Positions 1 to 64,000 of a stretch of 64,000 nucleotides of DNA are shown here, piece by piece. The stretch is taken from assembly GCA_044350705.1 (NCBI GenBank), contig JBILHA010000001.1, forward strand, positions 177,809 to 241,808. Reading direction: 5' to 3'. A program made the translations under genes and the position numbers. The notes under the pieces were generated by a model, which had not been told where the DNA came from, did no database searches, and saw only the letters and a list, made by a program, of their open reading frames with translations. This DNA comes from Candidatus Kapaibacterium sp. GTDB taxonomy: Bacteria > Patescibacteriota > Patescibacteriia > UBA9934. The first letter of the stretch is position 1. Each line of letters opens with the position of its first letter.

Positions 1-1062
1 CTTGCTCCTGAGTATATTCAAAGCGATGCTTCGGAAAGTTATGCACGATTTGATCCCATTGGCGTTGTGCTTGCGATCATGCCGTGGAATTTTCCTTTTT
101 GGCAGGTGATGCGTTTTGCGGCGCCTGCGCTTATGGCGGGCAATGTGGGCGTTCTTAAGCATGCATCAAATGTTCCTCAATGTGCTCAGGCACTCGAGGA
201 TATTTTTAGAGAAGCAGGTTTTCCAGAAGGAGTATTTCTTAATCTCGCGATTGGATCTTCAAAAGTAGAGCAAGTGATTCGTCATCCTGCCGTGTGGGGA
301 GTTGCGCTTACGGGAAGCGAATATGCAGGAAGTAAGGTTGCGGCGCTTGCAGGGTCGCTTATTAAGAAAACGGTACTTGAACTCGGGGGAAGTGATCCGT
401 TTATCGTACTTGCTGATGCGGATATTGCGGTTGCTGCAAAGATTGCTGCAAAGGCTCGATTGCAAAATAATGGACAAAGTTGTATTGCGGCGAAGCGGTT
501 TATTGTAGTAGAGGAAGTGTATGATGAGTTTCTTTCTGCGTTTACGAAAGAAGTGGAATCGTATGTTGTAGGAGACCCGCTTGATGAGAAAACAACATTG
601 GGACCTCTCGTTAATGCAGCAGGGCGTGAAGATATTGAGCGCCAGGTGCAAGAATCTGTTGAAAAAGGTGCACGTATTGTTTCGGGTGGGAAAAGAATAG
701 GGGAGAAAGGTTTCTTTTATGCGGCAACTATTCTTGCGGACGTTGCTCCAGGAATGCCTGCGTACCACGAAGAGTTGTTTGGACCGGTTGCTTCAGTTAT
801 TCGTGTGCGTGATGCGGAGGAGGCGGTGCGAGTAGCAAACGATACGCCGTTTGGACTAGGGGGAAGTGTGTGGACGAAGAATACTGAGGTTGCAAAGTCG
901 CTTGCGGTGAAGATTCGTTCAGGATCGGTATTTGTAAATGGACTTGTGAAATCTGACGCGAGACTGCCTTTTGGAGGCACAGGAATTTCCGGATATGGAC
1001 GCGAACTTTCCTCGTACGGTCTTCGAGAGTTTGTGCATGTGAAGACCGTTTGGGTTGCGTAG
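1..1062 (+). CDS. NAD(P)-dependent aldehyde dehydrogenase, 5'-truncated at window edge (succinate-semialdehyde/aldehyde DH family)
   Basis: Frame 1 is open from base 1 (LAPEYIQSDASESYARFDPIGVVLAIMPWNFPFWQ...). ALDH motifs ELGGSDP, GQSCIAAKRFIV and EELFGPV are read directly. Stop at 1062. Confidence 0.85.
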   Translation, partial: LAPEYIQSDASESYARFDPIGVVLAIMPWNFPFWQVMRFAAPALMAGNVGVLKHASNVPQCAQALEDIFREAGFPEGVFLNLAIGSSKVEQVIRHPAVWGVALTGSEYAGSKVAALAGSLIKKTVLELGGSDPFIVLADADIAVAAKIAAKARLQNNGQSCIAAKRFIVVEEVYDEFLSAFTKEVESYVVGDPLDEKTTLGPLVNAAGREDIERQVQESVEKGARIVSGGKRIGEKGFFYAATILADVAPGMPAYHEELFGPVASVIRVRDAEEAVRVANDTPFGLGGSVWTKNTEVAKSLAVKIRSGSVFVNGLVKSDARLPFGGTGISGYGRELSSYGLREFVHVKTVWVA

Positions 1063-1334
1063 TGATGAGAAGGTCGGTAGTCTTTTTGCGGAGGAAAGAT
1101 TTATGCAGGAATATCAAGGCGTCTGGGTGAGATTTGCCGGGAACATTCGGCACATCAAAGAAGGGAGGCCACACCACTGGCGTTGCTTTGTCAACGCTCA
1201 GGGTGAGGAGATGCCTCTTACGAGCTGGCGACTTGTGGGGGAGGCCACGGCGCAGAATTTTAGGGTCGGAACAGACCCAGAGGCGAAAAATCTACTTGGT
1301 CTTTTTCAGCTATTCTGTTGCTTTACTCCAGGTA

Positions 1335-1372
1335 ATAAAAAACATCACGGAATATTCCGTGATGTTTTTTAT
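1335..1372. terminator. Bidirectional rho-independent terminator hairpin
   Basis: Perfect inverted repeat aacatcacggaatattccgtgatgtt flanked by an A-run upstream and a T-run downstream. It sits at the 3' end of the convergent minus-strand gene ending at 1372. Confidence 0.5.
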
Positions 1373-2325
1373 TATCGTTCGATTTTTTCTTCTGTCCAAG
1401 AACCGTCTTCATGTCGAGCGTTGAAGTGTATGGCTCCATCTTCAATGCGGACGTTGTCAATATAATCGTATACTTTTTGATCTCGGTGATTGATCACGAT
1501 TCTCCAGCGGTCATTGATTTGCGCTCGATAGACGATCGTTTCATCATCTGCCCATATCAGCGAATCGATATAGTCGTACGAGAATCCATTTCCGATACTT
1601 GAAAGAACAATGAATTGCTCGGGATTTGCACCGTCGCCCTGGTTGTTTCGTACCGCGTACTCAGTGTTCCTTGGATTGAAGGTGAGGAGCTTGTAATCCC
1701 ATCCACAGCTGTAGTGTGAGTTTTCCTTACCATCTACGACGAGTTGGAAACCGTGTGAAGCGTTACTGCATACTCTTTCTTCTTCACCTTTTGTGTCGGC
1801 GAGATAGAGGAGGTGTTTTTCGTCTTCGCTTACGCTGATATTGCGGACAAAGTGGTAAGGTCCCCCGTATACTTTGTTCCCAGAAGTTACCACTCCCGTT
1901 CCATCAGCATTTCGAGACCAAGAGATGATATTTCCTGTTTGAGGGTCAAATACTGGACTACCGTCTACGTATTCATACCCTCTATATGGGTCCATCTGGG
2001 AGGTGTCGATCGTGACCTTCATTCCTGGTTGCAGCGTTCTTGGGTCATAATCGAGATACTCTTCTGCATTTGTCTGTTTGCGTTCATCCCAGCGAATGAA
2101 GAGCTCTTTCCATTGAAAACCGCTTCCCAGATAATAGTCTGCAATTCCCCAGAGTGTATCTCCACGTTCTACGGTGTAGCAGAGCGATGTTTCTTCATAG
2201 GGTGTTTCAAAGGTTTGTGGGCCATGACAGTAGTCGAGGCCACTTGCAGGCGTTGCTGCTGAGGCAGGAAGCGCAAAAGCGAGGCTCGCAACCGTCATCC
2301 CCATAAGGGTGAGGATTTTTTTCAT
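1372..2325 (-). CDS. Secreted LysM-domain protein (hypothetical)
   Basis: N-terminal signal peptide (MKKILTLMGMTVASLAFALPASAA). LysM-like segment YTVERGDTLWGIADYY. Remainder has no recognisable motif. Start chosen at MKKIL (ORF track starts 18 nt upstream). Confidence 0.6.
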   Translation of the reverse strand: MKKILTLMGMTVASLAFALPASAATPASGLDYCHGPQTFETPYEETSLCYTVERGDTLWGIADYYLGSGFQWKELFIRWDERKQTNAEEYLDYDPRTLQPGMKVTIDTSQMDPYRGYEYVDGSPVFDPQTGNIISWSRNADGTGVVTSGNKVYGGPYHFVRNISVSEDEKHLLYLADTKGEEERVCSNASHGFQLVVDGKENSHYSCGWDYKLLTFNPRNTEYAVRNNQGDGANPEQFIVLSSIGNGFSYDYIDSLIWADDETIVYRAQINDRWRIVINHRDQKVYDYIDNVRIEDGAIHFNARHEDGSWTEEKIER

Positions 2326-2550
2326 AACGGCGGATGCTCTCACGATTTTTTTCCACTGTCAAGAAATTTTTTTGGGAAAATAAAATAAAATATTGCTTCA
2401 TTTAGCAAAATTTTATCTTCAGGAGAAATGTTTTTATTGCGTTGCTGCAGTCTTTTGGGGTGGAGGGAGTATGGTTTCGAGTATAGGCGGCTGCGCTCGC
2501 TTGCTTGCCTATAGAATCCAGCGAATTCTCATCCGCTCGCCCCTACAATG

Positions 2551-2580
2551 AAAAAAATACGGAAGAATCCGTAATTTTTT
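2551..2580. terminator. Putative bidirectional terminator hairpin
   Basis: aaaaaaa-tacgga-agaa-tccgta-attttttcg: a 6-bp stem flanked by A- and T-runs, downstream of the minus-strand gene ending at 2740. Confidence 0.4.
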
Positions 2581-2739
2581 CGTGGCAGGACACATGACTG
2601 CTGAACTCAATTTTCAGAGGCGTTTAAAGGATTTTGCGAACGTTACGCTGGCAGGCAGGTACGGTGATTAGTGTGGCTTTTAAAAAAAAAACAGATGAGT
2701 ATAATTAGTTGAAATTTGTTCAATTAAACGTATCATTTT

Positions 2740-3732
2740 TTAATTATTAAAATCAGCAATCCAAATATCGTGTGTATTTTTTAAAGCAATAATATTTTTA
2801 ATATTTAGTTTAGTCGCGTGTTCATTTATCTGTTCTTGATTTGCACCGGATAATTCTTTATGAATTGCATTCGCGACTGTTAGCGCTAAGAGGCGATGAT
2901 TTCCATCCATCACGCTATGCCCCCTGAAGATGCCAAATTCATATTCTTTTTTAAGAATGATGGGCTTTGGAAAAGTTCCATTTTCTAGGAGGTATCGAAG
3001 AGCGTTTTCAAAACGCCGATATCCATTTCCTGTTTTTTTCAAATTACTATAAGCATTGTCAATGTTATATAAATAACATTTTTGCATGTCTTCAAGGCAT
3101 TTTATTGCTGCAGTACTCCACCTAATACTAAATGGTTTAATATTAACCTTATTCCAAGTGGCACGCTGCCAGGTATGCAGATCTAATGTTAAAATACGTA
3201 ACCATCTTTCCGGATTTTTACTTTCATAAGGAGGCCATCCCTCATATTCAGCAAATGATAGTAGCCATTCATCGATGATTTCTTCTGGAAAATTTGGCAA
3301 ATCACGCTTAATGCTTTCTCGTAAAGAATTCGAAACATCTCCAGTCACTTCAATGGCAATAGCGAGTACTCCAAATTTCTGAATATCCTCTGATGAATAG
3401 TAGCGGGCCATGTCAGCCGCTGCCTGTTTCACGGTTGTGCCCGGACTCCACCCAGCAAGAGTGGGATCTGTTATCGTGAATAGTTCAATAAAATCTTTTG
3501 CAGTTTTGGTTTCCTTAACTAATGCTACCAATGTCTTGTTATTCTTACCGTCCGTGAAGCGAATATTGTCACCGGCATTAATACACTTACGCTTACTGTC
3601 ATTGAGACGAATTTCAAATATTTTCTCTTTGCGAGATATCATCCCGAACGATTCCGGATTAAGTTTCATTTTATGTTGCATAATTTTTGAAAAACCACCA
3701 GACATTGCTGGTGATTTTTCAGCTGCCGTCAT
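2740..3732 (-). CDS. ASCH (PUA-like) domain protein with C-terminal ParB/DGQHR-like domain (hypothetical)
   Basis: N-terminal ASCH-like pattern (KIFEIRLNDSKRKCINAGDNIRF...LVALVKE...FGVLAIAIEV). C-terminal ParBc/DGQHR-like motif IILKKEYEFGIFRGHSVMDGNHRLLAL. Gene is markedly AT-rich (~38% GC) versus ~49% background. It lies immediately downstream of tRNA-Trp on the same strand. Confidence 0.6.
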   Translation of the reverse strand: MTAAEKSPAMSGGFSKIMQHKMKLNPESFGMISRKEKIFEIRLNDSKRKCINAGDNIRFTDGKNNKTLVALVKETKTAKDFIELFTITDPTLAGWSPGTTVKQAAADMARYYSSEDIQKFGVLAIAIEVTGDVSNSLRESIKRDLPNFPEEIIDEWLLSFAEYEGWPPYESKNPERWLRILTLDLHTWQRATWNKVNIKPFSIRWSTAAIKCLEDMQKCYLYNIDNAYSNLKKTGNGYRRFENALRYLLENGTFPKPIILKKEYEFGIFRGHSVMDGNHRLLALTVANAIHKELSGANQEQINEHATKLNIKNIIALKNTHDIWIADFNN

Positions 3733-3823
3733 AATGCTCCTGAGAACCTGGAGAGACGCAGGTATCCGTGAGGATAATTAGCGTTGCCCTAGGCATTCAG
3801 GTATTTCGCACCATAACAGCGCT

Positions 3824-3897
3824 TGGCAGGGGCGGAGGGAATCGAACCCGCGCTAGAGGTTTTGGAGACCCCTGTACTACCATTATACGACGCCCCT
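3824..3897 (-). tRNA. trnW: tRNA-Trp (anticodon CCA)
   Basis: Reverse complement reads AGGGGCGTCGTATAATGGTAGTACAGGGGTCTCCAAAACCTCTAGCGCGGGTTCGATTCCCTCCGCCCCTGCCA. Acceptor stem AGGGGCG/CGCCCCT, anticodon stem GGGGT/ACCTC with loop CTCCAAA (U33, anticodon CCA, A37), GTTCGATTC T-loop, encoded CCA end. Confidence 0.85.
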
Positions 3898-4125
3898 ATG
3901 GAGTAACGTGCTATAGTTTTTCCAGTGATTTTGCTGGGAGAGTATACAGAATCTTTTCCTGTCCGGCAAGTAAAATATCCTATGACCCCAACGAGAGGAA
4001 TTATGGAAGAGGAAAAGAAAGATCTTGAATGTAGCGGGTATGGCGTAGCTTACGATTACATCTGAGCAGTTCTTTGCAAGGGTGAATATTCGTTGGGAGT
4101 TTCCCAAGGGGTTTCGTTGGAGAAT

Positions 4126-4155
4126 AAAAACACGTCTCATATGAGACGTGTTTTT
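4126..4155. terminator. Bidirectional terminator (perfect palindrome)
   Basis: aaaaacacgtctcat|atgagacgtgttttt is a perfect 30-nt palindrome with A5/T5 flanks. It sits directly after the stop of the minus-strand gene ending at 4159. Confidence 0.6.
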
Positions 4156-4158
4156 AGA

Positions 4159-5880
4159 CTATTCCGTAGCAAGTGCTCCTTCTCCCGCGGGGTTGTATCC
4201 TGCTTCTACCTCAGCTTTATCATCGAATCCATCATAGTCACTGTCGGTTGAGAGGTCGCTTGAGCGGTAGAGGACCGCTTCATCGTATGCCGAGAGTCCG
4301 TCTTCATCTTCGTCGGTTTTCTTTGCTCCTTCCTCGGAGAGAAAGAGTTCAGTTGCGGTGTTTGTGCCTTTTACCACTTTTCCATAGAAGGAAAATGTAT
4401 CATCTTCCTCCCCCTTTTTTACTTCAAAGAGTAAAGTGTATCCGTTTTCGGTACGGCTATATGGATAGGGTTTTTCTGTAAAAATGTCGTTTGGAATGGT
4501 GTTTACTTTTTTATATTCATCTTCGAGGCCGATCAGATCGTTGAGAGACTCGGGATACTCCCCACGCTCCCCATGGTAGAGATCAAGTGCGGATTGAATA
4601 TCGCTTACGGTTTCGAGTTGCGTATCTTGGTTTGCAGTTTCCATATCCATTCCCACGAGAAGATTGATTGCTTCTTCGGTGGTCATGGCATCTGTAGGAG
4701 CGCTTACATTTACGGGGATATTAATACTTTCAAAGTGTATTTCGGTTTCTAAAGTAATTTGTCGATCTTTCAGGAGATCTCCTTGGAGCTTTGGGGCCAG
4801 ACGTGTTGAGAGGGCGATCATGAGAGGGGTGCCGTCATCGCGCATGGTTGCTGAGAGGTTGAGTCTCTTGAAAAGCTCGCGGTAGATATCTCTTGCACGT
4901 TCCTTTGTAGACGCTTCAATAAATTCATCGGTAAATACCATGTATTCTTCGGTTTCCGGGAAGAGTCCTTCTCGGTCATCACCAATTGCAATGACTGTTT
5001 CGCGGAGTTTTTCTCCATCGATCACTGCGGTTGTATGCCATGCGCGTTCATCCTGATAGGTTACTCGTTCTGGAACTGAGAAAATGATCGCGCCATTTTT
5101 TACTCCTTGTTCAAGAAGGGTAAAGATCTCTTCTCGTGGATCAGGGCTTTTTTCTTTCTCGTCTTCCTTTTCCTCCTCTGATTCTTCAATATCCATAAAG
5201 AAGGGGTCGGTGTACGTGAATACTTCCTCACGTTCTTCCGATTCATTTTCAAGATCAATCCATTTTCCCTCTAAGGCGCTTAAGTCCAAGATGGGAATGG
5301 GGAGAGGAATGGCATCGGGCTTGATATAGGTCGTTCCTTCCACGGTACGTGTTGTGAGATCGATGTTTGCGCTTATATTGTTTCCGGTATACGTGCCTTG
5401 TATGCGTGTTTCTTCATTTGCTCCTTCTTGTTGTTCTGCGAAAGAAGAAGTAATGGAGAGATCGAGATGAAGATCGCTTGGGAGCATTTGGAGTGTGAGC
5501 GGATTGAGTGATTCGTCATCCATTTCTTTATCTAAGAAAAGAGAGAAATCAAGAGGCTCCACATCTTCTGCGCGAGGCTCTATGGCTACATTGAGGTTTA
5601 CGGTTGTTTTTGCTGAATTGATGCTTTGTAATGTGGCAAGCATCTGTTCTGCGGTCGGGCGTTTCATGAGCGGGTTCGGAAGATAGCCTGCCCAAGCGGC
5701 ATAGCCTAATCCGGTAATAGCGCCGATACCTACGATCGTTGCTCCTGCAATAAAGATGATGCGCTTTTTGCCATGTGAGGGTTTTGATGGAGGAGGAGAG
5801 GTGGGTTGAGGAATGGGAGTGGACGGTGCGTTTTGCCCCGCGGACATCTCGGGGAGCAAGGGGGAGGGGAGTTCTGGCAT
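4159..5880 (-). CDS. Hypothetical membrane-anchored acidic protein
   Basis: Pro-rich N-terminus, then one TM helix (IIFIAGATIVGIGAITGLGYAAWAGYL). Long Glu/Asp-rich extracytoplasmic region. C-terminal DSDYDGFDD acidic motif. No catalytic motif recognised. Confidence 0.55.
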   Translation of the reverse strand: MPELPSPLLPEMSAGQNAPSTPIPQPTSPPPSKPSHGKKRIIFIAGATIVGIGAITGLGYAAWAGYLPNPLMKRPTAEQMLATLQSINSAKTTVNLNVAIEPRAEDVEPLDFSLFLDKEMDDESLNPLTLQMLPSDLHLDLSITSSFAEQQEGANEETRIQGTYTGNNISANIDLTTRTVEGTTYIKPDAIPLPIPILDLSALEGKWIDLENESEEREEVFTYTDPFFMDIEESEEEKEDEKEKSPDPREEIFTLLEQGVKNGAIIFSVPERVTYQDERAWHTTAVIDGEKLRETVIAIGDDREGLFPETEEYMVFTDEFIEASTKERARDIYRELFKRLNLSATMRDDGTPLMIALSTRLAPKLQGDLLKDRQITLETEIHFESINIPVNVSAPTDAMTTEEAINLLVGMDMETANQDTQLETVSDIQSALDLYHGERGEYPESLNDLIGLEDEYKKVNTIPNDIFTEKPYPYSRTENGYTLLFEVKKGEEDDTFSFYGKVVKGTNTATELFLSEEGAKKTDEDEDGLSAYDEAVLYRSSDLSTDSDYDGFDDKAEVEAGYNPAGEGALATE

Positions 5881-5953
5881 ATGGTCCCTATCATAACATT
5901 TTTGATGTATGAAAAAACGTCCCCCATACCGCGTTGGGTGTGGGGGCGTTTTT

Positions 5954-6688
5954 TTATTTTTTGAATCCGCTAAATGCTTGAAGGATTTCGAGAGGAACCG
6001 TGAAGACGACGGTGTTGGATTGGTCGGAGCTCAGGTCGTTTATTGCGTGAAGAGTTCGCAGGTGGAGTGCGCCCGGAGCAGAGGCGAGCATACTCGCTGC
6101 TCGTGCAATGTTTTCCGAGGCCTTTACTTCACCTTCTGAATTGATTACTACGGCGTCGCGCTCACGTTCTGCTTCAGCTTTCTTTGCCATCGTACGAATC
6201 ATTTCAGGAGGAAGGTTAATGTCCTTCAATTCCACTGAAGATACCTCTACTCCCCAACTTGCAGTTACGGTTTCTAGGAGTTTCTCGATTTTTTCGGAGA
6301 TTGTTGCGCGTCCTGCGAGGAGTTCGTCAAGTGTTACTTCTCCTACCACGTTGCGCATGGTGGTTTGTGCGAGCTGCATGACCGCGTAATGTGCATTTTC
6401 TACTTCAAGAACAGATTTCGCGGGGTCAGCGATTTTGTAGTAGATTACTGCGTTAATTTTTGCAGATACGTTATCTTTTGTGATCGCGTCTTGACTGGGA
6501 ACATCCATTGCCTTTACGCGCAAGTCTACTTTACGGAGTGACTGAAATACAGGGATCACCAGTCTCCATCCTGGGTTTATGGTAGAGGTGTATTTTCCCA
6601 TGGTGAATTTAATACCTCGTTCGTACTGATTCACCTGACGCAGGGAAATGAGGAGTACCATGATGACCGGGAAAATCAATCCTTCCAT
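5954..6688 (-). CDS. SPFH/band-7 (stomatin/prohibitin-like) membrane protein
   Basis: N-terminal TM then SPFH-like core (RGIKFTMGKY...VDLRVKAMDVPSQDAITKDNVSAKINAVIYYKI...LAQTTMRNVVGEVTLDELL). Confidence 0.8.
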   Translation of the reverse strand: MEGLIFPVIMVLLISLRQVNQYERGIKFTMGKYTSTINPGWRLVIPVFQSLRKVDLRVKAMDVPSQDAITKDNVSAKINAVIYYKIADPAKSVLEVENAHYAVMQLAQTTMRNVVGEVTLDELLAGRATISEKIEKLLETVTASWGVEVSSVELKDINLPPEMIRTMAKKAEAERERDAVVINSEGEVKASENIARAASMLASAPGALHLRTLHAINDLSSDQSNTVVFTVPLEILQAFSGFKK

Positions 6689-6765
6689 AATATAAGGTTA
6701 ATTCTTTTGAGAGGAGCGTAGCAAAGCTATTTTCAAGAGACAAATTTTTGTTAGAATCTCTGTGT

Positions 6766-8007
6766 ATGGATTCTTCTGAAGATGTGTTGTTTCGTCGTGC
6801 ATTTGGTGCGGGTATTCTCGGTGCTTTTTTTGGTATAATCCTCGTCAGCGGAGGAGTATGGCTTTTGTATCAAGATCCTCGTGGAAAGTCATGGATTCAT
6901 GATCGTATTTCCTCTCTTTTGCTTACGGAGGAAGTTCCCACGATTACTGATACTACGGGAACGATTGATCCTCTTGTTTCCGTGGTTGCCGCTGCTGATC
7001 CTGCGGTTGTTTCGCTGGTGGTGACAAAGGAGGTTCCTATCTATGAGCGGTATTATGAGCGAGCCAATCCTTTCGGAGGGGGATTTTCTGGGTTCCTCAT
7101 TCCGCAGTATCGAGAGAATGGTACTCGTGAAGAGGAGGTATCGGGCGGAACGGGATTCTTCATTTCTTCGGATGGATATCTTGTAACAAATAATCACGTG
7201 ATAGATGTAGAAGAATCGTCGTATACCGTTTATCTTAATGATGGGGCTTCCTATCCTGCGAGCCTTATTGCAACAGATGCTTTGCTTGATGTAGCTCTGT
7301 TAAAAGTTGACGCGCCGGGTGTTTCATTTTCTTCGCTTTCTTTTGCTGATTCTGATAAGGCTCAAGCAGGTCAAACGGTTATCGCGATCGGAAATGCGCT
7401 CGGGGAATATCGTAATACGGTTTCTGTAGGAGTTATTTCGGGTTTGTCTCGCTCGGTGTTTGCGGCAACGACGGGAGGATCCGCGGAGCTATTGCAGGAT
7501 ATTATTCAGACCGATGCGGCGATCAACCCCGGGAATTCTGGAGGTCCGCTTCTTGATCTTTCGGGAAAGGTGATCGGGGTGAATGTTGCTGCGTCGGTAG
7601 GGAGCGCTGAGAATATTGGATTTGCTCTTCCTGCGAATGCGGTACGTGTCGCGGTAGAATCCATGAAAGAGCATGGGAAGATTCTTCGTCCATGGCTCGG
7701 GGTGCGTTATGACATGATTACTCCTGAGTTCGCGGAGAGCGCAGGATTGCCGGTGACTTTTGGAGCGCTTATTCGGAGAGGAGGGGATAATGAGCCCGCG
7801 GTTATTCCGGGTTCGCCTGCTGATAAAGCAGGGTTGGTGGAAAACGATATTATTTTGAGTGTAAATGGTGAGTTTGTGAATGATTCTCATGATTTAGGGT
7901 ATCTTCTTCGTCTTCATGCTCCTGGTGATGCTGTGGTTATTCGTGTTATGCGTGAGGGGGAAGAGCGCGAGTATCAGGTAACTCTTGAAGAGCGTCCTGC
8001 TGAATAG
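6766..8007 (+). CDS. htrA: HtrA/DegP-family serine protease with C-terminal PDZ domain
   Basis: Trypsin-like catalytic motifs GTGFFISSDGYLVTNNHV (His), D in LLDVALLKVD, GNSGGPL (Ser). C-terminal PDZ-like segment. N-terminal TM. ORF track starts at a TTG at 6748; first ATG is 6766. Confidence 0.85.
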   Translation: MDSSEDVLFRRAFGAGILGAFFGIILVSGGVWLLYQDPRGKSWIHDRISSLLLTEEVPTITDTTGTIDPLVSVVAAADPAVVSLVVTKEVPIYERYYERANPFGGGFSGFLIPQYRENGTREEEVSGGTGFFISSDGYLVTNNHVIDVEESSYTVYLNDGASYPASLIATDALLDVALLKVDAPGVSFSSLSFADSDKAQAGQTVIAIGNALGEYRNTVSVGVISGLSRSVFAATTGGSAELLQDIIQTDAAINPGNSGGPLLDLSGKVIGVNVAASVGSAENIGFALPANAVRVAVESMKEHGKILRPWLGVRYDMITPEFAESAGLPVTFGALIRRGGDNEPAVIPGSPADKAGLVENDIILSVNGEFVNDSHDLGYLLRLHAPGDAVVIRVMREGEEREYQVTLEERPAE

Positions 8008-8010
8008 CGT

Positions 8011-8868
8011 ATGAAATTTTCTCGTACAGGAATTTTGCCCGTAGGAGGCATCGTCTTGATGCTCTTTGTTCTCATTGTTCTTGTTTTATTCGTCCTTCCT
8101 CGGGATACCGCATATGCGCCTGTTGTTCCTGTTGAGTCGGGAGAGGAAGGGGGGCAGGGCGAGCAAGTATGGAAAAATATTATGGTCTCAGAGCCGGTTC
8201 CAGGACAAGAAGTCGGGTTTCCTTTAAAGATTGTTGGACAGGCGCGTGTATTTGAAAATACGTTTCAGTATCGTGTGGTAGATGACGCGGGAAATGTGCT
8301 TACAGATGGATATGGCATGGCAGAGGCGAAGGAAGCGGGAGAGTTCGGAACATTTCGTATTTTGCTTACCTACCGTGAGCCGACAACGCCTACGGGGAAG
8401 GTGGAAGTATTTTCTTCCTCCGCAAGGGATGGTTCTCAGGAGAACAGCGTTGTTATTCCCGTTGTTTTTTCACAAGATGTTTCTGCTCAAGAGATTTTGA
8501 TCCCCTTTGTGCCTCGTGAGAACGAGGGTACTGATTGTGCTGAGATTGCCTTCGTGCCTCGACGCGTTGAACGTACACCTGCGATTGCGCATGCAGCAAT
8601 GATTGAGCTTCTTGAAGGGCCCGATGAAGGTGAGCGTCAATTATTTCTTACGCTTCTTCCTGCCGAGGCCCGTCTTCGTTCTGTTGTTATCGAGGAGGGG
8701 GTTGCGAGGGTTACCTTTGTTGCGGGATCTTTTGATCGTGTTGCGGGATCGTGTATGGTCACGGGTATTCGTGCCCAAATTGAGGCAACCTTAGCACAAT
8801 TTCCCTCCGTTGATTTGGTGATTATTTTAGAAGAAGGGAAAGAAGCGGGGGAGATTTTGCAGCCATAA
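8011..8868 (+). CDS. Secreted GerMN/Gmad2-like domain protein (hypothetical)
   Basis: N-terminal TM/signal. Ig-like Gmad2-type segment (PLKIVGQARVFENTFQYRVVDDAGNVLTDGYGMA) followed by GerMN-like segment (AAMIELLEGP...VTFVAGSFDRVAGSCMV). Pattern-level call only. Confidence 0.5.
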   Translation: MKFSRTGILPVGGIVLMLFVLIVLVLFVLPRDTAYAPVVPVESGEEGGQGEQVWKNIMVSEPVPGQEVGFPLKIVGQARVFENTFQYRVVDDAGNVLTDGYGMAEAKEAGEFGTFRILLTYREPTTPTGKVEVFSSSARDGSQENSVVIPVVFSQDVSAQEILIPFVPRENEGTDCAEIAFVPRRVERTPAIAHAAMIELLEGPDEGERQLFLTLLPAEARLRSVVIEEGVARVTFVAGSFDRVAGSCMVTGIRAQIEATLAQFPSVDLVIILEEGKEAGEILQP

Positions 8869-8983
8869 TGTGCATTTTTCCGTGTGTTTTCGGCACTTAT
8901 TGTTGATAACTTCCTTTGCGGAACAAACTGCTGTGCTACGCTTTCCCCGCAAAATCATTACTATTTCTTAAAAAAACCATTGT

Positions 8984-9271
8984 ATGGCAGCAAAGCGCAT
9001 GACCAAGAGTCAGATGATTGCAGATCTTTCCGAACGCTGGGGAGTCTCCAAGAAGCAGGTAAACGAAATGTACGAGGGTCTCATTGAACTCTCTTACAAG
9101 GAAATTAAGCGCGCAGGAGAGTTTGTCATGCCAGGTCTTGGAAAGCTCGTGAAGAAGAATCGTCCTGCACGTCAGGGTCGCAACCCAGCAACGGGTGAAA
9201 CGATCAAGATTCCTGCAAAGACGGTTATTAAGTTCACTGTTGCAAAGGCCGCAAAGGAAGCGCTTCTCTAA
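8984..9271 (+). CDS. hup: DNA-binding protein HU
   Basis: 95 aa. HU hallmarks: MTKSQMIADLSERWGVSKKQV...GEFVMPGLGKLVKKNRPARQGRNPATGETIKIPAKTVIKF. Confidence 0.9.
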   Translation: MAAKRMTKSQMIADLSERWGVSKKQVNEMYEGLIELSYKEIKRAGEFVMPGLGKLVKKNRPARQGRNPATGETIKIPAKTVIKFTVAKAAKEALL

Positions 9272-9287
9272 GTTGTCCACATAACAC

Positions 9288-9321
9288 AAAAAAGATACTC
9301 GACGATCGAGTGTCTTTTTTG
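9288..9321 (+). terminator. Rho-independent terminator after hup
   Basis: Hairpin gatactcgacgatcgagtgtc (one G-U pair) followed by TTTTTT. Confidence 0.6.
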
Positions 9322-9323
9322 TT

Positions 9324-10646
9324 ATGAGTGCATTAACGCATGATGCTGCAGGAAGGGGAAAAAAGTATTGTACGCGCGCCTTCTTTTCGTTACCATTCGG
9401 CCGAATTTTTTACTGCATGTGTATGATCAAACGAATCTCTTGGATGTTCGGTTTTTTTGTTGTCGCTATTCTGTTGCTCTTGGGCATAGCGTCATGGTTC
9501 TTTTTACGTCCTCAAGAAGTACCTGAGCTTACTGCTGCCCAGCCTGCGGTGCGATCCTTGGTTGAAGATATGCTTGCCGCTCGTAAGGCGGAGCTTCTCT
9601 CCGCGCCTGATGATGTTTTCGGCAGTGAAGAGGAGATTAATATTCTCACGTTGGGTATTGATTCAAGAAAAGAAGGTACAGGGCAGCATTGTGATGCGAT
9701 TCATTTGGTTACCTTGAATATTGAAGAATGGACGATACGTATCACCTCTGTTCCTCGAGGAACGTATGCGGCACTTCCTGGGGGTGGAAAATATCAAGAC
9801 ACGGATTACTATATTGCGAATGCCTGCGCTTTTGGTGGTTTAGAGTATGGTATTGCGCAAATTGAGAAAATTACTGGAGTGAAGGCGGATTATGTTGCTA
9901 CGGTAGGATTTTCTCAGGCGCTTGGCATTTTCCGTACGATCGGTTTGCCTACGACGGAAACGTTGCAATGGCTTCGTCATCGTCAAAGTTACGCGATTGG
10001 AGATCCGCAGCGGAGCCAAAATCAGGCGACCTTTATGAAGGATGTCGCTCTTCAGCTTCTTGAAGGCGATGGGATTTCTACGCCACTTCTCTACATTCTT
10101 TATACCTTTATTGATACCGACCTCACGTTTGATCAGGTGCATTCGCTGTATCTTGCGTATCTTGCTTCGGGCATTGATGAACAACCTGAGCGTATTTCCT
10201 TTGACATGAAGCCGCATTACGATACCGAAATTTATCATTTTGATGCGTTGAATGCCGACGAGCAAATAGATACGCTTCTTGAGCATTTGCAGGGTCGATT
10301 GTCAGAAGAAGATTTATCGAACAAGTCTCTTGCAGAAATTCAGCGGGTGCTGATTGATTACCTTTACGACATGCTCGGAAGTAAAGAGCAGATTGCGCAG
10401 GTGTATCGTGATCAACTTTGGAGACAAGTGGAAGATGCGGCAATTCGGGAAGAGCTTCACTATCGTTTTTTGGAAAAATATGTTCGAGAAGTGAAAAATA
10501 CTGACCGAGAGGCCGCTGTGCAGGTGGTCACGGATTATGTACTCGAGATGCAATTTTTTGGACTTGAAGAGTGGGAGGCCCGTGGAAAGAACATCATGCG
10601 TACGCTTGTTGACGAGGAAGTTCCTTTGTCTTCTTCGGGAGAATAG
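9324..10646 (+). CDS. LytR-CpsA-Psr (LCP) family cell-envelope protein
   Basis: N-terminal TM, then LCP core (NILTLGIDSRKEGTGQHCDAIHLVTLNIEEW...ITSVPRGTYAALPGG...IANACAFGGLEYGIAQIEKITGVKADYVATVGFSQAL). Start uncertain: in-frame ATGs also at 9417/9423. No SD at any of them. Confidence 0.7.
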   Translation: MSALTHDAAGRGKKYCTRAFFSLPFGRIFYCMCMIKRISWMFGFFVVAILLLLGIASWFFLRPQEVPELTAAQPAVRSLVEDMLAARKAELLSAPDDVFGSEEEINILTLGIDSRKEGTGQHCDAIHLVTLNIEEWTIRITSVPRGTYAALPGGGKYQDTDYYIANACAFGGLEYGIAQIEKITGVKADYVATVGFSQALGIFRTIGLPTTETLQWLRHRQSYAIGDPQRSQNQATFMKDVALQLLEGDGISTPLLYILYTFIDTDLTFDQVHSLYLAYLASGIDEQPERISFDMKPHYDTEIYHFDALNADEQIDTLLEHLQGRLSEEDLSNKSLAEIQRVLIDYLYDMLGSKEQIAQVYRDQLWRQVEDAAIREELHYRFLEKYVREVKNTDREAAVQVVTDYVLEMQFFGLEEWEARGKNIMRTLVDEEVPLSSSGE

Positions 10647-10673
10647 CGCGTAGCTCCGGTCCCTTCTTTTTAC

Positions 10674-10702
10674 TTGCGAATCTTTGCGCTCCCGGCTATA
10701 CT
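10674..10702 (+). promoter_or_regulatory. Sigma70-like promoter of the ATP synthase operon (TTGCGA-17-TATACT)
   Basis: ttgcga (10674-10679), 17-nt spacer, tatact (10697-10702). Predicted TSS about 10709. First ATG of the operon is at 10711, implying a leaderless or near-leaderless first cistron. Confidence 0.45.
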
Positions 10703-10710
10703 TTCGCCAT

Positions 10711-10908
10711 ATGTTTTCTTGGCGTTTTCGCCTTGTTGCCATAGGAACCACCCTTCTTTGTGCGGGCATTGCTTTTCTTGGGACGTTTTTTTTCCTTGGA
10801 AGATCTCTTGCCCCTTCTTGGCCATATTTTTTGAGTATGGTCGTATCTGCCCTTGTTACGCAAATTATCCTTGTTTTTCTCATGCCTCGCATTGTTCGAG
10901 GGAAGTAA
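10711..10908 (+). CDS. Small two-TM membrane protein preceding atpB (AtpI/AtpZ-like, hypothetical)
   Basis: 65 aa from ATG 10711 (MFSWRFRLVAIGTTLLCAGIAFLGTFFFLG...LSMVVSALVTQIILVFLM). Two hydrophobic helices. Position is typical of atpI/atpZ. The ORF track version starts at a TTG (10684) inside the promoter. Confidence 0.4.
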   Translation: MFSWRFRLVAIGTTLLCAGIAFLGTFFFLGRSLAPSWPYFLSMVVSALVTQIILVFLMPRIVRGK

Positions 10909-10911
10909 TTT

Positions 10912-11697
10912 ATGATTGACGTCGTTCTTGCTCCACGCGAGTACGTTACCTGGGGACCTTTCATGATTACTGATGCCAATCTTGGAGCACTTATTTCCAC
11001 GTTTCTTCTCGTGCTTCTTGTTGCGTTTGGCATGAAGAAATTTACGTTGGTACCTACGCGTTTGCAGGTTATTGTGGAAGGTGCGATTGATGTGGTGTAT
11101 AGCCGATTGCTTTCTGCATTTGGTAATGATAAGGATGTTCGTTCGTTTTTACCGCTGTTCGTTTCGTTGCTCTTTTTTATTTTTGTTGCGAATCAGCTCA
11201 CGCTCATGCCGTTCATGTTTGATATTTTGTGGGGTGATGCGGCGCTTGTTCGTCAACCGACATCAGATTTATCTGGTACGATCGTTCTTGCTGCGCTTGT
11301 AGTGATTACTGCGAATATTTTGTCATTTCGTGCATCACCGTGGGGACATGCCCGTACGTTTTTTCCTCTTGATACCTTATTTCGTGCGCGATCATTTGGT
11401 GCATTTTTCCAAGCGTGTATCGATGTTGCACTTGGTCTTCTTAATATCATTGGTGAAATTGCAAAGGTTATTTCACTTTCTTGCCGTTTGTTTGGAAATA
11501 TTTTTGCAGGAAATGTTATCGTTCTTGTTTTGGCGGGCATTACCGCGTTTACGGGATACATTGTCCCCATTCCATTTCTCGTATTGAGTATCTTTTCTGG
11601 CCTTGTGCAGGCCTACGTATTTACTGCACTTTCTATGGAATTTACGCTTGGTCCTGTGCTTGGTGCGCGTGCGTATCGTGAGGCGGTGAAAAACTAA
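10912..11697 (+). CDS. atpB: F0F1 ATP synthase subunit a
   Basis: Multi-TM protein with the conserved Arg motif LSCRLFGNIFAGNVIVLVL. RBS GGGAAG 5 nt upstream. Confidence 0.9.
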   Translation: MIDVVLAPREYVTWGPFMITDANLGALISTFLLVLLVAFGMKKFTLVPTRLQVIVEGAIDVVYSRLLSAFGNDKDVRSFLPLFVSLLFFIFVANQLTLMPFMFDILWGDAALVRQPTSDLSGTIVLAALVVITANILSFRASPWGHARTFFPLDTLFRARSFGAFFQACIDVALGLLNIIGEIAKVISLSCRLFGNIFAGNVIVLVLAGITAFTGYIVPIPFLVLSIFSGLVQAYVFTALSMEFTLGPVLGARAYREAVKN

Positions 11698-11757
11698 TTT
11701 GCATTTTTTCACAAAGCCTTCATACTATATTCGTCTTAAAATTATTTTTTCCATTTT

Positions 11758-11988
11758 ATGGATGCAGAAGCAGCACGTTACATGGCAGCAGGTCTTTGTA
11801 TGGGTATTGGTTCTATCGCACCAGCACTTGCCGAAGGTTTTGTTGCAGGAAAGGCAATGGAATCCATCGGTCGTAATCCAGAGGTAAGCGATAAAATCAC
11901 CCCAACCATGATTACCGCAATGGCAATTTGTGAATCTACGGGTATTTACGCACTTATCATCTCTCTTCTTATTCTCTTCGTCGCGTAA
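11758..11988 (+). CDS. atpE: F0F1 ATP synthase subunit c
   Basis: 76 aa hairpin proteolipid: GLCMGIGSIAPALAEGFVAGKAMESIGRNPE...AMAICESTGIYALIISLLILF, with the conserved carboxylate in ICES. Confidence 0.9.
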   Translation: MDAEAARYMAAGLCMGIGSIAPALAEGFVAGKAMESIGRNPEVSDKITPTMITAMAICESTGIYALIISLLILFVA

Positions 11989-12005
11989 GCGAATTTTGCC
12001 AAGGT

Positions 12006-12503
12006 ATGGAAGCTTCGGGTATTGCAAAGCTCGGCATTAACTGGCAGAGCATGCTGCTCTACTTCGTGAACTTTGGCGTTCTCTTTTTCGTGCTCAGGCA
12101 CTTTTTAGGAAAAAAGGTGCTCGTTCTTTTGGATGAACGGAGAAATCGTATTGCCGAGAGCGTTGAAGCCGCGGATCGTTTAAAGAAAGAGGTTGAGCAA
12201 GAGCGTGGTCGATTGGCCGAGGAAATGCACGAGCTTCGTACGCAGTTTGCATATGAGACTTTGCAAATGCGCAAAGGCTTGGAAGAAGAGCGGGCAAAGG
12301 CACTTGCACATGTAGAAGAGTACCGCGCACAAGCGCTTGCCCAGGTTGAGGCAGAGGCAAAAAGTGTTCGCGCGCGCATGTTTTCCGATATGCAAGAGGA
12401 AATTCGTTCCGTTGTTGCTGAAATGACCTTGCGTATTCTTGGAGATCGTATTTCTTCAGAGGATATTGATCGAGCTGCACATAATTCGCGGAAGTCGGTA
12501 TGA
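12006..12503 (+). CDS. atpF: F0F1 ATP synthase subunit b
   Basis: N-terminal TM then long charged coiled-coil (RIAESVEAADRLKKEVEQERGRLAEEMHELR...). Position between atpE and atpH. Confidence 0.8.
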   Translation: MEASGIAKLGINWQSMLLYFVNFGVLFFVLRHFLGKKVLVLLDERRNRIAESVEAADRLKKEVEQERGRLAEEMHELRTQFAYETLQMRKGLEEERAKALAHVEEYRAQALAQVEAEAKSVRARMFSDMQEEIRSVVAEMTLRILGDRISSEDIDRAAHNSRKSV

Positions 12504-12994
12504 TGACTGATGTTTTTTGCGCCTATTTGCTCGATACATGGAATAATTCCTCGTCTGTTGAGCGAGATCCTCTTTTCCTTTCTGTTCTTGCGGGGAGGAT
12601 GTCTTTTGGGGCTGCGATCAAAAAGGCGAGATTTCGCTCTCATGAATTCGTATTGCTTTTTGCAAGTTTTCTTGAACGGCCCGATCTTGCTGAAAGAAAA
12701 GCTTACCCGCTTTTTTTCCAGGCACTTGATCGCGTTGCTCGTGTTACTCAGGCTGATGAACGGAAGAGGATTCATTGGGATCGTGAATGCCTTTTGTTTG
12801 CTCAGGCATTGGGAAGGTCGGTTACTCGGTTGCAAGTTGCATCTTCTGCGCAGGCACCGTCTTATTCATTTGGGACATTTGTGCGTGTGTATCGACAGCT
12901 TTTAGGAGGTTCGCGTACGTTTCATCATAGCTCGCTTCTTGATGCGAGTTGGATAGGTCGTGTACGTGCATTCACTCAACGAATTACGTTCTAG
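12500..12994 (+). CDS. atpH: F0F1 ATP synthase subunit delta (OSCP), divergent
   Basis: 164-aa ORF in the canonical delta position between atpF and atpA, overlapping atpF stop by 4 nt. Sequence is divergent, so the call rests mainly on synteny. Confidence 0.55.
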   Translation: MMTDVFCAYLLDTWNNSSSVERDPLFLSVLAGRMSFGAAIKKARFRSHEFVLLFASFLERPDLAERKAYPLFFQALDRVARVTQADERKRIHWDRECLLFAQALGRSVTRLQVASSAQAPSYSFGTFVRVYRQLLGGSRTFHHSSLLDASWIGRVRAFTQRITF

Positions 12995-12995
12995 T

Positions 12996-14502
12996 ATGGA
13001 TATTTCCCCCCAAAAAATTAGTGAAGCATTCGCTCAGGCGCTTGCCCGTGATACGGCCGAGCAGCAGGTAGATCGTGTTGGTGTTGTCGAAACCATGAAA
13101 GATGGTGTTGCGCGCATTGTCGGTATTTCCGGTGTGGTAATGGGCGAGGTGCTTGAAGTACACGATGGCGCCCCTGTTCGTCTTTTGGCCATGGATATTG
13201 ATACTGAAGGGGTATATGCCCTTGTTCTTGATACCGCGCAAGAGGTTCGCGAAGGTACTGCGGTCCGTGCTACGGGTGAGCGTCTTTCGCTTCCGGTTGG
13301 CGATGCGTTGTTTGGTCGAGTTGTTGATCCGCTCGGTCGTCCGCTTGATGGGCTCGGGGAGGTGAAAACTGCTCAGCGTGGATTTTTGGAATCTCCTGCT
13401 CCTTCGGTTATGGAGCGAAAGAGCGTGCACGAGCCTTTGCAAACTGGAATTTTGGCTATTGATGCCATGATCCCTATTGGTCGTGGTCAGCGTGAGTTGA
13501 TTATCGGTGATAGAAAAACGGGAAAATCGAGTGTTGCATTTTCTACCATTCTTGAACAAAAGAAAGCGGGTGTTTTCTGTATTTATGTAGCTGTTGGTCA
13601 GCGCGAAGCTGCGGTTGCTGAGTTCGTTGAGCGTCTTCGTCAAACGGGTGCTCTGTCGTATACGGCGGTTATTTCCGCGAGTGCATCTGCTCCGGCGACG
13701 TTGCAGTATCTTGCGCCGTACGCAGGTGCCGCTCTTGGCGAATACATTATGCGTTCCGGTCGTCATGCAGTAGTTATTTATGACGATCTTTCCAAGCATG
13801 CGGTTGCGTACCGTGAAGTTTCGCTTCTTTTGCGCCGTCCGCCAGGACGTGAGGCATATCCTGGAGATGTTTTCTTCTTGCATTCGCGGCTTTTGGAGCG
13901 CGCTGCAAAGCTCTCTGATGAGTTGGGTGGAGGATCTCTCACTGCGCTTCCGATCATTGAAACTCAAGCAGGCGACGTTTCTGCTTACATTCCTACGAAC
14001 GTCATCTCTATCACCGATGGTCAGATCTTCCTTGATCGAAGTTTGTTTAATTCGGGTATTCTTCCCGCGATCAACATTGGTATTTCGGTTTCTCGTGTGG
14101 GAGGTGCCGCGCAAACAAATCTCATGAAGAAGGTTTCCGGATCTTCAAAGCTTGAATTGGCGCAGTATTACGAATTGGCGGCATTCTCTCAATTCGCGAG
14201 TGAGCTTGATGATAGTGCTCAGCAGCAGCTTCGTCGCGGAGAGCGTGTGGTAGAGGTTCTGAAGCAAGGCGCTGATCAGCGATATGCGGTTTGGGAGGGT
14301 TCACTCTTGTTGTACGCGGTTTCTCAGGGTTATTTTGATTCTATTCCTCGTGGAGATGTGCTCCGTGTAAAGGACGCGTTCCTTTTGCAAGTTGCTCGCA
14401 GTGAGAAAGATCTTGTTGATCGACTTGAAACGCAGCCGGTCTTGAATGATGAAGTAAAATCTCGATTTGCCGAACTCTTGAAGAAGTATCCGGCGCAGTC
14501 GT

Positions 14503-14516
<14 letters not shown>
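12996..14516 (+). CDS. atpA: F0F1 ATP synthase subunit alpha
   Basis: Walker A GDRKTGKS. Strong alpha-subunit similarity throughout (LIIGDRKTGKSSVAFSTILEQK...ALPIIETQAGDVSAYIPTNVISITDGQIFL). ATG 12996 chosen (ORF track GTG at 12960 overlaps atpH). Confidence 0.95.
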
Positions 14517-16798
<2,282 letters not shown>

Positions 16799-16801
16799 CG
16801 T

Positions 16802-17215
16802 ATGCGTTGCGAGCTTATTACTCCTTCAGCTTCGTTCGAGCGCACGTTTACGGACGTGCGTTCGGTCCGAGGTGCTTCACAAACCGGAGCGCTAGAAATT
16901 TTTTCCGGTCACGTGCCTTTTTATGCAACGGGGAACGCTTCGCCTTTGCATGTTCTTCAGCAAGATGGGCGTGAGGAAATTTTCCTTCTCCTTCGTCCGA
17001 CATATCGGGTCTGGCAAGATGAACAGGGGGAGACGGTGGTTACGGTGGCTGCACAACAGGCTTTTTTGCGTGAAGTAGATGTTCACATTTCGTTGCGTAC
17101 GTATGTTGAGCGTTTGCGTGAGATACTTTCTACGCATGAAGCCTCATCGCATGAGAAGATCTTTTTAGAGGAAGAGCTTCTGCTCACTTCAAAACTGGTT
17201 CAGGATGAAAAATAA
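16802..17215 (+). CDS. atpC: F0F1 ATP synthase subunit epsilon
   Basis: 137 aa. N-terminal beta-sandwich pattern (LEIFSGHVPFYATG) and C-terminal helical region. Last gene of the operon. Confidence 0.85.
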   Translation: MRCELITPSASFERTFTDVRSVRGASQTGALEIFSGHVPFYATGNASPLHVLQQDGREEIFLLLRPTYRVWQDEQGETVVTVAAQQAFLREVDVHISLRTYVERLREILSTHEASSHEKIFLEEELLLTSKLVQDEK

Positions 17216-17250
17216 AAAAATCTCCAGAAATATTTCTGGAGATTTTTTTA
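17213..17250. terminator. Bidirectional rho-independent terminator (atp operon end / rpmB end)
   Basis: aaaaaaa-atctccagaaatatttctggagat-ttttttt: a perfect 10-bp stem with A7 and T7 flanks. Confidence 0.7.
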
Positions 17251-17478
17251 TGCTACGAAAGAGCGGAGATCAACCTTCTTTCCTTCCGCGAGCCACTTGT
17301 TGAGGGTGCGGAGTGCACGACCGGTTACCAATACCTTCATTGCCTTTCCTGTTGCAGGATTGATGACCGTTTTCTTTTGCAGATTCGGCATCTGGCGGCG
17401 CTTGGTTTTGCGGTTGGAGTGCGAAACGTTGTTTCCAACGAGGGGCTTCTTGCCCGTAATTGCACAAACTTTAGCCAT
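17248..17478 (-). CDS. rpmB: 50S ribosomal protein L28
   Basis: [36 protein letters not shown].... Start chosen at the MAKVC Met. ORF track extends 12 codons upstream to 17514. Confidence 0.8.
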
Positions 17479-17680
17479 AAGAGAAAACTTTTTTATTTTG
17501 TCTCTTTCCGGCATGCTCCTTGAAAGTTTCGACGGCGTACGAAATAGTACGTCTTGACGATTCTTTCGGCGTCGCGAGCCGAAAATAGCTTAAAATAAAG
17601 AAAGTTTTTAAAATTAAGAACGCAAATACTGTATCTTATCTGGGAAAATTTGGCAAGTAAACAGGGTATACTATCCCCAT

Positions 17681-19042
17681 ATGCGTTCTTCGTTTGTAGG
17701 GAGGGAGGGGGATGGGCTCGCGCACGTTGTTGCGGTGAGTATGGGATACGGGCACGAGCGTGCGGCTTTTGGCCTTCGGCATTTGGCGAAAGGAAAGGTA
17801 GTTCTTGCGAATGCGTACGAGGGTATTCCTCAGGGGGATCATTTTCTTTGGCATGAGGGAAGAAGGTGGTATGAACGTATCTCCCGGTTTAAGAAGGTGC
17901 CGATGATGGGGAAATGGGTCTTTGGCGCCATGGATCACTTGCAGCGCATTGATGACTTTTATCCTCGGAGAGACTTATCTGAGCCTACGCTTCAGTTGAG
18001 GCAGACGTATGGTCTTTTGCGGGGCAAGGGATGGGGAAGGCATCTGGTCGAGCAACTTGCAAAGGATCGGAAGCCGCTCGTCTCTACATTTATGACCCCT
18101 GCATTTGCGGCGGAAGAATTCGGGTATCCCGAAGATATTTATCTGGTTACTTGCGATGCTGATGTTAGTCGTGGATGGGCTCCCTTACGGCCCCAAAAAA
18201 GTCGTATCCAGTATATTGCTCCTACGGGAAGAGTTGCAGAGCGCTTACAGCTTTACGGAGTTCCTAAGAGGAATATTCATCTTACGGGCTTTCCTCTTCC
18301 TCCGGAAAATATTGGCGGTCAAGATCCGAAGACCCTTTTGCAGGATCTTAATCGTCGACTTTGTCTTCTTGATTCGCAAGGAGTCTTCGCGCAATGGGCA
18401 TCTCCTATGCTTGCCGCTTCGCTTGGAGAAGGATTTTGTGAGTGGCCACGGAAGCGGGCTACCCCGCTCCATGTAGCTTTTGCAGTTGGTGGTGCTGGCG
18501 CACAGGTTGATCTTGGTATCGCGCTCCTTCGTTCGCTTGCAAAAGATATCCATGCAGGGCGGGTGGTTCTCACGCTTATTGCTGGAACGCTTGAGCATAT
18601 TGGTAAACAATTTCTTGATGCAGTTCGTGCTGCTGATCTCGATCGGGCGCTTCAGACCGGAGGCGTTGTGGTCCTGTGCGAGCGCGAACGACATGTATAT
18701 TTTACTGCTTTTGGAGATACGATGAGGAAAGTTGACGTACTTATCACGAAGCCTTCCGAACTTTCGTTTTATGTTGGTTTGGGCATTCCGCTTATTATGA
18801 CCGAGCCGGTGGGAAGTCAGGAATTGTTTAATCGATCGTGGCTCTTTCAAGTGGGCGCGGGAGCGGATATGCTTGATCCCCATTTTGCGCATGAATGGCT
18901 GTGGGACTGGGTTGCTTCGGGCGCGTTAGCGCGTATGGCATGGATGGGATTTATGAATGCTCCCACGCATGGTGCATACCGTATTGAAGATCTTATTCGA
19001 GGAAAAACGGCAACTATGCACCCTTTGCCACTTATTGTGTAA
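17681..19042 (+). CDS. GT28-like (MGDG synthase/UgtP-like) glycosyltransferase, divergent
   Basis: N-terminal HVVAVSMGYGHERAAFGL resembles the G-x-GH motif of MGDG-synthase-family GT-B enzymes. C-terminal VDVLITKPSELSFYVGLGIPLIMTEPVGSQELFNRSWL resembles the GT-B C-domain nucleotide-sugar pocket. Pattern-level only. Confidence 0.5.
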   Translation: MRSSFVGREGDGLAHVVAVSMGYGHERAAFGLRHLAKGKVVLANAYEGIPQGDHFLWHEGRRWYERISRFKKVPMMGKWVFGAMDHLQRIDDFYPRRDLSEPTLQLRQTYGLLRGKGWGRHLVEQLAKDRKPLVSTFMTPAFAAEEFGYPEDIYLVTCDADVSRGWAPLRPQKSRIQYIAPTGRVAERLQLYGVPKRNIHLTGFPLPPENIGGQDPKTLLQDLNRRLCLLDSQGVFAQWASPMLAASLGEGFCEWPRKRATPLHVAFAVGGAGAQVDLGIALLRSLAKDIHAGRVVLTLIAGTLEHIGKQFLDAVRAADLDRALQTGGVVVLCERERHVYFTAFGDTMRKVDVLITKPSELSFYVGLGIPLIMTEPVGSQELFNRSWLFQVGAGADMLDPHFAHEWLWDWVASGALARMAWMGFMNAPTHGAYRIEDLIRGKTATMHPLPLIV

Positions 19043-19053
19043 GATAGGAACTC

Positions 19054-19743
19054 TTGTATAACACATGTCTTATGAAACTCACTCCTTCCCAGCAGCGTCT
19101 TCTTCTGAATCTTCAAAAACGTAAAGAGCGTGAGCGTTTGGGTTTATGTATCGTGGAAGGAGAAAAGTTTGTGCATGATGTAAAGGAATTTGTAGAATTT
19201 TCTTTTACTGATCGTGATACGCCCATTTTTAGAGAAATTATTACGACGGAAAATCCTCAGCGGAGTGCGGCTGTGGCGCGTATTCCAAAGTGGACCATGG
19301 AGGACGTTCTTGCCCGTTCCACCGTTCTCGTTCTTGATGCGGTGCAAGATCCAGGAAACGTAGGAACACTTTTGCGCCTTGCTTTGGGATTTGATGCGGG
19401 CATCATTCTTGTTGAGTCTGCGGAAGTATCAAATCCTAAGACGGTTCGTGCTTCAGCGGGCGCTCTATTTTATGCACCGTGGGTGACGGTGGGGCGAGAA
19501 GAAATAGAGGATGTTCTTCAGGACGCCGAGCGGCCGTTATATCGTCTCGAGTTGAAAAAAGGTGCAATTTCTCCAGAACAACTTCCTGAAGGGCAGCTTG
19601 TTCTCGTGGTCGGGAGTGAGGGGAAGGGTATTCGTATTGGCGCGCGAGGCACGTCGGTTGCCGTTCGTCACCATCCTCGTCTTGAATCTCTTAACGTCGC
19701 AGTGGCAACGGGGATTGTGTTACATGCGCGCTATCATGCTTAG
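19054..19743 (+). CDS. SpoU/TrmH-family RNA 2'-O-methyltransferase
   Basis: SPOUT motifs VLVLDAVQDPGNVGTLLRLALGFDAGIIL, LVLVVGSEGKGI and LNVAVATGIVL. Confidence 0.8.
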   Translation: MYNTCLMKLTPSQQRLLLNLQKRKERERLGLCIVEGEKFVHDVKEFVEFSFTDRDTPIFREIITTENPQRSAAVARIPKWTMEDVLARSTVLVLDAVQDPGNVGTLLRLALGFDAGIILVESAEVSNPKTVRASAGALFYAPWVTVGREEIEDVLQDAERPLYRLELKKGAISPEQLPEGQLVLVVGSEGKGIRIGARGTSVAVRHHPRLESLNVAVATGIVLHARYHA

Positions 19744-19746
19744 TCT

Positions 19747-20925
19747 ATGTTTTCTGTTCTCTCCCAACATGGCGACGCACGTACCGGGGTACTTTTAACG
19801 CAGTCAGGCGCTATTGAAACGCCGGTATTCATGCCTATTGCTACTGCTGGCGCAGTGAAGACGCTGACGGCTGACGAGGTAAAGAGTTTGGGTGCGTCGG
19901 TCATTCTTGGGAACACGTATCATCTCCTTCTTCGTCCTGGCGTTGAGATGCTTCGCAGGGTTGGGGGCATGAAGTCGCTCATGGGCTGGCATGGTCCGAT
20001 GCTTACCGATAGCGGAGGGTATCAGGTGTTTAGTTTGGCAACGCTTAATGCGACAGATGAAGAAGGGGTGACGTTTCAGTCGCATCTTGATGGAGCTTCG
20101 ATTCGTTTGACGCCAGAGATTTCGATGGATGTTCAAGCGGCGATTGGGTCTGATATTCGCATGCAATTCGATGATGTAGCCGCAGGAACCTCGCCACGAC
20201 AGCGATATCAGGAGGCGATGGAGCGATCCTTGCGCTGGGCACGGGGATCAAAGGAGGCGTTTGAGAAGATTCTTGAGCAAGAGGGGAAGGGCTTTGATGA
20301 GTTTTCTGGTCGTCCGCTGTTGTTTGGCATAGTGCAGGGAGGAACGCACGAAGATTTGCGTCATTCTTCTGCGGTAGGACTTCGAGACATTGGTTTTGAC
20401 GGGTATGCAATCGGCGGGCTCTCTGTTGGCGAGCAGCGAGAAGATGCGTTTCGGATTGCCAAGCGAACGGTGTGGGATTTACCGGTTGAGCAGCCGCGTT
20501 ATTTTATGGGAGGAGGCATGCCTGAGGAGATTGTGTATTACGTTTCGGTGGGCGTTGATATGTTTGATTGTGTACTTCCGACGCGTAATGCACGTCATGG
20601 ACAGCTGTTTGTGTGGAAAGGGGAGCCTGAAGGATGTGTTCGGGAAGCATTTCATCGTGCGCAAGAAGGTGCCGCAGATACGCGCATCGCTGAGGCGCTT
20701 TATGAGAAAATCAATATTACCAATGAACGGTTTACCGCGGATCTCGCTCCGATCGATTCGTATAGTGATATGCCGACATCGCTTCATTTTTCACGCGCGT
20801 ATTTGCGACATCTCTTCCGTACCGGCGAAGTACTCGGTCTTCGTTTAGCTACTGCGCAAAATATTCGGTTTTATATCCGCATGATGGAGGAGCTTCGAAA
20901 GGTTATTCGAGAAGGGGGAGCGTAA
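19747..20925 (+). CDS. tgt: Queuine tRNA-ribosyltransferase
   Basis: TGT motifs: TPVFMPIATAGAVK, LTDSGGYQVFSL (catalytic Asp), GLSVGE, CVLPTRNARHGQLF (zinc site region). Confidence 0.9.
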   Translation: MFSVLSQHGDARTGVLLTQSGAIETPVFMPIATAGAVKTLTADEVKSLGASVILGNTYHLLLRPGVEMLRRVGGMKSLMGWHGPMLTDSGGYQVFSLATLNATDEEGVTFQSHLDGASIRLTPEISMDVQAAIGSDIRMQFDDVAAGTSPRQRYQEAMERSLRWARGSKEAFEKILEQEGKGFDEFSGRPLLFGIVQGGTHEDLRHSSAVGLRDIGFDGYAIGGLSVGEQREDAFRIAKRTVWDLPVEQPRYFMGGGMPEEIVYYVSVGVDMFDCVLPTRNARHGQLFVWKGEPEGCVREAFHRAQEGAADTRIAEALYEKINITNERFTADLAPIDSYSDMPTSLHFSRAYLRHLFRTGEVLGLRLATAQNIRFYIRMMEELRKVIREGGA

Positions 20926-20927
20926 GA

Positions 20928-21311
20928 ATGCTATACTTCCCGCATATGGCAATGGGGGAAGTGTTAGGCGCGGTGGGAATAACGGCGGTTAAAGATGTCG
21001 TTCTGTTTCCATTATGGTGGTACACCAAGGGCATCGTGTACATGCTTGATAAGCTTTGGCTCTCTGCGCGACGGCAGTCGGCGAATTTTGCAGTCGGTAT
21101 TTGGATTAAGAATCTTTTTGTTCCCATGTACGGTCAATACGATTGGCAGGGGCGTATTATTAGTTTTGTAGTGCGTTTAGTGCAGATTATTGTGCGGTCG
21201 ATCGCGTATAGTATTTGGCTTATGATCCTTGCTCTTCTTGCGGTTGTGTATTTAGTTATTCCGCTCATTTTCATAGGAGGAGTTGTTTTTCATGCTGATC
21301 TTGCCGTATGA
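20928..21311 (+). CDS. Hypothetical small membrane protein
   Basis: 127 aa with 2-3 hydrophobic helices. Tightly packed between tgt and the Clp-like gene. Confidence 0.4.
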   Translation: MLYFPHMAMGEVLGAVGITAVKDVVLFPLWWYTKGIVYMLDKLWLSARRQSANFAVGIWIKNLFVPMYGQYDWQGRIISFVVRLVQIIVRSIAYSIWLMILALLAVVYLVIPLIFIGGVVFHADLAV

Positions 21312-23920
21312 GTATCCCGCTTTCTCCTCAAACTCCTGCACTGCGAGTTGGGCAGCAGATTTTTCATGCCGCTCTTGTTTTTGATGAGCAGATGATCATG
21401 GAACGTCGCGCTCATAAACGGGCGAGAGAGGTGCTTGCGAGCTTAGCGTGGGGGGTGGGTCTTTTTGGTCTCGTCGGAGCCGTGGCGACGTTTGTTCTTT
21501 CCGGTGCTCTTGAAGATGCGTTTACGGTTTCTTATTGGCTTGACGGAGGTCATCCTCCGGTAGCTCTTCTTGCGGCCAGTGGACTTTTGTTGTGTTACGC
21601 CTGGTATCGGCATGCGGCCAATGAGCGCAAGAATCTTTTTTTGTTTGGTGATGATCGTGCACTGGGCATGGTCGGAGAATCACGGGCAAAGCCTTTGTGG
21701 GATGCTGCAGAAGAGGACGCGCAGCGCGTGCTTGAAGATGCATATTTGCTTGCGCTTCGTATGAAGCATGCGGTAGTTACTCCAGTACATCTTTTTTCTA
21801 CATCATTTGCTACTTCTCGCGTACAGACGTTGTTTGCGCGTCTTGGCATTTCCTTTGAGGAGGTAAAAGACGCGCTTAGACGTAAATTGCAGGAAACTCC
21901 TCAAGGACAAGCGGTCTTTGAAAGAAACGCGCAGATTCTTTTTGCGCGTGCCGCTGCAGAAGCATTTGATCATAAGCGTCCTCAGATCACTGCACTCGAT
22001 ATTTGCGCCGCCTCATTTTCGGAAGAACCTTTTTTGCAAGATCTTCTTGCGGAAAAACATGTGGATGTTGATGCGTTTCGTCATGCCGTTGCCTGGCTCG
22101 CCATGCAGGATCAGCTTGTTACTCGCTATCGCGCGTTTCGTGAGGCGGCGGCTTTTAAACCGACCACAAACATGGATCGTGCAATGACCGCCCAAGCTTC
22201 TCCATTTTTAGATGCGGTATCGGAAGACTTTACGCGCAAAGCGGTTTTTGGAGGAATGGGGTTGACGGTTGCGCGTGATCAGGAGACCACGGCGATTTTT
22301 CGGGCGATTGAAGGAGGGGGGAAAAGCGTCGTGCTTGTGGGCGAGCCTGGCGTAGGAAAGATGGCGATTATTGAAGGTATCGCGAGTCTCATGGTTGAAG
22401 AAAAAGTTCCCCGCATCTTGCAAGATAAGCGTCTTTTACGTTTAGATCTTCCTCGCATTGTGAGTGCGCAAGGAGGTCAGGGAGCTGGTGAGCGTCTCTT
22501 ATATGCGCTTAATGAAGCGGCACATGCAGGAAATGTGGTTTTGGTGTTGGAAGATGTGCATCAGCTTGTGGGAGCGGGCGGACAGGGCATCGATCTTGCT
22601 TCCATTTTGGCGAGCGAACTTTCCAAGGGATATACCTTCGCGCTTTGTACTTCGACGCCAAGTGCATATGCGCAGCATCTTGAGCGTTCGGTTCTTGGTC
22701 CTCGATTAGAACGCGTCAGCGTTCAAGAGCCTGAGATTGATAAGGCGATGCGCATGGTTGAGGCGAATGTTGGTTTCATTGAGCATGAACGAGGCGTTGT
22801 TTTTACGTATAAAGCCCTTGATGCGGCAGTGCGGCTCTCTTCTAAATTTGTTGCAGATACTGCGCTCCCTGAAAAGGCGCTTACGCTTTTGCGGGAATCT
22901 GGTGCGCGTGCAAAAGGGAGGGGAGGAGTGCCTTGTTGGGCGACGCATGAAGATGTTGCCGCTATTGTTGAAGAGAAGACGCATGTGCCCGTTTCTGCAA
23001 TTGCGCAAGACGAGACTGCGAAGTTGTTGAATTTAGAAGAGAAAATTCGTGAACGGGTGGTTGGGCAGGAAGATGCGGTGAATGCGGTTTCATCTGCGAT
23101 TCGTCGTGCGCGAACGGCGATGCGTGCTCAAAATCGACCTATTGCGAATTTTCTGTTTCTTGGACCTACGGGTGTGGGAAAGACTGAGCTCGCAAAGGCC
23201 ACTGCTCAGGTATTTTTTGGCGATGAATCACGGATGATTCGTTTTGATATGTCTGAGTATCAGAATAAGGAATCGGTTGCGCGGTTGATTGGAGGAAATG
23301 GAGAGGCGGGCCTTTTGACCGAAGCGGTTCGTAAGGCGCCTTTCTCTTTGGTATTACTCGATGAGTTGGAGAAGGCGCATCCTGATCTTTTGAACGTTTT
23401 TTTGCAAGTCATGGATGATGGTCGTTTGACGGATGGTCTTGGCCGTACGGTTGATTTTACGAATGTTATTCTCATTGCAACGTCGAATGCGGGGACGCTG
23501 TATATTCAAGACGAAGTAGCAAAAGGAAGTTCTCTTGCGGTTATCAAAGAGGGTCTTATGGAAACCGAACTTCGTACGACGTATCGTCCAGAGTTTTTGA
23601 ACCGCTTTGATGACGTCATCGTGTTTCATCCACTTACGTCTGAAGATGTGGTTGCCATTGCCTACTTAATGTCTGCGAGTATTGCGAAGCGTCTTTCGGA
23701 AAAGGGTATTCTTTTGCAAGTTACCGATGCGGCAGTGCATGATCTTGCTGCAATGGGGTACGATCCAAAATTTGGCGCACGTCCTCTGCGTCGTGTGATG
23801 CAGGATAAGATAGAGAATGGTTTGGCTGATCTTCTTTTGCGCGGTGCGGTAGCGACGCGTGATACTGTTGTGGTTGATAAGGGTGTTGTTCTTCGCGTTG
23901 AAAAGGCAAAGGCGTTGTAG
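21308..23920 (+). CDS. ClpC/ClpB-like AAA+ chaperone with N-terminal membrane anchor
   Basis: Two N-terminal TM helices, then Clp_N repeats. D1 has atypical Walker [10 protein letters not shown] and Walker B VLVLED. D2 has canonical Walker [11 protein letters not shown] and Walker [13 protein letters not shown], plus the Clp C-terminal D2-small domain. Confidence 0.85.
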
Positions 23921-23924
23921 AAAG

Positions 23925-23978
23925 AGGGGAGTAATCCGGCGAGTAGCCGGACGGGAGGGAGTAGGGGGAGTGAGGGGA
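23925..23978. repeat. G-rich dispersed repeat copy A (GGGGAGTRR units + ccggc-gagta-gccgg hairpin core)
   Basis: gggagtaatccggcgagtagccggacgggagggagt is shared exactly with the copy at 35718-35753. Flanked by GGGGAGT(G/A)(A/G) units. Confidence 0.5.
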
Positions 23979-23985
23979 TTGGATT

Positions 23986-24354
23986 TCATTCAGCACGAGA
24001 TTCCTCGTTTGAAGGTTCTTTGAGAACTACAAGATCTGCTTGAGGGAAAGAAAGGGAGCTGAGAGGGATGGTTTTTTCTCGGATTGCTCCGATCCAATAG
24101 GTTTTCCGTTCAATGAATCCAATTTCAAAATGTTCTTCAGAAAGGATGCATTCAAGGGTGAGGGCGTAGCTTTCATCTTCGGTGTAAAACCAAAAGCGGT
24201 CGTCATCTCCGGTTCGTTCAAGATCCATGCATTTTCCGAGGATATATTCATTTTCATTCGCCTCAAAGCGTGTTCCGGGAACACAGGCGGTCTTCAAACG
24301 CTGTGCAAGATCCTCTGAAATGAGGATGGTCCCATCAATATTGCGTGCCCACAT
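23986..24354 (-). CDS. Hypothetical protein
   Basis: 122-aa ORF, no recognisable motif. Convergent with the Clp-like gene. Confidence 0.35.
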   Translation of the reverse strand: MWARNIDGTILISEDLAQRLKTACVPGTRFEANENEYILGKCMDLERTGDDDRFWFYTEDESYALTLECILSEEHFEIGFIERKTYWIGAIREKTIPLSSLSFPQADLVVLKEPSNEESRAE

Positions 24355-24403
24355 AGATAGTATTTAGTTTGACGTCTTCTCTTTAAAATGTCTACTCTGC
24401 TGT

Positions 24404-25435
24404 ATGCCTTTGTGGATTTATCCTGTTATTTTAGCAGCATTTGCCTGCTCTGCTGGAGGGGTTTTTTTCTGTATGAATCTTGCTCAACAGTGGAAGGTTT
24501 TGGATGTGCCGGCATTACCGAAGAAGGTCCATGATGTTCCTACCCCTTTATGGGGAGGTGTTGCTCCTTTTCTTCTCTTTATCCTTTTTGCAGGAGTGGT
24601 AGAGCTAACCACAGGATTTTTTACCTCTGGTTCACTTGCTTCTCAAACTCTGTGGGGATTTTTTGGTGCACTTCTCATTTTGGTTGGAGGGGGCATGTGG
24701 GATGATGTGAAGGCGCTTCCTCCGCGTGTTTCTTTTTTATTTCCTTTTCTTGCCGCTCTTCTTGCGGTTGCAGCGGGAATGGGAGTGAGCAAGGTTACCA
24801 ATCCTTTTGGAGGTGCTTTTGTGGTCGCGTCATCTCTTTCGGTGGTTATTACTTTTTTGTGGCTATTGGGCGTAACGTACACCACTAAGCTTTTAGATGG
24901 CGTAGACGGTCTTGCAACGGGCGTGGGGATGGTTGGTGCGGTGATGATTGCGGCGCTTACGTTAAGCGAACGTTGGTACCAGCCGGATATTGCCCTTCTC
25001 TCTCTTCTTTTTTTTGCGGTTCTTCTCGGGTTCTTTTTATGGAATAGCGCACCTGCGAAGATTTTTCTTGGCGAAGCCGGGAGTACCGCGATTGGGTTTA
25101 CTCTTGGCGCCCTCGCCGTGATGGGAGGAAGCAAATTTGCAACGCTTTTGCTTGTTGTTGGTCTTCCAGCGCTTGATGTGGCCTTTGTGATGGTGCGAAG
25201 AATTTTGGTGAGGAGATCGCCTTTTCAAGGAGGGGATGGGTTTCATTTTCATACGGTACTTCGGAAATGTGGATGGTCTGCACGCAAGATTGTTGCGCTC
25301 TACATGGCCACCGCTTTTATTTTTGGAGCAACTACACTTCTTTTTGTTTCTTGGCAGAAGCTGCTTGCGTTGGCAGTTTTGGGGGGTGGCGCTCTTGTTG
25401 CCATGATTGTTTTTGCAAGAAAGGCAGAGGGATAG
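24404..25435 (+). CDS. MraY/WecA-family polyprenyl-phosphate sugar-1-phosphate transferase
   Basis: Polytopic membrane protein with family motifs LLDGVDGLATGV and IFLGEAGSTAIGFTLG. A His-rich loop DGFHFH is suggestive of MraY, but MraY versus WecA not resolvable by eye. Confidence 0.7.
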   Translation: MPLWIYPVILAAFACSAGGVFFCMNLAQQWKVLDVPALPKKVHDVPTPLWGGVAPFLLFILFAGVVELTTGFFTSGSLASQTLWGFFGALLILVGGGMWDDVKALPPRVSFLFPFLAALLAVAAGMGVSKVTNPFGGAFVVASSLSVVITFLWLLGVTYTTKLLDGVDGLATGVGMVGAVMIAALTLSERWYQPDIALLSLLFFAVLLGFFLWNSAPAKIFLGEAGSTAIGFTLGALAVMGGSKFATLLLVVGLPALDVAFVMVRRILVRRSPFQGGDGFHFHTVLRKCGWSARKIVALYMATAFIFGATTLLFVSWQKLLALAVLGGGALVAMIVFARKAEG

Positions 25436-25491
25436 CTTTTTTTGGGAGATTTGCTACCCTTGTGCTGCCCAATTTCAAGGAGGGCAGGATC

Positions 25492-26448
25492 ATGAGTCTG
25501 TATCAGCTTCGTACGGTTTCTCTGGACGATCTCCGTTCCATTGGTTCCGGCGTTCTCGTTCGGCAGATTCTCCGGGATGATTTCCTCCTGGTCGAGGGGG
25601 CTGCATCGGAGCAGCTCATGGACGACGCTGAGGGTCTCACTCAGCGTCTGTTCACCGAGTGGTCTCTCTGGGAGCTGGAGGAGCGGTACGGTCGTCCCAG
25701 TCTCCGTCGCCAGCGTGGTCTCACGGCCAAGCTGGGTGTGGAGCAGGCGGCTGCTCGCCCGGGTGAGAAGGAACGTCCTCCGGGGGACATGAAGGTCTTC
25801 GGCATGTTCCGGATGGAAGAATGGCCTGACAACATGGCCGTGGATGCGCCGTTCGGTCCCAACCTCTGGCCGGATGAGATCTTGCCGGAATTCAAGCCGG
25901 TCATGCTGCGGCACATGCAGGCGCAGATGGATGTCTACATGGCGGTGCTCGGTGCTCTGGAGGAGGCCTATGGCTTCTCGCAGGGTTTCCTGCAGCGCAT
26001 GGCACGTGGCGCTGAATCTGTCGCTCGCAACATCTTCTACCCGGGGTCTGATCTCCTTGCGCAGTGGGGGATCGAGGTTCCGGAAGGTGCACTGCAGTCT
26101 GCTCCGCACGAGGACATCAACGGCTGTACCGTGCTTCGGCTCAACAAGGGGTTGTATCTTCAGCGCCATGATGAATGGAAGCGGGTGGATACCTCGAACC
26201 GCAGGGCCTTTGGGGTCAATGTCGGTGAGATGATCTGCAAGGTGGCCGGGATCGATGATCTTGTCCCCACCACGCACTGCGTCGGTGCGCCTCCAGGTGT
26301 TTTCGACCCTGAAGCCGAGATGCTCCAGCGGATGCCGCGTGTGGCCATTCTGCTCTTCGGTCACTTCCTTCGTTCGACTGAGCTCAGGCCTGGTCTTCGA
26401 ACGGGGGACTGGTTCGACCAGCGTATTCAGGAGATCACCCAGGGTTGA
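25492..26448 (+). CDS. 2OG-Fe(II) oxygenase superfamily protein (IPNS-like), high-GC gene
   Basis: Starts MSLYQL with RBS AAGGAGG 7 nt upstream. Putative HxD...H iron triad (APHEDINGCTVL ... TTHCVGAPPG). Codon usage strongly GC3-biased, ~62% GC against a ~49% background. Confidence 0.5.
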   Translation: MSLYQLRTVSLDDLRSIGSGVLVRQILRDDFLLVEGAASEQLMDDAEGLTQRLFTEWSLWELEERYGRPSLRRQRGLTAKLGVEQAAARPGEKERPPGDMKVFGMFRMEEWPDNMAVDAPFGPNLWPDEILPEFKPVMLRHMQAQMDVYMAVLGALEEAYGFSQGFLQRMARGAESVARNIFYPGSDLLAQWGIEVPEGALQSAPHEDINGCTVLRLNKGLYLQRHDEWKRVDTSNRRAFGVNVGEMICKVAGIDDLVPTTHCVGAPPGVFDPEAEMLQRMPRVAILLFGHFLRSTELRPGLRTGDWFDQRIQEITQG

Positions 26449-26555
26449 GGAGGGAGCCCGTGTTTCGTCGAGGGGAGTGTTTCTGGCCTGAAGAAGGCTG
26501 GGGACGCTCCCCGTTGAGTTTCTGGAGAAAATTTGGCATGCTTTTTATCGAAAAT

Positions 26556-27014
26556 ATGACGATGAAACAAAAAATTCTTGCAGGAAGCATGCTTCTCTTG
26601 GTGAGCGTTGCGGGTTTTATAGCTTGGTCGTTTCAGACGTCTGTCGAACGTATTTCTATTAATGGTACTGAGTTTACCGTGCGTGTTGCCGAGCGACCTT
26701 TTGCGCAAAAGAAGGGTTTATCGGGATATACTGAGGAGAGTTTGCAGGAAGAGGGGATGCTTTTCTTGTTTTCTGAAAGTAAAGTGCGAGAGTTTTGGAT
26801 GAGGGGCATGGAGTTTGATCTTGATATTTTATGGATTGCTGATGGAAAGATTGTGGCGATTGATCGAGATGTTGATGCGCCTTATTCGCGCAATGACGAG
26901 CCTGAGCGCGCTACGTCTAGTCCGTTAAAAGTGAATGCGGTTTTGGAGCTTCCTGCCGGAAAGGCCGATGAGTTGGGTCTTGTGGAAGGTATGACCATGG
27001 TGGTTCTCGAATAA
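26556..27014 (+). CDS. DUF192-domain protein (secreted/membrane-anchored)
   Basis: N-terminal TM/signal (MKQKILAGSMLLLVSVAGFIAW). DUF192-like core (MLFLFSESKVREFWMRGMEFDLDILWIADGKIVAI...VLELPAG). Confidence 0.55.
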   Translation: MTMKQKILAGSMLLLVSVAGFIAWSFQTSVERISINGTEFTVRVAERPFAQKKGLSGYTEESLQEEGMLFLFSESKVREFWMRGMEFDLDILWIADGKIVAIDRDVDAPYSRNDEPERATSSPLKVNAVLELPAGKADELGLVEGMTMVVLE

Positions 27015-27037
27015 AAAGGCAAATCACAGCCATTTTC

Positions 27038-27066
27038 TTGACGATTTGGGACGAGAATGCTATAGT
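27038..27066 (+). promoter_or_regulatory. Sigma70-like promoter upstream of rplU (TTGACG-17-TATAGT)
   Basis: ttgacg (27038-27043), 17-nt spacer, tatagt (27061-27066). Leaves an ~80-nt leader before the rplU ATG. Confidence 0.4.
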
Positions 27067-27148
27067 CTTGCCGTCAATTCTTAGCGGTTTGTCCAGGGTA
27101 TGCAAGTCTTATAGACATCGTTTATAAGCACCCGCGCAACCAATTTCT

Positions 27149-27463
27149 ATGATGCACGCAGTTATTACCACCGGCGGCAAGCAATACCTCGTTGCTGAAG
27201 GTGAAACCATTCAGGTAGAAAAGCTTACGGCTGAAGCTGGTGAAAAGATCCAGTTTGATGCCATGCTTGTTACCAATACGGAAGGTACGGATGTACGCGT
27301 TGGAACTCCTCTTGTTTCTGGCGTAAAAGTAAGTGCCGTTGTTGCTGAGCATGGTCGCGGAGAGAAGATCTCTGTAATTAAGTACAAGCGCAAGGCTCGT
27401 TACCGCCGCAATGTTGGTCATCGTCAGCCATTTACGATGCTTACCATCGAAAAGATTGCATAA
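27149..27463 (+). CDS. rplU: 50S ribosomal protein L21
   Basis: MHAVITTGGKQYLVAEGETIQVEKL...ISVIKYKRKARYRRNVGHRQPFTMLTIEKI. Not followed by rpmA. Confidence 0.9.
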   Translation: MMHAVITTGGKQYLVAEGETIQVEKLTAEAGEKIQFDAMLVTNTEGTDVRVGTPLVSGVKVSAVVAEHGRGEKISVIKYKRKARYRRNVGHRQPFTMLTIEKIA

Positions 27464-27504
27464 AAAATTCCCTTCGGATATATCCGAAGGGAATTTTTAT
27501 TTTC
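27464..27504. terminator. Rho-independent terminator after rplU (bidirectional)
   Basis: aaaaaa-ttcccttcggatatatccgaagggaa-tttttatttt, an 11-bp perfect stem. Confidence 0.65.
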
Positions 27505-28351
27505 GTAGTGAGGAAGAGATTTTCCAGTAGCCTGAAGGTAGATGAACTCGTGTAATGCCAAAATGTGTTTTGAAGTTGGAGAGGCCCCACCAGGGATCAA
27601 GGCGAGAGGTGTGAGGTCCGACCATGAGGCCAAAGTTTCCTGCGCGGTATCCGCGTTCTTGGAGGAGAGCGAGCCAAGTATGGACGAGCCCGGTCATGGG
27701 TTGAAGTTTTGCAGCTTCCGGGAGAAAATATCCCATGATGTACATACTTTCTTTACTCTCTTCGTCGTTTGCCGCAACAAAGCACGCGATGCGTTTCCCT
27801 TCCTTATTTTCGGCGACAAAGATATCGATATTTTCTGGATCAATGGTCAGACGATAGGCAACGATGCGTGCGAGGGCGAGACTCATGGTGCGCGGCACTT
27901 GCGAGCGGAGCATGTCTGTTTCGAGATCTTCATATGTTCCCAAACGTACGCTACATTCTGCTTTATAAAATGTTTTCAGGTGCCGTTTTGCATGTGTTGA
28001 CCATGTCGTGGTGACGTCGGTATTAGAAGTAATGTACGCAATTCCATGGTGTGAATGATTTCCAAGGGGAAGCCAAGAAGTCCGGTCTTTTTTGAGGGGC
28101 CAGATGCCTGGTGCCCATTCGTCGATGGTTATCCAAGATGGGGATGGGGGGTGGGGTGTAGGGGGTTTGCCATTTTTTGTATAGTGACGACGCCACGTGA
28201 ACAGGCGTGAGGAGAAAACGGTATCGGTGTAGCCATTTTTTAAGGTGGTCGTTGGAGGCATCCCTCTTCGGTGCCAGCTGGATGATCTCCAGGCGTGTTT
28301 ATCATTTGTAAGGATGTGGCACACATCATGAACAAAGGTGAGACGATCCAT
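27497..28351 (-). CDS. FemAB/GNAT-like acyltransferase-fold protein (hypothetical)
   Basis: C-terminal half (IFVAENKEGKRIACFVAANDEESKESMYIMGYFLPEAAKLQPMTGLVHTWLALLQERGYRAGNFGLMVGP) resembles the FemAB/Acetyltransf_6 GNAT-like core. Start uncertain: ORF track start 28477 overlaps the upstream gene by 152 nt. Internal Mets at 28351 and 28261. Confidence 0.4.
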   Translation of the reverse strand: MDRLTFVHDVCHILTNDKHAWRSSSWHRRGMPPTTTLKNGYTDTVFSSRLFTWRRHYTKNGKPPTPHPPSPSWITIDEWAPGIWPLKKDRTSWLPLGNHSHHGIAYITSNTDVTTTWSTHAKRHLKTFYKAECSVRLGTYEDLETDMLRSQVPRTMSLALARIVAYRLTIDPENIDIFVAENKEGKRIACFVAANDEESKESMYIMGYFLPEAAKLQPMTGLVHTWLALLQERGYRAGNFGLMVGPHTSRLDPWWGLSNFKTHFGITRVHLPSGYWKISSSLRK

Positions 28352-28925
28352 ACATGCCAATAGTTGATGCGTAGTACTGTATGCGTTTGCGTGGAAGATG
28401 GGCAATTGTATTATCCACTTCGCGGAGGATGTCTTGGTGCGTGTATACGTTGATAAAGGTAAAATCGGAATGCGCAATGACGTGCTGCAGAAAAGGGAGT
28501 TTTCTTACGCAAGGTGCTACATCTGCTCCGGTGAACAGATCAATGCAGGTTATGTTGGTGTGGGGCATCGTTTTTGTCCATATTTCCGCATCTGCTTCGA
28601 TGAGGGTCGTGTTATTTTCTGAGGTCAGGCTTTGTTCCGCGATGTTTTTGAGGGTGGAGTCCCATTCAATGCCGGTGATATTTGCGGAAGGAAATTTTTT
28701 GGCCGCAATACGGAGCGCCCCACCTGTTCCGACTCCCAGGAAAAGTATCGAAGAAGGGGAGAATTTTTTTGGAAGCGTGCGTAGGGCAGTTTTCCAGAGG
28801 CTATTCATGTACGATCCAGATTGCTCTGTTCCATCTTCTGCGAGGAGGCGTTGTGAATTAAAAAACTTCACGAGACGCATGCGCCCGTTGCGCGTGTCGA
28901 GTTCGTGAAGTTCTTTCCAGGCCAT
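28326..28925 (-). CDS. Class I SAM-dependent methyltransferase
   Basis: Rossmann SAM motif ILFLGVGTGGALRIAAKKF, acidic residue after beta2 (ITGIEWD), motif II region LIEADAEIW. Confidence 0.6.
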   Translation of the reverse strand: MAWKELHELDTRNGRMRLVKFFNSQRLLAEDGTEQSGSYMNSLWKTALRTLPKKFSPSSILFLGVGTGGALRIAAKKFPSANITGIEWDSTLKNIAEQSLTSENNTTLIEADAEIWTKTMPHTNITCIDLFTGADVAPCVRKLPFLQHVIAHSDFTFINVYTHQDILREVDNTIAHLPRKRIQYYASTIGMYGSSHLCS

Positions 28926-28931
28926 GGTTAT

Positions 28932-29525
28932 TTATTCAATGTCTCCAAGCCATGTGCGCATGTCTTCGATTTCTGCAGATTGGGTTTCAATGATCTTTTC
29001 TGCAAGTGCTTTCATTTCCTCTCGTGTCGTTGTGTGGAGGAGCATTTGTGCCATCATGACTGCCATTTCATGGTGAGGAATCATTTGCTGTAAGAAAGTT
29101 TCGTCGATATTCTTCGCATTTGAAAGTGCGGCAAGATCTCCTGACATGGTTCCCATATGCATGGATCCCATGCCATGCATAGAGATGAGCGGGCTTTTTT
29201 CCGGGATATCTTTCCCGAACCATGTTTTGTACCATGCGCGCATCTGGGTAATTTCTTCTTCTTGTGCATCGATGATTGATTGTGCAAGGTTTCTGACTTC
29301 TTCGGTTTTTGCTTTCGCAAGTGCAATTTTCGCCATTTCGATTGCTCCTTCGTGATGAGGGATCATTTCTTCAATGAAGACCGCGTCAATGGAGCTGTCG
29401 GCGGAGCTTTCGGTCGTCGTTTTTCGGTACCAGAAGAAATCGTCGCGGGCAACAATAATGATGCCGCTGGTGATAACGCCGATGAGTATGCCGATGAGGA
29501 GAGGAGGGGCGAATGAGGGTTTCAT
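28932..29525 (-). CDS. DUF305-domain protein (metal-binding four-helix bundle)
   Basis: N-terminal TM. Two DUF305 half-motifs MIPHHEGAIEMAKIAL and MIPHHEMAVMMAQMLL. Confidence 0.75.
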   Translation of the reverse strand: MKPSFAPPLLIGILIGVITSGIIIVARDDFFWYRKTTTESSADSSIDAVFIEEMIPHHEGAIEMAKIALAKAKTEEVRNLAQSIIDAQEEEITQMRAWYKTWFGKDIPEKSPLISMHGMGSMHMGTMSGDLAALSNAKNIDETFLQQMIPHHEMAVMMAQMLLHTTTREEMKALAEKIIETQSAEIEDMRTWLGDIE

Positions 29526-29530
29526 AAACT

Positions 29531-29590
29531 GGAGAGGGGAGTAAGGGGAGTAGGGGGAGTAAAGGGAGTGGGGGGGTTGGGTGTGGAGGA
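29531..29590. repeat. G-rich dispersed repeat copy C (tandem GGGGAGTRR units)
   Basis: ggagaggggagtaaggggagtagggggagtaaagggagtgggggggttggg, directly upstream (C-rich on the mRNA strand) of the DUF305 gene start. Confidence 0.45.
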
Positions 29591-29615
29591 ATTTGATTGA
29601 ACATGGTCAATATCT

Positions 29616-30215
29616 TCACGTTTCACTTCTGCCTTGCAGTGCGCTTAAGAGCGTTACTTCATCAGCATACTCAATATCTGCGCCCATGGGGAGGCCGCGA
29701 GCAAGACGAGTAACTTTTCTTTGGAACGGTTTTAGTATACGGGAAAGATACATGATTGTTGTTTCACCGTGCACATCGGGGGAGAAGGCGAGAATGATTT
29801 CTTTTATTTCTGAAGAAGACTCTATGCGTTTGAGGAGTTCCTTTATGTTCAATGTTTCCGGAGTTCTGCCATCAACAGGATTGAGCGTGCCTCCCAGAAC
29901 GAAATACTTTCCTGTGAATGCTGCAGTCGCTTCCATGGTTGCGACATCGCGAGACTCGGCGACAACACAAAGCTGGTGTTTGTTGCGTTGGGTATTTCGG
30001 CAGATTTCACAGACAGCTCCTTCGCTAAATGCAAAACACGACTCACATGTTTGCACGTTCGCTAATTCAGCAAGCGCTTTTGCAAATGACGCGATGTCGT
30101 GTTTTGTGAAATGGAGAACCGCAAATGCGTACCGCAGGGCGGTCTTTGGGCCAACGCCCGGCAATTTCCCTAGTGCGCTAGCAGCGTTACGAATGGGCGC
30201 GGGGAAGTTTCTCAC
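29616..30215 (-). CDS. recR: Recombination protein RecR
   Basis: HhH region, C4 zinc finger CESCFAFSEGAVCEICRN, Toprim (VVAESRDVATMEATAAFTGKYFVLGG...ILAFSPDVHGETT). Confidence 0.9.
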   Translation of the reverse strand: MRNFPAPIRNAASALGKLPGVGPKTALRYAFAVLHFTKHDIASFAKALAELANVQTCESCFAFSEGAVCEICRNTQRNKHQLCVVAESRDVATMEATAAFTGKYFVLGGTLNPVDGRTPETLNIKELLKRIESSSEIKEIILAFSPDVHGETTIMYLSRILKPFQRKVTRLARGLPMGADIEYADEVTLLSALQGRSET

Positions 30216-30218
30216 ATC

Positions 30219-30518
30219 CTACTGACCCATCATGTTTTTGATGGCTTCGAGACCGCCTCCCATCTCTTGCATCTTTTTCATGAGTTCGCTTTGGAGTTTT
30301 TTATTTGCATCGGTGATGGCATCTTTCACGCCTTCCTCGATCTTTGTTTTTTCCATGCCTTCTTCAATTTGTACGCCGAGTACCTCGTGGCTTCCGTTAA
30401 AGGTGATGAGTACTTTTCCGCTTGCGCCAGAACCGACGACAATGACCTCATCAAGCATTTCTTTCATCTGCTTGGCCTGATCGCGCATGTCTTTGAATTG
30501 TTTGAGTTTATTAAACAT
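30219..30518 (-). CDS. ybaB: Nucleoid-associated protein YbaB/EbfC
   Basis: 99 aa. MFNKLKQFKDMRDQAKQMKEMLDEV...GSGASGKVLITFNGSHEVLGVQIEE. Confidence 0.85.
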   Translation of the reverse strand: MFNKLKQFKDMRDQAKQMKEMLDEVIVVGSGASGKVLITFNGSHEVLGVQIEEGMEKTKIEEGVKDAITDANKKLQSELMKKMQEMGGGLEAIKNMMGQ

Positions 30519-30747
30519 AGAAGAACGATTTATTTTGCCTCTTTTGGCCCCTATTTATTATTACTTGAACAAAGGTAGTTTAAAGGAAAGCCTGTTTTTC
30601 GGAAACCCTTCTTGTGCACGGTTTTTTGGGATTTTATTTATATAAATCCCAGAAAATGCTCTTTTTTCGAGCGGCCTGACGTCTCAAAGAAATGATTTTA
30701 TACAAGCAAATTTGACGATTCGGTTTCTCATGACGAACGCTTGGCTT

Positions 30748-32256
30748 TTATGCGGTGGCTTTTTTGGGTGCAAAGCCTTTTGGAGGGATGCCTGGAGGAA
30801 GATTGGTGTTCTCGGAAGCAGGTGTTGCGGGTGAACCGTTAGGAGAGGTTGCGAATGTTGAAGGATTTCCTCCGTTTTTCGGAAGAGCGTTTGCGGGGAG
30901 TTGGGTACTGTGGCGCGTATCGAGATTTTTGAAGCTTGCGCGTGCGCCGTCCCAGAAGAGTTTTACGACGCCAGTAGGACCGTTACGGTGTTTGGCGATG
31001 TGTACTTCTGCGGAAGCTTTTTCTTCTGGTGTGAGTTCTTCAATTTGATAGTTACGGTCTGCGGCTTTTCGGTACAAAAACATGACGACGTCAGCGTCTT
31101 GCTCAATAGATCCCGAGTCACGGAGGTGTGAAAGGCGAGGAATTGCTGGTTTTGTCATTTCGACCGCACGAGAAAGCTGTGCAAGGGCGAGGACTGGTAC
31201 GTTTAATTCGCGCGCGATCTGTTTGAGACCACGGCTGATTTCCGCAACTTCTTGCACGCGGTTATCGCTTTTTCGATTGCGACCTTCCATGAGCTGTAAG
31301 TAGTCGACGACGATCATGGAGAGGCCGTGCTCGGTTTGTAAGCGACGTGCTTTGGTACGAATCGCCATGACCGAGGCTGCAGAAGAATCATCAATATAAA
31401 TTGGGGCTTCGGAGAGTTTTCCGAGTGCATCACCAATTTTTGGAAAGTCGTCCTCATGTTCGGAAAGGCGTCCGGTACGCAGTTTCCAGAGATCCACTCC
31501 TGCTTCCGCACAAATTAAACGATCAACGAGCTGTTCTTTTGACATTTCCAAGCTGAAGAAGCCCACGGGGAGTTTTGTGCGGAGAGCGACGTTACGGCAG
31601 AGGTCGAGTGCGAAGGATGTTTTACCGACGGAAGGACGAGCAGCGAGAATAACAAGGTCGGAACGCTGGAGGCCTGCGAGGAGATTATCAAGACCAGTGA
31701 AGCCGGTAGGAACACCGCGCAGTTTTCCTTTGTCGCGATGCAGTTCGTCGATACGATCAAAGGCTTCGTCCAGAATTGATTTGAGGGGAACAAAACTTTG
31801 TTTCAGGAAGTTTCCGGAAACGTTAAAGAGGCGTTGTTCTGCTTGATCAAGGACGAGATCCACGTCTTGCGTTTCGTCGAATCCAAGCTCAGTAATTTCT
31901 CCTGCAGCGTTGATCAGGCGGCGTAATGCTGCTTTTTTAGAAATAATTTCTGCGTAATGCGCGATGTTTGCCGCGGTAGTAACGGAGTTGGAGAGTTCAA
32001 CGAGCATGGTGCGTCCGCCAATTTGTTTGAGGACGCCTTTTTCTTCTAGGCGGTTTCCAAGGGTGAGGAGGTCGATTGGTTGATGGCTGCTATATAAATC
32101 CTGCATCGTTTCAAAGATGATGCGATGTGATTCTTTATAAAAATCTTCCGGACGAACATTGTCGCCGATTTTGAGAAATGCTTCTGGATCAAGCAGAACT
32201 CCGCCAAGAAGGGATTGTTCGGCTTGGATATTGTGTGGGGGAATTCGGCCCTCCAT
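30748..32256 (-). CDS. dnaB: Replicative DNA helicase DnaB
   Basis: N-terminal PPHNIQAEQSLLGGVLLDPEAF, Walker A LAARPSVGKTSFALDL, Walker B IVVDYLQLM. Carries an unusual ~60-aa Pro/Ala/Asn-rich C-terminal tail. Confidence 0.9.
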   Translation of the reverse strand: MEGRIPPHNIQAEQSLLGGVLLDPEAFLKIGDNVRPEDFYKESHRIIFETMQDLYSSHQPIDLLTLGNRLEEKGVLKQIGGRTMLVELSNSVTTAANIAHYAEIISKKAALRRLINAAGEITELGFDETQDVDLVLDQAEQRLFNVSGNFLKQSFVPLKSILDEAFDRIDELHRDKGKLRGVPTGFTGLDNLLAGLQRSDLVILAARPSVGKTSFALDLCRNVALRTKLPVGFFSLEMSKEQLVDRLICAEAGVDLWKLRTGRLSEHEDDFPKIGDALGKLSEAPIYIDDSSAASVMAIRTKARRLQTEHGLSMIVVDYLQLMEGRNRKSDNRVQEVAEISRGLKQIARELNVPVLALAQLSRAVEMTKPAIPRLSHLRDSGSIEQDADVVMFLYRKAADRNYQIEELTPEEKASAEVHIAKHRNGPTGVVKLFWDGARASFKNLDTRHSTQLPANALPKNGGNPSTFATSPNGSPATPASENTNLPPGIPPKGFAPKKATA

Positions 32257-32328
32257 ATGCGAGGATGCTACCTTGCGGCAGGCTTTTTAGGAAGTGGAAA
32301 AAGTGGGGACAAGGTATACTATGCCCAT

Positions 32329-33459
32329 ATGCATGAGCGAATTTCGCTGTGGAGGGGCATGCGTCCACTGATTGGTACGGTTGTTGGGGTAGGTTTTTTT
32401 GGCCTTCCGTACGTTTTTGCACGCGCCGGCTATGGCATTGCTCTTCTTGAGCTTTTTCTTTTAGCGGTCGTTCAAATTGCTTTTTTGCGCATGTACGCAG
32501 ATCTCACTTTGGCAAAAAAGGGACATGCACGGTTCTTGCATATTGTTGCGGATGCGTTTGGTCCGGTGGGAAAGGGCGTGGCTATCATGAGTTTTTTTGG
32601 ATCTTTTTGGGGGGCGCTGGTAGCCTATCTTCTCGCGGGAGGGGAGTTCCTTTCATATCTTTTGAAAGTTTGGATTCCAACCATTTCACCTCATGTGCTG
32701 AGTATCGGGTATGGAGCAGTGCTTTTTCTCGCGCTTTTTGGTGGCATGTTTGTGACAAGTCATGTACAAAAGTATCTCGTACCTTTTTTCTTTTGTATTA
32801 TTGCGTTTCTTGTCGCGTTTGCGCTTCCTTCGGTTCGTGTTGAGTACCTTGCTTCTCTCCAATTCGATTCCTGGGTCCTTCCTCTGGGCGTCATTCTCTT
32901 TTCTCTGAGTGCCATTACGGCCATTCCTGAAATGCGGGATGTTCTTCGGGGTAATGCCAAGCGACTTCATCAAGCAATTTTTTGGGGCATTCTTACGGTT
33001 GCAACGGTATACGCAATTTTTACTGCAACGGTAGTGGGGATTACGGGCCTTGGGACTCCCGAACAGGCGATTTCCGCATTTGCACATGTGGCACCATGGA
33101 TGGTTTTAGTAGGGTCTCTGCTGGGACTGACAACCATTACCAGCGCATATATCAATGTAGGTTCCGCACTTATCAATACGTTGCTTTACGATTTTCGTGC
33201 TCGTTTCGTGCCCTCATGGTTGTTTGTCGGAGGTGTGCCTTTCGTTGTTGTGCTTTTGGGAGTTGAAAACATGATTCATGTACTGCAATTTACCGGGGGT
33301 GTTTTGGGAGCTCTTTTGGGAATCATTGTTCTTCTCGCATATGAAAAAGCGCGCAGATCGCGTGAACTTTCTGCGCACTCCCATGTTGCTTCTCCCTTTT
33401 TAGTTTTTGGAGTTTTTACGGTGTTTTTTGTCATGCTCGTCATGACTTTGCGTTCTTAA
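32329..33459 (+). CDS. Amino acid permease-like polytopic membrane transporter (Trp/Tyr/Ser permease-like)
   Basis: ~11 predicted TM helices. N-terminal LIGTVVGVGFFGLPYVFARAGYGIALLELFLLAVVQ resembles the aromatic/hydroxy amino acid permease family. Start set at ATG 32329 to avoid overlap with dnaB. Confidence 0.5.
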   Translation: MHERISLWRGMRPLIGTVVGVGFFGLPYVFARAGYGIALLELFLLAVVQIAFLRMYADLTLAKKGHARFLHIVADAFGPVGKGVAIMSFFGSFWGALVAYLLAGGEFLSYLLKVWIPTISPHVLSIGYGAVLFLALFGGMFVTSHVQKYLVPFFFCIIAFLVAFALPSVRVEYLASLQFDSWVLPLGVILFSLSAITAIPEMRDVLRGNAKRLHQAIFWGILTVATVYAIFTATVVGITGLGTPEQAISAFAHVAPWMVLVGSLLGLTTITSAYINVGSALINTLLYDFRARFVPSWLFVGGVPFVVVLLGVENMIHVLQFTGGVLGALLGIIVLLAYEKARRSRELSAHSHVASPFLVFGVFTVFFVMLVMTLRS

Positions 33460-34304
33460 ACATCCTTTGCTCGTTCCTGAACATCTTTTGCTTTTATGAC
33501 GTTCATCAGAAGGTAGGCGACCGTGAGCGGGCCTACTCCTCCTGGAACTTTACTGAGAAATCCTGCATGTCCTTCGAGTTCTAGCGAAGCATCTCCTCGT
33601 ACCTTTCCGTCTTCGCCTTTATTTGTTCCTACATCAATGACAATTGCAGAGTTCTTTACCATGTCTTTGGTGAGGACCCTTGCTTCTCCTACGGCAACTA
33701 CGATGATATCTGCTACGCGACAGATGTCTTTGTAGCCGGGAGTTTCACGCGATACCCATTCTGCGGCGACATGATTTTCTTTTAAGAGCTCGATGATAGG
33801 CTCTGCGAAAATCAGACTATTTCCTAAAATGACTGCCGTTCGGCCGTGGAGTGGCTGACGTGTTGCTTGAATAAGGCGCATGATTGCAAGGGCGACGGGA
33901 GGAACGAGCAGCGGTTCATCCGCAAGAAGTGCTTTTCTGTTTTCTGGGTGAAATCCATCCACATCTTTTGTGGGATGGATCTCTTCGATGATTTCATCGG
34001 TGTTGAGATGGGGGGGGAGGGGGAGCTGTACGAGGATCCCATTGATATCTGTTCGTTTATTCAGTTCTCGGATTTTCTCTAATACCACCTCTGCTTTTGT
34101 GTCTTCGGGAAAAAGGTGTTTTTCAACATAAATACCTACTTCTTGCCCGGCTTTTTCCTTGAGGGAAACGTAAAGATGGGAGGCGGGATTTTCGCCTACG
34201 AGAATGACGCCAAGTCCTGGAGGTTGGCGAAGATCGGCGACGCGTTGCGCTACCTTTTCTTGGATTGTTCTCGCGAGAACGGTTCCATTGAGTATTTCTG
34301 TCAT
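33456..34304 (-). CDS. folD: Bifunctional methylene-THF dehydrogenase/methenyl-THF cyclohydrolase
   Basis: ILNGTVLARTIQEKVAQRVADL...GLGVILVGENPASHLYVSLKEKA, NAD(P) motif TAVILGNSLIFAEPI, PGGVGPLTVAYLLMN. Confidence 0.85.
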   Translation of the reverse strand: MTEILNGTVLARTIQEKVAQRVADLRQPPGLGVILVGENPASHLYVSLKEKAGQEVGIYVEKHLFPEDTKAEVVLEKIRELNKRTDINGILVQLPLPPHLNTDEIIEEIHPTKDVDGFHPENRKALLADEPLLVPPVALAIMRLIQATRQPLHGRTAVILGNSLIFAEPIIELLKENHVAAEWVSRETPGYKDICRVADIIVVAVGEARVLTKDMVKNSAIVIDVGTNKGEDGKVRGDASLELEGHAGFLSKVPGGVGPLTVAYLLMNVIKAKDVQERAKDV

Positions 34305-34383
34305 ACAATGACAAAAAGTATGCAAAACTTTGCGAAAAAAAGCAAAACAGCCCGTTGGGCTGCTTATGCTTTTTTAGTATAGA

Positions 34384-35688
34384 CTAGCTTTCCCATTCCT
34401 TCGCAAAAAGTGGACGTTCTTGCATGAATGCATGGATTTCAGATTTTATCGTTGCAAGTTTTTGCTCATCGCCTTTACTGAGAAGCGCAGCATCCATCCA
34501 CTCGACTACACGCTCCATGTCTTCAGGTTGCAAACCACGCGTGGTAATTGCCGGAGAGCCCATGCGTAGACCGCTTGGGCGGAAGGGGGGGAGAGGATCA
34601 TTGGCAATGCTGTTGCAGTTTGCGGTGATGCTGATGGAATCGAGGATGTTTTGCGCTTCACGGCCGTCAATGTTGCGGCTCTTCATCATGTCGATTTGGA
34701 GAAGATGATTATCGGTGCCGTTGGTGATGAGTTTGTAACCTCGTTTCATGAGCGCTTCAGAAAGTGCTTTTGCATTCGCGATGACGCGTTCGCCGTACGC
34801 TTTGAAATTCGGTTGTAGCGCTTCTTTGAATGCGACGGCCTTTGCCGCGATGTTATTCATGTGCGGACCTCCTTGGAAACCGGGGAATACCTGGCGGTCA
34901 ATAAGTGTAGGAATGTTTTCAATGTTTTTTTCTGGAGCCTTCAGGGGATTGCTTACGGTTCCTTTGCTGAGAATCATGCCACCACGGGGACCGCGCAGGG
35001 TTTTGTGCGTTGTCGTGGTGAGGACGTGAAAGCCGTCATCAAATGGGTTGGGAAGGACTTTTCCTGCGATCAGACCTGCGATGTGTGCGACGTCGGCCAT
35101 GAGGAGCGCGCCTACTTCGTTTGCAATGTCGGCAAATTTTCCGTAATCCAAGCTGCGGGGATACCCGCTAAATCCTGCGAGAATAATTTTTGGTCGCTCT
35201 TTGAGCGCGACTTCGCGCATTTCGTCAAAGTCGATTTCTCCCGTCTCTACATCTTTCATGCCATAGCGTACAAAGTTATAGAGTTTTGCACTGCCGGTTA
35301 CCGGATGGCCGTGCGTGAGGTGTCCGCCGTGATCGAGTTTCATCGCAAGAACAGTGTCTCCTGGTTCAAGCCATGCTTGGTAGACGGCAATGTTTGCGGG
35401 TGCTCCTGAATGCGGCTGAACATTTGCGTGATCTGCGCCAAAGAGTTGCTTCGCGCGATCGATGGCAAGCTGTTCGATAACGTCGACGTTTTGACATCCG
35501 CCGTAATAGCGTTTGCCAGGGTATCCCTCCGCGTACTTGTTGGTTGCGATGGAGCCAAGCGCTTCGAGAACCGCAGGGGAAACGAAGTTTTCTGAAGGAA
35601 TCATTTCGAGGCCTTCGCGTTGGCGTTGCTCTTCGGAAATGAGGGCGTTGGCAATGTCGGAGTCAGTGTGGGAGAGAGAGGGGAACAT
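34384..35688 (-). CDS. glyA: Serine hydroxymethyltransferase
   Basis: PLP site TTTTHKTLRGPRGGMI. GYPGKRYYGGCQNVD, LDHGGHLTHGHPVTGSAK. Confidence 0.95.
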   Translation of the reverse strand: MFPSLSHTDSDIANALISEEQRQREGLEMIPSENFVSPAVLEALGSIATNKYAEGYPGKRYYGGCQNVDVIEQLAIDRAKQLFGADHANVQPHSGAPANIAVYQAWLEPGDTVLAMKLDHGGHLTHGHPVTGSAKLYNFVRYGMKDVETGEIDFDEMREVALKERPKIILAGFSGYPRSLDYGKFADIANEVGALLMADVAHIAGLIAGKVLPNPFDDGFHVLTTTTHKTLRGPRGGMILSKGTVSNPLKAPEKNIENIPTLIDRQVFPGFQGGPHMNNIAAKAVAFKEALQPNFKAYGERVIANAKALSEALMKRGYKLITNGTDNHLLQIDMMKSRNIDGREAQNILDSISITANCNSIANDPLPPFRPSGLRMGSPAITTRGLQPEDMERVVEWMDAALLSKGDEQKLATIKSEIHAFMQERPLFAKEWES

Positions 35689-35694
35689 AGAGAA

Positions 35695-35770
35695 AAGGGG
35701 AGTTAGGGGAGTGAAGGGAGTAATCCGGCGAGTAGCCGGACGGGAGGGAGTGAGGGGAGTAAGGGGGGGG
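35695..35770. repeat. G-rich dispersed repeat copy B (GGGGAGTRR units + hairpin core)
   Basis: aaaaggggagttaggggagtgaagggagtaatccggcgagtagccggacgggagggagtgaggggagtaagggggggg, starting 7 nt upstream of the glyA start codon (C-rich on glyA mRNA strand). Confidence 0.5.
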
Positions 35771-35913
35771 TGTTTGTTGAATTTATCGTTAACCGTTAAC
35801 CCTCAACTGTCAACAATATTCTCTATTCCATACTCGGCGCATCATAGGAGAAGCGTTTCTCTTTGTGGAGGGAGTTATCCAGGAAGGGAAAATGAGGTAT
35901 TCTCTAGGGGACT

Positions 35914-36888
35914 ATGGAATCCTTTGTACAGGCCATGCAGGACCGTTTTGGTTCTTTATTTAAGGAACAGGAGCCTTTGGGGAGACATTTGAATATTCGT
36001 ATTGGCGGTCCTGCGCGTTTTTTTGTTGAGACTAAAACCGAGGATGAGGTAAAAGATGCGGTTCGTTTTGCTCGTCAGCATGATGTGGAGTACTTCGTTC
36101 TCGGAGGAGGATCGAATACGCTTGCGAACGATGAAGGGTGGAATGGCTTGGTCATTAAAATGACGAATCGCGCGCTTTTTATTGAGGGTACGAAGGTGGT
36201 CGCGGATGCGGGAGTGATCTCTGCGCTTGTTGCCCGCAAAGCGGCCGAACGGGGCTTGCAAGGTTTTGGGTGGGCTATTTCATTGCCAGGAACCATGGGT
36301 GGAGCGGTGCGCGGGAATGCGGGATGTTTTGGAGGAGAAATGAAAGATACCGTAACTTCAGTAAAAGTGATTCGTCATGATGAGGTTGTAGAGATGGCTG
36401 CTCATGACCTTCGTTTTGGGTATCGGCATAGCATTTTTAAAGAACCTTCTCATGTGGGTGACGTTATTTTTTCCGTCACTATGGAGTTGCGGCAGGGAAT
36501 TTCTGAGGAGGAAATGGCGTTGCTTGAGAAGTATCTTGCATCACGAAAGGCCTCTCAGCCTTTGGGATCTTCTTCTGCGGGATGTATGTTTAAGAATTTT
36601 GAGTTTACAGATGAGACGGAGATAGGGCGGATGAAGACGGATGCGGACATTCCTGAGCATATGCTTGCGAATCACCGGATTGCTGCGGGATGGATCATTG
36701 AACAGTTGGGACTGAAAGGCTTGCAGGTGGGGGATGCTCAGGTTTCTGATGTGCATGGGAATTTTCTTTTGAATAAAGGACATGCGACTGCAAAAGATAT
36801 TGCGATGCTCATTAGTCGCATTAAAATGGAAGCACGTGATAAATACGGTATAGAGTTACATGAAGAAGTGCAGTTTTTAGGTTTATAA
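35914..36888 (+). CDS. murB: UDP-N-acetylenolpyruvoylglucosamine reductase
   Basis: FAD-binding region NIRIGGPARFFVETKTEDEVKDAVRFARQHDVEYFVLGGGSNTL. C-terminal substrate domain. Confidence 0.85.
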   Translation: MESFVQAMQDRFGSLFKEQEPLGRHLNIRIGGPARFFVETKTEDEVKDAVRFARQHDVEYFVLGGGSNTLANDEGWNGLVIKMTNRALFIEGTKVVADAGVISALVARKAAERGLQGFGWAISLPGTMGGAVRGNAGCFGGEMKDTVTSVKVIRHDEVVEMAAHDLRFGYRHSIFKEPSHVGDVIFSVTMELRQGISEEEMALLEKYLASRKASQPLGSSSAGCMFKNFEFTDETEIGRMKTDADIPEHMLANHRIAAGWIIEQLGLKGLQVGDAQVSDVHGNFLLNKGHATAKDIAMLISRIKMEARDKYGIELHEEVQFLGL

Positions 36889-36890
36889 GT

Positions 36891-37928
36891 ATGTTTCGCG
36901 AACGCGCTTTTCCTCCTCAGGAAGTTTCTCGTCTTGATCAGATGCTTGCAGACTTTCCTGATCACCCGATTCTTTCTCGATATCGTGTTCAGGAAGTGGG
37001 GCGAGGTGGTTATCGCGTGGTCTTTTCACTGGAAAAGCACCCGGGTCTCGTTGCTAAAGTTGATCCCCGTCAGCTGAAAAAGGGCGTAGATGTTTTTTCT
37101 CATCAAGAAGATTCTCCTGGGCAGCGTGAAGAATTTGTTGGACATTTGAAAGAGCAGGTTACGCGGGATCGTCGTCGTTTGCATCATTTACGTGCATATT
37201 TCGGTGACTGGATTCCAAGAGAGCGTATTGTTTTGCGCGATCTTTCTGTCACTGAAGATCTCGTACATTTTCTTGAACATCCTCATGATGAGCATCGTGA
37301 AATTACTCATGATGCTTCATGTATCGATGTTCCCGCCGTTGTGCATTTACAAGAGCGAGTTTCTTTTGAGAATTCTTGCGATATCGGATTCGTTTTGCAT
37401 GAGAATGATTCCTCCTGTTCAGATGAGCGTTATGTGCGTCTGCACCGGGTTTTGTCTGAGCCTCATTTGGGAGCTGATTATCTTGGCAGTTTTTTTGCCG
37501 GTCAGGAATTGCTCCGCGTGATTCGTGATCATGCGCGTGCACGTGATTTGTTGCGTACGTTTATTACACGAGTAAGTACATATACTCATGAGGTGGGGGA
37601 AATGATTGATTTTGCCGGGCGGCACAATTGCTTTTTGTATTTGAAGCATGGTAAATCGTGGGATATTTCTTTGCCTGACGCGCTCACGCCCCGTGAGTAT
37701 GAGTGGAGTTTTGCAAACGATAGTTTGACGCATCTTTTGTCGGATGGTGCGTGTACTAAACGAGAAGCTCAGGCGCTTATGCATGCCTTGAGCTATACGC
37801 GTTTTCTTGCAGCATGTGCGGATGCTATTGATCTCCGATCGATTGAACTCCCTCGACTCAAAGATGTTGATCGTATACCGCTTCTTGATTTGCGACGCAT
37901 GCTTCTCGCGTCAATAAACGGTGTATAG
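36891..37928 (+). CDS. Hypothetical protein with protein-kinase-like N-terminal Gly-loop
   Basis: YRVQEVGRGGYRVVFSL...GLVAKV resembles a kinase Gly-rich loop plus VAxK. No clear HRD/DFG seen. Tightly coupled (2-nt gap) to murB. Confidence 0.35.
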   Translation: MFRERAFPPQEVSRLDQMLADFPDHPILSRYRVQEVGRGGYRVVFSLEKHPGLVAKVDPRQLKKGVDVFSHQEDSPGQREEFVGHLKEQVTRDRRRLHHLRAYFGDWIPRERIVLRDLSVTEDLVHFLEHPHDEHREITHDASCIDVPAVVHLQERVSFENSCDIGFVLHENDSSCSDERYVRLHRVLSEPHLGADYLGSFFAGQELLRVIRDHARARDLLRTFITRVSTYTHEVGEMIDFAGRHNCFLYLKHGKSWDISLPDALTPREYEWSFANDSLTHLLSDGACTKREAQALMHALSYTRFLAACADAIDLRSIELPRLKDVDRIPLLDLRRMLLASINGV

Positions 37929-37988
37929 CGTTCTTGTTTTTTTCAATGCTCGTGTTACAACGGAGATGAAGATTCTTTCTTCATTTTT

Positions 37989-38291
37989 ATGCGCATTATT
38001 GATATTCGTGGTCTCAATATTGAGCTCACCGATGCTCTCCATGCGTTCGTGCATGAGAAGCTTCGTGCTCTTGAAAAATTGTGTGAGAGCTATTCTCCCT
38101 GTGATGTTTCTGTTGAAGTAGGAAAGATAACACCTGCTCAGCATAAGGGAAATATTTGGCGTGCTGAGTTGCGCATGACGATTCCGGGAAATTCTTTTCA
38201 CATTGAGCGTGTTACTGACGATCTTTATGCTGCTGTTGATTTAGCAAAAGATGCATTAAAGCAACAAATTGTCGATTATAAAAGAAAATAA
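37989..38291 (+). CDS. hpf: Ribosome hibernation promoting factor (RaiA/YfiA/HPF short form)
   Basis: 100 aa. MRIIDIRGLNIELTDALHAFVHEKLRALEKL...VEVGKITPAQHKGNIWRAELRMTIPGNSFHIERVTDDLYAAVDLAKDAL. Confidence 0.85.
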   Translation: MRIIDIRGLNIELTDALHAFVHEKLRALEKLCESYSPCDVSVEVGKITPAQHKGNIWRAELRMTIPGNSFHIERVTDDLYAAVDLAKDALKQQIVDYKRK

Positions 38292-38293
38292 TT

Positions 38294-38329
38294 GGGCGCC
38301 CAGGATATTGGGCGCCTTTCTTTTTTTTT
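38294..38329 (+). terminator. Rho-independent terminator after hpf
   Basis: gggcgcccaggatattgggcgcc hairpin (8-bp GC-rich stem) followed by a T-rich tract tttctttttttttt. Confidence 0.6.
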
Positions 38330-38355
38330 GCCCTTGTCGTACGCTCATTTCATCT

Positions 38356-39756
38356 ATGGCATTTCTTCCTTCGTTTTCTCATGTGCATTGTGTAGGTATT
38401 GGTGGTATTGGCGTTTCGGGGGTTGCGCGCTTTTGCAAGGCGCATGGGAAGGGAGTGAGCGGTTCTGATCTTTCCGGGAGTGAGCTTACGGATGCTTTGG
38501 TTCGAGAGCATATTGAAGTGCATCTTGGTCCTTCTGATGCCTCGTGGATTCCGGTCGGATGTGATCTTTTGGTTTACTCTGAGGCGGTTCCTGAAGATGC
38601 TCCTGAACGCGTAGAGGCTCAAAAGCGCGGAATTCGTCAGCTTGGGCATTTTGGTTTTATCGGGGAATTGTCAAAAGATTTCCGTACCATTTGTATTTCT
38701 GGCACCAATGGCAAGTCAACAACGACGGCTATGGTAGGAAGGATTTTTGAAGCTGCGGGAATGGATCCCACGGTATTTGTCGGATCTCTTTTGCCTGATT
38801 GGTCACTTGGAAACGTGCGCGTAGGCGAGAGCGATATTTTGATTGTAGAGGGAGATGAATATAAGAAAAAAATGCTTGCGCTTCATCCGGAAGTAACTTT
38901 GATTACGAATATTGAAGCTGATCATTTGGATGTTTATAAAGACCTTCAAGATATCGAAGAATCGTTTCATAAACTTTGTGAGCAGACGACGCGTTTAGTA
39001 TTTTTGAATCCACACGATCGTGATCGTGGAATTGTTTGCGGCCATGAGCAGGCAGAGGCGCGGCTTTTTGGAGAGGCACTTCACCAGGGACGGCGAAAAA
39101 CTCAAGCAGGATCGCAGTCGCTAGCAATGGAGGCTCGTATTCTTCCCCTTTTGCCGTTTAAGAAGAAGGTAGGAGAGCTGATCCTTCAGATTCCTGGGGA
39201 GTTTAATATGATGAACGCGCTTGGTGCGGTTGCTCTTGGTGAAGCGTTTGGGATTGATTTTGAGATCATGCGAAAGACCCTCGAAGATTTTACCGGTATT
39301 TGGCGACGGTTTGAGCGTGTTGGCGAATTTCAAGGTGCTCCTGTTGTTTCTGACTATGCGCATCATCCCACGGCAATTAAAGGAACGCTCAAGGCTGCGA
39401 AAGAATTTTTTCCCGGCAAGCGAATCGTTGCGCTTTTTGAACCGCATCAACATAGTCGCACAAAAGAACTCTTTGATGATTTTGTAACTTCTTTTGATGA
39501 TGCTGACGTACTCATTCTCTCTGAGGTGTATGGCGTTGCGGGGCGTACAGATGAAAAAGATCAGGTGTCGAGTGAGGATTTATTAGTGGCGGTTGAAAAG
39601 CATCAAGAAGTAAAAGGAGTACAGACTGATCGGTATTTTGTCTCCGATCTCAAGGATGCTGAAGAAAAAATACGTGAGCTTGCTCAAGAACAGGATGTTA
39701 TTTTAGTTATGGGTGCGGGGAATGTTGATAAAGTGGCGAGAAACTTAGTTTCTTAG
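38356..39756 (+). CDS. murC: UDP-N-acetylmuramate--L-alanine ligase
   Basis: HCVGIGGIGVSGVARF, Mur ligase P-loop ISGTNGKSTTTAMVGRIF. ATG 38356 lies downstream of the hpf terminator (ORF track TTG 38269 overlaps it). Confidence 0.85.
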   Translation: MAFLPSFSHVHCVGIGGIGVSGVARFCKAHGKGVSGSDLSGSELTDALVREHIEVHLGPSDASWIPVGCDLLVYSEAVPEDAPERVEAQKRGIRQLGHFGFIGELSKDFRTICISGTNGKSTTTAMVGRIFEAAGMDPTVFVGSLLPDWSLGNVRVGESDILIVEGDEYKKKMLALHPEVTLITNIEADHLDVYKDLQDIEESFHKLCEQTTRLVFLNPHDRDRGIVCGHEQAEARLFGEALHQGRRKTQAGSQSLAMEARILPLLPFKKKVGELILQIPGEFNMMNALGAVALGEAFGIDFEIMRKTLEDFTGIWRRFERVGEFQGAPVVSDYAHHPTAIKGTLKAAKEFFPGKRIVALFEPHQHSRTKELFDDFVTSFDDADVLILSEVYGVAGRTDEKDQVSSEDLLVAVEKHQEVKGVQTDRYFVSDLKDAEEKIRELAQEQDVILVMGAGNVDKVARNLVS

Positions 39757-39770
39757 AAAGAAAAATAGAT

Positions 39771-40631
39771 GTGGCGGTCGTTCCTGTTTACAAAAAGTTA
39801 GGGGCAACTCCCCTTGAGGCTTTGGAAGCGCTTCGCGTTGATCGACCTGATCTTGCTCATGAGCTGATGACGTATGCAGGGCGACTAGATCCGATGGCTG
39901 AGGGCGTGCTTTTGGTGCTTACGGGCGAGGATCGATACCGGGCGAAGGAATTTCAGCAGTTAGATAAGACGTATCGAGCAACTTTTTTACTTGGGTTTTC
40001 ATCGGATACGGGAGATGTGTTGGGGATGGTGGGGAGTGAGATGGGACGGATGGGGACGGATGAGGTGGATAAGGGGAGTAAAGGGAGTGAGGGGAGTTTG
40101 GGGAGTAGGAGAGGTACAGGTGATGGGTGTCATTTTGACCGGCAAGTGGCCGGTCTTGAGGGAGATGCTCAGGCGACCGAAGGATCTCCGCATGAAGGGC
40201 ATTTTGAAGAGCGAATAAGAGAAATACTGGTGGGAAATCATGAAATACCGCTCCCGGCTTATTCTTCTTATAAAGTAAAAGGAAAACCACTTCATTATTG
40301 GGCAAAAAGTGGGCGTCTTGCTGAGATTGAGATTCCTCGTCGGGTGATGCGTGTGCATGCGGTGCGTAATGTTTCGCTTTCACGGATTTCGTATGCGGAT
40401 CTTTTTCAAGAAATAGCATCCCGTATTGCGCTTGTTCAGGGAGACTTTCGCCAAGAAGAAATTCTTTTGCGGTGGCGGGATGTTTTACGAGAAGAAAAAC
40501 ATGCGGTTCTTGTGCATTGTGAGCTTGATGTTTCATCAGGAACATATGTGCGTTCCTTGGCAAAGTGTATTGAGGAGAATTTTCATATTCCTACTCTGCT
40601 TTTTCGACTTTTTCGATCGCGTGTTGGGTAG
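39771..40631 (+). CDS. truB: tRNA pseudouridine(55) synthase TruB-like, with in-frame Gly/Ser-rich insertion, no PUA domain
   Basis: YKKLGATPLEALEALR (TruB motif I region), YAGRLDPMAEGVLLV (catalytic Asp), KTYRATFLLGFSSDTGD, later PAYSSYKVKGKPLHYWA. A ~60-aa low-complexity segment GSEMGRMGTDEVDKGSKGSEGSLGSRRGTGDG... is encoded by the G-rich repeat. Confidence 0.75.
   Translation: MAVVPVYKKLGATPLEALEALRVDRPDLAHELMTYAGRLDPMAEGVLLVLTGEDRYRAKEFQQLDKTYRATFLLGFSSDTGDVLGMVGSEMGRMGTDEVDKGSKGSEGSLGSRRGTGDGCHFDRQVAGLEGDAQATEGSPHEGHFEERIREILVGNHEIPLPAYSSYKVKGKPLHYWAKSGRLAEIEIPRRVMRVHAVRNVSLSRISYADLFQEIASRIALVQGDFRQEEILLRWRDVLREEKHAVLVHCELDVSSGTYVRSLAKCIEENFHIPTLLFRLFRSRVG
40021..40125. repeat. G-rich repeat copy D, embedded in-frame in truB
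   Basis: tggggatggtggggagtgagatgggacggatggggacggatgaggtggataaggggagtaaagggagtgaggggagtttggggagtaggagagg: same GGGGAGTRR-type units as the intergenic copies. Confidence 0.5.
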
Positions 40632-40722
40632 GGCTTATTTTATTGGTTATTTTTACGATTTTTTTGTGTAAAACTTTTTCTTTTCCTTCTTTCTTTTTTG
40701 TATACTTTGAGCGTCTCAATTT

Positions 40723-43700
40723 ATGGTGCTTTTCCCCTCTTCTTTTTCTCGTTTCTCGCGTTTTTTGAAAGTTCTCGGAGGATCGATCTTTATTCTTACG
40801 TTTATTCTTCTTTCGCCTTTTTGGTCTGAAGCTGCCGCATGTCCGGTTACCGATGGAGGCGTGGGAGATGGTGATGGTTCTGCGAATGGAACTCTAACGA
40901 TTAATGCGAGTACTTCCTGGACTCCTCCTGCAACGCGGGGCGATTTTTGGGATTGTACGGGGAAGACGGTTCATGTAACAGGTGGTGCTACGTTGACTTT
41001 TTCAACGGTAACTACCTCGGGTCGTTTCGGTTATTTGAAAGCGGATAACATCATTGTTGATGCGGGGTCGGCTATTTCTTCCGATGGCCTTGGCTGTTCC
41101 GTGAGCTCTCCTGGATGGGGATTTGGGCCGAATGTCACTACGGGTATTTGTACCTTGGAAACAACGGGAGCTGGACGTGGTGGTAGTGGTAGCGGATATT
41201 CTCCTGCTTCGGGTAGTTATGGTGGGCTTGGTGGATATGGAGGAAGCCCTTCTTGGCTCGCGGGAAGTGTTTATGGTGATCCTATTTCCCCCATGCTTTT
41301 TGGGTCTTCTTCTGGTGATACGAACTATGAAGATTCTGGTCCTGGAGGAGGTGTTGTTTGGTTGCACGCTACCGATACGCTCACGTTAGATGGCACGATA
41401 TCTGCACGAGGACTTGCAGGTGCTTCTGCTGCGGCGGGTGCAGGATCTGGCGGATCCATTCTTTTGTTAGCTCAAGTTATCGATGGAACAACTGGTGCTT
41501 TGAATGCCGAAGGTGCGGATGGAAAGTCGAGTGGATCGGGAAGGTTTAGCGGCGGTGGTGGTGGTGGAAGGGTATCCGTTCTTTATGGTACAGATTCGAG
41601 TTCTTGGCTTGGTTCGCTATCCCCGTCGACCGTTGTTTCGGGGGGTCTTTCTTCTGGTGGTACGAGCACTGCGGGTGAAGATGGCACTGTTTATAAAAGC
41701 GCTTCATACGATCCTGCGATCGCGTTTGCCACTATTTCTGATAGTGATGCTGATTATCAAGTCGATACGATTACCATTACTTTTGATCGAGATTTAGATG
41801 GCGCTACAGTTGCCATGAGTGATTTTTCTCTTGATGGTGGATATACTATTACTTCCGCTTCCGAAACTTCAGCTGGTGTTGTTACTTTAACGGTTGCTGA
41901 GCGCGGATATGTTGATGTTGAGCGCTCGATTACCATTTCTCTTGTAGGAAGTGTTACTGATACCATGTTTGGACTTTCGTCGTCGAGCGACGTGTACTAT
42001 GCGGTTTCTTCGACATGTCCATTCTTTGATGGCTCTCCAGACGATGCAGATTTGGCAAGAAATGGTTCGTATACCATTGCAGAAGCAGTTCAGCTCACTC
42101 CATCGCCATATCGCCTGAACTGTGAAGGTTTAGATTTGGTTGTGAATAGTACCGTCACTTTTGCAGGAAGTGTTTCTACGGGCGATTATTCTCATTTGCG
42201 TGCTGACGATATTACGTTGGGATTTGGTGGGGTATTTTCTGCAACAGAAAGGGGATGTCAGGGACTTGCACAATCAGCCCATGAGCCTGGTTTGGATAAT
42301 ATTTGTGGTGCAAGTGCACTTTCTTCTGGAAATGGAAGTAGCGGAGCGGGAGGTGGTGGTATTAGTCAGGCGCGTGGTGGTGGAGGAGGATACGGTGGAA
42401 ATGGAGGGCAGGGTGGTTCAGCAGCTGCACTTGCAGGATTTTTAGGAGGTACGAGTTACGGTTCCTCAACGACGCCATTGCTGTTTGGTTCTACGGGAGG
42501 TGGTACAACGGGTAGCCGGGGTGGACATGCGGGAGGTATTGTTGCCATTACCGCTTCTGGTACGTTTACCTGGAACGGATCCATTCTTTCTCAAGGAGGA
42601 AATGGTACGGGAACGAGCGGATCTGCGGCTGGTGGAGGTGGATCGGGTGGATCGGTGTATATTCAGGCCGCAACGCTTGCGGGAAGTACGGGTTCTGTTT
42701 CTGCTGCTGGAGGGAATGGATATAGTGGAAGTTCGGTGAATGGTGGTGGAGGTGGAGGAGGACGTGTTGCTATTTATTACGGTACAGATTCTACATCGTT
42801 TGTAAGTGGATTGAGTGCGGCAGGTGTTGCAGCAGGTGGAACTGGTCCTTCTGCTGCCGCTGAAGGTACCGCGGGAAGTTTGTATACGTCGGCTACCTAT
42901 ACCGCTGCTGCTCCGGAAGCTATTGAAGGTTTTACTCGAGATGCTGATACAGATGGCTATTTAGATGCCATTGTTTTACTTTTTACTGAAGATCTTGATG
43001 CTGCATCACTTGCGACGACTGATTTTTCGGTGACGGGATATACAATTACCGGCGTTGCGCTTACTTCCGGTAATGTTGTAACACTTTCACTTCAAGAAGG
43101 CGGAACTCCTGATACATCTGCAATTCCGGCTACTTCTATCGTTGGATCGATTAGCGGTGCAACGTCGGGAACGATTACTTCGGGAAGTTTTGTTATGAAT
43201 GATGAGGCGTACCCGGTTGCGATGTCGGCTTCATATTTGGATACGAATGTGAACGGTGCAGTTGATCGTGTAGATATTGTTTTTTCTGAAACCATCACCT
43301 TTAGCTATAACTCTGGTGATTGGACTTTTCCCGATGCGGGTTCGTTTAATTTAGTAGATACCACTTTCGCAGTAACTACGAATACGCTTCGTCTTACGGT
43401 TACTGCAGATGCTGAAGAGACGAGTTCTAGTACAACGCCGACTGTTTTATATACAAATACTGCAAATCGCTTGCAGGATGCTTCTGGAAACTTTACCGCA
43501 ACATTCCCTTCGGCGTTATCTATTTCCGATGCTGCTGCGCCAGCAATTAATGCCATGACTACGGGAGATGCAAATAGTGATGGATATATTGATACATTAA
43601 TATTTGTATGGACTGAAAATGTTGATACCAATGATGGAGCCCCTCCTGTTCTTGCTGACTTTGGTACGATTACCATGCCAAACGGAGGTACTGCATCGAG

Positions 43701-46700
43701 TGCGACGATTAGTGACCCTGGGGGAATTTCGAATACGGTTACTCTCACAAACGTAACTGGACAAACGAATATTTTTACGGGTACTACAAGCGTTGCGATT
43801 AATGGGATTACAGGGCAGTGGAGTGATGGCACGAACCTTACGACGAATCCTGACGATTCTGAAACAGTTATCGATGCCGCTTCGCCGATTATTCGTACGG
43901 ATGGTGCGAACGCTCCTCGTTATGAAGATAGTAATAGCGATGGAACTATTGATCGTATCCGTTTAATTTTTTCTGAAAATACCACCATTACGTATACTGA
44001 TGCGGATTGGACCATTACGCCAAACGCATTAACGAGCGCTGATGTTTCGGCAGTTTCTTCGGGAAGCGGTACGACGACGGTTTATTTAACCGCTACAGCT
44101 CAATCGCTTTTGACGGGTGTTGGTACTGGCACGGTTCCTACGCTTTCATATGCGCAAAGTTCTGGCTCGGTTGCTGATGCAACAGGCAACCAACTTGCTA
44201 CGGTATCCGGTGTCAATCTTGTCGACTTTGCGAATCCTCGTTTGCGAACGGATTCTGGTAATCAAATGGCGTATCAAGATGCTGATGCGAATGGCAGCAT
44301 AGATCGTGTTCGTTTGATATTTACAGAGCCGGTTACGATTACCTATGTTGATGCAAACTGGGTTTCTGTGGCGAACTCACTTACGGGTTTTGATGTCGGT
44401 GCGCTTTCTTCGGGAAATGGAACATCAACGGTCTATCTTACCGCTACGACATCTTCTGCAACAACAGGTGTTGGCGCGGGAACGCAGCCTACCCTTCGCT
44501 TTACCGCGGGAAGTGGGGGAAGTATTGTTGATAGTGCTTCTAACGCACTTGCTTCTATTGCAGCCACTTCTCTTATTGATGAAGCGTTGCCGATTTTGCT
44601 TACTTCTCGATACCGCGATATTAACTACAACGCTACGGTAGATCGGTTTGATCTTACTTTTTCTGAAACCATGACCGTTGCTACGTGTGAAACGGGAGAT
44701 TATACCCTTTCGGGAAGTGACGCTTCGGGCGTTTCGGTGGCGTCGTGTTCTGCTACGGGTGCCGTGGTTGAGCTTACGCCCTCAGGTATTCCTGCAAATG
44801 ATACTTCGTTAACATTGGCCCTTTCGTATAATGCATCTGCGGGTACGGCGAATAGTTTGCGCGACGGTGCTGCAAATGGCGTTGCATCTTTTTCCTCGGT
44901 TTCGCTTGCTGATGCAACCTCACCCGTGCCTCTTGGTGGGGTTTCTCGCGATGTAAATAGTGATGGCACCGTAGATAGAGTTGTCGTTTCTTTTTCGGAG
45001 AATGTTACGGCAGCACATTGCGATGCAGCTGATTACACATTCTCAGGCACGCATGCGAGTGGTTTAGCGATTAGTGCATGTAGCCCTTCTGGACAAGATA
45101 TTTCGTATACACTCACTGGAGCTCCAGTTGCAAATACTGCGTTAAGTTTTTCGTGGACCTATACTCAGGCGGCGGGAACGGCAAATAGTTTAGCTGATGA
45201 TATTGGAAATGTGATTCCTAATGTCACTCTTGCAGTTACCGATGCCGCTGCGCCGGTTATCATTTCCGGTTCTTATACTGATGGCAATGGAGATGGAACA
45301 GTAGATGCGGTTTCTCTTGGTTTTTCTGAAGCGGTAACTGTCACGTATGACGATGGTGACTGGATAGCCAATGCTCGTGATTTAACGGGCTTTGATGTTA
45401 CAGGACTTACTTCTGGATCGGGAACTTCCTCACTTGTTTTTTCAGCAACGTCATCCTCGGTTACGGGTGTTGGCGCTTTGGGTGACGAGCCTACGCTTCG
45501 TTATACCGATGGCGCAGGTTCGCTTACGAGCGCGACGGGGGAGACCCCGTTGTCTATTAGTGCATTTACCCTTGCCGATAATGCAGATCCGTTGATTGTT
45601 TCTGGTGCGTATCAAGATGACAATGGGAACGGAACGGTTGATCTCGTCGTGCTTTCATTCACCGAGCCATTGGATTATGCCGCTTGTGAGGTTGGAGATT
45701 TTTCTTTTGCGGGTGCTGATGGATCGGGATTGTCGTTTTCTTCGTGCTCTGCAGGGTCCGGGGTTGATGGGGAATTTGTGCTTAATGGCGCTCCTTCTCT
45801 TGAAACAACGCTTGATATTGATCTTTCCTATAATGCGCTTGCCGGGCTTGCGAGCAGCTTAGTTGATAGCGAAGGAAATGCGCTCCCTTCATTTAGTGCC
45901 CTGAGTATTGACGATGAAGCGACACCCGTTCTTCTTTCTTCGTCTTATCAAGATGCTAATGCTGACGGTCGGGTTGATCGTGTCGCCTTGCAATTTTCTG
46001 AACCGGTTACGCTTACGTATGCAGATGGCGATTGGACAGCTATTGCGAACGGCTTGGTAAGTTTTGATGTCACAGGTATTCATTCGGGAAATGGTAGCGC
46101 TACCCTTCTTCTTTCTGCTACGGCGATGGCGGATCGTACGGGTGTTTCCTCTATTTCTTCTCAACCGCAACTTTCATTTACTGCGACCACAGGAAGTTTG
46201 GTTGATGCGGTTGGACAGGCGATTACTTCCTTAAGTACGTTTTCCGTTGCCGATGCGGCGGCCCCAGTTATTATTAGTGGTTCGTATGTAGATAGTGATA
46301 GCGATGCGGAGGTTGATCGTGTGCAATTGTTGTTTACGGAAGAGACGACGATTAATTTTGCTCTTGCGGATTGGACGGTTTCTTCAGGGGATCTCACGGG
46401 ACTTGCGATTTCTGCGATTGCTTCAGGGAATGGCAATGCGCTTATTTCTTTTGATGCATCTGCTGCTGCGGAGTTAACGGGAGTAGGTGCTGGTATTGAA
46501 CCGACATTAACATATCTTCCTGTTACGGGTTCAGTTGCTGATCGTTACGCTAATGCGCTGGTTTCTTCCGGACCGCATTCGCTTGTTGATGCCGCTGATC
46601 CGGTTTTGTTGAGTACAAATCCATCGCATAGTGAGTTGCATGTTGATCGAGATGCTGATGTTGTACTTTCTTTTTCTGAAGCTATGGATATCAATACATT

Positions 46701-49700
46701 TGCGTATGATATTTCCAATGCCGGTGTTTCTGAAGGTATTACGTGGGATGCCGATGAACGTATCGCAACGATTGATTTTGTATCAACACTTCCTGAAGAA
46801 ACGGTTATTACTGTTGAGGTGACCTTGGCCACGGACTATACGGGAAACGGATTCTCTCTTCTTGCGGGTATCGATAATCCTTTCTCATTTACTACAGCGG
46901 GTGCCATTATTAACCCCGTCCTCACCTCCGGATCTACACGCGACACTGATAATGACGGAAAAATAGATGCAATTGTTCTCTCCATCGATCAAGATATTAA
47001 TGGACTTACGGTTGCTGCTGCTGACTTTACGGTGACGGGCTACACCATTTCTTCTGCTTCTCGTACGGCTTCTGGTCAAATTACCCTTGTTCTCACCGAA
47101 GGAGGCTCTCTTGATACCGATGCTCGACCAGTAGTACAGGTCGTTGGTTCTGTAGATGGAGTATCTTCTGGTTTTCTTACCTCTGGAAGTATTACTCCGG
47201 CTGACGGTGCCGCACCTCTTGTGGTTTCTGGAGCGTATAAAGATAGTAATGCCGACGGTACGGTAGACCGTGTTGAAGTGTTGTTCTCCGAACCTCTTTC
47301 TTACAGCGCTTGTGAATACAGCGACTTCTCCTTTGGCGGCGCTGATGGGGCAGGGTTTTCTGTAAACGGTTGTGCAGCAGGGAGCGGTGATTACGGAGTA
47401 TTTGCTCTTGCAGGAGCTCCTAGTGGAGATACCTCGCTTACGCTTACCTTCTCGTACACCGCATCTCTTGGAACCACGAACAGTCTTGATGACGCTGCAG
47501 ATAACGCACTTCCTACGTTCTCTGCACTTGCACTTGCTGATGAAGCTCTTCCTGCACGACTTTCTAGTGCATACCAAGATGCTAATGCTGACGGTACGGT
47601 TGACCGTGTAGAACTTGTCTTCTCTGAAGCGGTCACGCTTACCTATGCAGATGCTGATTGGACGGCAACGGCTCATGGACTCACCGGATTTGATGTTACT
47701 GGCATTGCTTCTGGTAACGGTACGGATACCTTGTACCTTACGGCAACGGCAAGTGCTCATGTTACGGGTATTGCTGAGGAGGCAAGTCAACCAACGCTTG
47801 CTTTTACGGCAACGACGGGAAGCTTGGTTGACGGTGAAGGTTCCGCACTCTCTTCACTCACTACATTTGTTCTTCTCGATGATGCTGCTCCTGTTTTGCG
47901 AAGCGATATTGAAAGCGTATATCGTGATACTTCAGGAAATGGTGTTGTTGATCGTGTTGTCTTGCGTTTTACTGAAGATGTTAATGCGACGTACGATGCC
48001 GTAGATTGGGCTGTTACGGAAAATGACTTAGCAGGTCTTACAATTACGAGTGCGTCTGCCGGCTGGGCCTCTACAGTAAGTCTTACGGCTACCGCTGATG
48101 GTGTTCAGACGGGTGTTGGTCTTGGCGCAGAGCCGGGAATTGCTTTTTCTCCCGCGCTTGGTCAAATTGTCGATCGCTCAGGTAATGTGGTCAGTGCTTT
48201 TTCTCGCACGCTCGTTGATGATGCTTCGCCGCTTCTTGTAAGCTCTTCACCCCTTCATGGTGCAACGGGTGTTGCTCTTGATACGAACATTGTTCTTTCA
48301 TTTAGTGAAACAATGGATATCAATAACTTCTCTTTTTCTCTTTCTGAAGTTGTTGCGGGTGAAAGCTTGGGATGGAATGCGGCAGAAGATGAAATTACCA
48401 TTGAATATGCTGATAATTTTGAGTATGAAACTGAATATACGGTCTCACTTCTTGCCGCTCCTGATCTTGCGGGTAATGCGCTTGGCGGTGCATTAATCGG
48501 TTCTGCAAATCCTTTTAGCTTCACGACACTCTCCATTGTTGTGCATCCTGTCCTCACCTCTGGATCTACTCGAGATACCGATAACGATGGAAAGATAGAC
48601 GCCATTGTTCTCTCCATCGATCAAGACATTAATGGATTAACGGTTGCTTCTTCAGATTTTTCGGTGACGGGCTATACCATTTCTTCTGCTTCTCGTACGG
48701 CTTCTGGTGAAATCACTCTCGTTCTCACCGAAGGAGGTTCTCTTGATACCGATGCTCGACCGGCAGTACAGGTTGTTGGTTCTGTAGATGGAGCATCTTC
48801 TGGTTTTCTTACCTCTGGAAGTATTACTCCAGCTGACGGTGCCGCACCTCTTGTGGTATCTGGAGCGTATAAAGATAGCAATGCCGACGGTACCGTAGAT
48901 CGTGTTGAAGTATTGTTCTCCGAACCTCTTTCTTACGGCGCTTGTGAATACGGTGACTTCTCCTTTGGTGGTGCTGATGGGGCAGGGGTTTCTGTAGCGT
49001 CTTGTGGTTCGGGGGATGATGCCTATGGAATCTTTATTCTTTCTGGAACTCCAAGTAACGACACTTCTCTTGAGCTTACGTTTACGTATGCGGCATCTGC
49101 GGGAACTGCAAATAGCCTTGATGACGCTGCAGACAACGCACTTCCTTCCTTCTCTGCACTTGCACTTGCCGACGAAGCTCTTCCTGCACGGCTTTCTAGT
49201 GCATACCAAGATGCTAATGCTGACGGTACGGTAGACCGTGTAGAGCTTGTCTTTTCTGAAGCGGTTACGCTTACCTATGCCGATGCTGATTGGACGGTAA
49301 CGGCTCATGGTCTCGCTGGATTTGACGTTACAGGCATTGCTTCTGGAAACGGCACCGATACTTTGTACCTTTCGGCAATGGCGAGTGCGAATACGACCGG
49401 AATTGGTGAAGAGGATAGTCAGCCAACGCTTGCTTTTACGGCTACGACGGGAAGTTTGGTTGCGCTAGTTGGCGGCTCCGCTTTGCCTGCACTTTCCTCA
49501 TTTTATCTCTCCGATGAGGCGGCTCCTCGCATGATTTCTGGATCGTATTTTGATGAAAATGCTGATGCGCGTGTTGACGCAATGGATATTCTTTTTACTG
49601 AACCTGTCGATGTTCCATTTTGTGAATCCGAAGATTATGCATTTACTGGTGATGATGTGGGATCTCTCGTCGTAATTACATGCCCTGGGGAATCCGCTTC

Positions 49701-51351
49701 TCTTGGGCGATTTACGCTTTCTGGATCTCCAGCTTTTACCACGTATCTCTCTTTCGGCATTACGTATTCACAGATCTCGGGAATTAGTAACAGTATTGTT
49801 GATCTTTTAGGCAATGTCATGATTGATCAGGCGGTTGCATCGTTTGATGATGAAGCGCTTCCTATCATTCGCACGGATAACGGGCATGCTCCGCGCTATG
49901 AAGATGCGAATGGTGACGGTTCAGTAGATCGCGTTCGTCTTTCCATGACGGAAGATGTACTCGTGACGTATGTTGATGCTGAATGGACTGCTTCAGCAAA
50001 TGCATTTGGTACCCTTGATGCTGTTGGTCTTTCGGGTGGTAGTGGTACGTCGACGATTTTCATTTCTCTTGAAGCTCCGAGTGAGCTTACTGGCGTTGGT
50101 TCTTCGGCTCAACCACGTATTGCGTATGCGCCAACGTCTTCGGGTATTACTGACCTTGCGGGAAATGTGGGTCGATCGCTTGCAAGTAGGGCGATGGTTG
50201 ATGCCGCCGCGCCACTTATCAAGGATCTTTTTCCTGATTTTGGTGAGAGTGCCGTTGCAACTGATAGTCTGCCGGTTATTCGCTTTACCGAACCGATGTC
50301 GACGTCGCTTGCTGATACCGTTTTCACGCTTACTCCCTCGGTGGCTGGACTTTCCGGTGTATGGAGTGAGAGTAATGCGGTTTATTCTATGACTGCAACT
50401 TCTGCGCTTGATGCTTCAACGGAATATTTCTTAGCAATTGAGAGTAATGATGTTGTGGGTAATCTCTTTGGAAATGGCATCGTTTCTTCGTTGACGGGTT
50501 CGTTCCCTTGGACATTCACCACTGCGCAAGCTCGTCGATCGGGTTCTCAAGATCTTTTGCCACTTCCTCCGCAAACTCTTTCCGTTACGGTGCATCAGCC
50601 TCTTCCTGCTCCGTTGCCGCTTGGTTATCTTCGTGCAGATCGGCCCATCATTGTAAGTTGGCGAACGACAAGTGTTTTTTCAACGCTTGCACGAGTTTCC
50701 TATCGGGTGAATGAAGGTCCTTGGGAAGTTGCTGTTGAAAATACTACGATGCCTAGTGCTATGGTTCGTCTCCCGTATGATGCGCAAGGTAACGTTGACT
50801 TCATGGTGTCGATTTATGACCTTGATCGAGTAGTTATTGAAGGATTTAGTTTGGGATATGTTGTTGGTGAAGAGGTCGAAGAAATGCCTTCTGATTATCA
50901 TATTGTTTCGTATATCAAGTCAGAAGAGTTTTCCACGATTTACGGACTTGATTCTCTCGGAGTTCGTAGGCCGTTCTTAAATGAACAAGTTTTCTTTACA
51001 TGGGCAGAGCGTTTTGATGAAGTGCACGTTCTTTCTTCCGTGGATCTTGCAGAGTATCCGATTGGATCGCCTATGCTTCCGAAGGCAGAAAGTATTTTGG
51101 TGAAGATTCAGTCTGATCCTCGGGTGTATTTCGTTGTTACTCCTGAATATCCTCAAGATCCTCCTTTGCTTCGTCATGTTCCGAACGAATTAGTTGCGCG
51201 TGAATTGTTCGGTGATGCTTGGGATCGTTCGGTGATCGATATTGAACCTACTTTCTTCACACAATTCACGCTTGGACTTCCGCTAGACGTTTCCTTTGGT
51301 GCGCGTTCGCTCTTTACTCGTGAGGATCTTTCAGCTCGTGCGCTTCGTTGA
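40723..51351 (+). CDS. Giant secreted repeat protein (3542 aa): signal peptide, two Gly-rich beta-helix-like modules, >25 tandem ~100-aa Ca-binding-motif repeats, unique C-terminal domain
   Basis: Single uninterrupted ORF. N-terminal signal/TM (FILTFILLSPFWSEAAA). Duplicated Gly-rich modules ending GGGGGGRVSVLYGTDSS / GGGGGGGRVAIYYGTDST. Alternating repeats with DxNxDGxVDRVxLxFSE and Cys-pair ACE...C motifs. Antisense ORFs in the track are shadows. Confidence 0.8.
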   Translation: MVLFPSSFSRFSRFLKVLGGSIFILTFILLSPFWSEAAACPVTDGGVGDGDGSANGTLTINASTSWTPPATRGDFWDCTGKTVHVTGGATLTFSTVTTSGRFGYLKADNIIVDAGSAISSDGLGCSVSSPGWGFGPNVTTGICTLETTGAGRGGSGSGYSPASGSYGGLGGYGGSPSWLAGSVYGDPISPMLFGSSSGDTNYEDSGPGGGVVWLHATDTLTLDGTISARGLAGASAAAGAGSGGSILLLAQVIDGTTGALNAEGADGKSSGSGRFSGGGGGGRVSVLYGTDSSSWLGSLSPSTVVSGGLSSGGTSTAGEDGTVYKSASYDPAIAFATISDSDADYQVDTITITFDRDLDGATVAMSDFSLDGGYTITSASETSAGVVTLTVAERGYVDVERSITISLVGSVTDTMFGLSSSSDVYYAVSSTCPFFDGSPDDADLARNGSYTIAEAVQLTPSPYRLNCEGLDLVVNSTVTFAGSVSTGDYSHLRADDITLGFGGVFSATERGCQGLAQSAHEPGLDNICGASALSSGNGSSGAGGGGISQARGGGGGYGGNGGQGGSAAALAGFLGGTSYGSSTTPLLFGSTGGGTTGSRGGHAGGIVAITASGTFTWNGSILSQGGNGTGTSGSAAGGGGSGGSVYIQAATLAGSTGSVSAAGGNGYSGSSVNGGGGGGGRVAIYYGTDSTSFVSGLSAAGVAAGGTGPSAAAEGTAGSLYTSATYTAAAPEAIEGFTRDADTDGYLDAIVLLFTEDLDAASLATTDFSVTGYTITGVALTSGNVVTLSLQEGGTPDTSAIPATSIVGSISGATSGTITSGSFVMNDEAYPVAMSASYLDTNVNGAVDRVDIVFSETITFSYNSGDWTFPDAGSFNLVDTTFAVTTNTLRLTVTADAEETSSSTTPTVLYTNTANRLQDASGNFTATFPSALSISDAAAPAINAMTTGDANSDGYIDTLIFVWTENVDTNDGAPPVLADFGTITMPNGGTASSATISDPGGISNTVTLTNVTGQTNIFTGTTSVAINGITGQWSDGTNLTTNPDDSETVIDAASPIIRTDGANAPRYEDSNSDGTIDRIRLIFSENTTITYTDADWTITPNALTSADVSAVSSGSGTTTVYLTATAQSLLTGVGTGTVPTLSYAQSSGSVADATGNQLATVSGVNLVDFANPRLRTDSGNQMAYQDADANGSIDRVRLIFTEPVTITYVDANWVSVANSLTGFDVGALSSGNGTSTVYLTATTSSATTGVGAGTQPTLRFTAGSGGSIVDSASNALASIAATSLIDEALPILLTSRYRDINYNATVDRFDLTFSETMTVATCETGDYTLSGSDASGVSVASCSATGAVVELTPSGIPANDTSLTLALSYNASAGTANSLRDGAANGVASFSSVSLADATSPVPLGGVSRDVNSDGTVDRVVVSFSENVTAAHCDAADYTFSGTHASGLAISACSPSGQDISYTLTGAPVANTALSFSWTYTQAAGTANSLADDIGNVIPNVTLAVTDAAAPVIISGSYTDGNGDGTVDAVSLGFSEAVTVTYDDGDWIANARDLTGFDVTGLTSGSGTSSLVFSATSSSVTGVGALGDEPTLRYTDGAGSLTSATGETPLSISAFTLADNADPLIVSGAYQDDNGNGTVDLVVLSFTEPLDYAACEVGDFSFAGADGSGLSFSSCSAGSGVDGEFVLNGAPSLETTLDIDLSYNALAGLASSLVDSEGNALPSFSALSIDDEATPVLLSSSYQDANADGRVDRVALQFSEPVTLTYADGDWTAIANGLVSFDVTGIHSGNGSATLLLSATAMADRTGVSSISSQPQLSFTATTGSLVDAVGQAITSLSTFSVADAAAPVIISGSYVDSDSDAEVDRVQLLFTEETTINFALADWTVSSGDLTGLAISAIASGNGNALISFDASAAAELTGVGAGIEPTLTYLPVTGSVADRYANALVSSGPHSLVDAADPVLLSTNPSHSELHVDRDADVVLSFSEAMDINTFAYDISNAGVSEGITWDADERIATIDFVSTLPEETVITVEVTLATDYTGNGFSLLAGIDNPFSFTTAGAIINPVLTSGSTRDTDNDGKIDAIVLSIDQDINGLTVAAADFTVTGYTISSASRTASGQITLVLTEGGSLDTDARPVVQVVGSVDGVSSGFLTSGSITPADGAAPLVVSGAYKDSNADGTVDRVEVLFSEPLSYSACEYSDFSFGGADGAGFSVNGCAAGSGDYGVFALAGAPSGDTSLTLTFSYTASLGTTNSLDDAADNALPTFSALALADEALPARLSSAYQDANADGTVDRVELVFSEAVTLTYADADWTATAHGLTGFDVTGIASGNGTDTLYLTATASAHVTGIAEEASQPTLAFTATTGSLVDGEGSALSSLTTFVLLDDAAPVLRSDIESVYRDTSGNGVVDRVVLRFTEDVNATYDAVDWAVTENDLAGLTITSASAGWASTVSLTATADGVQTGVGLGAEPGIAFSPALGQIVDRSGNVVSAFSRTLVDDASPLLVSSSPLHGATGVALDTNIVLSFSETMDINNFSFSLSEVVAGESLGWNAAEDEITIEYADNFEYETEYTVSLLAAPDLAGNALGGALIGSANPFSFTTLSIVVHPVLTSGSTRDTDNDGKIDAIVLSIDQDINGLTVASSDFSVTGYTISSASRTASGEITLVLTEGGSLDTDARPAVQVVGSVDGASSGFLTSGSITPADGAAPLVVSGAYKDSNADGTVDRVEVLFSEPLSYGACEYGDFSFGGADGAGVSVASCGSGDDAYGIFILSGTPSNDTSLELTFTYAASAGTANSLDDAADNALPSFSALALADEALPARLSSAYQDANADGTVDRVELVFSEAVTLTYADADWTVTAHGLAGFDVTGIASGNGTDTLYLSAMASANTTGIGEEDSQPTLAFTATTGSLVALVGGSALPALSSFYLSDEAAPRMISGSYFDENADARVDAMDILFTEPVDVPFCESEDYAFTGDDVGSLVVITCPGESASLGRFTLSGSPAFTTYLSFGITYSQISGISNSIVDLLGNVMIDQAVASFDDEALPIIRTDNGHAPRYEDANGDGSVDRVRLSMTEDVLVTYVDAEWTASANAFGTLDAVGLSGGSGTSTIFISLEAPSELTGVGSSAQPRIAYAPTSSGITDLAGNVGRSLASRAMVDAAAPLIKDLFPDFGESAVATDSLPVIRFTEPMSTSLADTVFTLTPSVAGLSGVWSESNAVYSMTATSALDASTEYFLAIESNDVVGNLFGNGIVSSLTGSFPWTFTTAQARRSGSQDLLPLPPQTLSVTVHQPLPAPLPLGYLRADRPIIVSWRTTSVFSTLARVSYRVNEGPWEVAVENTTMPSAMVRLPYDAQGNVDFMVSIYDLDRVVIEGFSLGYVVGEEVEEMPSDYHIVSYIKSEEFSTIYGLDSLGVRRPFLNEQVFFTWAERFDEVHVLSSVDLAEYPIGSPMLPKAESILVKIQSDPRVYFVVTPEYPQDPPLLRHVPNELVARELFGDAWDRSVIDIEPTFFTQFTLGLPLDVSFGARSLFTREDLSARALR

Positions 51352-51414
51352 GGAGTTCCTTGAAACTGTTGTCATTTTTTTGCATTTCAGGCACACTCTG
51401 AACGATTATCTTTA

Positions 51415-54090
51415 TTGGATTGTATGGGTTTTTTGAGCAAGATTTTTCCAGATGCAAATACGCGTGTCGTTCAATCGCTTAAAAAAGAGGTTGATCGCAT
51501 GAATGCTCTTGAAGAGGGGATTCAATCGCTTTCAGATGAGGCCTTGCGTGCAAAAACCGCAGAGTTTAAGACGCGTCTTGCGGAAGGGGAAAAGCTTGAT
51601 GCCATTCTTTCCGAAGCTTTTGCAGTATGCCGTGAAGCGGCTCGTCGGACGCTTGGACAGCGCCATTATGATGTGCAGCTCATGGGAGGTCTTGTTTTGC
51701 ATAAGGGTGGTATTGCGGAAATGCGCACGGGTGAAGGAAAGACGCTTACCGCTACTGCGGCCGTGTATGCCAATGCGCTCGTAGGAAAAGGTGTACATGT
51801 GATTACCGTGAACGATTATCTTGCAAAACGTGATGCTGCATGGATGGGTCGCGTTTTCCATTTTCTTGGTCTTTCCACGGGCTGTATCCAGCATGAAAGC
51901 GGGTATGTTTTTGATGAAGCATTTCGTGCCCCAGAGCAAACACAAGAAGAAAAGGAAGCTGCAGCTGAGAAGAGTGGCTATAAGGTGCAGATGGATTTCT
52001 TGCGCCCTTGTGCGCGTAAGGAGGCGTATGCTGCAGATATTACGTACGGAACGAATAATGAATTTGGTTTTGACTACCTTCGCGATAACATGGCTCAGAC
52101 TGCAGAGGCGATGGTGCAGCGTGGTCTTCATTTCGCTATTGTTGATGAAGTTGACTCTATTTTGATCGATGAAGCGCGCACGCCGCTCATTATTTCTGCC
52201 CCTGCTGAGGAATCTTCAGATACGTATTATCGCTTTGCAGAAATTGCAAAGACGCTTATTGCAGGAGAAGACTATAATGTTGATGAAAAGCTTCGCACGG
52301 CAACGTATACCGAAGCTGGTCTTCAAAAAGTTGAGCGTGCGCTGGGGGTTGAGAATTTGTATGAAACGGGGTTGCAAAACGTCCACCACGCCGAGCAGGC
52401 GCTTCGTGCGCAGGCGCTCTTTCATGTTGATAAAGAGTATGTCGTGCGTAATGCTGAAGTCATGATTGTTGATGAATTTACGGGACGTCTCATGGAAGGT
52501 CGTCGGTATTCGGAGGGTCTTCACCAGGCGATTGAGGCGAAAGAAGGGGTGAAGATTCAGCGTGAAAGCAAGACGCTTGCCACGATTACCTTCCAGAATT
52601 ATTTCCGTTTGTATGAGAAGCTTTCGGGAATGACCGGTACTGCAGCAACAGAGGCAGAAGAATTTTCTAAGATTTATAGTTTAGAAGTGACGCAGATTCC
52701 TACCCATCGTGAGAATAAGCGTACCGATCACTCGGATAAAATTTTCCGCAATGAAAAGGGGAAGTGGATGGCAGTCGTAAAAGAGGTGAAGGCGCGTCAT
52801 GAAAAGGGACAGCCGGTACTTATTGGTACGGTTTCTATCGATAAAAATCAGTTGTTATCACAGGCGCTGACTGCGGCAGGTATTCCGCATAAGATGCTTA
52901 ACGCAAAGAACCACGAACAAGAAGCTGAGATTATTGCGCAGGCTGGTCGGCGTGGTGCGGTGACGCTTGCGACCAACATGGCAGGACGTGGTGTCGATAT
53001 TTTGCTCGGCGGAAACCCGCAGGATGCGGAAGAAGCAGCTGCGGTACGTGCACTTGGCGGACTCTTTGTTATTGGTACAGAACGACATGAGAGTCGTCGC
53101 ATTGACAACCAGCTTCGGGGTCGTGCGGGACGCCAGGGAGATCCGGGAGAAACGCAATTCTTCGTGTCGCTCGATGATGATCTCATGCGCATTTTCGGAT
53201 CGGATCGTATTAAGGGCATGATGCAGTCTTTGGGTATTCCCGATGATGAGCCTATTGTGAGCGGTATGGTGACGCGTTCGCTTGAGAAGGCGCAGCAGCG
53301 TGTTGAGGGTCATCATTTCGATACGCGTAAGCATGTCTTGCAATACGACGATGTGCTTAATAAACACCGTCTTGCGATTTATGCAGAGCGTCGCGGTTTG
53401 GTTACAGGTGAGCGTGCAGATGCGCATGAGGAAGTGATGCGTATGATCGAGGGGGAGATTGAACGCGTGGTTCTTTTCCATACGAGCGCTGAAAAAACGG
53501 ATATTCCGCAAGAATTTTCTGAAGAAGGGAAGCTTGCAGAAGGAGATTGGAATCCAAAGGAACTCATTGAAACTTTCAATACTATTGTTCCCCTCACCGA
53601 AGAAGAGAAGATTGCGTTACAGGCAGCGCTTCCAGAGGTTTCTCAAGATAAAGAAAAGCTTCTGCAGGATCGTACGAAGATTATCGAAGAGATGCTTTCG
53701 ATTGTTCGTGTTCGGCTTGTAAAATCAATTGAAGAGTTTGGTGACGAAGAAAAGGTGCGACGCTTGGAGCGAGGATTACTCTTACGTGCGATTGATGGAG
53801 CATGGATGCGTCATTTGGAAGATATGACGTATCTTCGTCGCACGATTGGACTCCAGGGATATGCGCAGCGTGATCCACTCGTGGAGTATAAGAAGGAAGC
53901 ATTCCGTTTGTATGCAGCGCTTCGTGAAGATGTTGCAAAGGAAGTGGTCTACAATGTCGTGAAACTTCTTTCTCAAGCAGCAAGTGCTCAAAAGTTTCTT
54001 GCAGCCGCTCCTGATTTGCTGAAGCAAGCAGCAAAGATGTTTGGAGGAAAGAATGGTACGAGCGGAAGCAGCGGTGTTGTGGGGGGATAA
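51415..54090 (+). CDS. secA: Preprotein translocase ATPase SecA
   Basis: 891 aa. DEAD-like motor motifs (MRTGEGKTLTATAAVYANAL, IVDEVDSILIDEARTPLIIS, ATNMAGRGVDI), preprotein cross-linking and helical scaffold regions. Confidence 0.95.
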   Translation: MDCMGFLSKIFPDANTRVVQSLKKEVDRMNALEEGIQSLSDEALRAKTAEFKTRLAEGEKLDAILSEAFAVCREAARRTLGQRHYDVQLMGGLVLHKGGIAEMRTGEGKTLTATAAVYANALVGKGVHVITVNDYLAKRDAAWMGRVFHFLGLSTGCIQHESGYVFDEAFRAPEQTQEEKEAAAEKSGYKVQMDFLRPCARKEAYAADITYGTNNEFGFDYLRDNMAQTAEAMVQRGLHFAIVDEVDSILIDEARTPLIISAPAEESSDTYYRFAEIAKTLIAGEDYNVDEKLRTATYTEAGLQKVERALGVENLYETGLQNVHHAEQALRAQALFHVDKEYVVRNAEVMIVDEFTGRLMEGRRYSEGLHQAIEAKEGVKIQRESKTLATITFQNYFRLYEKLSGMTGTAATEAEEFSKIYSLEVTQIPTHRENKRTDHSDKIFRNEKGKWMAVVKEVKARHEKGQPVLIGTVSIDKNQLLSQALTAAGIPHKMLNAKNHEQEAEIIAQAGRRGAVTLATNMAGRGVDILLGGNPQDAEEAAAVRALGGLFVIGTERHESRRIDNQLRGRAGRQGDPGETQFFVSLDDDLMRIFGSDRIKGMMQSLGIPDDEPIVSGMVTRSLEKAQQRVEGHHFDTRKHVLQYDDVLNKHRLAIYAERRGLVTGERADAHEEVMRMIEGEIERVVLFHTSAEKTDIPQEFSEEGKLAEGDWNPKELIETFNTIVPLTEEEKIALQAALPEVSQDKEKLLQDRTKIIEEMLSIVRVRLVKSIEEFGDEEKVRRLERGLLLRAIDGAWMRHLEDMTYLRRTIGLQGYAQRDPLVEYKKEAFRLYAALREDVAKEVVYNVVKLLSQAASAQKFLAAAPDLLKQAAKMFGGKNGTSGSSGVVGG

Positions 54091-54275
54091 AGATAAGGAA
54101 AATCCCAACGTGAGAAGGGATTTTTCTTTGAAGAGAGAAAAAATTCAAGGTTCACCTGAAATTCTCACGTTCTTTGAAGAGCTTGTGCAGATACTGGAAA
54201 ACGATAAACAGCGACTCTTTCCCCGCTAGGAACTTTCTCCTATACTCCAGGACGTTCTTATTCCTTTTTCGAGCT

Positions 54276-54623
54276 ATGCAATCCATCCATGAAATTTATT
54301 CTCGTTTAAAATTAAAGAAGGCTGAGCGAAAAGATTTGAAAACCTCTTTTCAGGATGCGCTTAAAAATCATGCTCGTTATCAGCAGGTACTCGAAGAGAT
54401 GATGAAATTGAAAATTGAAAAGAAGGCGATTGAGAATGAGATTCTTGCTACTGAGATGGACAAAGCCAAGCTCGAGGAATTGAATGTGGATATTAAGACA
54501 GATACCGAGCTTATCTCTGATCTCGCACTTACCATGTATGTTTCAGGAGAGCCTGTGGAAATTACCGATGATTATAATGTGCGCTGGGTTCCTGCTTTCC
54601 GTGTAACCTTTAAAAAGAGCTAA
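54276..54623 (+). CDS. Hypothetical coiled-coil protein
   Basis: 115 aa from ATG 54276 (MQSIHEIYSRLKLKKAERKDLK...). Charged heptad-like sequence. Followed by a terminator. Confidence 0.35.
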   Translation: MQSIHEIYSRLKLKKAERKDLKTSFQDALKNHARYQQVLEEMMKLKIEKKAIENEILATEMDKAKLEELNVDIKTDTELISDLALTMYVSGEPVEITDDYNVRWVPAFRVTFKKS

Positions 54624-54630
54624 ACATTAG

Positions 54631-54660
54631 CGAAAAAAGAGCATGCATGCTCTTTTTTCG
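54631..54660 (+). terminator. Rho-independent terminator
   Basis: gaaaaaag-agcatgcatgct-cttttttcg: a palindromic hairpin with a T-run. Confidence 0.55.
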
Positions 54661-54723
54661 TTTCTTTTTCCCGAGTAACTATTCCCCTTTTCTCCGGGTT
54701 TCATATAGAATGCTTCCTAAACT

Positions 54724-56757
54724 ATGACTACGTACGATGCTCAACGCGTCCGAGAAAAGCGCAGAAATGCCTTTATTGCCTCGGGAATACTCGTTCTTTC
54801 TCTTATTGCTTGGCTTGGAAGTTATCCTCAGCCCTACAATGCTTTTGCCGGTTGGGTCGAAGGATCTACGGGACTCTCACTCCCGCGCGTTTCTGAACAG
54901 CCGCTTACGCTTGGTCTTGATCTCCAAGGGGGGGTGCATTTGACCTATGGTGCTGACATGACGAATGTTGCCGAGGCTGACCGAGCTGAGGCTTTGGAGG
55001 GAGTTCGTGATGTGATTGAGCGCAGGGTTAATGCTTTTGGTGTTGTGGAGCCTGTGGTGCAGTCTACCGCTTCCAATGGTTATCGAGTGATTGTTGATTT
55101 GCCAGGAGTGACAAACGCTACCGAGGCGGTTGCGCAAATCGGAGAAACGCCTGTGCTTGAATTTAAAGTTCCTCGAGAAGATTTTTCATTTGAACCTACC
55201 TCCGAAGATCAGGCTGTTGTTGATGCGGCTCAGCCTGCTGAGCGTACGGCTGCTTTAGCGGTGCTTGATCAGGCGCTTGCGCGTGATGCGGACTTTTCTT
55301 CGCTTGCAAACCAATATTCAATTGATGCGTCTACCAAAGAGCAGGGGGGATATGTTGGTTTTATTGCTGCTGATGATCCAGAGTTCGGTGGCCTTGCAGA
55401 ACGCATTGCTTCTGACCGCTTGCGCCCAGGAGTTATTGATGGGCTTTACGAAGGGACATCACGCATGCATGTCGTAAATTATCTTGGTTCACGCGATGAG
55501 ACCGAGGTACAGAGCGCCCACATTCTTATTTGTTATTTTGGCGCAAAGGGTTGTGCGAGCGAGATGTCACGCGATGAAGCTCGTGCTTTGGCAGACGAAG
55601 TTCAGGGTCAGGCGACGAGTAGGAATTTTGCTGATCTTGCAAAACAGTATTCTACTGATCCTGGGAGTGCCTCTGAAGGAGGGGATCTTGGGTGGGTGAA
55701 GGCAGGGCAGATGATTGAGGTATTCGAAGATTCACTTTTCGCTCTCCGTGATGGGCGTATTTCTGAAGTCGTAGAGACGGAGTTTGGTTTTCATATCATT
55801 TATCGCGTAGATAGTCGCACAACGAAAGCCTACGAGATTGCGCATATCGAAATGCCCTGGACCACGCTTTCTGATGTTGTTGCGGTTGATCCATGGGAGA
55901 ATACTGAGCTCTCCGGGAAGCATGTCCGCAATGCTGCGGTGGCGATAGACCCTGTTACGCAGCGCCCCTATGTTGCTATTGAATTTAACGAAGAAGGGGG
56001 CGCGTTATTTGAGCAGATCACAACTGACCATATCGGTGAAGTTATTGGTATTTTCCTTGATGGGGAGCCTATTACGACGCCCGTGGTTCAGCAGACTATT
56101 TATCGGGGTACCCCTGCAAGTATTACCGGTGATTTCACCACGAATGACGCGAAGCTTCTTGCTCAGCGTTTGACCGCGGGAGCTCTTCCGGTTCCTATTG
56201 CCCTTGAATCTCAGCAAACTATTGGACCTACTTTAGGGCTTGCATCGCTTGATATGAGCGTTAAGGCGGGATTGCTCGGTTTTGTGCTGATCGCCGTATT
56301 TATGGTGGCGTACTATCGTCTTCCCGGTCTCTTTGCCACCTTTGCTCTGGCTATTTATGCGGGTTTAAACCTTGTACTTTACAAAGTTTTCGGGGTGACG
56401 ATTACGTTGGCGGGTATTGCTGGTCTCGTGCTTTCCATGGGTATTGCGGTTGATGCGAATGTGCTCGTGTATGAGCGTCTCAAGGAGGAATTGCGTGCTG
56501 GCCGCGATCTTCCTTCGGCACTTGAGGAAGCGTATCGTCGTGCATGGCCTTCGATTCGAGATGGGAATTTCACTACCCTTATCGCGACTATTGTTTTGTA
56601 CTTCATGAGTACGGGGTTCATTCGCGGTTTTGCGCTTACGCTCACGATTGGTGTATTGCTTTCCATGTTTACTGCTCTTACGGTTACGCGCGGCATGCTT
56701 CGTTTAGTTGCTCGCTCTAAAGCTTTCCGGAAAAAGATCTTCTTCCTTGGACTCTAA
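54724..56757 (+). CDS. secD: Protein translocase subunit SecD with two parvulin-type PPIase domains inserted in the periplasmic P1 domain
   Basis: SecD N-terminus (LGLDLQGGVHLTY; ...VIVDLPGVTNATEAVAQIGETPVLEFKV), P1 base (IGPTLG) and six C-terminal TMs. Inserted: two PpiC-like units, with motifs SIDASTKEQGGYVGFI and SAHIL...STDPGSASEGGDLGWVKAGQMIEVFEDSLFALRDGRISEVVETEFGFHIIYRV. Confidence 0.85.
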   Translation: MTTYDAQRVREKRRNAFIASGILVLSLIAWLGSYPQPYNAFAGWVEGSTGLSLPRVSEQPLTLGLDLQGGVHLTYGADMTNVAEADRAEALEGVRDVIERRVNAFGVVEPVVQSTASNGYRVIVDLPGVTNATEAVAQIGETPVLEFKVPREDFSFEPTSEDQAVVDAAQPAERTAALAVLDQALARDADFSSLANQYSIDASTKEQGGYVGFIAADDPEFGGLAERIASDRLRPGVIDGLYEGTSRMHVVNYLGSRDETEVQSAHILICYFGAKGCASEMSRDEARALADEVQGQATSRNFADLAKQYSTDPGSASEGGDLGWVKAGQMIEVFEDSLFALRDGRISEVVETEFGFHIIYRVDSRTTKAYEIAHIEMPWTTLSDVVAVDPWENTELSGKHVRNAAVAIDPVTQRPYVAIEFNEEGGALFEQITTDHIGEVIGIFLDGEPITTPVVQQTIYRGTPASITGDFTTNDAKLLAQRLTAGALPVPIALESQQTIGPTLGLASLDMSVKAGLLGFVLIAVFMVAYYRLPGLFATFALAIYAGLNLVLYKVFGVTITLAGIAGLVLSMGIAVDANVLVYERLKEELRAGRDLPSALEEAYRRAWPSIRDGNFTTLIATIVLYFMSTGFIRGFALTLTIGVLLSMFTALTVTRGMLRLVARSKAFRKKIFFLGL

Positions 56758-56761
56758 TTGT

Positions 56762-57658
56762 ATGAAGTCTCTTAATATCATGCGTCTTAGTACGCTTTGG
56801 CTCAGTCTTTCTGGAGTTATCGTTGCCGCATCTCTTGCTGCATTCATGTTTTTTGGCCTGAACTACGGGGTAGATTTTACGGGAGGTGCTCTTCTTGAGC
56901 TTAACGTGCCCTCGCTTTCTTCCCCTGAGGAACTTCGGGGACATCTTGAATCCTCAGGGTTTGCGGAAATCAAGGTGCAAGAGGGTGAGGGAGACCGGGT
57001 ATTTGTACGAGCAGGGCAGCTTTCTGAAGATGAGCATCAGCGTTTGCTCGCCGAGGTTCAGTCACGCTATGCAGATGCGTCTGAAGTGCAATATACGTTT
57101 GTAGGTCCTTCTGTGGGTTCTGAGCTTCGCCGTTCAGCCACGATCGCTATCGGTGTTCTCTTGGTACTTATTGCTTTGTATGTTGCCTGGGCGTTTCGTA
57201 ATGTGGGAGAAAAAGTTTCTGCATGGAAATTTGGTACGATTACGCTGCTTACTGCCGCGCATGACGTCATTGTTCCTCTTGGGGTTTTTGCAGTTCTGGG
57301 GCGCGTGTGGGGATATCAAATTGATACGGCATTTGTAGCGGCTATTCTCACTATTCTTGGCTACTCCATTAATGATACGATTGTAGTTTTCGATCGTACG
57401 CGTGAGCATTTAGCGGCAAAGCGTACCGGGGAGTCTTTCCGAGAACTGGTAAACAAAAGCGTTAATGAAACGATGGGTCGCTCCATTAACACGACGCTTG
57501 CGGTACTCCTTCCTCTCTTGGCGATTTTCTTTGTTGGGGGCGAATCTACGCGTCCTTTTGTTCTTGCGCTGATCGTTGGAGTTGCGGCGGGAGCATATTC
57601 TTCTCTTTTTCTTGCAAGTCCTCTCTTGGTTCTTTGGCAGGAAAAGACGACGAAATAA
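56762..57658 (+). CDS. secF: Protein translocase subunit SecF
   Basis: ATG 56762 (MKSLNIMRLSTLWLSLSGVIVAAS). SecF pattern DFTGGALLEL..., six TMs (AILTILGYSINDTIVVFDRTRE). Confidence 0.85.
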   Translation: MKSLNIMRLSTLWLSLSGVIVAASLAAFMFFGLNYGVDFTGGALLELNVPSLSSPEELRGHLESSGFAEIKVQEGEGDRVFVRAGQLSEDEHQRLLAEVQSRYADASEVQYTFVGPSVGSELRRSATIAIGVLLVLIALYVAWAFRNVGEKVSAWKFGTITLLTAAHDVIVPLGVFAVLGRVWGYQIDTAFVAAILTILGYSINDTIVVFDRTREHLAAKRTGESFRELVNKSVNETMGRSINTTLAVLLPLLAIFFVGGESTRPFVLALIVGVAAGAYSSLFLASPLLVLWQEKTTK

Positions 57659-57708
57659 AGAAATACTGAATACCGGAAAACCTCATAACACGACCGAAGG
57701 GTCGTGTT

Positions 57709-59307
57709 ATGCTATATAGCGATATGCTTGGGATCGTCCTCAATCTTCCGCCTACTCTTGAACGCTTTTTTGCAGCCACTCCTCCGGATGTTTTGGCGGC
57801 ATATGCACTCCTTATTGTTGGCCCCGTCCCTATTTTAGGGGTCATCGTTTGGGGATTTTCTCATCTTTGGCTTGAATACAAGCAAGAGGTTTTTGAACAT
57901 AGCTTAAAGTGGATCAATCTCGAGGTACGTGTTCCACAAACGAGCATTCAAACTCCAAAAGGCATGGAGAATTTCTTTTCTAACCTTGCGGGAGCAAAGA
58001 GTGGACTTACGTGGAAAGAAACATGGCTTCTCGGAAAAACACAGGCGCGTTTTTCTTTTGAATTGGTGAGTAATGGCGGGGATATTTCTTTCGTGATTCG
58101 TGCGTTGGAAAAATTCCGAGATATTTTGGAGGCTGATTTATACGCGCAGTATCCTGAAGCCCAAATTACCGAGGTGCCTGATTATACCGGCATGGTTGCG
58201 AAGAAGTATCCTAATGATGACCAGGAGTTGTTTGGAGCAGAAATTGTATTGGCAAAAGAACGTTTTTTACCTATTCGTAATTACGATAGTTTTGAACATC
58301 AAGGTGAAAAGGAAAATCGATTTAAAGATCCGCTTTTGTCCCTTCTTGAGCTCATGGGAAAAATGCAGCCCGGTGAGCACTTGTGGGTGCAGCTTATTAT
58401 TCGTCCGCCTCAGAATGAAGATTGGGTGAAAGAGGGTTTGGCATATTTAGGAAAGGTGATGGGGAAGGAGGAAAAAGCTCCGAAAAAGAGCGGTGGCATT
58501 CTGGGTGCGATTGATGGTCTCTTTTGGTTTCCTTTTGGCGTTTTAGAGCAGGTTACTGGCATGAAGATTGGAGGAGGTGCGGAAAAGGCCGAAAAGAAGC
58601 CGGATGATTTTAAGATGTTCCGATTAACAAGTGCGGAGAAAATTCAGATTGACCAGGTTGCAGAAAAGATTTCAAAAGTAGGGTGGGAGGCAAAGATTCG
58701 TTGGATCGGTGTTGGACCTAAGAATAGTTTTAGAAAGGGGGTTTTTGCTTCCGGCATGAAGGGTGCTTTTCAGCCTTTTAATAGTCCTATTCTTAATCAA
58801 CTTTCTACTCATGGTCCTGCTGTTCCAAAAGATGATTATTTTTGGCAGAAGTGGTCGTATGGCAAAAAACAGGGCATTCTTGCTCAGCGGTATGCGGCGC
58901 GATCATTTTCTGCGGGTGCGACTCCTACCATTTTAAATGCTGAAGAGCTTGCAACGCTTTTCCATTTTCCTTCTGCGGATGCGCGTACGCCTGTGCTTAC
59001 GGCAATGGGCGCACGTCGTTCAGAAGCGCCTAACGTTCTTCCCGCGGCTCCTGTTGGTCGGCTTGGAGGTACGCCTGTGAGCGAGCCTACTTCTGACGAT
59101 TGGCGAAGAGTGTATCTTGAACGCAGAACGCAGCAGGGTACTACGCATGCCGTTCCTGCGGGTATTCCCGAAAAGCCTTCGGCGCCTCATGAATTTCCAG
59201 ATCATGCGCCTTTTCATGATGCGATCCTTCCTCATCCGCAGGCGCCTCAAGAACATGGTTTGCATGATGAAAAACAGGATGCTCCTCCTGATAATTTGCC
59301 GGTGTAG
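57709..59307 (+). CDS. Hypothetical membrane protein, operonic partner of the downstream P-loop ATPase
   Basis: 532 aa. N-terminal TM (VLAAYALLIVGPVPILGVIVWGFSHLW), internal hydrophobic patch GGILGAIDGLFWFPFGVL, Pro/His-rich C-terminus. Stop at 59307, next gene ATG at 59310. Confidence 0.45.
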   Translation: MLYSDMLGIVLNLPPTLERFFAATPPDVLAAYALLIVGPVPILGVIVWGFSHLWLEYKQEVFEHSLKWINLEVRVPQTSIQTPKGMENFFSNLAGAKSGLTWKETWLLGKTQARFSFELVSNGGDISFVIRALEKFRDILEADLYAQYPEAQITEVPDYTGMVAKKYPNDDQELFGAEIVLAKERFLPIRNYDSFEHQGEKENRFKDPLLSLLELMGKMQPGEHLWVQLIIRPPQNEDWVKEGLAYLGKVMGKEEKAPKKSGGILGAIDGLFWFPFGVLEQVTGMKIGGGAEKAEKKPDDFKMFRLTSAEKIQIDQVAEKISKVGWEAKIRWIGVGPKNSFRKGVFASGMKGAFQPFNSPILNQLSTHGPAVPKDDYFWQKWSYGKKQGILAQRYAARSFSAGATPTILNAEELATLFHFPSADARTPVLTAMGARRSEAPNVLPAAPVGRLGGTPVSEPTSDDWRRVYLERRTQQGTTHAVPAGIPEKPSAPHEFPDHAPFHDAILPHPQAPQEHGLHDEKQDAPPDNLPV

Positions 59308-59309
59308 CT

Positions 59310-61193
59310 ATGTCGCATGATCATCACGACGAACCCGTCCTTCATTCTTCTGAACCTTCAGGACCTTTTCAGTACGATCATGAAAAGCATGTTACGTACT
59401 TTGCGCAGACGAATTTTCGTAATCAAATGCGGAAATTCGGTATTAAAACCGACGATCGTCGCCGTCACATGTATGTGATTGGAAAGACGGGTATGGGTAA
59501 GACTACCCTTCTTGAAAACATGTTCCTTTCGGATGTGTATGCGGGGCATGGGTGTTGTTATATCGATCCTCACGGAGATACCGCCGAGAAGCTCATTGAT
59601 TTTATTCCTGCTTGGCGCATTAATGACGTGGTGTACTTTAATCCTGCGGATTTTGATAATCCTATTGGATTCAACGTTTTGGAAGTCAATCATGATCTTC
59701 CTCATGATCTTCTCGTTGAAGAGAAGGAGCGTATTTCCTCTTCACTGCTCTCGGTTTTCAAGAAGATTTGGGAGAATGTGTGGAGTGCGCGCATGGAGTA
59801 CATCATGAACAATACGGTGAAGGCGCTTTTGGATACCCCTGGTACGACGCTTTTGGGTATTAACCGCATGCTTTCTGATAAGGATTATCGATTGGAAATT
59901 GTTCGTAACATCAAGGATCCTATCGTGAAGCAATTTTGGGTGCAGGAATTTGCTGCGTATGATGCAAAGTTTGCTTCGGAAGCAGTGGCTCCTATTCAAA
60001 ATAAGGTAGGTCAATTTATTTCTTCCGCAGTTATTCGCAATATCGTTGCACAGGCGAAGAGCTCGTTGAATCTTCGAGATGTCATGGACAATGAGAAGAT
60101 TTTCATCGTGAACCTTTCCAAAGGAAGAAATGGTGATGAAGCGATGCGTTTACTTGGAGGCATGCTCATTACGAAGATCCAGATTGCAGCGATGGAACGC
60201 GTTGATACTCCGGAAAAGCTTCGTAAAGATTTTTATCTTTATGTAGACGAATTTCAGAATTTTGCCGTAGATTCTTTTGCGAGCATTCTTTCCGAGGCGC
60301 GAAAATATCGGTTGAATCTTATTTTGGCGCACCAGTACATTGCTCAGCTTTCTGAACCGGTGCGTGATGCGGTATTTGGTAACATCGGCACTATCGTTTC
60401 TTTCCGCGTAGGTTCTCCGGATGCACTCTTTTTGGAGCCTGAGTTCATGCCGCGCTTTATGGCGCAGGATATTATCGAGCTTCCTCGTGCTGGCGTGTAT
60501 GTCAAGCTCATGATTGATGGTGTTACCAGTCAGCCCTTTTCTGCCTCGACGCTTCCTCCGATTGGTCAGTCGACGGGCAGTACGCAGAAGGTTATTGAAC
60601 AGTCTCGTGAACGATATTCGGGGAATCGGAAGAATATCGAAGAGCGTGTTATGGCGTGGAGTGGTTTTGGCGATGATGTAAATATTGATGAAAAATTGAA
60701 AGAGGTTTCTGATGCGAAAAAAGAAGCGAAGAAAGCAAAGTATAGTTTTACGTATGACTGTACACGATGCGGAAAGCAATTTTTGCTTCCGGTAGAGCTT
60801 GACCGTTCCCGTCCTATTTACTGTGAAGAATGTAAAGCTATCGTGGATTCGGAACGACAGCGTGCGAAAGCAAAGAGTGAGGCAAAGAAGCAGCCGAGTA
60901 CTGCGCCGTCTGGAGCGCCGGTGCGCGCGAAAGATGGGGAGTTGGTGGTTCGTCCAGTTGCTGAGCCGGTTTCTCTTTCTGCGCTCCAGCATGCTGACGC
61001 AGGAAGTGCGGATGCGCAAAAGAAAAAGAGAAAGCGCAAGAGAAAAAAGAAGTCGACTTCAGAGCATTCGGCGACTTCCGGATCTGTATCTTCAGTTCCT
61101 TCGGACGGTCGAGAATTCTCGCTTGATCCGTCTTCGTCCGACTCTTCTTCTCTTCCTCATCCTACGCTTCCTCCTGAGTCATCCCCCGTATGA
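59310..61193 (+). CDS. TraD/VirD4/HerA-superfamily P-loop ATPase with C-terminal zinc ribbon and polybasic tail
   Basis: Walker A HMYVIGKTGMGKTTL followed by YIDPHGD (T4CP/VirB4-like). Walker B FYLYVDEFQNF. LILAHQY. C-terminal CxxC...CxxC (YDCTRCGKQF...IYCEECK) then KKKRKRKRKKK. No N-terminal TM. Confidence 0.5.
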   Translation: MSHDHHDEPVLHSSEPSGPFQYDHEKHVTYFAQTNFRNQMRKFGIKTDDRRRHMYVIGKTGMGKTTLLENMFLSDVYAGHGCCYIDPHGDTAEKLIDFIPAWRINDVVYFNPADFDNPIGFNVLEVNHDLPHDLLVEEKERISSSLLSVFKKIWENVWSARMEYIMNNTVKALLDTPGTTLLGINRMLSDKDYRLEIVRNIKDPIVKQFWVQEFAAYDAKFASEAVAPIQNKVGQFISSAVIRNIVAQAKSSLNLRDVMDNEKIFIVNLSKGRNGDEAMRLLGGMLITKIQIAAMERVDTPEKLRKDFYLYVDEFQNFAVDSFASILSEARKYRLNLILAHQYIAQLSEPVRDAVFGNIGTIVSFRVGSPDALFLEPEFMPRFMAQDIIELPRAGVYVKLMIDGVTSQPFSASTLPPIGQSTGSTQKVIEQSRERYSGNRKNIEERVMAWSGFGDDVNIDEKLKEVSDAKKEAKKAKYSFTYDCTRCGKQFLLPVELDRSRPIYCEECKAIVDSERQRAKAKSEAKKQPSTAPSGAPVRAKDGELVVRPVAEPVSLSALQHADAGSADAQKKKRKRKRKKKSTSEHSATSGSVSSVPSDGREFSLDPSSSDSSSLPHPTLPPESSPV

Positions 61194-61990
61194 CCATTTT
61201 TGAGGCAGTGATCTTGGGCGCCGTACAGGGCTTTACGGAATTTCTTCCTATTTCAAGTTCAGGACACCTTATTTTGTTTCCTGCGATTTTGGGTTGGGAG
61301 GCGCAAAGTGTGGTTTTTGATGTCGCGGTACACGTTGCTACTCTCGGAGCGATTCTTGTTGCATTGTGGCCGAGGATTTCTGCTTGGATCAAAGAATTGC
61401 GCAGGGGTAATAAAACCGCGTGGCGTCTTGCGATGTATCTTGTTTTGGCTACCATTCCTGCGGGACTGTTAGGAATTTTTGGTGGGGATTGGCTTGAAGG
61501 GCAGCGTACGCTTCCCATGGTGGGTATCATGCTTATTTTTTGGGGAATCATTTTGTATATCGCTGATGTGATTGCCGTAAAGCTTTCTCGAACGGTCGTG
61601 AAAGATGGGCAGATTACGCTCCCCTTTGCGCTTGCGATAGGCGTTGCTCAGGCGCTCGCTCTTTTTCCTGGCACTTCTCGTTCGGGTGCGAGTATCAGTA
61701 CGGCAATGCTTCTTGGGTTTGATAGAAAAACGGCTGCAAACTTTTCTTTTCTTCTTGCTATTCCTGCAATTTCTGGTGCGGGTCTGGTGACGGCACTTGA
61801 TATTTCCGAAACGGGTTTAGATGTTCCGATTATTTCATTGGTGGCAGGATGTCTTGTCGCTTTTATTACCGGTATTTTTGCGATTCGATTCCTTTTTGCA
61901 GTTATCGAAAAGGGAGGATTTCGCTGGTTTGCGCTTTATCGTGTAGTGTTGGGAGTACTTGTCCTCAGTCTTTTCTATGCTTCTTCGTGA
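61190..61990 (+). CDS. uppP: Undecaprenyl-diphosphate phosphatase
   Basis: MTIFEAVILGAVQGFTEFLPISSSGHLIL, GTSRSGASI, eight TMs. Overlaps the previous stop by 4 nt. Confidence 0.9.
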   Translation: MTIFEAVILGAVQGFTEFLPISSSGHLILFPAILGWEAQSVVFDVAVHVATLGAILVALWPRISAWIKELRRGNKTAWRLAMYLVLATIPAGLLGIFGGDWLEGQRTLPMVGIMLIFWGIILYIADVIAVKLSRTVVKDGQITLPFALAIGVAQALALFPGTSRSGASISTAMLLGFDRKTAANFSFLLAIPAISGAGLVTALDISETGLDVPIISLVAGCLVAFITGIFAIRFLFAVIEKGGFRWFALYRVVLGVLVLSLFYASS

Positions 61991-62834
61991 AATTGCTCCT
62001 TGGAAACACTACGCGCTCCTTGATTCTGGTGAAGGAGAGAAGAGTGAGCGTTTTGGTGATATTGTCATGGTCCGTCCTGATCCTCAGGCGATTTGGAATA
62101 AAGCAGATGCAAAGGCTGCGTGCTGGATGGATCCTCATTTGACGTATGCGCGTCAGGGTCGAGAGGGAGACTGGACCTATCGTAAGCCCGTTCCTGATGC
62201 GTGGACCGTTCTTTGGGAGGACTTAACGTTCCGTATTCGTCCAACGTCGTTTAAGCACACGGGACTTTTTCCTGAGCAGGCAAGTAATTGGCAGTACATT
62301 AAAAAGCACATCGCACCAGGTATGCGCGTCCTTAATCTTTTTGGGTATACCGGAGGCGCAAGCGTTGCGGCAGCTTCGGCAGGTGCTGATGTGACCCATG
62401 TAGATGCGAGCAAGCCGGTGGTAACTTGGACTCGTGAAAATGCAGAGCTTTCAGGACTTGCCGACAAGCCTCTTCGTTATATCGTTGATGATGCGCAAAA
62501 GTTTATCGCTCGAGAAATTCGTCGTGAAAGCAAGTACGACGCCATTTTTATGGATCCTCCTGCTTTTGGTCGAGGGCCAGAAGGCGAAATTTGGAAATTT
62601 GAAGAGCATCTCCCGAGATTGCTTGATCAGTGCGTGCGGATTCTTCAGAAGGAACGTGGCATGCTTTTAGTGAATGCTTACTCTCTCGGGTATCCTGCTC
62701 TTGCGATTGAGAATATGATCAAGAGCGCGCTTCCTTGGAAGGGAGAAATGATGAGTGTTGAACTCACGCTTCAAGAGCAAAATCCTCGTGGATTTTTACT
62801 TCCTACGGGTGTCGTCGTGCGGGTAACATGGTAG
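61959..62834 (+). CDS. Class I SAM-dependent RNA methyltransferase (RlmI/YccW-like)
   Basis: RVLNLFGYTGGASVAAASAGA (motif I), HVDASK, IFMDPPAFGRG (motif IV DPPxF). Confidence 0.6.
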   Translation: MSSVFSMLLREIAPWKHYALLDSGEGEKSERFGDIVMVRPDPQAIWNKADAKAACWMDPHLTYARQGREGDWTYRKPVPDAWTVLWEDLTFRIRPTSFKHTGLFPEQASNWQYIKKHIAPGMRVLNLFGYTGGASVAAASAGADVTHVDASKPVVTWTRENAELSGLADKPLRYIVDDAQKFIAREIRRESKYDAIFMDPPAFGRGPEGEIWKFEEHLPRLLDQCVRILQKERGMLLVNAYSLGYPALAIENMIKSALPWKGEMMSVELTLQEQNPRGFLLPTGVVVRVTW

Positions 62835-62872
62835 GACTTTTTTTAAAACGCTGTTTGGTATAGGGTGGAGGG

Positions 62873-64000
62873 ATGAAGAAACGGAGATATGCCTTTCCGT
62901 CCGGATTTTCTTGGGGTGCCTCGACATCGAGTCATCAGGTTGAGGGCGGGCATACGAATGATTGGACGGAGTGGGAAGCGTCTCCTGAGCGTCTGGAAGA
63001 TCTTCGAGCGTCTGGAAAATTAGAGAAGTATGGTTTAGAGAATTTTGTTTCCGGTGATGCCGTAATGCACTGGCAGCATTATCGTGATGATTTTTTACTG
63101 GCGAAGGACTTGGGACATAATGCTACGCGTTTTTCGTTAGAATGGTCGCGGATTGAGCCTGAAGAAGGGAGGTTTGATGAAGAGGTGATTGCACATTATC
63201 GAGATGTTTTGCAGACGTGTCATGAGTTTGGCTTGGAACCGTTTGTCACGCTTTGGCACCGGCCTATTCCTTTGTGGCTTCGGGATAAGGGAGGATGGGA
63301 GAGTAAGGAAGTCGTTGAGGCGTTTTCTCGGTATGTTGAGAAAATAGTATCTGTTCTTGGTGATCAGGTGCATTTTTGGATTACGCTTAATGAGCCGGAC
63401 TTGTATACGCGTAATTCGTATTTACTCGGTGTTTGGCCGCCTCAGAAAAAGAGTAAGCGAGCGTATATTCGTGTTCTGCATCGACTTATTGCAGCTCATC
63501 GAAAGGCATATGATGTTATCCATCGTATTCAACCTCGTGCCATGGTAGGAATTGCGAAGAATAATAGCTTTATTGATCCTCAGCCAGATACCTTCCTCAA
63601 TCGCTCGATGGCTGCTGTATTTCGTTGGTGGCATAACGACTATCTTTTGCAACGCATTGGTGATAGGCAAGATTTTATTGGACTCAATCATTATTTTCAT
63701 GATCGGTATGTGTACGGAAAAGTACAGAATGAAAATAAGGTGACGTCTGATGTAGGATGGGAGCTTTATCCGGAAGCGTTGTATTACACGCTTGCTGAAC
63801 TTCAGAAATATAAAAAGCCTATTTTTATTACCGAGAATGGCCTTGCAGATGCAAAAGATGAGAAGCGCGCATGGTTTTTGATTGAATCTCTCAAGCAGGT
63901 GCATCGTGCGATAAAAGACGGTGTTGAGGTGCGTGGATATCTTCATTGGTCGCTCTTGGATAACTTTGAATGGGACTCCGGCTTTTGGCCCCAGTTTGGG
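62873..64000 (+). CDS. GH1-family beta-glucosidase, 3'-truncated at window end
   Basis: Open frame from ATG 62873 to the window end (not in ORF track because no stop). GH1 signatures FPSGFSWGASTSSHQVEGG, RFSLEWSRIEP, TLNEP (acid/base Glu), ITENG (nucleophile Glu), WSLLDNFEW. Confidence 0.85.
   Translation, partial: MKKRRYAFPSGFSWGASTSSHQVEGGHTNDWTEWEASPERLEDLRASGKLEKYGLENFVSGDAVMHWQHYRDDFLLAKDLGHNATRFSLEWSRIEPEEGRFDEEVIAHYRDVLQTCHEFGLEPFVTLWHRPIPLWLRDKGGWESKEVVEAFSRYVEKIVSVLGDQVHFWITLNEPDLYTRNSYLLGVWPPQKKSKRAYIRVLHRLIAAHRKAYDVIHRIQPRAMVGIAKNNSFIDPQPDTFLNRSMAAVFRWWHNDYLLQRIGDRQDFIGLNHYFHDRYVYGKVQNENKVTSDVGWELYPEALYYTLAELQKYKKPIFITENGLADAKDEKRAWFLIESLKQVHRAIKDGVEVRGYLHWSLLDNFEWDSGFWPQFG

What the first reader, a model, noticed from the sequence alone, without database searches (positions are those of the whole stretch)
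40723..51351. 10.6-kb gene for a 3542-aa secreted repeat protein: candidate surface adhesin or S-layer-like giant protein
A single ORF with a signal/anchor sequence. It has two Gly-rich modules resembling parallel beta-helix or passenger-like regions. These are followed by more than 25 tandem ~100-aa repeats with the acidic loop D-x-[ND]-x-D-G-x-[VI]-D (EF-hand/dockerin/cadherin-like Ca-binding signature, e.g. YQDANADGTVDRVELVFSE, DTDNDGKIDAIVLSID). Two repeat classes alternate, one with a conserved Cys pair (ACE...C). The unique ~300-aa C-terminal domain may be a cell-wall anchoring or sorting module. Giant surface proteins of this kind are typical mediators of cell-cell attachment in small-genome symbionts.
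Basis: partly seen in the sequence, partly recalled or inferred. Interest (0 to 1): 0.7.

Follow-up and report, generated by a model that had tools for sequence, protein, structure and literature searches.

The report
Giant wall-anchored surface fibre of Patescibacteria
This is a real 3542-residue secreted protein of an ultra-small (Patescibacteria/CPR) bacterium, most likely a roughly 100-nm calcium-stiffened surface fibre with a beta-helix tip and a previously unannotated cell-wall-binding-like tail; the kind of protein is known, but two of its building blocks are not in the domain databases.

Summary
The ORF 40723-51351 (+) is real: 3542 codons with no stop, and the identical protein occurs on at least 3 independent metagenome contigs.

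Its architecture is:
- a Sec-type signal peptide (aa 1-37);
- two ~290-aa Gly-rich right-handed beta-helix modules;
- 21 Ig-like repeats of ~100-118 aa, each carrying a D-x-[DN]-x-[DN]-G-x-[IVL]-D loop between its first two strands;
- 3 Big_5 Ig domains;
- an unresolved ~130-aa beta region;
- a ~130-aa C-terminal domain (CTD).

There are 21+3 modules, in three classes and an irregular order.

The CTD is not unique. It is a tandem ~60-aa unit shared by at least 860 Patescibacteria proteins, fused there to cupredoxins and an M23 peptidase. It has no Pfam, NCBIfam or PDB sequence match. Its fold resembles the EccB repeats and the PlyCB/enterococcal endolysin wall-binding domains.

SecA identity and gene order place the organism in Patescibacteria, near Uhrbacteria.

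Best reading: a non-covalently wall-anchored, Ca2+-rigidified fibrillar adhesin. Function is inferred, not shown.

Novelty: a new variant of a known kind. Interest is moderate.

The parts
40723..51351 (+). Whole gene: 3542-aa precursor, mature about 354.5 kDa, pI 4.05
40723..40833 (+). Sec-type signal peptide, aa 1-37, with predicted signal peptidase I (SPase I) cleavage at SEA|AACP
   Evidence: Only hydrophobic segment. The AXA-like site and onset of conservation are shared with P0002, P0274, P0129 and P0065. No dedicated predictor was available.
40834..41700 (+). Gly-rich beta-helix module 1 (aa 38-326), with two conserved Cys pairs (40/78, 125/143)
   Evidence: Homologous to module 2; HMM hit
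41701..42006 (+). Degenerate A-type Ig-like repeat (aa 327-428), loop DSDADYQVD
42010..42900 (+). Gly-rich beta-helix module 2 (aa 430-726)
42901..46587 (+). Eleven Ca-loop Ig-like repeats (aa 727-1955), order A-C-A'-C-C-B-B-C-B-C-C
46588..46902 (+). Big_5 Ig-like domain 1 (aa 1956-2060), no Ca loop
   Evidence: PF13205, 98.9 bits for the protein, 3 stretches
46903..48216 (+). Four Ca-loop repeats A-B-C-C (aa 2061-2498). 46915-47830 is one copy of an internal duplication.
   Evidence: 86.5% nt identity over 920 nt with 48547-49462
48217..48537 (+). Big_5 Ig-like domain 2 (aa 2499-2605)
48538..50199 (+). Five Ca-loop repeats A-B-C-B-C (aa 2606-3159)
50200..50514 (+). Big_5 Ig-like domain 3 (aa 3160-3264)
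50515..50904 (+). Unresolved region (aa 3265-3394), short beta strands predicted, low confidence
   Evidence: pLDDT <50, no alignment depth. Weak similarity to P0003 and P0038 only.
50905..51294 (+). C-terminal domain (aa 3395-3524): tandem ~60-aa units, putative cell-wall-binding anchor

Best explanation
The gene encodes a Sec-exported fibrillar surface protein of a Patescibacteria (Uhrbacteria-related) cell.

- After signal-peptide cleavage, the C-terminal tandem PlyCB/EccB-repeat-like domain holds the protein non-covalently on the cell's own Gram-positive-type wall (inferred).
- The 24 Ig-like modules form a stalk of roughly 100 nm (inferred from about 4 nm per Ig domain).
- Twenty-one of these modules bind one Ca2+ each in a nine-residue D-x-[DN]-x-[DN]-G-x-[IVL]-D loop between strands A and B. 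This stiffens and mechanically stabilises the stalk (inferred from the motif class, and from Sdr B-domain and RTX-adhesin precedents).
- The two N-terminal right-handed beta-helix modules sit at the distal tip. They are the likely ligand- or host-binding part (inferred from the topology of Gram-positive fibrillar adhesins and from fold matches to adhesin passengers).

Shown here: the ORF, domain boundaries, folds, family distributions and taxonomy. Not shown: export, Ca2+ binding, wall binding and adhesion.
For: ORF and reproducibility:
- The ORF is intact and the identical protein is assembled on at least 3 contigs.

Export:
- A single N-terminal hydrophobic segment. The AXA site is conserved, with conservation starting at the mature N-terminus.
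- All 20 Cys fall in 10 regularly spaced pairs.
- pI is 4.05, with no other TM segment, no RTX motif and no C-terminal LPXTG.

Tip:

Stalk:
- All-beta repeats matching SbsC, Sap and EA1 S-layer Ig domains, EstA Ig-like and CopC. Three are Big_5.
- The loop lies between the first two strands.
- Over 1288 repeat instances in 150 homologues the loop positions are conserved: D1 96%, D/N3 80%, D/N5 95%, G6 94%, I/V/L8 96%, D9 92%.
- Dx[DN]xDG is an established Ca-binding motif in many folds (PMC3123361).
- Ca2+-loaded Ig-like B domains make stalks of wall-anchored adhesins extremely force-resistant (PMC6232131).

Anchor:
- The CTD model has pLDDT ~94 and is a tandem duplication.
- Foldseek independently ranks EccB5, EccB1 and EccB3 first, prob up to 0.97.
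- EccB1 repeats were themselves likened to PlyCB (PMC4769845).
- The same domain follows the signal peptide of ~265-aa cupredoxin proteins, and follows an M23 peptidase through a Gly/Ser linker. The latter is the classic catalytic-plus-wall-targeting layout.
- 25 of the 150 best repeat-family proteins end with it.

Context:
- Mur genes and an LCP ligase in the window indicate a peptidoglycan wall with attached polymers.
- Giant surface proteins are documented in CPR bacteria and linked there to host attachment (PMC8080830).
Against: - No experiment or expression data.
- AF2 does not model Ca2+.
- The A and C repeats were modelled at only moderate confidence (pLDDT 54-88).
- The beta-helix fold is shared by many non-adhesive proteins (bactofilin, ice-binding proteins, acetyltransferases).
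- The signal peptide was judged by rule, not by a dedicated predictor.
- A lipobox-like AAAC precedes Cys40. However, the Cys lies 2-6 residues after the AXA site in homologues and recurs in module 2, where no signal peptide precedes it.
- The gene is absent from the syntenic slot of the closest genomes, so it is accessory. That neither proves nor disproves adhesion.
Confidence: 0.6

Rival explanations
1. It is an S-layer (or S-layer-associated) protein. The CTD binds the wall, and the chain of Ig-like domains packs laterally into a surface lattice rather than projecting as a fibre.
- S-layer proteins of Gram-positives share the layout of a wall-binding domain plus a string of Ig-like domains.
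- Ca2+ commonly stabilises S-layers (own knowledge).
Against: - At 354 kDa it is far above usual S-layer subunits.
- There is no SLH or other known S-layer anchor.
- The N-terminal beta-helix tip modules are shared with proteins from diderm phyla.
- Homologues range from about 200 to 7687 aa with very different repeat numbers.
- The genomic location is not conserved, and the gene is missing from the syntenic slot in the nearest genomes. That is unusual for a core envelope component.
Confidence: 0.12
2. The topology is reversed. The N-terminal hydrophobic segment stays as a membrane anchor (or Cys40 is lipidated), and the C-terminal PlyCB-like domain is the distal, host-directed end that grips the wall of the host bacterium, as phage-lysin binding domains grip their target.
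For: - The h-region is long (about 18 aa), and AAAC matches a permissive Gram-positive lipobox pattern (sequence).
- PlyCB and the endolysin cell-wall-binding domains (CBDs) bind foreign or target walls.
- An M23 peptidase fused to the same domain could be an attack enzyme.
Against: - An AXA cleavage motif is conserved in homologues, with the Cys at a variable distance. The same Cys-Pro motif recurs in internal module 2.
- The domain also sits on small cupredoxin proteins, where retention on the producer's own wall is the simplest role.
- In the giant proteins it is always at the end opposite the signal peptide, as anchors are in Gram-positive adhesins.
Confidence: 0.15
3. It is a released matrix or biofilm protein or a defensive 'coat' (for example a phage decoy or protease shield). 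It has no specific partner, and the CTD is a generic carbohydrate-binding module.
For: - Extremely acidic, Ser/Thr/Ala/Gly-rich composition.
- Accessory distribution and an internal recent duplication, as in rapidly evolving surface proteins.
Against: - The ordered tip-stalk-anchor architecture is conserved in P0002, P0003, P0129 and P0065.
- The conserved Cys pairs and Gly motifs of the tip module argue for a specific folded functional head.
Confidence: 0.08

Closest known systems
Gram-positive fibrillar adhesins with Ca2+-binding B repeats (SdrC/D/E/G, Bbp of staphylococci)
   Same: - N-terminal Sec signal.
- Ligand-binding region at the N-terminal, distal end.
- A stalk of ~110-aa all-beta Ig-like repeats that coordinate Ca2+ through acidic loops.
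- Attachment to the wall at the C-terminus.
- Ca2+ gives mechanical strength (PMC6232131).
   Different: - No LPXTG sorting signal, and no sequence relationship.
- One predicted Ca loop per repeat instead of three sites.
- The tip is a beta-helix, not a DEv-IgG N2N3 pair.
- The anchor is a non-covalent binding-type domain.
- The protein is 24 modules long.
Giant RTX/T1SS adhesins with Ca2+-rigidified BIg stalks (MpIBP, SiiE, LapA)
   Same: A very long chain of ~100-aa Ig-like domains stiffened by Ca2+. It projects a ligand-binding region far from the cell (PMC5550230, PMC6272769).
   Different: - Those have no N-terminal signal peptide, carry C-terminal RTX repeats and a T1SS signal, and are retained in an outer membrane.
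- Here there is a Sec signal peptide and zero RTX nonapeptides, in a monoderm-type host.
S-layer proteins SbsC (Geobacillus) and Sap/EA1 (B. anthracis)
   Same: Best structural matches of the repeats. Same overall logic of a wall-binding domain plus a string of Ig-like domains.
   Different: - Those are 6-9 domains and about 100 kDa, with an SLH or SbsC-type anchor at the N-terminus, and they form lattices.
- Here there are 24 domains, a different anchor at the C-terminus, and a beta-helix head.
PlyCB, enterococcal endolysin cell-wall-binding domains (Lys170, LysIME-EF1) and EccB repeat domains
   Same: - A small alpha/beta unit of about 50-70 aa found in cell-envelope proteins.
- Top hits of the CTD with two independent methods.
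- Used in multiple copies: a PlyCB octamer, CBD oligomers, four EccB repeats, and here a tandem pair.
   Different: - No detectable sequence similarity.
- The ligand is unknown.
- Wall binding by EccB is itself unproven (PMC4769845).
Two-partner-secretion and autotransporter passenger beta-helices (FHA, HMW1, EtpA, pertactin, Ag43) and bactofilin
   Same: Right-handed beta-helix fold of the Gly-rich modules.
   Different: - No TPS domain signature, and no beta-barrel translocator or YadA anchor.
- The host has no outer membrane.
- The module is a discrete ~290-aa unit with two conserved Cys pairs, repeated in tandem.

Membership tests
Pfam Big_5 (PF13205) bacterial Ig-like domain | Match to the Pfam model above the gathering score | tested here: met
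   98.9 bits against a cut-off of 23.6, three stretches (aa ~1956-2060, 2499-2605, 3160-3264). The 21 Ca-loop repeats do not reach it. Only 2 of 18 give weak hits (E 0.004), and hhalign similarity is limited to the first 38 columns.
Dx[DN]xDG calcium-binding loop class | Linear motif with acidic or amide side chains at positions 1, 3, 5, Gly at 6, a hydrophobic residue at 8, and a further ligand downstream | tested here: met
   19-20 copies in the protein against 0.019 expected. The same positions are 80-96% conserved in 1288 homologous repeats.
Dx[DN]xDG calcium-binding loop class | Actual Ca2+ coordination | not testable with these tools
   AF2 models carry no ions. This needs ITC, crystallography or an ion-aware predictor.
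EF-hand / dockerin | Loop flanked by helices (helix-loop-helix, or paired F-hands in a ~70-aa module) | tested here: not met
   DSSP of the model shows strand-loop-strand (E304-310/E320-325 and E404-410/E420-425). Only loop-level hits to dockerin and troponin C, E 0.3-9.
Cadherin-like domains | Match to cadherin models | tested here: not met
   No cadherin family among the Pfam hits, even at E<=1.
Cadherin-like domains | Inter-domain Ca sites (DXNDN/LDRE-type motifs) | not tested
   The cadherin inter-domain Ca-site motifs were not searched for in the sequence.
LPXTG (sortase) anchored surface proteins | C-terminal LPXTG, then a hydrophobic segment, then a basic tail | tested here: not met
   The only LPXTG-like string is internal (LPVTG at aa 1932). 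No C-terminal hydrophobic segment.
RTX / type I secreted giant adhesins | C-terminal GGxGxDxUx nonapeptide repeats and no N-terminal signal peptide | tested here: not met
   Zero nonapeptide matches, no HemolysinCabind hit, and an N-terminal signal peptide is present.
Autotransporter / trimeric autotransporter adhesin (the name JGI gives to homologue P0274) | C-terminal beta-barrel translocator or YadA-type anchor, and an outer membrane | tested here: not met
   No such Pfam or NCBIfam domain. The C-terminus is a small alpha/beta tandem domain.
S-layer proteins of Gram-positive type | Known wall anchor (SLH, or SbsC-type secondary cell-wall polymer (SCWP)-binding domain) | tested here: not met
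   No SLH or related hit.
S-layer proteins of Gram-positive type | Self-assembly into a lattice, and high abundance | not testable with these tools
   Only fold similarity of the Ig repeats to SbsC, Sap and EA1 was obtained.
PlyCB-like / EccB-repeat wall-binding fold | Structural superposition on the ~50-70-aa unit | tested here: inconclusive
PlyCB-like / EccB-repeat wall-binding fold | Binding to cell-wall material | not testable with these tools
   Only contextual support: fusion to an M23 peptidase and to secreted cupredoxins.
Fibrillar adhesin (functional class) | Export signal, repeated stalk domain, anchor at one end | tested here: met
   Signal peptide (rule-based), 24 Ig-like modules, and the CTD at the end opposite the signal peptide.
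Fibrillar adhesin (functional class) | A demonstrated adhesive domain | not testable with these tools
   The beta-helix tip is only fold-similar to adhesin passengers.

The most novel reading that the evidence does not exclude
The ~130-aa C-terminal tandem domain is a previously undescribed, Patescibacteria-wide cell-wall-targeting module. It would be the CPR counterpart of SLH, LysM, CWB or SH3b anchors. In organisms that lack an outer membrane, and often lack sortase substrates, it would retain a whole set of extracytoplasmic proteins on the wall: giant Ca-stiffened fibres, cupredoxins and M23 peptidases. An HMM of this domain would then read out the wall-bound surface proteome of uncultured CPR bacteria, including their host-contact fibres.
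Probability: 0.45. Interest if true: 0.65.

Novelty: new variant of a known kind. Interest (0 to 1): 0.45.

Why it matters
Patescibacteria make up a large share of bacterial diversity, and all cultivated members live attached to other microbes. How most of them hold on to hosts is unknown beyond type IV pili.

This protein belongs to the known class of giant fibrillar surface proteins. Three of its four building blocks are absent from Pfam and NCBIfam:
- the Ca-loop Ig repeat (about 1560 representative clusters);
- the ~290-aa Gly-rich beta-helix module;
- the C-terminal domain (at least 860 proteins).

If the C-terminal domain is confirmed as a wall anchor, it gives a simple sequence handle for cataloguing CPR surface proteins. 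It could also be used to design affinity tags or probes for CPR cell walls. The Ca-loop repeat adds a further structural context for the Dx[DN]xDG motif.

Tried and rejected
- A whole-protein homology search timed out.
- A single-sequence search with the last 296 aa found only a fragment of the same protein. The family became visible only after the repeat-profile search supplied C-termini to align.
- Sequence searches of PDB with the whole protein and with the repeat, CTD and beta-helix profiles gave nothing beyond loop-level or low-complexity hits.
- Pfam and NCBIfam do not cover the repeat, the CTD or the Gly-rich module. The only hit there is a sub-threshold AgmC_N match, 50 bits against a cut-off of 275.
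- A functional link to the adjacent secA/secDF genes was considered and rejected. Homologues P0274 and P0002 lie in unrelated contexts. Genomes with 64-87% identical SecA keep the mur-sec gene order but have no giant gene in that slot.
- A lipoprotein reading of AAAC was considered and judged less likely.
- The internal LPVTG was dismissed as chance.
- A first alignment for the second structure job (A5) was discarded because untrimmed multi-module proteins were misaligned onto the Ig region. The trimmed alignment (A6) left the A repeat with almost no depth, so that repeat's model is the weakest part.
- The region aa 3265-3394 could not be resolved.
Full report
OBSERVATION

The window contains one ORF at 40723..51351 on the + strand, ATG to TGA, 3542 codons without a stop. 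It is by far the longest ORF in the window. The exact protein sequence is on record on at least three metagenome contigs, the longest a 462-kb JGI contig (sample 3300042340). A 385-aa C-terminal fragment occurs in a second sample. A frameshift or chimeric assembly is therefore unlikely.

The longest internal DNA repeat found (aa 2065-2369 vs 2609-2913) is 86.5% identical over 920 nt. That is divergent enough to assemble correctly.

ANATOMY

N-terminus
- The only hydrophobic stretch is aa 11-40.
- It is preceded by R10, R13 and K16 and followed by S-E-A|A-A-C-P.
- In homologues the presequences differ, but conservation starts at the same point: P0002 ...STLA|AACPVTDGGAGDGD, P0274 ...SVSA|AAVSCPATDGG.
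- I read this as a cleaved Sec signal peptide. No dedicated predictor was available.
- The mature protein is 354.5 kDa, pI 4.05, with 404 acidic against 108 basic residues.
- All 20 cysteines fall in ten regularly spaced pairs, as expected for an extracytoplasmic protein.

Gly-rich modules
- Two modules (aa 38-326 and 430-726) are homologous to each other and to the N-termini of P0002 and P0003. They share invariant Cys pairs and GGGGGGR motifs.
- The module is a discrete ~290-aa domain. It occurs in two or three tandem copies in proteins of Bdellovibrio, Phycisphaerales, Verrucomicrobia, Flavobacteriales (with T9SS signals), Gracilibacteria and others, and carries no Pfam annotation.
- AlphaFold2 on aa 430-935 gave high confidence for most of the module (pLDDT up to 95). 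Long strands recur about every 37 residues.

Repeats
- A profile built from the protein's own repeats finds 21 copies.
- Twenty carry a recognisable loop D-x-[NDSG]-x-[DNS]-[GA]-x-[VIL]-D. One (aa 327-428) is degenerate.
A slightly looser form occurs 19 times, against 0.019 expected from 2000 shuffles.
- Three further modules are Big_5 domains without the loop (PF13205, 98.9 bits). The total is 24 Ig-like modules, not more than 25.
- Clustering and composition give three classes: a short A type (~100 aa, four copies plus one odd copy), a B type with a C-x19-C pair (six copies), and a C type with a conserved Trp (ten copies).
- The order is A0 | A-C-A'-C-C-B-B-C-B-C-C-Big5 | A-B-C-C-Big5 | A-B-C-B-C-Big5. 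Alternation is only local.
- The modelled A and C repeats are all-beta (pLDDT 54-88), with the acidic loop between the first two strands.
- Profile comparison with the protein's own Big_5 domains aligns only the first 38 columns (prob 75%). Pfam does not recognise the repeats.
- The family is large. 1563 representative clusters have E<=1e-3 and 147 have E<=1e-30. Many are giant proteins of up to 7687 aa.
- Over 1288 repeat instances in the 150 best proteins, the loop positions are the most conserved columns: D1 96%, D/N3 80%, D/N5 95%, G6 94%, I/V/L8 96%, D9 92%.
- This is the Dx[DN]xDG calcium-binding motif, known from at least a dozen folds (PMC3123361). Here it sits in a strand-loop-strand context, so 'EF-hand/dockerin' is right at the level of the loop and wrong at the level of the fold.

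C-terminus
- A search with the last 296 aa alone found only the protein itself.
- However, 25-26 of the 150 best repeat-family proteins end with a homologue of the last ~130 aa.
- A profile of 20 such C-termini retrieved 860 proteins at E<=1e-5 from only 2680 candidates. Those that carry an organism name are Patescibacteria, Uhrbacteria or Parcubacteria.
- Most are ~265-aa proteins in which the domain directly follows a signal peptide and precedes a cupredoxin domain.
- One has the domain after a Peptidase_M23 domain and a Gly/Ser linker.
- Neither Pfam, NCBIfam nor PDB sequences match.
- With this alignment AlphaFold2 modelled aa 3395-3524 at pLDDT ~94. The preceding aa 3255-3394 stayed below 50.
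- The domain is an internal duplication of a ~60-aa unit (hhalign prob 93%, E 2.7e-7).
- Foldseek independently ranked EccB5, EccB1 and EccB3 first, with prob up to 0.97 and E about 2e-3.
- The EccB1 repeats were themselves compared with PlyCB at a similar Z (5.0). A wall-binding role was only suggested for them (PMC4769845).
- The scores are weak, and half of the query model was unstructured. The agreement of two methods, the unit size, and the fusion partners (a peptidoglycan hydrolase and secreted redox proteins) all point to a wall-retention module.
- There is no LPXTG signal, no C-terminal hydrophobic segment and no RTX repeat.

ORGANISM AND CONTEXT

The neighbours are housekeeping genes. 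Upstream are SHMT, MurB, hpf, a Mur ligase and TruB. Downstream are SecA, SecD (with a rotamase insertion), SecF, DUF8128, a TrwB/VirD4-like ATPase and BacA. Further upstream lie ATP synthase, ClpB-like, TGT and an LCP ligase.

SecA is 87% identical to a MAG titled 'uncultured Gammaproteobacteria', which is probably mislabelled. It is 74% identical to a 'Patescibacteria group bacterium' and 64% to a 'Candidatus Uhrbacteria bacterium'. The closest full-length homologues of the giant protein are from Uhrbacteria, one on a 986-kb contig. The small-genome CPR assignment is therefore supported.

The mur-sec gene order is conserved in these relatives, but none has a giant-gene homologue upstream of secA. 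The slot between the Mur ligase and SecA is 11.6 kb here, 2.6 kb in L005 (other small secreted ORFs), 1.6 kb in L006 and 76 bp in L008. Homologues P0274 and P0002 lie in unrelated neighbourhoods. The adjacency to secA is thus incidental, and the gene behaves as an accessory, mobile-in-position surface gene.

MECHANISM

The most likely model has four parts.
- Export through Sec and cleavage at Ala37/Ala38.
- The C-terminal tandem domain binds the cell's own peptidoglycan or an attached polymer.
- The 24 Ig-like modules, 21 of them loaded with Ca2+ in the A-B loop, form a stiff, force-resistant stalk of the order of 100 nm.
- The two beta-helix modules at the free N-terminal end contact a partner surface.

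The precedents are the Ca2+-dependent Ig-like B domains in the stalks of wall-anchored staphylococcal adhesins (PMC6232131), the Ca2+-rigidified BIg stalks of MpIBP and SiiE (PMC5550230, PMC6272769), and the giant surface proteins linked to host attachment in the CPR predator Vampirococcus (PMC8080830).

Every functional step is inference. What is shown is sequence, fold, family distribution and context.

RIVALS
- An S-layer role: best fold matches and similar layout, but wrong size, wrong anchor, variable presence.
- A reversed topology, with an uncleaved or lipidated N-terminus and a host-directed C-terminal binding domain.
- A released matrix or coat protein.

COMPARISON AND NOVELTY

The protein works like a Gram-positive fibrillar adhesin. 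It fails the membership tests for LPXTG proteins, RTX adhesins, autotransporters (the name JGI gives to a homologue), SLH-type S-layer proteins, EF-hands, dockerins and cadherins. Only the three Big_5 domains are members of a curated family.

No paper in the searchable library links PlyCB-like domains to Patescibacteria. I rate it a new variant of a known kind.

VERDICT

The most useful new point is that the 'unique' C-terminus is in fact a widespread, unannotated Patescibacteria domain with a wall-binding-like fold.

Interest is moderate (0.45). A specialist would expect giant surface proteins in CPR genomes, but the anchor domain and the Ca-loop Ig repeat are concrete, testable additions.

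Noticed in passing
window 54724-56757 (+): SecD carries a PpiC-type peptidyl-prolyl isomerase (rotamase) domain inserted at aa ~257-361, between the SecD_1st and P1-head domains. This would fuse a foldase to the translocon accessory subunit.
   Followed up: no
window 57709-61193 (+); also L004 2611-5847, L006 ~21758 onward, L011 11765-13518: A DUF8128 protein and a TrwB/VirD4-like coupling ATPase are adjacent here and in several related Patescibacteria loci. They look like a conserved pair of unknown role.
   Followed up: partly
window 39757-51423; L005 7375-9991; L006 8369-10000; L008 9926-10000: The interval between the Mur ligase and secA is a variable slot in an otherwise conserved mur-sec gene array. 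It holds TruB plus the giant gene here. In L005 it holds a 294-aa Asp/Cys-rich secreted ORF and a 196-aa lipoprotein-like ORF. In L008 it holds almost nothing.
   Followed up: partly
L005, L007, L009, L010 (genome contigs records): MAGs titled 'uncultured Gammaproteobacteria bacterium' share Patescibacteria gene order and 59-87% SecA identity with this window. Their taxonomic labels are probably wrong.
   Followed up: no
window 9324-10646 (+): A LytR_cpsA_psr (LCP) family protein, the ligase type that attaches glycopolymers to peptidoglycan. This is consistent with a Gram-positive-type wall that could offer ligands for the C-terminal domain.
   Followed up: no
window 1372-2343, 2740-3732, 4159-5880 (all - strand), next to tRNA-Trp at 3824-3897: Three sizeable ORFs (323, 330, 573 aa) without any Pfam match.
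   Followed up: no
proteins P0275-P0349, domain coordinates: The ~290-aa Gly-rich beta-helix module is a widespread, unannotated domain. It is usually present in 2-3 tandem copies in secreted proteins of Bdellovibrio, Phycisphaerales, Verrucomicrobia, Flavobacteriales (T9SS) and Gracilibacteria (one with a pilin-type N-terminus).
   Followed up: partly
protein P0274 (homologue, 2648 aa): JGI annotates this homologue as 'trimeric autotransporter adhesin'. No autotransporter anchor is present, and the host lineage lacks an outer membrane, so the name is misleading.
   Followed up: partly
window 46915-47830 vs 48547-49462: Internal duplication of an A-B-C repeat block (86.5% nt identity over 920 nt), indicating repeat expansion by segmental duplication within the gene.
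   Followed up: yes
window 46516-46530 (aa 1932-1936): An internal LPVTG string inside a C-type repeat. It is not followed by a hydrophobic segment, so it was taken as chance rather than a sortase site.
   Followed up: yes

Follow-up and report, generated by a model that had tools for sequence, protein, structure and literature searches.

A SecD protein of Patescibacteria with two parvulin-type units at the junction of P1 base and P1 head

Parvulin-containing proteins have been found next to the SecDF motor in several bacteria, and PpiD/YfgM, SurA, PrsA and the Mycoplasma dome are all non-covalent associations with SecDF. In E. coli, PpiD-YfgM is located at the translocon exit, where it touches the periplasmic part of SecD and works together with SecDF (PMC9643414). 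SurA binds the holo-translocon, and in AlphaFold predictions its two parvulin domains sit on the P1 head of SecDF (PMC9987972); precursor proteins crosslink to the P1-head cavity (PMC5974789). In Mycoplasma pneumoniae, PrsA-like lipoproteins with PPIC domains build a dome on SecDF in which substrate density contacts the sole catalytic PPIC domain (10.1101/2025.04.25.650208; 10.1101/2024.09.05.611430). We describe here a covalent version, a patescibacterial SecD with two parvulin-type units within its periplasmic P1 region.

The window (the whole 64-kb stretch of DNA analysed) carries an uninterrupted secD ORF located exactly at 54724..56757 on the forward strand (677 aa plus stop; ORF list and profile matches), with secA on one side and secF on the other. 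The upstream secA (51415..54090, +) was recognised by SecA motifs in the ORF translation, and a secA homologue was located 5' of secD in 37 of 80 related loci. The partner subunit gene secF (56708..57658, +; PF02355, 186 bits) lies directly 3' of secD and followed it immediately in 72 of the 80 loci. As listed, the secF ORF has a TTG start and overlaps secD, with a likely start at the ATG at 56762, 4 nt past the secD stop. A small ORF between secA and secD, with a terminator-like hairpin behind it, was kept in only 9 of the 80 loci. It was considered as a secretion-monitoring arrest peptide, for which no support was found; it has neither a RAPP-like C-terminus nor a Pfam match.

The encoded protein is a bona fide SecD. 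The TIGR01129 secD model matched with 357.7 bits (cutoff 244.4), residues 63-659 corresponding in one stretch to model positions 1-397 of 397, and a Pfam scan returned PF07549, PF21760, PF22599 and PF02355, all above their cutoffs and in canonical order. The top fold matches were SecDF crystal structures. Hydropathy scan and AF2 helices agreed on a layout of an N-terminal TM followed by the P1 base and head and five C-terminal TMs. The N-terminal TM and P1 base reported in an earlier note on this sequence were both recovered: TM1 at residues ~15-35 (54766..54828, +; AF2 helix 2-33), and the GG motif (residues 59-80; PF07549) together with the N-terminal part of the P1 base, SecD_1st (residues 93-149; PF21760), at 54898..55170 (+). 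This part of the base ends with a conserved IGETPVLEFK strand, in which F147 was present in 79 of 79 species (residue counts out of 79 refer to species spanning 40-61% identity). A basic stretch, RVREKRRN, precedes TM1 and, by the positive-inside rule and the known topology of SecD, would place P1 outside the membrane. The same note had the parvulins standing in place of the P1 head. The head is instead retained downstream (residues 393-490; 55900..56193, +), with a PF22599 match of 85.7 bits (cutoff 27 bits; profile positions 18-114 of 114) and an alignment with T. thermophilus SecDF from residue 160. The note's C-terminal "six-TM bundle" also required correction, as the C-terminal membrane domain SecD_SecF_C (residues 494-661; 56203..56706, +; PF02355) consists of TM2-TM6 and the total of six TMs is reached only by counting TM1. 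The C-terminal membrane part aligned with T. thermophilus SecDF 160-428 at 174 bits. At the AVDANV motif, GIAVDANVL aligned with T. thermophilus GAAVDGNVL, and D577, A578 and N579 were present in 45 of 45 homologues. We take the D577-equivalent Asp of T. thermophilus SecDF to serve in proton conduction, following the literature. Like canonical SecD/SecDF (T. thermophilus 3AQP/5YHF, D. radiodurans 5XAN, E. coli SecD), among which SecDF structures provided the best sequence and fold matches, the protein has TM1, the GG motif, a P1 base and head, a TM2-6 bundle carrying the AVDxNV Asp, and secF as partner gene.

The difference from these proteins lies in the base-to-head segment. Residues 57-154 aligned with T. 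thermophilus SecDF 28-122 and residues 396-665 with 160-428, so that ~240 residues replace 37 of T. thermophilus and the insertion maps to the P1 base-to-head connection. The insert comprises residues 150-392 (~240 aa; net ~200) between SecD_1st and the retained head, and has a size of ~240 aa in 68 of 79 species. It contains two parvulins, whereas the 37 residues of T. thermophilus are helix/coil-like and E. coli has ~20 residues at this position. A site shared with the enlarged E. coli SecD was ruled out, with only ~20 residues separating SecD_1st (227-285) and head (306-431) in that protein; its extra mass is found elsewhere, at SecD-TM1 and in the stretch from the GG motif to SecD_1st. The linker from base to insert (residues 150-159; 55171..55200, +) is variable, with mostly non-consensus positions in a 45-sequence alignment, and was modelled with lower confidence (pLDDT 68 for block 151-160). 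The linker from insert to head, WTTLSDVVAVDPWE (residues 379-392; 55858..55899, +), is highly conserved: residues 373-392 show the top identity of the whole protein (79%), and D384 and W391 were present in 68 and 77 of 79 species, respectively. The full-length AF2 model had a pTM of 0.40, and the modelled location of the module relative to the P1 head cavity is uncertain.

Two tandem PpiC-like units had been proposed for P1. Profile searches gave a full-length rotamase match for the second and an above-cutoff but partial one for the first, and only the second is by itself a complete canonical parvulin. Unit 2 (residues 259-365; 55498..55818, +) scanned separately matched Rotamase_3 with 96.1 bits (profile positions 16-112 of 116) and Rotamase with 88.8 bits (1-95 of 97). 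The motifs quoted in the earlier note were present, and the canonical active-site set was confirmed as H266, D312, M330, F334, T352 and H357. H266, H357 and T/S352 were found in 79 of 79 species, F334 in 78, D/E312 in 74 and M330 in 64, compared to a mean identity of only 53% over the rest of the unit. This conservation indicates that the active site is under strong purifying selection. On superposition, unit 2 gave a TM score of 0.8-0.88 and an rmsd of 2.0-3.4 Å to the PPIase domains of PrsA, SurA-P2 and Pin1, and from its residues we infer an active, non-phospho-specific prolyl isomerase. The sole two cysteines of the protein (Cys270-x6-Cys277; 55531..55554, +) lie in unit 2, in the loop between beta1 and alpha1; both were present in 75 of 79 species and both missing in the other four. 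The corresponding H-x3-C-x6-C motif occurred in 8 of 11 fusion representatives compared to none of 139 stand-alone parvulin representatives, and a Cys270-Cys277 disulfide is probable from this pattern.

Unit 1 (residues 160-258; 55201..55497, +) runs from alpha1 to beta4 and lacks its own beta1. Scanned separately it scored 28.1 bits with Rotamase_3 (cutoff 22.5) and 27.3 bits with Rotamase (cutoff 21.7), the match covering positions 13-78 of 97 only, with no beta1 ahead. It has 31% identity to unit 2 (E 2e-6) and was modelled with a pLDDT of 85-92 (AF2). Of its histidine pair, H249 was present in 11 of 79 species and the putative partner H374 in 23, a distribution indicating a degenerate catalytic site in most lineages. 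The two histidines were found together in 9 of the 11 cases, and as both are present in the window protein itself, unit 1 may be active in this sub-lineage.

H374 is located in a beta1-like strand that trails unit 2, TTKAYEIAHIEMP (residues 366-378; 55819..55857, +), which is a candidate for completing the sheet of unit 1. In the AF2 secondary-structure string a continuous strand extended over residues 355-378, with the same length as strand 247-269, and in a second AF2 model with the trailing strand deleted the beta2 strand of unit 1 was gone. The histidine register is in agreement (spacing of 17 in both cases; 266+357 = 249+374 = 623), and in a phmmer alignment residues 366-378 fall on a bona fide beta1, that of the second parvulin in a SurA-like protein. 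The two sets of secondary-structure strings, the register arithmetic and the homology alignment together suggest that residues 366-378 complete unit 1, which would make the insert a strand-swapped double parvulin. Pfam scoring gave no gain when the trailing strand was moved ahead of unit 1 (28.7 bits compared to 28.2 bits for unit 1 alone), and the controls with the native N-terminal flank and with a scrambled strand gave 27.7 and 27.8 bits. An origin of the strand as a native SecD connector is unlikely, since it also aligns to a genuine parvulin beta1 and T. thermophilus 123-159 is helix/coil-like by composition with no HIL-type strand.

Among solved structures, SurA of E. coli (1M5Y) was the best match over both units (218-223 columns, 30% identity; Foldseek), and it has the same tandem order, the degenerate parvulin first and the catalytic one second. 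The inter-domain geometry of SurA is, however, unlike that of the insert (rmsd ~11 Å). The NCBIfam SurA model PRK10770 reached only 73.7 bits (cutoff 394) and covered only the two parvulins (residues 176-373); neither the N-terminal chaperone domain nor the C-terminal tail of SurA is present, and the Pfam scan gave no SurA_N match. SurA is also soluble and reversibly bound, whereas the module described here is covalently inserted. Patescibacteria are generally thought to have no outer membrane, so SurA-type substrates (OMPs) would be absent from these organisms. PrsA, the Gram-positive lipoprotein foldase, is similar in being an extracytoplasmic, membrane-tethered, non-phospho-specific parvulin for secreted proteins, and in structure no single domain matched unit 2 better than its PPIase domains (TM 0.86-0.88). 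PrsA has one parvulin between N- and C-terminal chaperone segments together with a lipobox, none of which is found here; the PrsA model PRK03095 scored 82.4 bits (cutoff 361), and the parvulins are internal to SecD. PpiD is likewise a membrane-anchored parvulin-containing protein, but it is a separate polypeptide that has a TM anchor of its own as well as SurA-like domains, compared to the covalent SecD link and conserved parvulin active site of the fusion. The Mdp/Mpn444 system of M. pneumoniae is comparable in that a genome-reduced organism with no outer membrane has SecDF physically coupled to PrsA-like PPIC domains. There the dome consists of separate, large lipoproteins arranged as a trimeric chamber, whereas the patescibacterial module is a compact in-chain insertion and only the parvulin fold is in common. 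The earlier note saw in the fusion a possible economy for a reduced genome, which may be one reading. No further parvulin was detected within the 64 kb of the window. Stand-alone triple-parvulin lipoproteins (P0121 and others) were considered as the specific donor family, which was not established; they lack the Cys pair, and their high scores are the sum of three ~40%-identical domains.

The protein is the SecD subunit of the proton-driven SecDF motor, with a double parvulin module inserted next to the substrate-binding P1 head. We consider it probable that this module couples translocation to the folding or holding of exported proteins, co-translocational folding or holding being the most likely function. 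The polypeptide leaving SecYEG would be caught by the head and then bound by the parvulins, with isomerisation of its prolyl bonds, joining translocation and folding or holding within one polypeptide. Unit 1 would mainly serve for binding or as a scaffold without catalysis, as in the case of SurA P1, taking its missing first strand from residues 366-378 behind unit 2. The two parvulins would be linked via a two-stranded antiparallel ribbon that brings the ends of the module together, as insertion into a loop requires. The variable linker would make the tether to the base flexible and the highly conserved linker would make that to the head tight, suggesting that the module moves with the head. 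A further-reaching version can be offered only tentatively, and we doubt it: the proton-driven head would carry the double parvulin such that each power stroke cyclically offers and releases the chain, giving an energy-coupled extracytoplasmic foldase in a compartment that has no ATP, with a new disulfide-stabilised, strand-swapped (circularly permuted) fold, and a "Rosetta stone" indicating that the proposed docking of the SurA, PpiD and PrsA parvulins on the SecDF head of model bacteria is physiological.

The chaperone function of SurA, PpiD and PrsA is often separable from isomerase activity, which counts against coupling to an active isomerase. The insert could be a pure non-catalytic holdase or scaffold that binds or shields unfolded chains or recruits partners, isomerisation being irrelevant, as has been proposed for the parvulin domain of PpiD and, for the most part, for SurA. 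This is in keeping with the loss of the unit 1 histidines in most species. The functional importance of the PpiD parvulin domain has been questioned (PMC9643414), and only one of several PPIC domains is catalytic in the Mycoplasma dome (10.1101/2025.04.25.650208). We nevertheless regard a purely non-catalytic insert as unlikely, because the active-site residues of unit 2 vary little or not at all while the rest of the unit does, the pattern expected from selection on catalysis and not on the fold alone.

The module sits precisely where base and head connect, at the pivot of the head, and is joined to the head through the most conserved segment of the protein. Both points would also suit an action on SecDF or the envelope, with the insert limiting or gating the swing of the head or anchoring the motor to the wall or S-layer. 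This seems improbable to us: the Pfam scan found no wall-binding domain and the sequence has no sign of wall binding, a mechanical job would not need a conserved parvulin active site, and all experimentally studied Sec parvulin partners work on substrates (PMC9643414, PMC9987972). A sequencing or assembly error that fused part of secD with an independent prsA-like gene can be set aside almost completely, as no point in its support was found, the parvulins have SecD parts on both sides in a single frame, the same single intact ORF was present in 78 of 80 independent species-level assemblies, the best 120 homologues from four sources (NCBI, JGI, ENA, Logan; 55-97% identity) all had the same domain set, and a database search found the identical protein on three contigs, the longest measuring 509 kb. 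The insertion is fixed across a large clade, with carriers among the Uhr-, Falkow-, Magasanik-, Buchanan- and Nomurabacteria (Patescibacteria, CPR).

The earlier note did not recognise the architecture as a described one, and a full-text literature search found no paper describing a SecD-parvulin fusion; in databases, however, it has already been deposited, under the plain label "SecD". The identical protein and the UniProt homologue A0A0G1XG76 both carry this name. A "Giant genes" preprint that contains SecD, rotamase and CPR deals with these as separate, unrelated genes.

The fusion bears on how exported proteins are handed over from the Sec channel to folding factors outside the cytoplasm. 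Evidence that PpiD, SurA and the Mycoplasma dome work in contact with the SecDF head is of recent date and for the most part predicted or of low resolution. A clade-wide covalent fusion at the base-to-head junction with an invariant isomerase site provides independent evolutionary support for a coupling of parvulins to SecDF, and gives structural and biochemical work a simple system contained in one polypeptide. The strand-swapped double parvulin, if confirmed, would represent a segment of a tandem repeat captured out of register and thereby made into an insertable module. For the Patescibacteria, the fusion hints at one way in which very small genomes may organise the folding of envelope proteins.

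The secD ORF (54724-56757, + strand) is uninterrupted at the coordinates given in the earlier note, encodes 677 aa, and lies between secA (51415-54090) and secF (56708-57658; PF02355, 186 bits). Pfam assigned to the protein, in order, Sec_GG (residues 59-80), SecD_1st (93-149; the N-terminal part of the base of the extracytoplasmic P1 region), two Rotamase/Rotamase_3 stretches (118 bits together), SecDF_P1_head (393-490; 85.7 bits, cutoff 27) and SecD_SecF_C (494-661). The NCBIfam SecD equivalog TIGR01129 matched in one stretch over residues 63-659 (357.7 bits; cutoff 244.4), and the ORF is a full member of SecD. The earlier note's description of a SecD with two parvulin units in P1 therefore holds, but its claim that they displaced the P1 head does not, as the head is kept downstream. 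A separate Pfam scan detected rotamase profiles in both units. Unit 2 (residues 259-365) is by itself a full-length parvulin (Rotamase_3, 96.1 bits, profile 16-112/116), and unit 1 (160-258) scored 28.1 bits against a threshold of 22.5, covering profile positions 13-78 of 97 only. The two share 31% identity over 83 residues (E 2e-6).

Residues 57-154 of the fusion align with T. thermophilus SecDF 28-122, and residues 396-665 with 160-428. Between these blocks T. thermophilus SecDF has 37 residues (TGTTVAQINQALRENPRLNREELEKDLIKPEDLGPPL) compared to ~240 in the window SecD, so that alignment maps the insert (residues 150-392) to the gap between SecD_1st and the head. In E. coli SecD, SecD_1st (227-285) and the head (306-431) are only ~20 residues apart and the extra mass of that protein is located elsewhere, so the base-head junction is not a site that commonly takes insertions. 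TM1 spans approximately residues 15-35 with RVREKRRN just before it which, together with the known topology of SecD, would place the insert outside the membrane.

Unit 1 is without a beta1 of its own, and TTKAYEIAHIEMP (residues 366-378), which continues the chain past unit 2, looks like a parvulin beta1. Residues 373-392 are the most conserved region of the protein (79% identity). The full-length AlphaFold2 model (insert pLDDT 85-94; pTM 0.40, with inter-domain geometry uncertain) shows strands 247-269 and 355-378 each unbroken and of the same length. In each of the two cases a beta4 His and the beta1 His that follows it are 17 residues apart, giving 266+357 = 249+374 = 623, and in this register one antiparallel ribbon pairing the two His of unit 2 (H266 and H357) also sets H249, the beta4 His of unit 1, beside H374. 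In a phmmer alignment ...FGFHIIYRVDSRTTKAYEIAHIEMPWTT was matched with ...FGYHII-KVEEKTPRGVRARHILMGATT of a SurA-like protein, in which VRARHILMG is the genuine beta1 of the next parvulin. A second AlphaFold2 model with residues 366-392 removed lost the beta2 strand of unit 1 (210-214), had beta3 and beta4 fragmented and strand 247-269 broken at 254-260, and left unit 2 unchanged; these modelled changes match what the ribbon would predict. H249 and H374 occurred together in 9/11 cases, a count confounded by phylogeny. A Pfam test of a permuted construct, with the trailing strand set ahead of unit 1, discriminated little (28.7 bits; unit 1 alone 28.2; scrambled strand 27.8). Five lines of evidence from sequence and models agree and make a well-supported case that the insert would form a strand-swapped double parvulin. 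Its simplest origin would be an out-of-register excerpt of a tandem parvulin array, comprising alpha1-beta4 of a first domain, all of a second and beta1 of a third, and the two ends of such an excerpt meet, as needed for insertion into a loop.

Across the 79 species with fusion sequences, the unit 2 active site is essentially fixed (H266, H357 and T/S352 79/79; F334 78/79; D/E312 74/79; M330 64/79), and whole unit 2 has only 53% identity to its homologues. H249 is kept in only 11 of the 79, and unit 1 resembles the first, degenerate parvulin of SurA in its behaviour. The sole cysteines of the protein, C270 and C277, both fall within unit 2's beta1-alpha1 loop; they are found together in 75/79 species and are jointly missing in the other four. 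The motif H-x3-C-x6-C was present in 8/11 fusion representatives compared to 0/139 stand-alone parvulin representatives, and the pair probably forms a structural disulfide. SurA gave the best two-domain matches to the insert, as a model (PRK10770, NCBIfam, aligned with residues 176-373) and as a crystal structure (1m5y, Foldseek; 218-223 aligned columns, 30% identity), with an rmsd of ~11 A indicating an inter-domain geometry unlike SurA's. Unit 2 superposes on the PPIase domains of PrsA, SurA-P2 and Pin1 (TM 0.8-0.88; rmsd 2.0-3.4 A). The fusion is a member of neither SurA nor PrsA, because both models fell far under their cutoffs and the chaperone domains are missing; it plausibly works like them. 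The main rival, a purely non-catalytic holdase, fits poorly with the invariant active site and we consider it unlikely, and a mechanical or anchoring role for the insert is more improbable still.

That the fusion is an artefact, with secD and prsA mis-joined by error, has almost no chance of being correct, given that 78/80 related loci carry the whole architecture in one intact ORF and that 120/120 best database homologues (NCBI, JGI, ENA, Logan; 55-97% identity) have an identical Pfam set. The 80 loci were the best among the matches listed in a scan of one genome per species with the base, insert and head alignment as the query, which was covered end to end in all of them (40-61% identity). 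At least 78 species thus carry the fusion that the earlier note proposed to look for in related genomes, with named lineages including Candidatus Uhr-, Falkow-, Magasanik-, Buchanan- and Nomurabacteria and the 'Parcubacteria/Patescibacteria group'. The insert was ~240 aa in 68/79 sequences and of one-domain length in none. Clustering at 50% identity placed the fusion in several clusters, with SecD parts in 11/150 best representatives (four of them full length). Many species-representative MAGs with the locus (L003, L004, L006, L009, L012 and others) are titled 'uncultured Gammaproteobacteria' and one, of 65% GC and also with secD-secF-orf532-VirD4-like synteny, 'Candidatus Binatia'; this Patescibacteria-type synteny makes the record titles unreliable for taxonomy. 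In public records the exact protein carries only the name 'protein-export membrane protein SecD', a homologue from Ca. Uhrbacteria GW2011_GWD2_52_7 (UniProt A0A0G1XG76) is plain 'SecD' too, and both domain types are already in precomputed Pfam matches. A full-text literature search, thin on subscription journals so that absence is not proof, found no paper on a SecD-parvulin fusion, in line with the earlier suggestion that the architecture was undescribed; the single recurring candidate was unrelated. No further parvulins were found within the 64-kb window.

The secF ORF as listed has a TTG start and a 50-nt overlap with secD. Translation of secF more likely begins at the ATG 4 nt past the secD stop (56762), and 4 nt is the commonest secD-secF gap in related loci, measured between stop-to-stop reading frames. 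Directly after secF, at 57709-61193 on the + strand, are orf532 (532 aa, no Pfam match) and then a 627-aa TrwB/VirD4/TraG-like coupling ATPase, followed by a BacA/UppP undecaprenyl-diphosphatase gene (61190-61990, +; PF02673, 246.8 bits) that is syntenic in 8/80 loci. Many related genomes keep the secD-secF-orf532-VirD4-like order (51/80 loci for orf532 and 34/80 for the ATPase), a hint that Sec accessory genes and a type IV-like ATPase may be functionally linked in this clade. An ORF of 3542 aa immediately upstream of secA (40723-51351, +) has bacterial Ig-like (Big_5) domains and probably encodes a giant surface protein. Between secA and secD, a small ORF (54174-54623, +; 149 aa from a TTG start) had no Pfam match and homologues in only 9/80 loci; it was considered as a secretion-monitoring arrest peptide and lacks the features of one. 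A palindromic terminator-like hairpin, A6-GAGCATGCATGCTC-T6 (54633-54658), comes after this ORF, so secD-secF may have their own promoter. Over the whole window (1-64000) GC skew was positive in 32/32 and AT skew negative in 31/32 two-kb windows, and almost every long ORF lies on the + strand, a strong strand asymmetry.

Precursors can be crosslinked to a cavity in the P1 head, which moves back and forth between a membrane-facing and an upright form (PMC5974789). PpiD touches SecD at its periplasmic domain and works together with SecDF (PMC9643414), and SurA binds the holo-translocon, with AlphaFold docking its two parvulin domains onto the P1 head (PMC9987972). SecDF of M. pneumoniae is capped by a dome of PrsA-like lipoproteins that contain PPIC domains, in which only one PPIC domain is catalytic and is touched by substrate density (10.1101/2025.04.25.650208; 10.1101/2024.09.05.611430). 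The fusion places a degenerate and a catalytic-type parvulin at the base-head junction, with a variable, lower-confidence linker on the base side (150-159) and a highly conserved one on the head side (379-392). From these published contacts, the junction position and the linker contrast, we propose that the parvulin module would move with the P1 head and work on chains during their emergence, unit 1 binding them and unit 2 isomerising them.

Follow-up and report, generated by a model that had tools for sequence, protein, structure and literature searches.

A DUF8128 membrane protein and a membrane-free VirD4/TrwB-type ATPase as the likely halves of a split coupling protein in Patescibacteria

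What does a closely spaced chromosomal gene pair, encoding a membrane protein (gene A) and a P-loop ATPase lacking a membrane anchor (gene B), do in Patescibacteria? An earlier note on this DNA had located such a pair between secDF and uppP, and had proposed a T4SS coupling or VirB4/HerA-type translocase whose missing anchor may be supplied by the upstream gene. Analysis of the window (the whole 64-kb stretch of DNA) confirmed both forward-strand reading frames, the 2-nt gap between them (the TAG stop of gene A ends at 59307 and the ATG of gene B starts at 59310) and the location, with secD and secF upstream and uppP downstream (Table 1). The gene B stop and the uppP ATG share the ATGA at 61190-61193. 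SecD/SecF Pfam domains are also detected in syntenic relatives; UppP follows the pair in just 7 of 81 loci.

Table 1. Coordinates of the A-B locus and its features within the window
Feature	Position	Strand	Description
secD	54724..56757	+	ORF; conserved upstream context, outside module proper
secF	56708..57658	+	ORF; conserved upstream context, outside module proper
Hairpin	57684..57711	+	12-bp perfect stem, GAAG loop, between secF and gene A
Gene A	57709..59307	+	Longest ORF, 532 aa; likely start 57724 (527 aa); DUF8128 (PF26449)
TM segment of A	57787..57873	+	Single; residues 22-50 from M6; hydropathy
Alpha/beta domain of A	57907..58983	+	Cytoplasmic, ~360 aa; AF2 model, hhalign, Foldseek
Pro-rich disordered tail of A	58984..59304	+	pLDDT below 50
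PPDNLPV-COOH	59284-59304	+	C-terminal motif of A (PPxNLPV), conserved in alignments
Gene B	59310..61193	+	627 aa; T4CP (VirD4/TrwB/TraD-type) P-loop ATPase, TM-free
Walker A GKTGMGKT	59481-59504	+	B residues 58-65
YIDPHGD	59559-59579	+	B residues 84-90
All-alpha domain	59607..60209 (approximate)	+	Between Walker A and Walker B; AF2 helices, hhalign
Walker B DFYLYVDEFQNF	60228-60263	+	B residues 307-318
Sensor/arginine motif EARKYRLNLILAHQ	60294-60335	+	Invariant in alignment A2
Zinc ribbon CxxC-x17-CxxC	60753..60833	+	B residues 482-508 (Y482..C508)
Polybasic run KKKRKRKRKKK	61020..61052	+	B residues 571-581, disordered tail
uppP (BacA)	61190..61990	+	Context particular to this sub-lineage

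The two gene products

The product of gene B is the motor of a VirD4/TrwB-type T4SS coupling protein (T4CP), a kind of motor that delivers DNA to the conjugation machinery of bacteria. In Pfam it scores above the gathering cut-off for TrwB_AAD_bind (37.9 bits, cut-off 20.5) and T4SS-DNA_transf (28.7, cut-off 20.1), and far under it for FtsK_SpoIIIE (13.8, cut-off 24). Its hhalign alignment with TrwB extends over 267 columns (94%, E 1.3e-7), its best PDB sequence matches are DotL and TrwB, and its top nine Foldseek matches in the PDB are all T4CPs (Cag-beta, DotL, TrwB); its AF2 model is poor (pLDDT 57.7). In NCBIfam the CD1115 family, which includes TrsK, ranks second, and a weak match to the archaeal DNA-translocating ATPase CedD is also seen. 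These Pfam, hhalign and fold matches place B among the T4CPs rather than in an unrelated P-loop family, and narrow the earlier assignment to the VirD4/TrwB type. Identification as VirB4 or HerA was rejected, since the TrwB and T4SS-DNA_transf families exceed their cut-offs and VirB4/TrwK aligns at the P-loop only.

The Walker A, YIDPHGD and Walker B motifs all proved to be in B as described, and all three are invariant in alignment A2, the last as DFYLYVDEFQNF; Walker B and the sensor region align to the equivalent TrwB motifs. The TrwB alignment also spans the all-alpha domain, in which residues 132-246 are modelled as helices (pLDDT 65-85). B has no membrane segment, as had been noted. The zinc ribbon, likewise correctly read, is lineage-specific: of 46 full-length orthologs from Patescibacteria 41 have it, whereas eight mobile-element homologs and two tandem paralogs do not. 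The polybasic tail exists as claimed but is less general, with a density of at least seven K/R per 10-residue window in 16 of the 46 orthologs. Together, ribbon and tail suggest that B could bind nucleic acid directly.

Gene A encodes a protein of Pfam family DUF8128, for which a profile search retrieved 2,491 clusters (50% identity) at E <= 1e-3 and which no paper that we found mentions. Its description as a membrane protein holds for one hydrophobic stretch, most of the chain being a cytoplasmic domain and a disordered tail. The predicted topology is N-out/C-in: across 159 homologs the mean K+R count rises from 0.29 on the N-side of the TM segment to 3.09 on its C-side, with 97% of the sequences obeying the positive-inside rule. 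The cytoplasmic domain, with the near-invariant motifs AQYPEA and EELATLFHFP, has most of its length modelled at a pLDDT of about 85-95 (a low-confidence loop lies near residues 255-295), and the model resembles VirB4 in fold. TrwK/VirB4 chains are its 13 top Foldseek matches in the PDB (E down to 5e-5), and it matches the VirB4-like gp155 of phage G at E 1e-6; no sequence-profile similarity to the VirB4 N-terminal domain was detected, so that the A-VirB4 link is one of fold comparison only. The C-terminal PPDNLPV is invariant or near-invariant in alignment A1 and survives in alignment A3 at 26-30% identity, and 91 of the 159 A representatives have NLP[VILFM] within their last 12 residues.

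Translation of gene A probably begins at the ATG at 57724 (M6), because homologs start at MLGI, a 100%-identical database protein has 527 aa, and in two ~80%-identical relatives a 1-nt indel between both ATGs shifts the upstream one into another frame. This bears on the hairpin reported as an 8-bp stem abutting the first start codon. The hairpin is present, but its stem (CAUAACACGACC-GAAG-GGUCGUGUUAUG) comprises 12 bp and, instead of lying next to the likely true start, includes the AUG at 57709, which it thereby sequesters. With its surroundings (81 nt) it has a folding energy of -24.1 kcal/mol (z = -3.35), which none of 200 shuffles equals. The hairpin is not conserved in the two ~80%-identity relatives, one of which (L085) has a stem and T-run after secF and the other (L084) no clear hairpin, and by this comparison is specific to this lineage.

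A and B as parts of one coupling protein

Several lines of evidence make it very likely that genes A and B are two polypeptides of one T4CP. A single phage profile of proteins with unknown function, PHROG 5156 (Bacillus phage G gp156, SPO1 gp27.4 and relatives), aligns with A over its positions 67-309 and then with B over 407-805. In the fused phage G gp156, the part corresponding to A is recognised by hhalign (97.5%) as well as by Foldseek (E 1e-17), and the part corresponding to B by tblastn (29.7% identity, E 4e-37). Fused forms are also found among plasmid T4CP-like ATPases of Firmicutes and Actinobacteria (about 810-890 aa; B. subtilis plasmid NZ_CP154917, S. aureus pSA737, Embleya plasmid NZ_CP108778), in which a DUF8128-like N-terminal domain precedes a motor matched by B in tblastn. 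The N-terminal domain matches A well by hhalign in the 885-aa B. subtilis plasmid protein (97.4%) and weakly in the pSA737 protein and the 812-aa Embleya protein (39%), the last of which carries, as A does, a TM helix in its N-terminal part with basic residues after it. A split form is seen on the haloarchaeal plasmid pNATPE02 of Natrinema, where a gene for a 395-aa protein (hhalign 96.6% to the A domain) extends into the 5' end of a B-like gene. New here is the recognition of A and B as halves of a single protein type that is fused elsewhere. The suggestion that the upstream gene supplies the anchor hence finds strong support in the fused homologs, in the shared profile and in the adjacency of the pair in 60 of 77 informative loci; furthermore, A is more than an anchor: this class of T4CP has it as its N-terminal domain.

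The fused relatives differ from the A-B pair in context as well as in architecture. The plasmid and phage homologs keep conjugation-related company (Replic_Relax relaxase-like genes, VirB4-like ATPases, PrgI, conjugal transfer genes). The plasmid ATPases are single polypeptides without zinc ribbon in conjugation clusters with a VirB4-like ATPase and an adjoining Replic_Relax relaxase-like gene, and the PHROG 5156 proteins are fused, phage-encoded and devoid of both N-terminal membrane anchor and ribbon, the SPO1 gp27.4 gene adjoining a Replic_Relax nickase and an actin-like partition protein. Canonical T4CPs (TrwB of R388, VirD4, DotL, Cag-beta) share with B the Walker A/B nucleotide-binding domain, the DPxGD motif, the all-alpha insertion and the sensor, but have their own two-helix N-terminal TM domain, no DUF8128 domain and neither the additional ribbon nor the basic tail, and their genes accompany those of a T4SS and of a relaxase or effectors, none of which lies near B. 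A TM-less T4CP with a separate anchor has a precedent in pIP501, where TraJ is encoded immediately downstream of the small membrane protein TraI, its proposed anchor (PMC13037476), and TrsJ-TrsK of pGO1 shows the same two-partner layout. TrsK matches B weakly and TrsJ (154 aa) has no similarity to DUF8128; unlike A, the anchors of both plasmids lack a large cytoplasmic domain. VirB4 proteins (TrwK of R388, phage G gp155; about 820 aa) also place an N-terminal alpha/beta domain before a P-loop motor, but the motor of B is VirD4-like.

A chromosomal core pair

The pair is a vertically inherited, housekeeping-like, chromosomal core module of a tiny symbiont and not a mobile element. Among 81 surveyed loci with A, 77 have enough downstream sequence to be informative; B lies directly downstream in 60 of these (60/81 overall), so the two genes are conserved together in relatives, and 17 have A with no adjacent B. 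The order secA..secD-secF-(sigma-like)-A-B is kept, with secD/secF upstream in 51-52 of the 81 loci, and in other loci A-B is located apart from secDF. Median identity across loci is 57% for B, 53% for SecA and 35% for A, and synteny is preserved down to relatives with 31% identity in A. The composition of the region is uniform, the neighbours are housekeeping genes, and no integrase, relaxase or tRNA was found at the module flanks. Essentially no DUF8128 was detected among 2.9 M viral contigs. No relaxase, pilin or VirB4-like gene was found in the window or, across 88 loci from Patescibacteria, within ~6 kb of the pair.

The B family very probably corresponds to the T4CP homologues of an earlier survey of Patescibacteria (Quinonero-Coronel et al., 2025; PMC12102498). 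In that survey they occur in 2,918 of 3,035 genomes (96%), in about two copies per genome and near virB4 in only 148 of 5,713 cases; VirB4 is rarer (80% of genomes), the T4SS is of the MPF-FATA type, relaxases are missing from most genomes, and in Southlakia t4cp is reported as non-essential and the T4SS as essential (PMC12102498). The Southlakia T4SS cluster has no recognisable coupling protein, and protein export has been proposed for the T4SS of Patescibacteria (PMC10633639).

Possible roles of the pair

The best explanation of the locus as a whole, which we hold with belief and doubt in about equal measure, is a split, domesticated T4CP for nucleic acid, perhaps acting through a distant T4SS. 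The likeliest partner, with slightly more doubt than belief, would be the MPF-FATA-like T4SS encoded elsewhere on the chromosome in most Patescibacteria, a system whose own locus is without a coupling protein. The lack of T4SS genes near the pair counts against this explanation, as do the excess of T4CP over VirB4, the non-essential Southlakia t4cp (PMC12102498), a conservation of B far above that usual for plasmid T4CPs, and the phage homologs (SPO1, phage G), which presumably act without a full T4SS. The 17 loci where A has no adjacent B, the fold-only link of A to VirB4 and the low pLDDT of the B model likewise count against it.

The most serious competitor, though a rather unlikely one, is a T4SS-independent nucleic-acid translocase or DNA-handling motor, in which A6B6 works alone or with another channel such as ComEC in scavenged-DNA import, DNA export or FtsK-like handling of chromosome or plasmid. 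It would fit a near-universal, housekeeping-like pair that is conserved like SecA in genomes mostly without relaxases (PMC12102498) and never found beside T4SS genes in the 88 loci, the addition of a zinc ribbon in the chromosomal Patescibacteria form only, the nickase and partition-protein neighbours of phage homologs, and the weak CedD match. ComEC directly follows B in one locus (L088) and closely precedes the cluster in two (L031, L057), but this linkage concerns only three of about 88 loci, and a DNA pore would be hard to build from the single TM helix that each A subunit offers. The FtsK_SpoIIIE score speaks against an FtsK-like role and, to our knowledge, all characterised relatives of B function with a T4SS. 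Many T4CPs (DotL, Cag-beta, VirD4) recruit protein effectors, and such T4CPs are among the best structural matches of B; a protein-substrate coupling or export ATPase, recruiting effectors or acting jointly with Sec/SecDF, would further agree with the conserved secA-to-B order and with the protein export proposed for the patescibacterial T4SS (PMC10633639). We nonetheless regard it as improbable, because ribbon, basic tail and relaxase-linked homologs point to nucleic acid and the pair is also found apart from secDF. Gene order in streamlined genomes, moreover, may last without any functional link.

Two further readings have very little in their favour. B matches PADLOC mad8 (58.6 bits, E 1.7e-16) and, weakly, HerA models, as would be expected of a MADS/HerA-type ATPase that works in anti-phage defence with a membrane partner, but the mad8 match is explained by shared P-loop ancestry, A has no PADLOC match, no further MADS genes adjoin, and a fixed core-genome position with vertical inheritance and SecA-like conservation is the opposite of a defence island, making this role highly improbable. 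Less credible still is the idea that the pair is left over from an integrated conjugative element or prophage and has no present host function: the nearest relatives outside Patescibacteria are plasmid- or phage-borne, but composition is not anomalous, the flanks are free of element genes, catalytic motifs are invariant and the family is essentially missing from viral contigs. Synteny and purifying selection strongly disfavour it.

Under the preferred reading of a split, domesticated T4CP, A, which contributes through its TM helix and ~360-residue domain the N-terminal part that B is missing, would tether a putative B hexamer beneath the membrane. The cytoplasmic domain of A would pack on the motor, by analogy with the VirB4 N-terminal domain, and the disordered tail ending in PPxNLPV may act as a docking peptide in place of a covalent link. 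ATP hydrolysis by B would then push the substrate toward a membrane channel, with the zinc ribbon and basic tail replacing the DNA-recruiting relaxase of the plasmid homologs. Exaptation of the patescibacterial T4CP homologues has been raised as a possibility (Quinonero-Coronel et al., 2025; PMC12102498); to the family described in that study, the present analysis adds the DUF8128 partner, the split architecture, the fused relatives on mobile elements and the zinc-ribbon tail.

Locus organization and conservation of the pair

The two ORFs that the earlier note had placed between secDF and uppP, gene A encoding a DUF8128 membrane protein and gene B a TrwB/VirD4-type ATPase (hereafter A and B), were recovered at exactly the same coordinates (see table), and all the motifs quoted for B were found (Walker A GKTGMGKT, YIDPHGD, Walker B DEFQNF, CxxC-x17-CxxC, and KKKRKRKRKKK). 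The two genes are separated by 2 nt, the stop codon of B overlaps the uppP start as ATGA, and secA, secD, and secF lie upstream of A. The true start of gene A is probably the ATG at 57724, since homologs open with MLGI, the identical database protein has 527 aa, and two relatives sharing about 80% identity carry a 1-nt indel between the two ATGs. The hairpin described as an 8-bp stem abutting the start codon is in fact longer and takes in the upstream AUG. Its 81-nt context shows a folding energy of -24.1 kcal/mol (z = -3.35); of the same two relatives, one (L085) has a stem and T-run after secF, and the other (L084) no clear hairpin. Because of this lack of conservation, a role as a conserved regulator was ruled out, and the hairpin is regarded as belonging to the secF 3' end or leader of this lineage and as lying outside the module.

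Coordinates of the features discussed in the window and in related sequences (L numbers label loci of relatives)
Feature	Sequence	Coordinates	Strand	Remarks
Gene A ORF	Window	57709..59307	+	532 aa; longest ORF; co-directional with B
Gene B ORF	Window	59310..61193	+	627 aa
Hairpin	Window	57684-57711		Perfect 12-bp stem including the AUG at 57709
SecD	Window	54724..56757		677 aa
Giant ORF	Window	40723..51351	+	3,542 aa; directly upstream of secA
Tandem B paralog	L008	8259-9704		Directly downstream of B
Tandem B paralog	L014	9254-10672		Directly downstream of B
Sigma-like/HARE-HTH gene	L088	5867-6988
Sigma-like/HARE-HTH gene	L036	4830-5873
Sigma-like/HARE-HTH gene	L082	2410-3450
Split ComEC	L088	10619-12815		Competence gene and Lactamase_B gene, directly after the B ortholog
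gp27.9, gp27.4, and gp27.3	Phage SPO1 (L091)	87981-99102
Relative of the B motor	Sulfitobacter mediterraneus plasmid NZ_CP081110 (L092)	99994-101181		395 aa; motor only

GC content ranges from 0.41 to 0.51 along the 64 kb (mostly 0.46-0.50) and, like GC skew, is nearly uniform. The remaining genes are housekeeping ones, encoding an aldehyde dehydrogenase, an SPFH protein, HtrA, LytR, ATP synthase subunits, ClpB, TGT, DnaB, SHMT, FolD, MurB, a Mur ligase, TruB, and SecA. All 2-kb bins have a positive GC skew (0.01 to 0.24), cumulative skew climbs steadily, and the + strand carries most long ORFs; the window seems to belong entirely to one replichore. The giant ORF, with Pfam matches exclusively to Big_5 Ig-like (three stretches) and EstA Ig-like domains, probably encodes a huge surface protein or adhesin of an epibiont. 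Precomputed Pfam lists place an inserted peptidyl-prolyl isomerase domain (Rotamase/PpiC) in the SecD orthologs of L001, L084, and L085, an unusual fusion, and the SecD of the window falls in the same size class.

Among relatives, B lies directly downstream of A in 60 of 81 loci, or 60 of 77 once four truncated loci are set aside, so that the pair is conserved together. Adjacency is common and not obligatory, as B is not next to A in 17 loci whose downstream sequence is long enough to tell, including secDF-A arrangements in Magasanikbacteria and loci with the order sigma-like gene, A, GT4, DUF4012, DUF11. In seven loci (L036, L046, L054, L058, L062, L064, and L072) DUF8128 is followed by a GT4 glycosyltransferase, DUF4012, and a DUF11 surface-repeat protein instead of the ATPase; either B is encoded elsewhere in this group, or DUF8128 has a second, envelope-related context. 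Upstream of A, secD/secF are found in 51-52 of the 81 loci. The most conserved neighbor after B, missing from the window, is a gene encoding a protein of 340-420 aa with an N-terminal Sigma70 region 4 and a C-terminal HARE-HTH domain. In 40 of about 88 Patescibacteria loci (within L015-L089) this gene immediately precedes A; its product may serve the module as a DNA-binding accessory or may just be a conserved transcription factor. No conserved third partner was identified downstream of B, where DUF1361, alpha/beta hydrolases, GT2 glycosyltransferases, and other genes occur, and linkage is likewise limited for uppP, which follows in only 7 of 81 loci, and for ComEC, present at only three of about 88. 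At one of these three a split ComEC follows the B ortholog (see table), and at the other two (L031 and L057) ComEC shortly precedes the sigma-like gene; together they hint, weakly, at a connection with DNA uptake. In the 41 loci carrying all genes, median identity to the window protein is 57% for B, 53% for SecA, 47% for SecD, 44% for SecF, and 35% for A.

[quoted passage not shown] In contrast, the search for a co-localized pilin or relaxase was negative in the 64-kb window, where VirB4 and integrase were also absent, and in 88 loci the surroundings of the pair, out to about 6 kb, contain none of VirB4, relaxase, or pilin.

Gene B as motor and gene A as anchor

Several lines of evidence identify B as the motor of a T4CP; it contains an all-alpha domain, its catalytic motifs are intact, and it lacks a transmembrane segment. 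In agreement with the proposed VirD4/TraD-type assignment, Pfam models TrwB_AAD_bind (37.9 bits; cut-off 20.5) and T4SS-DNA_transf (28.7; cut-off 20.1) score above threshold and TraG-D_C at it (22.0), whereas the VirB4, HerA, and FtsK models all fall below, with DUF87/HerA at 19.9 bits (cut-off 23.2) and FtsK_SpoIIIE at 13.8 (cut-off 24), a score that speaks against an FtsK replacement. The top NCBIfam matches are SXT_TraD and the CD1115 VirD4-like family, and DotL and TrwB are the best matches in a PDB sequence search. The B family alignment matches the R388 coupling protein TrwB over 267 columns, from Walker A to the HQ motif (hhalign probability 94%, E 1.3e-7), whereas in R388 TrwK (VirB4) the P-loop alone aligns (2.6%), ruling out a VirB4 identity for B. 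The AF2 model is poor (pLDDT 57.7) because the alignment is shallow, with all sequences more than 60% identical; even so, its nine best Foldseek matches in the PDB are all coupling proteins (Cag-beta, DotL, and TrwB). In this model of low overall quality, helices between Walker A and Walker B (residues 132-246, pLDDT 65-85) outline the all-alpha domain, a region that the TrwB alignment runs across, and the catalytic motifs are invariant across the family. B opens 57 residues ahead of Walker A and contains no hydrophobic segment, so that the N-terminal transmembrane domain usual in most, though not all, T4CPs is indeed missing from B, and a transmembrane helix is found on A.

Downstream of the motor, B continues with a conserved helical linker, a Zn ribbon invariant in the alignment, and a disordered stretch containing a basic run; most relatives end in an LPGERIxF motif. 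The Zn ribbon noted earlier is general, occurring in 41 of 46 full-length Patescibacteria orthologs, but the polybasic tail is less so, with a strong basic run in only 16 of the 46. The ribbon is missing from eight plasmid and phage homologs and from two tandem B paralogs (see table); the latter, 37-40% identical, about 475 aa long, and also devoid of the tail, fit the roughly two T4CP homologs reported per Patescibacteria genome. The closest plasmid relative of the motor (38% identity, E 7e-87) is alphaproteobacterial, on a Sulfitobacter plasmid, with a recombinase and transposases at its flanks and no A-like gene, and probably represents horizontal transfer out of the monoderm/Patescibacteria pool.

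The family of A is defined by PF26449 (DUF8128), a precomputed match in all 120 listed homologs, including the 100%-identical P0121; a direct Pfam scan of A with models that did not include PF26449 gave no matches. A profile search retrieved 2,491 clusters (50% identity, E <= 1e-3), and a scan of GTDB species genomes located DUF8128 in at least 560 loci. Those with titles are Patescibacteria-like, except for some MAGs labeled Gammaproteobacteria, Pseudomonadota, or Binatia, which are taken to be mislabeled, and the closest homologs of both A and B come from Patescibacteria MAGs, the named ones mostly Candidatus Uhrbacteria. The domain is essentially absent from 2.9 million viral contigs. The description of A as a membrane protein supplying the missing anchor of B holds for its one transmembrane helix, but not for its bulk, which is predicted to be cytoplasmic, as the charge flanking the single hydrophobic stretch obeys the positive-inside rule in 97% of 159 homologs (mean K+R of 0.29 on the N-side and 3.09 on the C-side). 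An alpha/beta domain spans residues 66-425, approximately (AF2 pLDDT about 85-95, except for one low-confidence loop), and is followed by a disordered tail of about 100 residues ending in PPxNLP[VILF]-COOH, a motif that persists even at 26-30% identity. Sequence searches of the PDB with two different profiles of A returned no match, and none of 23 divergent DUF8128 members gave a meaningful family in a Pfam scan.

The fold of A may be of the VirB4 type. The 13 best PDB matches of its model in Foldseek are all R388 TrwK/VirB4 chains (E 5e-5 to 8e-3), with probabilities of 0.9-1.0 and a TM of only about 0.3, the aligned residue ranges not being reported by the tool; in the viral library, the model also matches phage G gp155, a VirB4-like ATPase of the P-loop_TraG/AAA_10 kind (E 1e-6). 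The link relies on fold comparison because hhalign searches with DUF8128 profiles yielded nothing significant against TrwK or a 21-sequence profile of its N-terminal domain (below 1% for the latter), gp155, the Embleya VirB4-like ATPase, a Natrinema 1,102-aa protein, the Sulfolobus pHVE14 1,092-aa protein, and pGO1 TrsD, TrsE, TrsJ, and TrsC, and the sole likeness in sequence is a local LEAxxYAQ(Y/L)P resemblance. It is plausible, with the balance about even, that A carries a VirB4-type N-terminal domain.

Fused and split relatives

The unity of the pair is best seen in phages. PHROG 5156, an 824-position phage profile of unknown function, is matched by A at positions 67-309 (E 4e-11) and by B at positions 407-805 (E 2e-57), and a single profile spanning A and then B is, at the level of profile comparison, decisive for regarding the two as one unit. 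Its member gp156 of Bacillus phage G (825 aa) resembles B over its C-terminal half (29.7% identity, E 4e-37) and the DUF8128 profile over its first 300 residues (hhalign 97.5%, E 7e-12), and its predicted structure matches the model of A (E 1e-17). The match of SPO1 gp27.4 (906 aa) is weaker (hhalign 58%), and tblastn with the A domain on phage records found no match. In SPO1, this fused DUF8128-like/T4CP-like ATPase, which carries no function annotation, lies close to both the ALP_N actin-like partition protein gp27.9, from which four small ORFs separate it, and the Replic_Relax nickase gp27.3; with this trio a lytic phage carries a DNA-processing module like that of a plasmid.

The same fusion occurs in an 885-aa protein of a B. 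subtilis plasmid (hhalign 97.4%) and, with a weakly matching N-terminal domain, in an 863-aa protein of S. aureus pSA737. An 812-aa protein of Embleya (Streptomycetaceae) combines an N-terminal transmembrane helix followed by RRRR, the N-terminal domain, and the motor in one chain, with a weak but collinear match to the N-terminal domain (hhalign 39%). On the haloarchaeal plasmid pNATPE02 the form is split, and a gene for a 395-aa hypothetical protein (hhalign 96.6%, E 5e-10) overlaps the start of the B-like gene. Fused and split relatives are flanked by genes for Replic_Relax relaxase-like proteins, VirB4-like ATPases, PrgI/VirB3-like proteins, an NlpC/P60 hydrolase, and 'conjugal transfer' functions, a setting typical of a coupling protein. 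The occurrence of both modules in single phage and plasmid proteins, with a transmembrane helix in the weakly matching Embleya form, agrees with the proposal that the upstream membrane protein supplies the anchor of B. The Zn ribbon of the Patescibacteria B is, in contrast, absent from the fused plasmid and phage homologs. A T4CP without a transmembrane domain and with a separate anchor is known from pIP501 TraI/TraJ (PMC13037476), as proposed for B with A, and pGO1 TrsJ-TrsK has the same two-gene layout; the likeness is of layout only, since those anchors are unrelated to DUF8128 (hhalign 0.1% for TrsJ). The late start of the P-loop domain, near residue 360-400, in two T4CP-like proteins (Wang et al. 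2023 supplement, PMC10633639) suggests a possible fused form in Saccharimonadia.

Function and significance

The pair is a split T4CP, with A as anchor and N-terminal domain and B as motor. In the proposed mechanism, A would tether B, a predicted hexamer, at the membrane, with its tail motif perhaps standing in for the lost covalent link; ATP hydrolysis by B would drive a substrate, and the Zn ribbon and basic tail would bind nucleic acid directly, replacing a relaxase. The most likely partner, tentatively, is an MPF-FATA-like T4SS encoded elsewhere, since every characterized relative functions with a T4SS, no T4CP is encoded in the T4SS loci, and B is close to the CD1115/MPF-FATA family. A T4SS-independent nucleic-acid translocase, rather unlikely by comparison, stays a serious rival because the pair shows housekeeping-like conservation, T4CP homologs are more prevalent than VirB4, t4cp is non-essential in Southlakia, and the phage homologs presumably act without a full T4SS.

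Coupling to protein export, an anti-phage defense ATPase of the MADS kind, and a mobile-element remnant are less likely. For defense speaks the match of B to PADLOC mad8 (58.6 bits), which makes mad8 itself a T4CP-like P-loop ATPase; the match is a lone one, however, with A unmatched, secDF, uppP, and an rRNA-type methyltransferase as neighbors, and the other MADS genes missing from the locus, and a defense system was rejected. The mobile-element remnant was dismissed on uniform composition, the lack of an integrase in the window, and near-absence from viral contigs. It is improbable that the pair is a relaxase-independent nucleic-acid pump kept as a housekeeping gene by an obligate epibiont, capturing DNA or RNA directly and independently of sequence through the Zn ribbon and basic tail, and moving it across the membrane at the host interface, by import for nucleotide scavenging or by export.

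The Patescibacteria account for much of bacterial diversity and obtain nucleotides from their hosts; their T4SS is essential, and its locus has no coupling protein. In Southlakia, the T4SS cluster lacks a recognizable coupling protein (Wang et al. 2023, PMC10633639), and t4cp is non-essential while the T4SS is essential (PMC12102498). A published survey described near-universal 'orphan' T4CP homologs in this group, leaving their role open and noting that exaptation 'cannot be ruled out' (PMC12102498): 5,713 VirD4-type homologs in 2,918 of 3,035 genomes (Quinonero-Coronel et al. 2025, PMC12102498), of which only 148 lie near virB4, against VirB4 in 2,417 genomes and only 109 relaxases (PMC12102498). 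The family of B is already annotated and, very probably, counted among these 'T4CP homologues'. What is new, as far as the searchable literature shows, where no paper mentioning DUF8128 was found, is the obligate-looking partner A, its identity as the N-terminal domain of a broad monoderm, archaeal, and phage class of T4CP-like ATPases, the split and fused states, the Patescibacteria-specific Zn-ribbon tail, and the possible VirB4-type fold of A.

One orphan T4CP homolog becomes half of a two-gene unit, and DUF8128 gains a concrete role in a whole class of T4CP-like ATPases from monoderms, archaea, and phages, as their N-terminal domain. The pair defines a testable complex (the tail motif of A, A-B docking, and the Zn-ribbon tail) and ties a chromosomal gene to fused homologs, in Bacillus plasmids and phage SPO1, that are accessible to experiment. 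If the VirB4-like fold of A holds, it bears on the divergence of the two signature T4SS ATPases, and if the pair were a nucleic-acid pump, a T4CP class retaining a VirB4-type N-terminal domain would be a living intermediate between VirB4 and VirD4.
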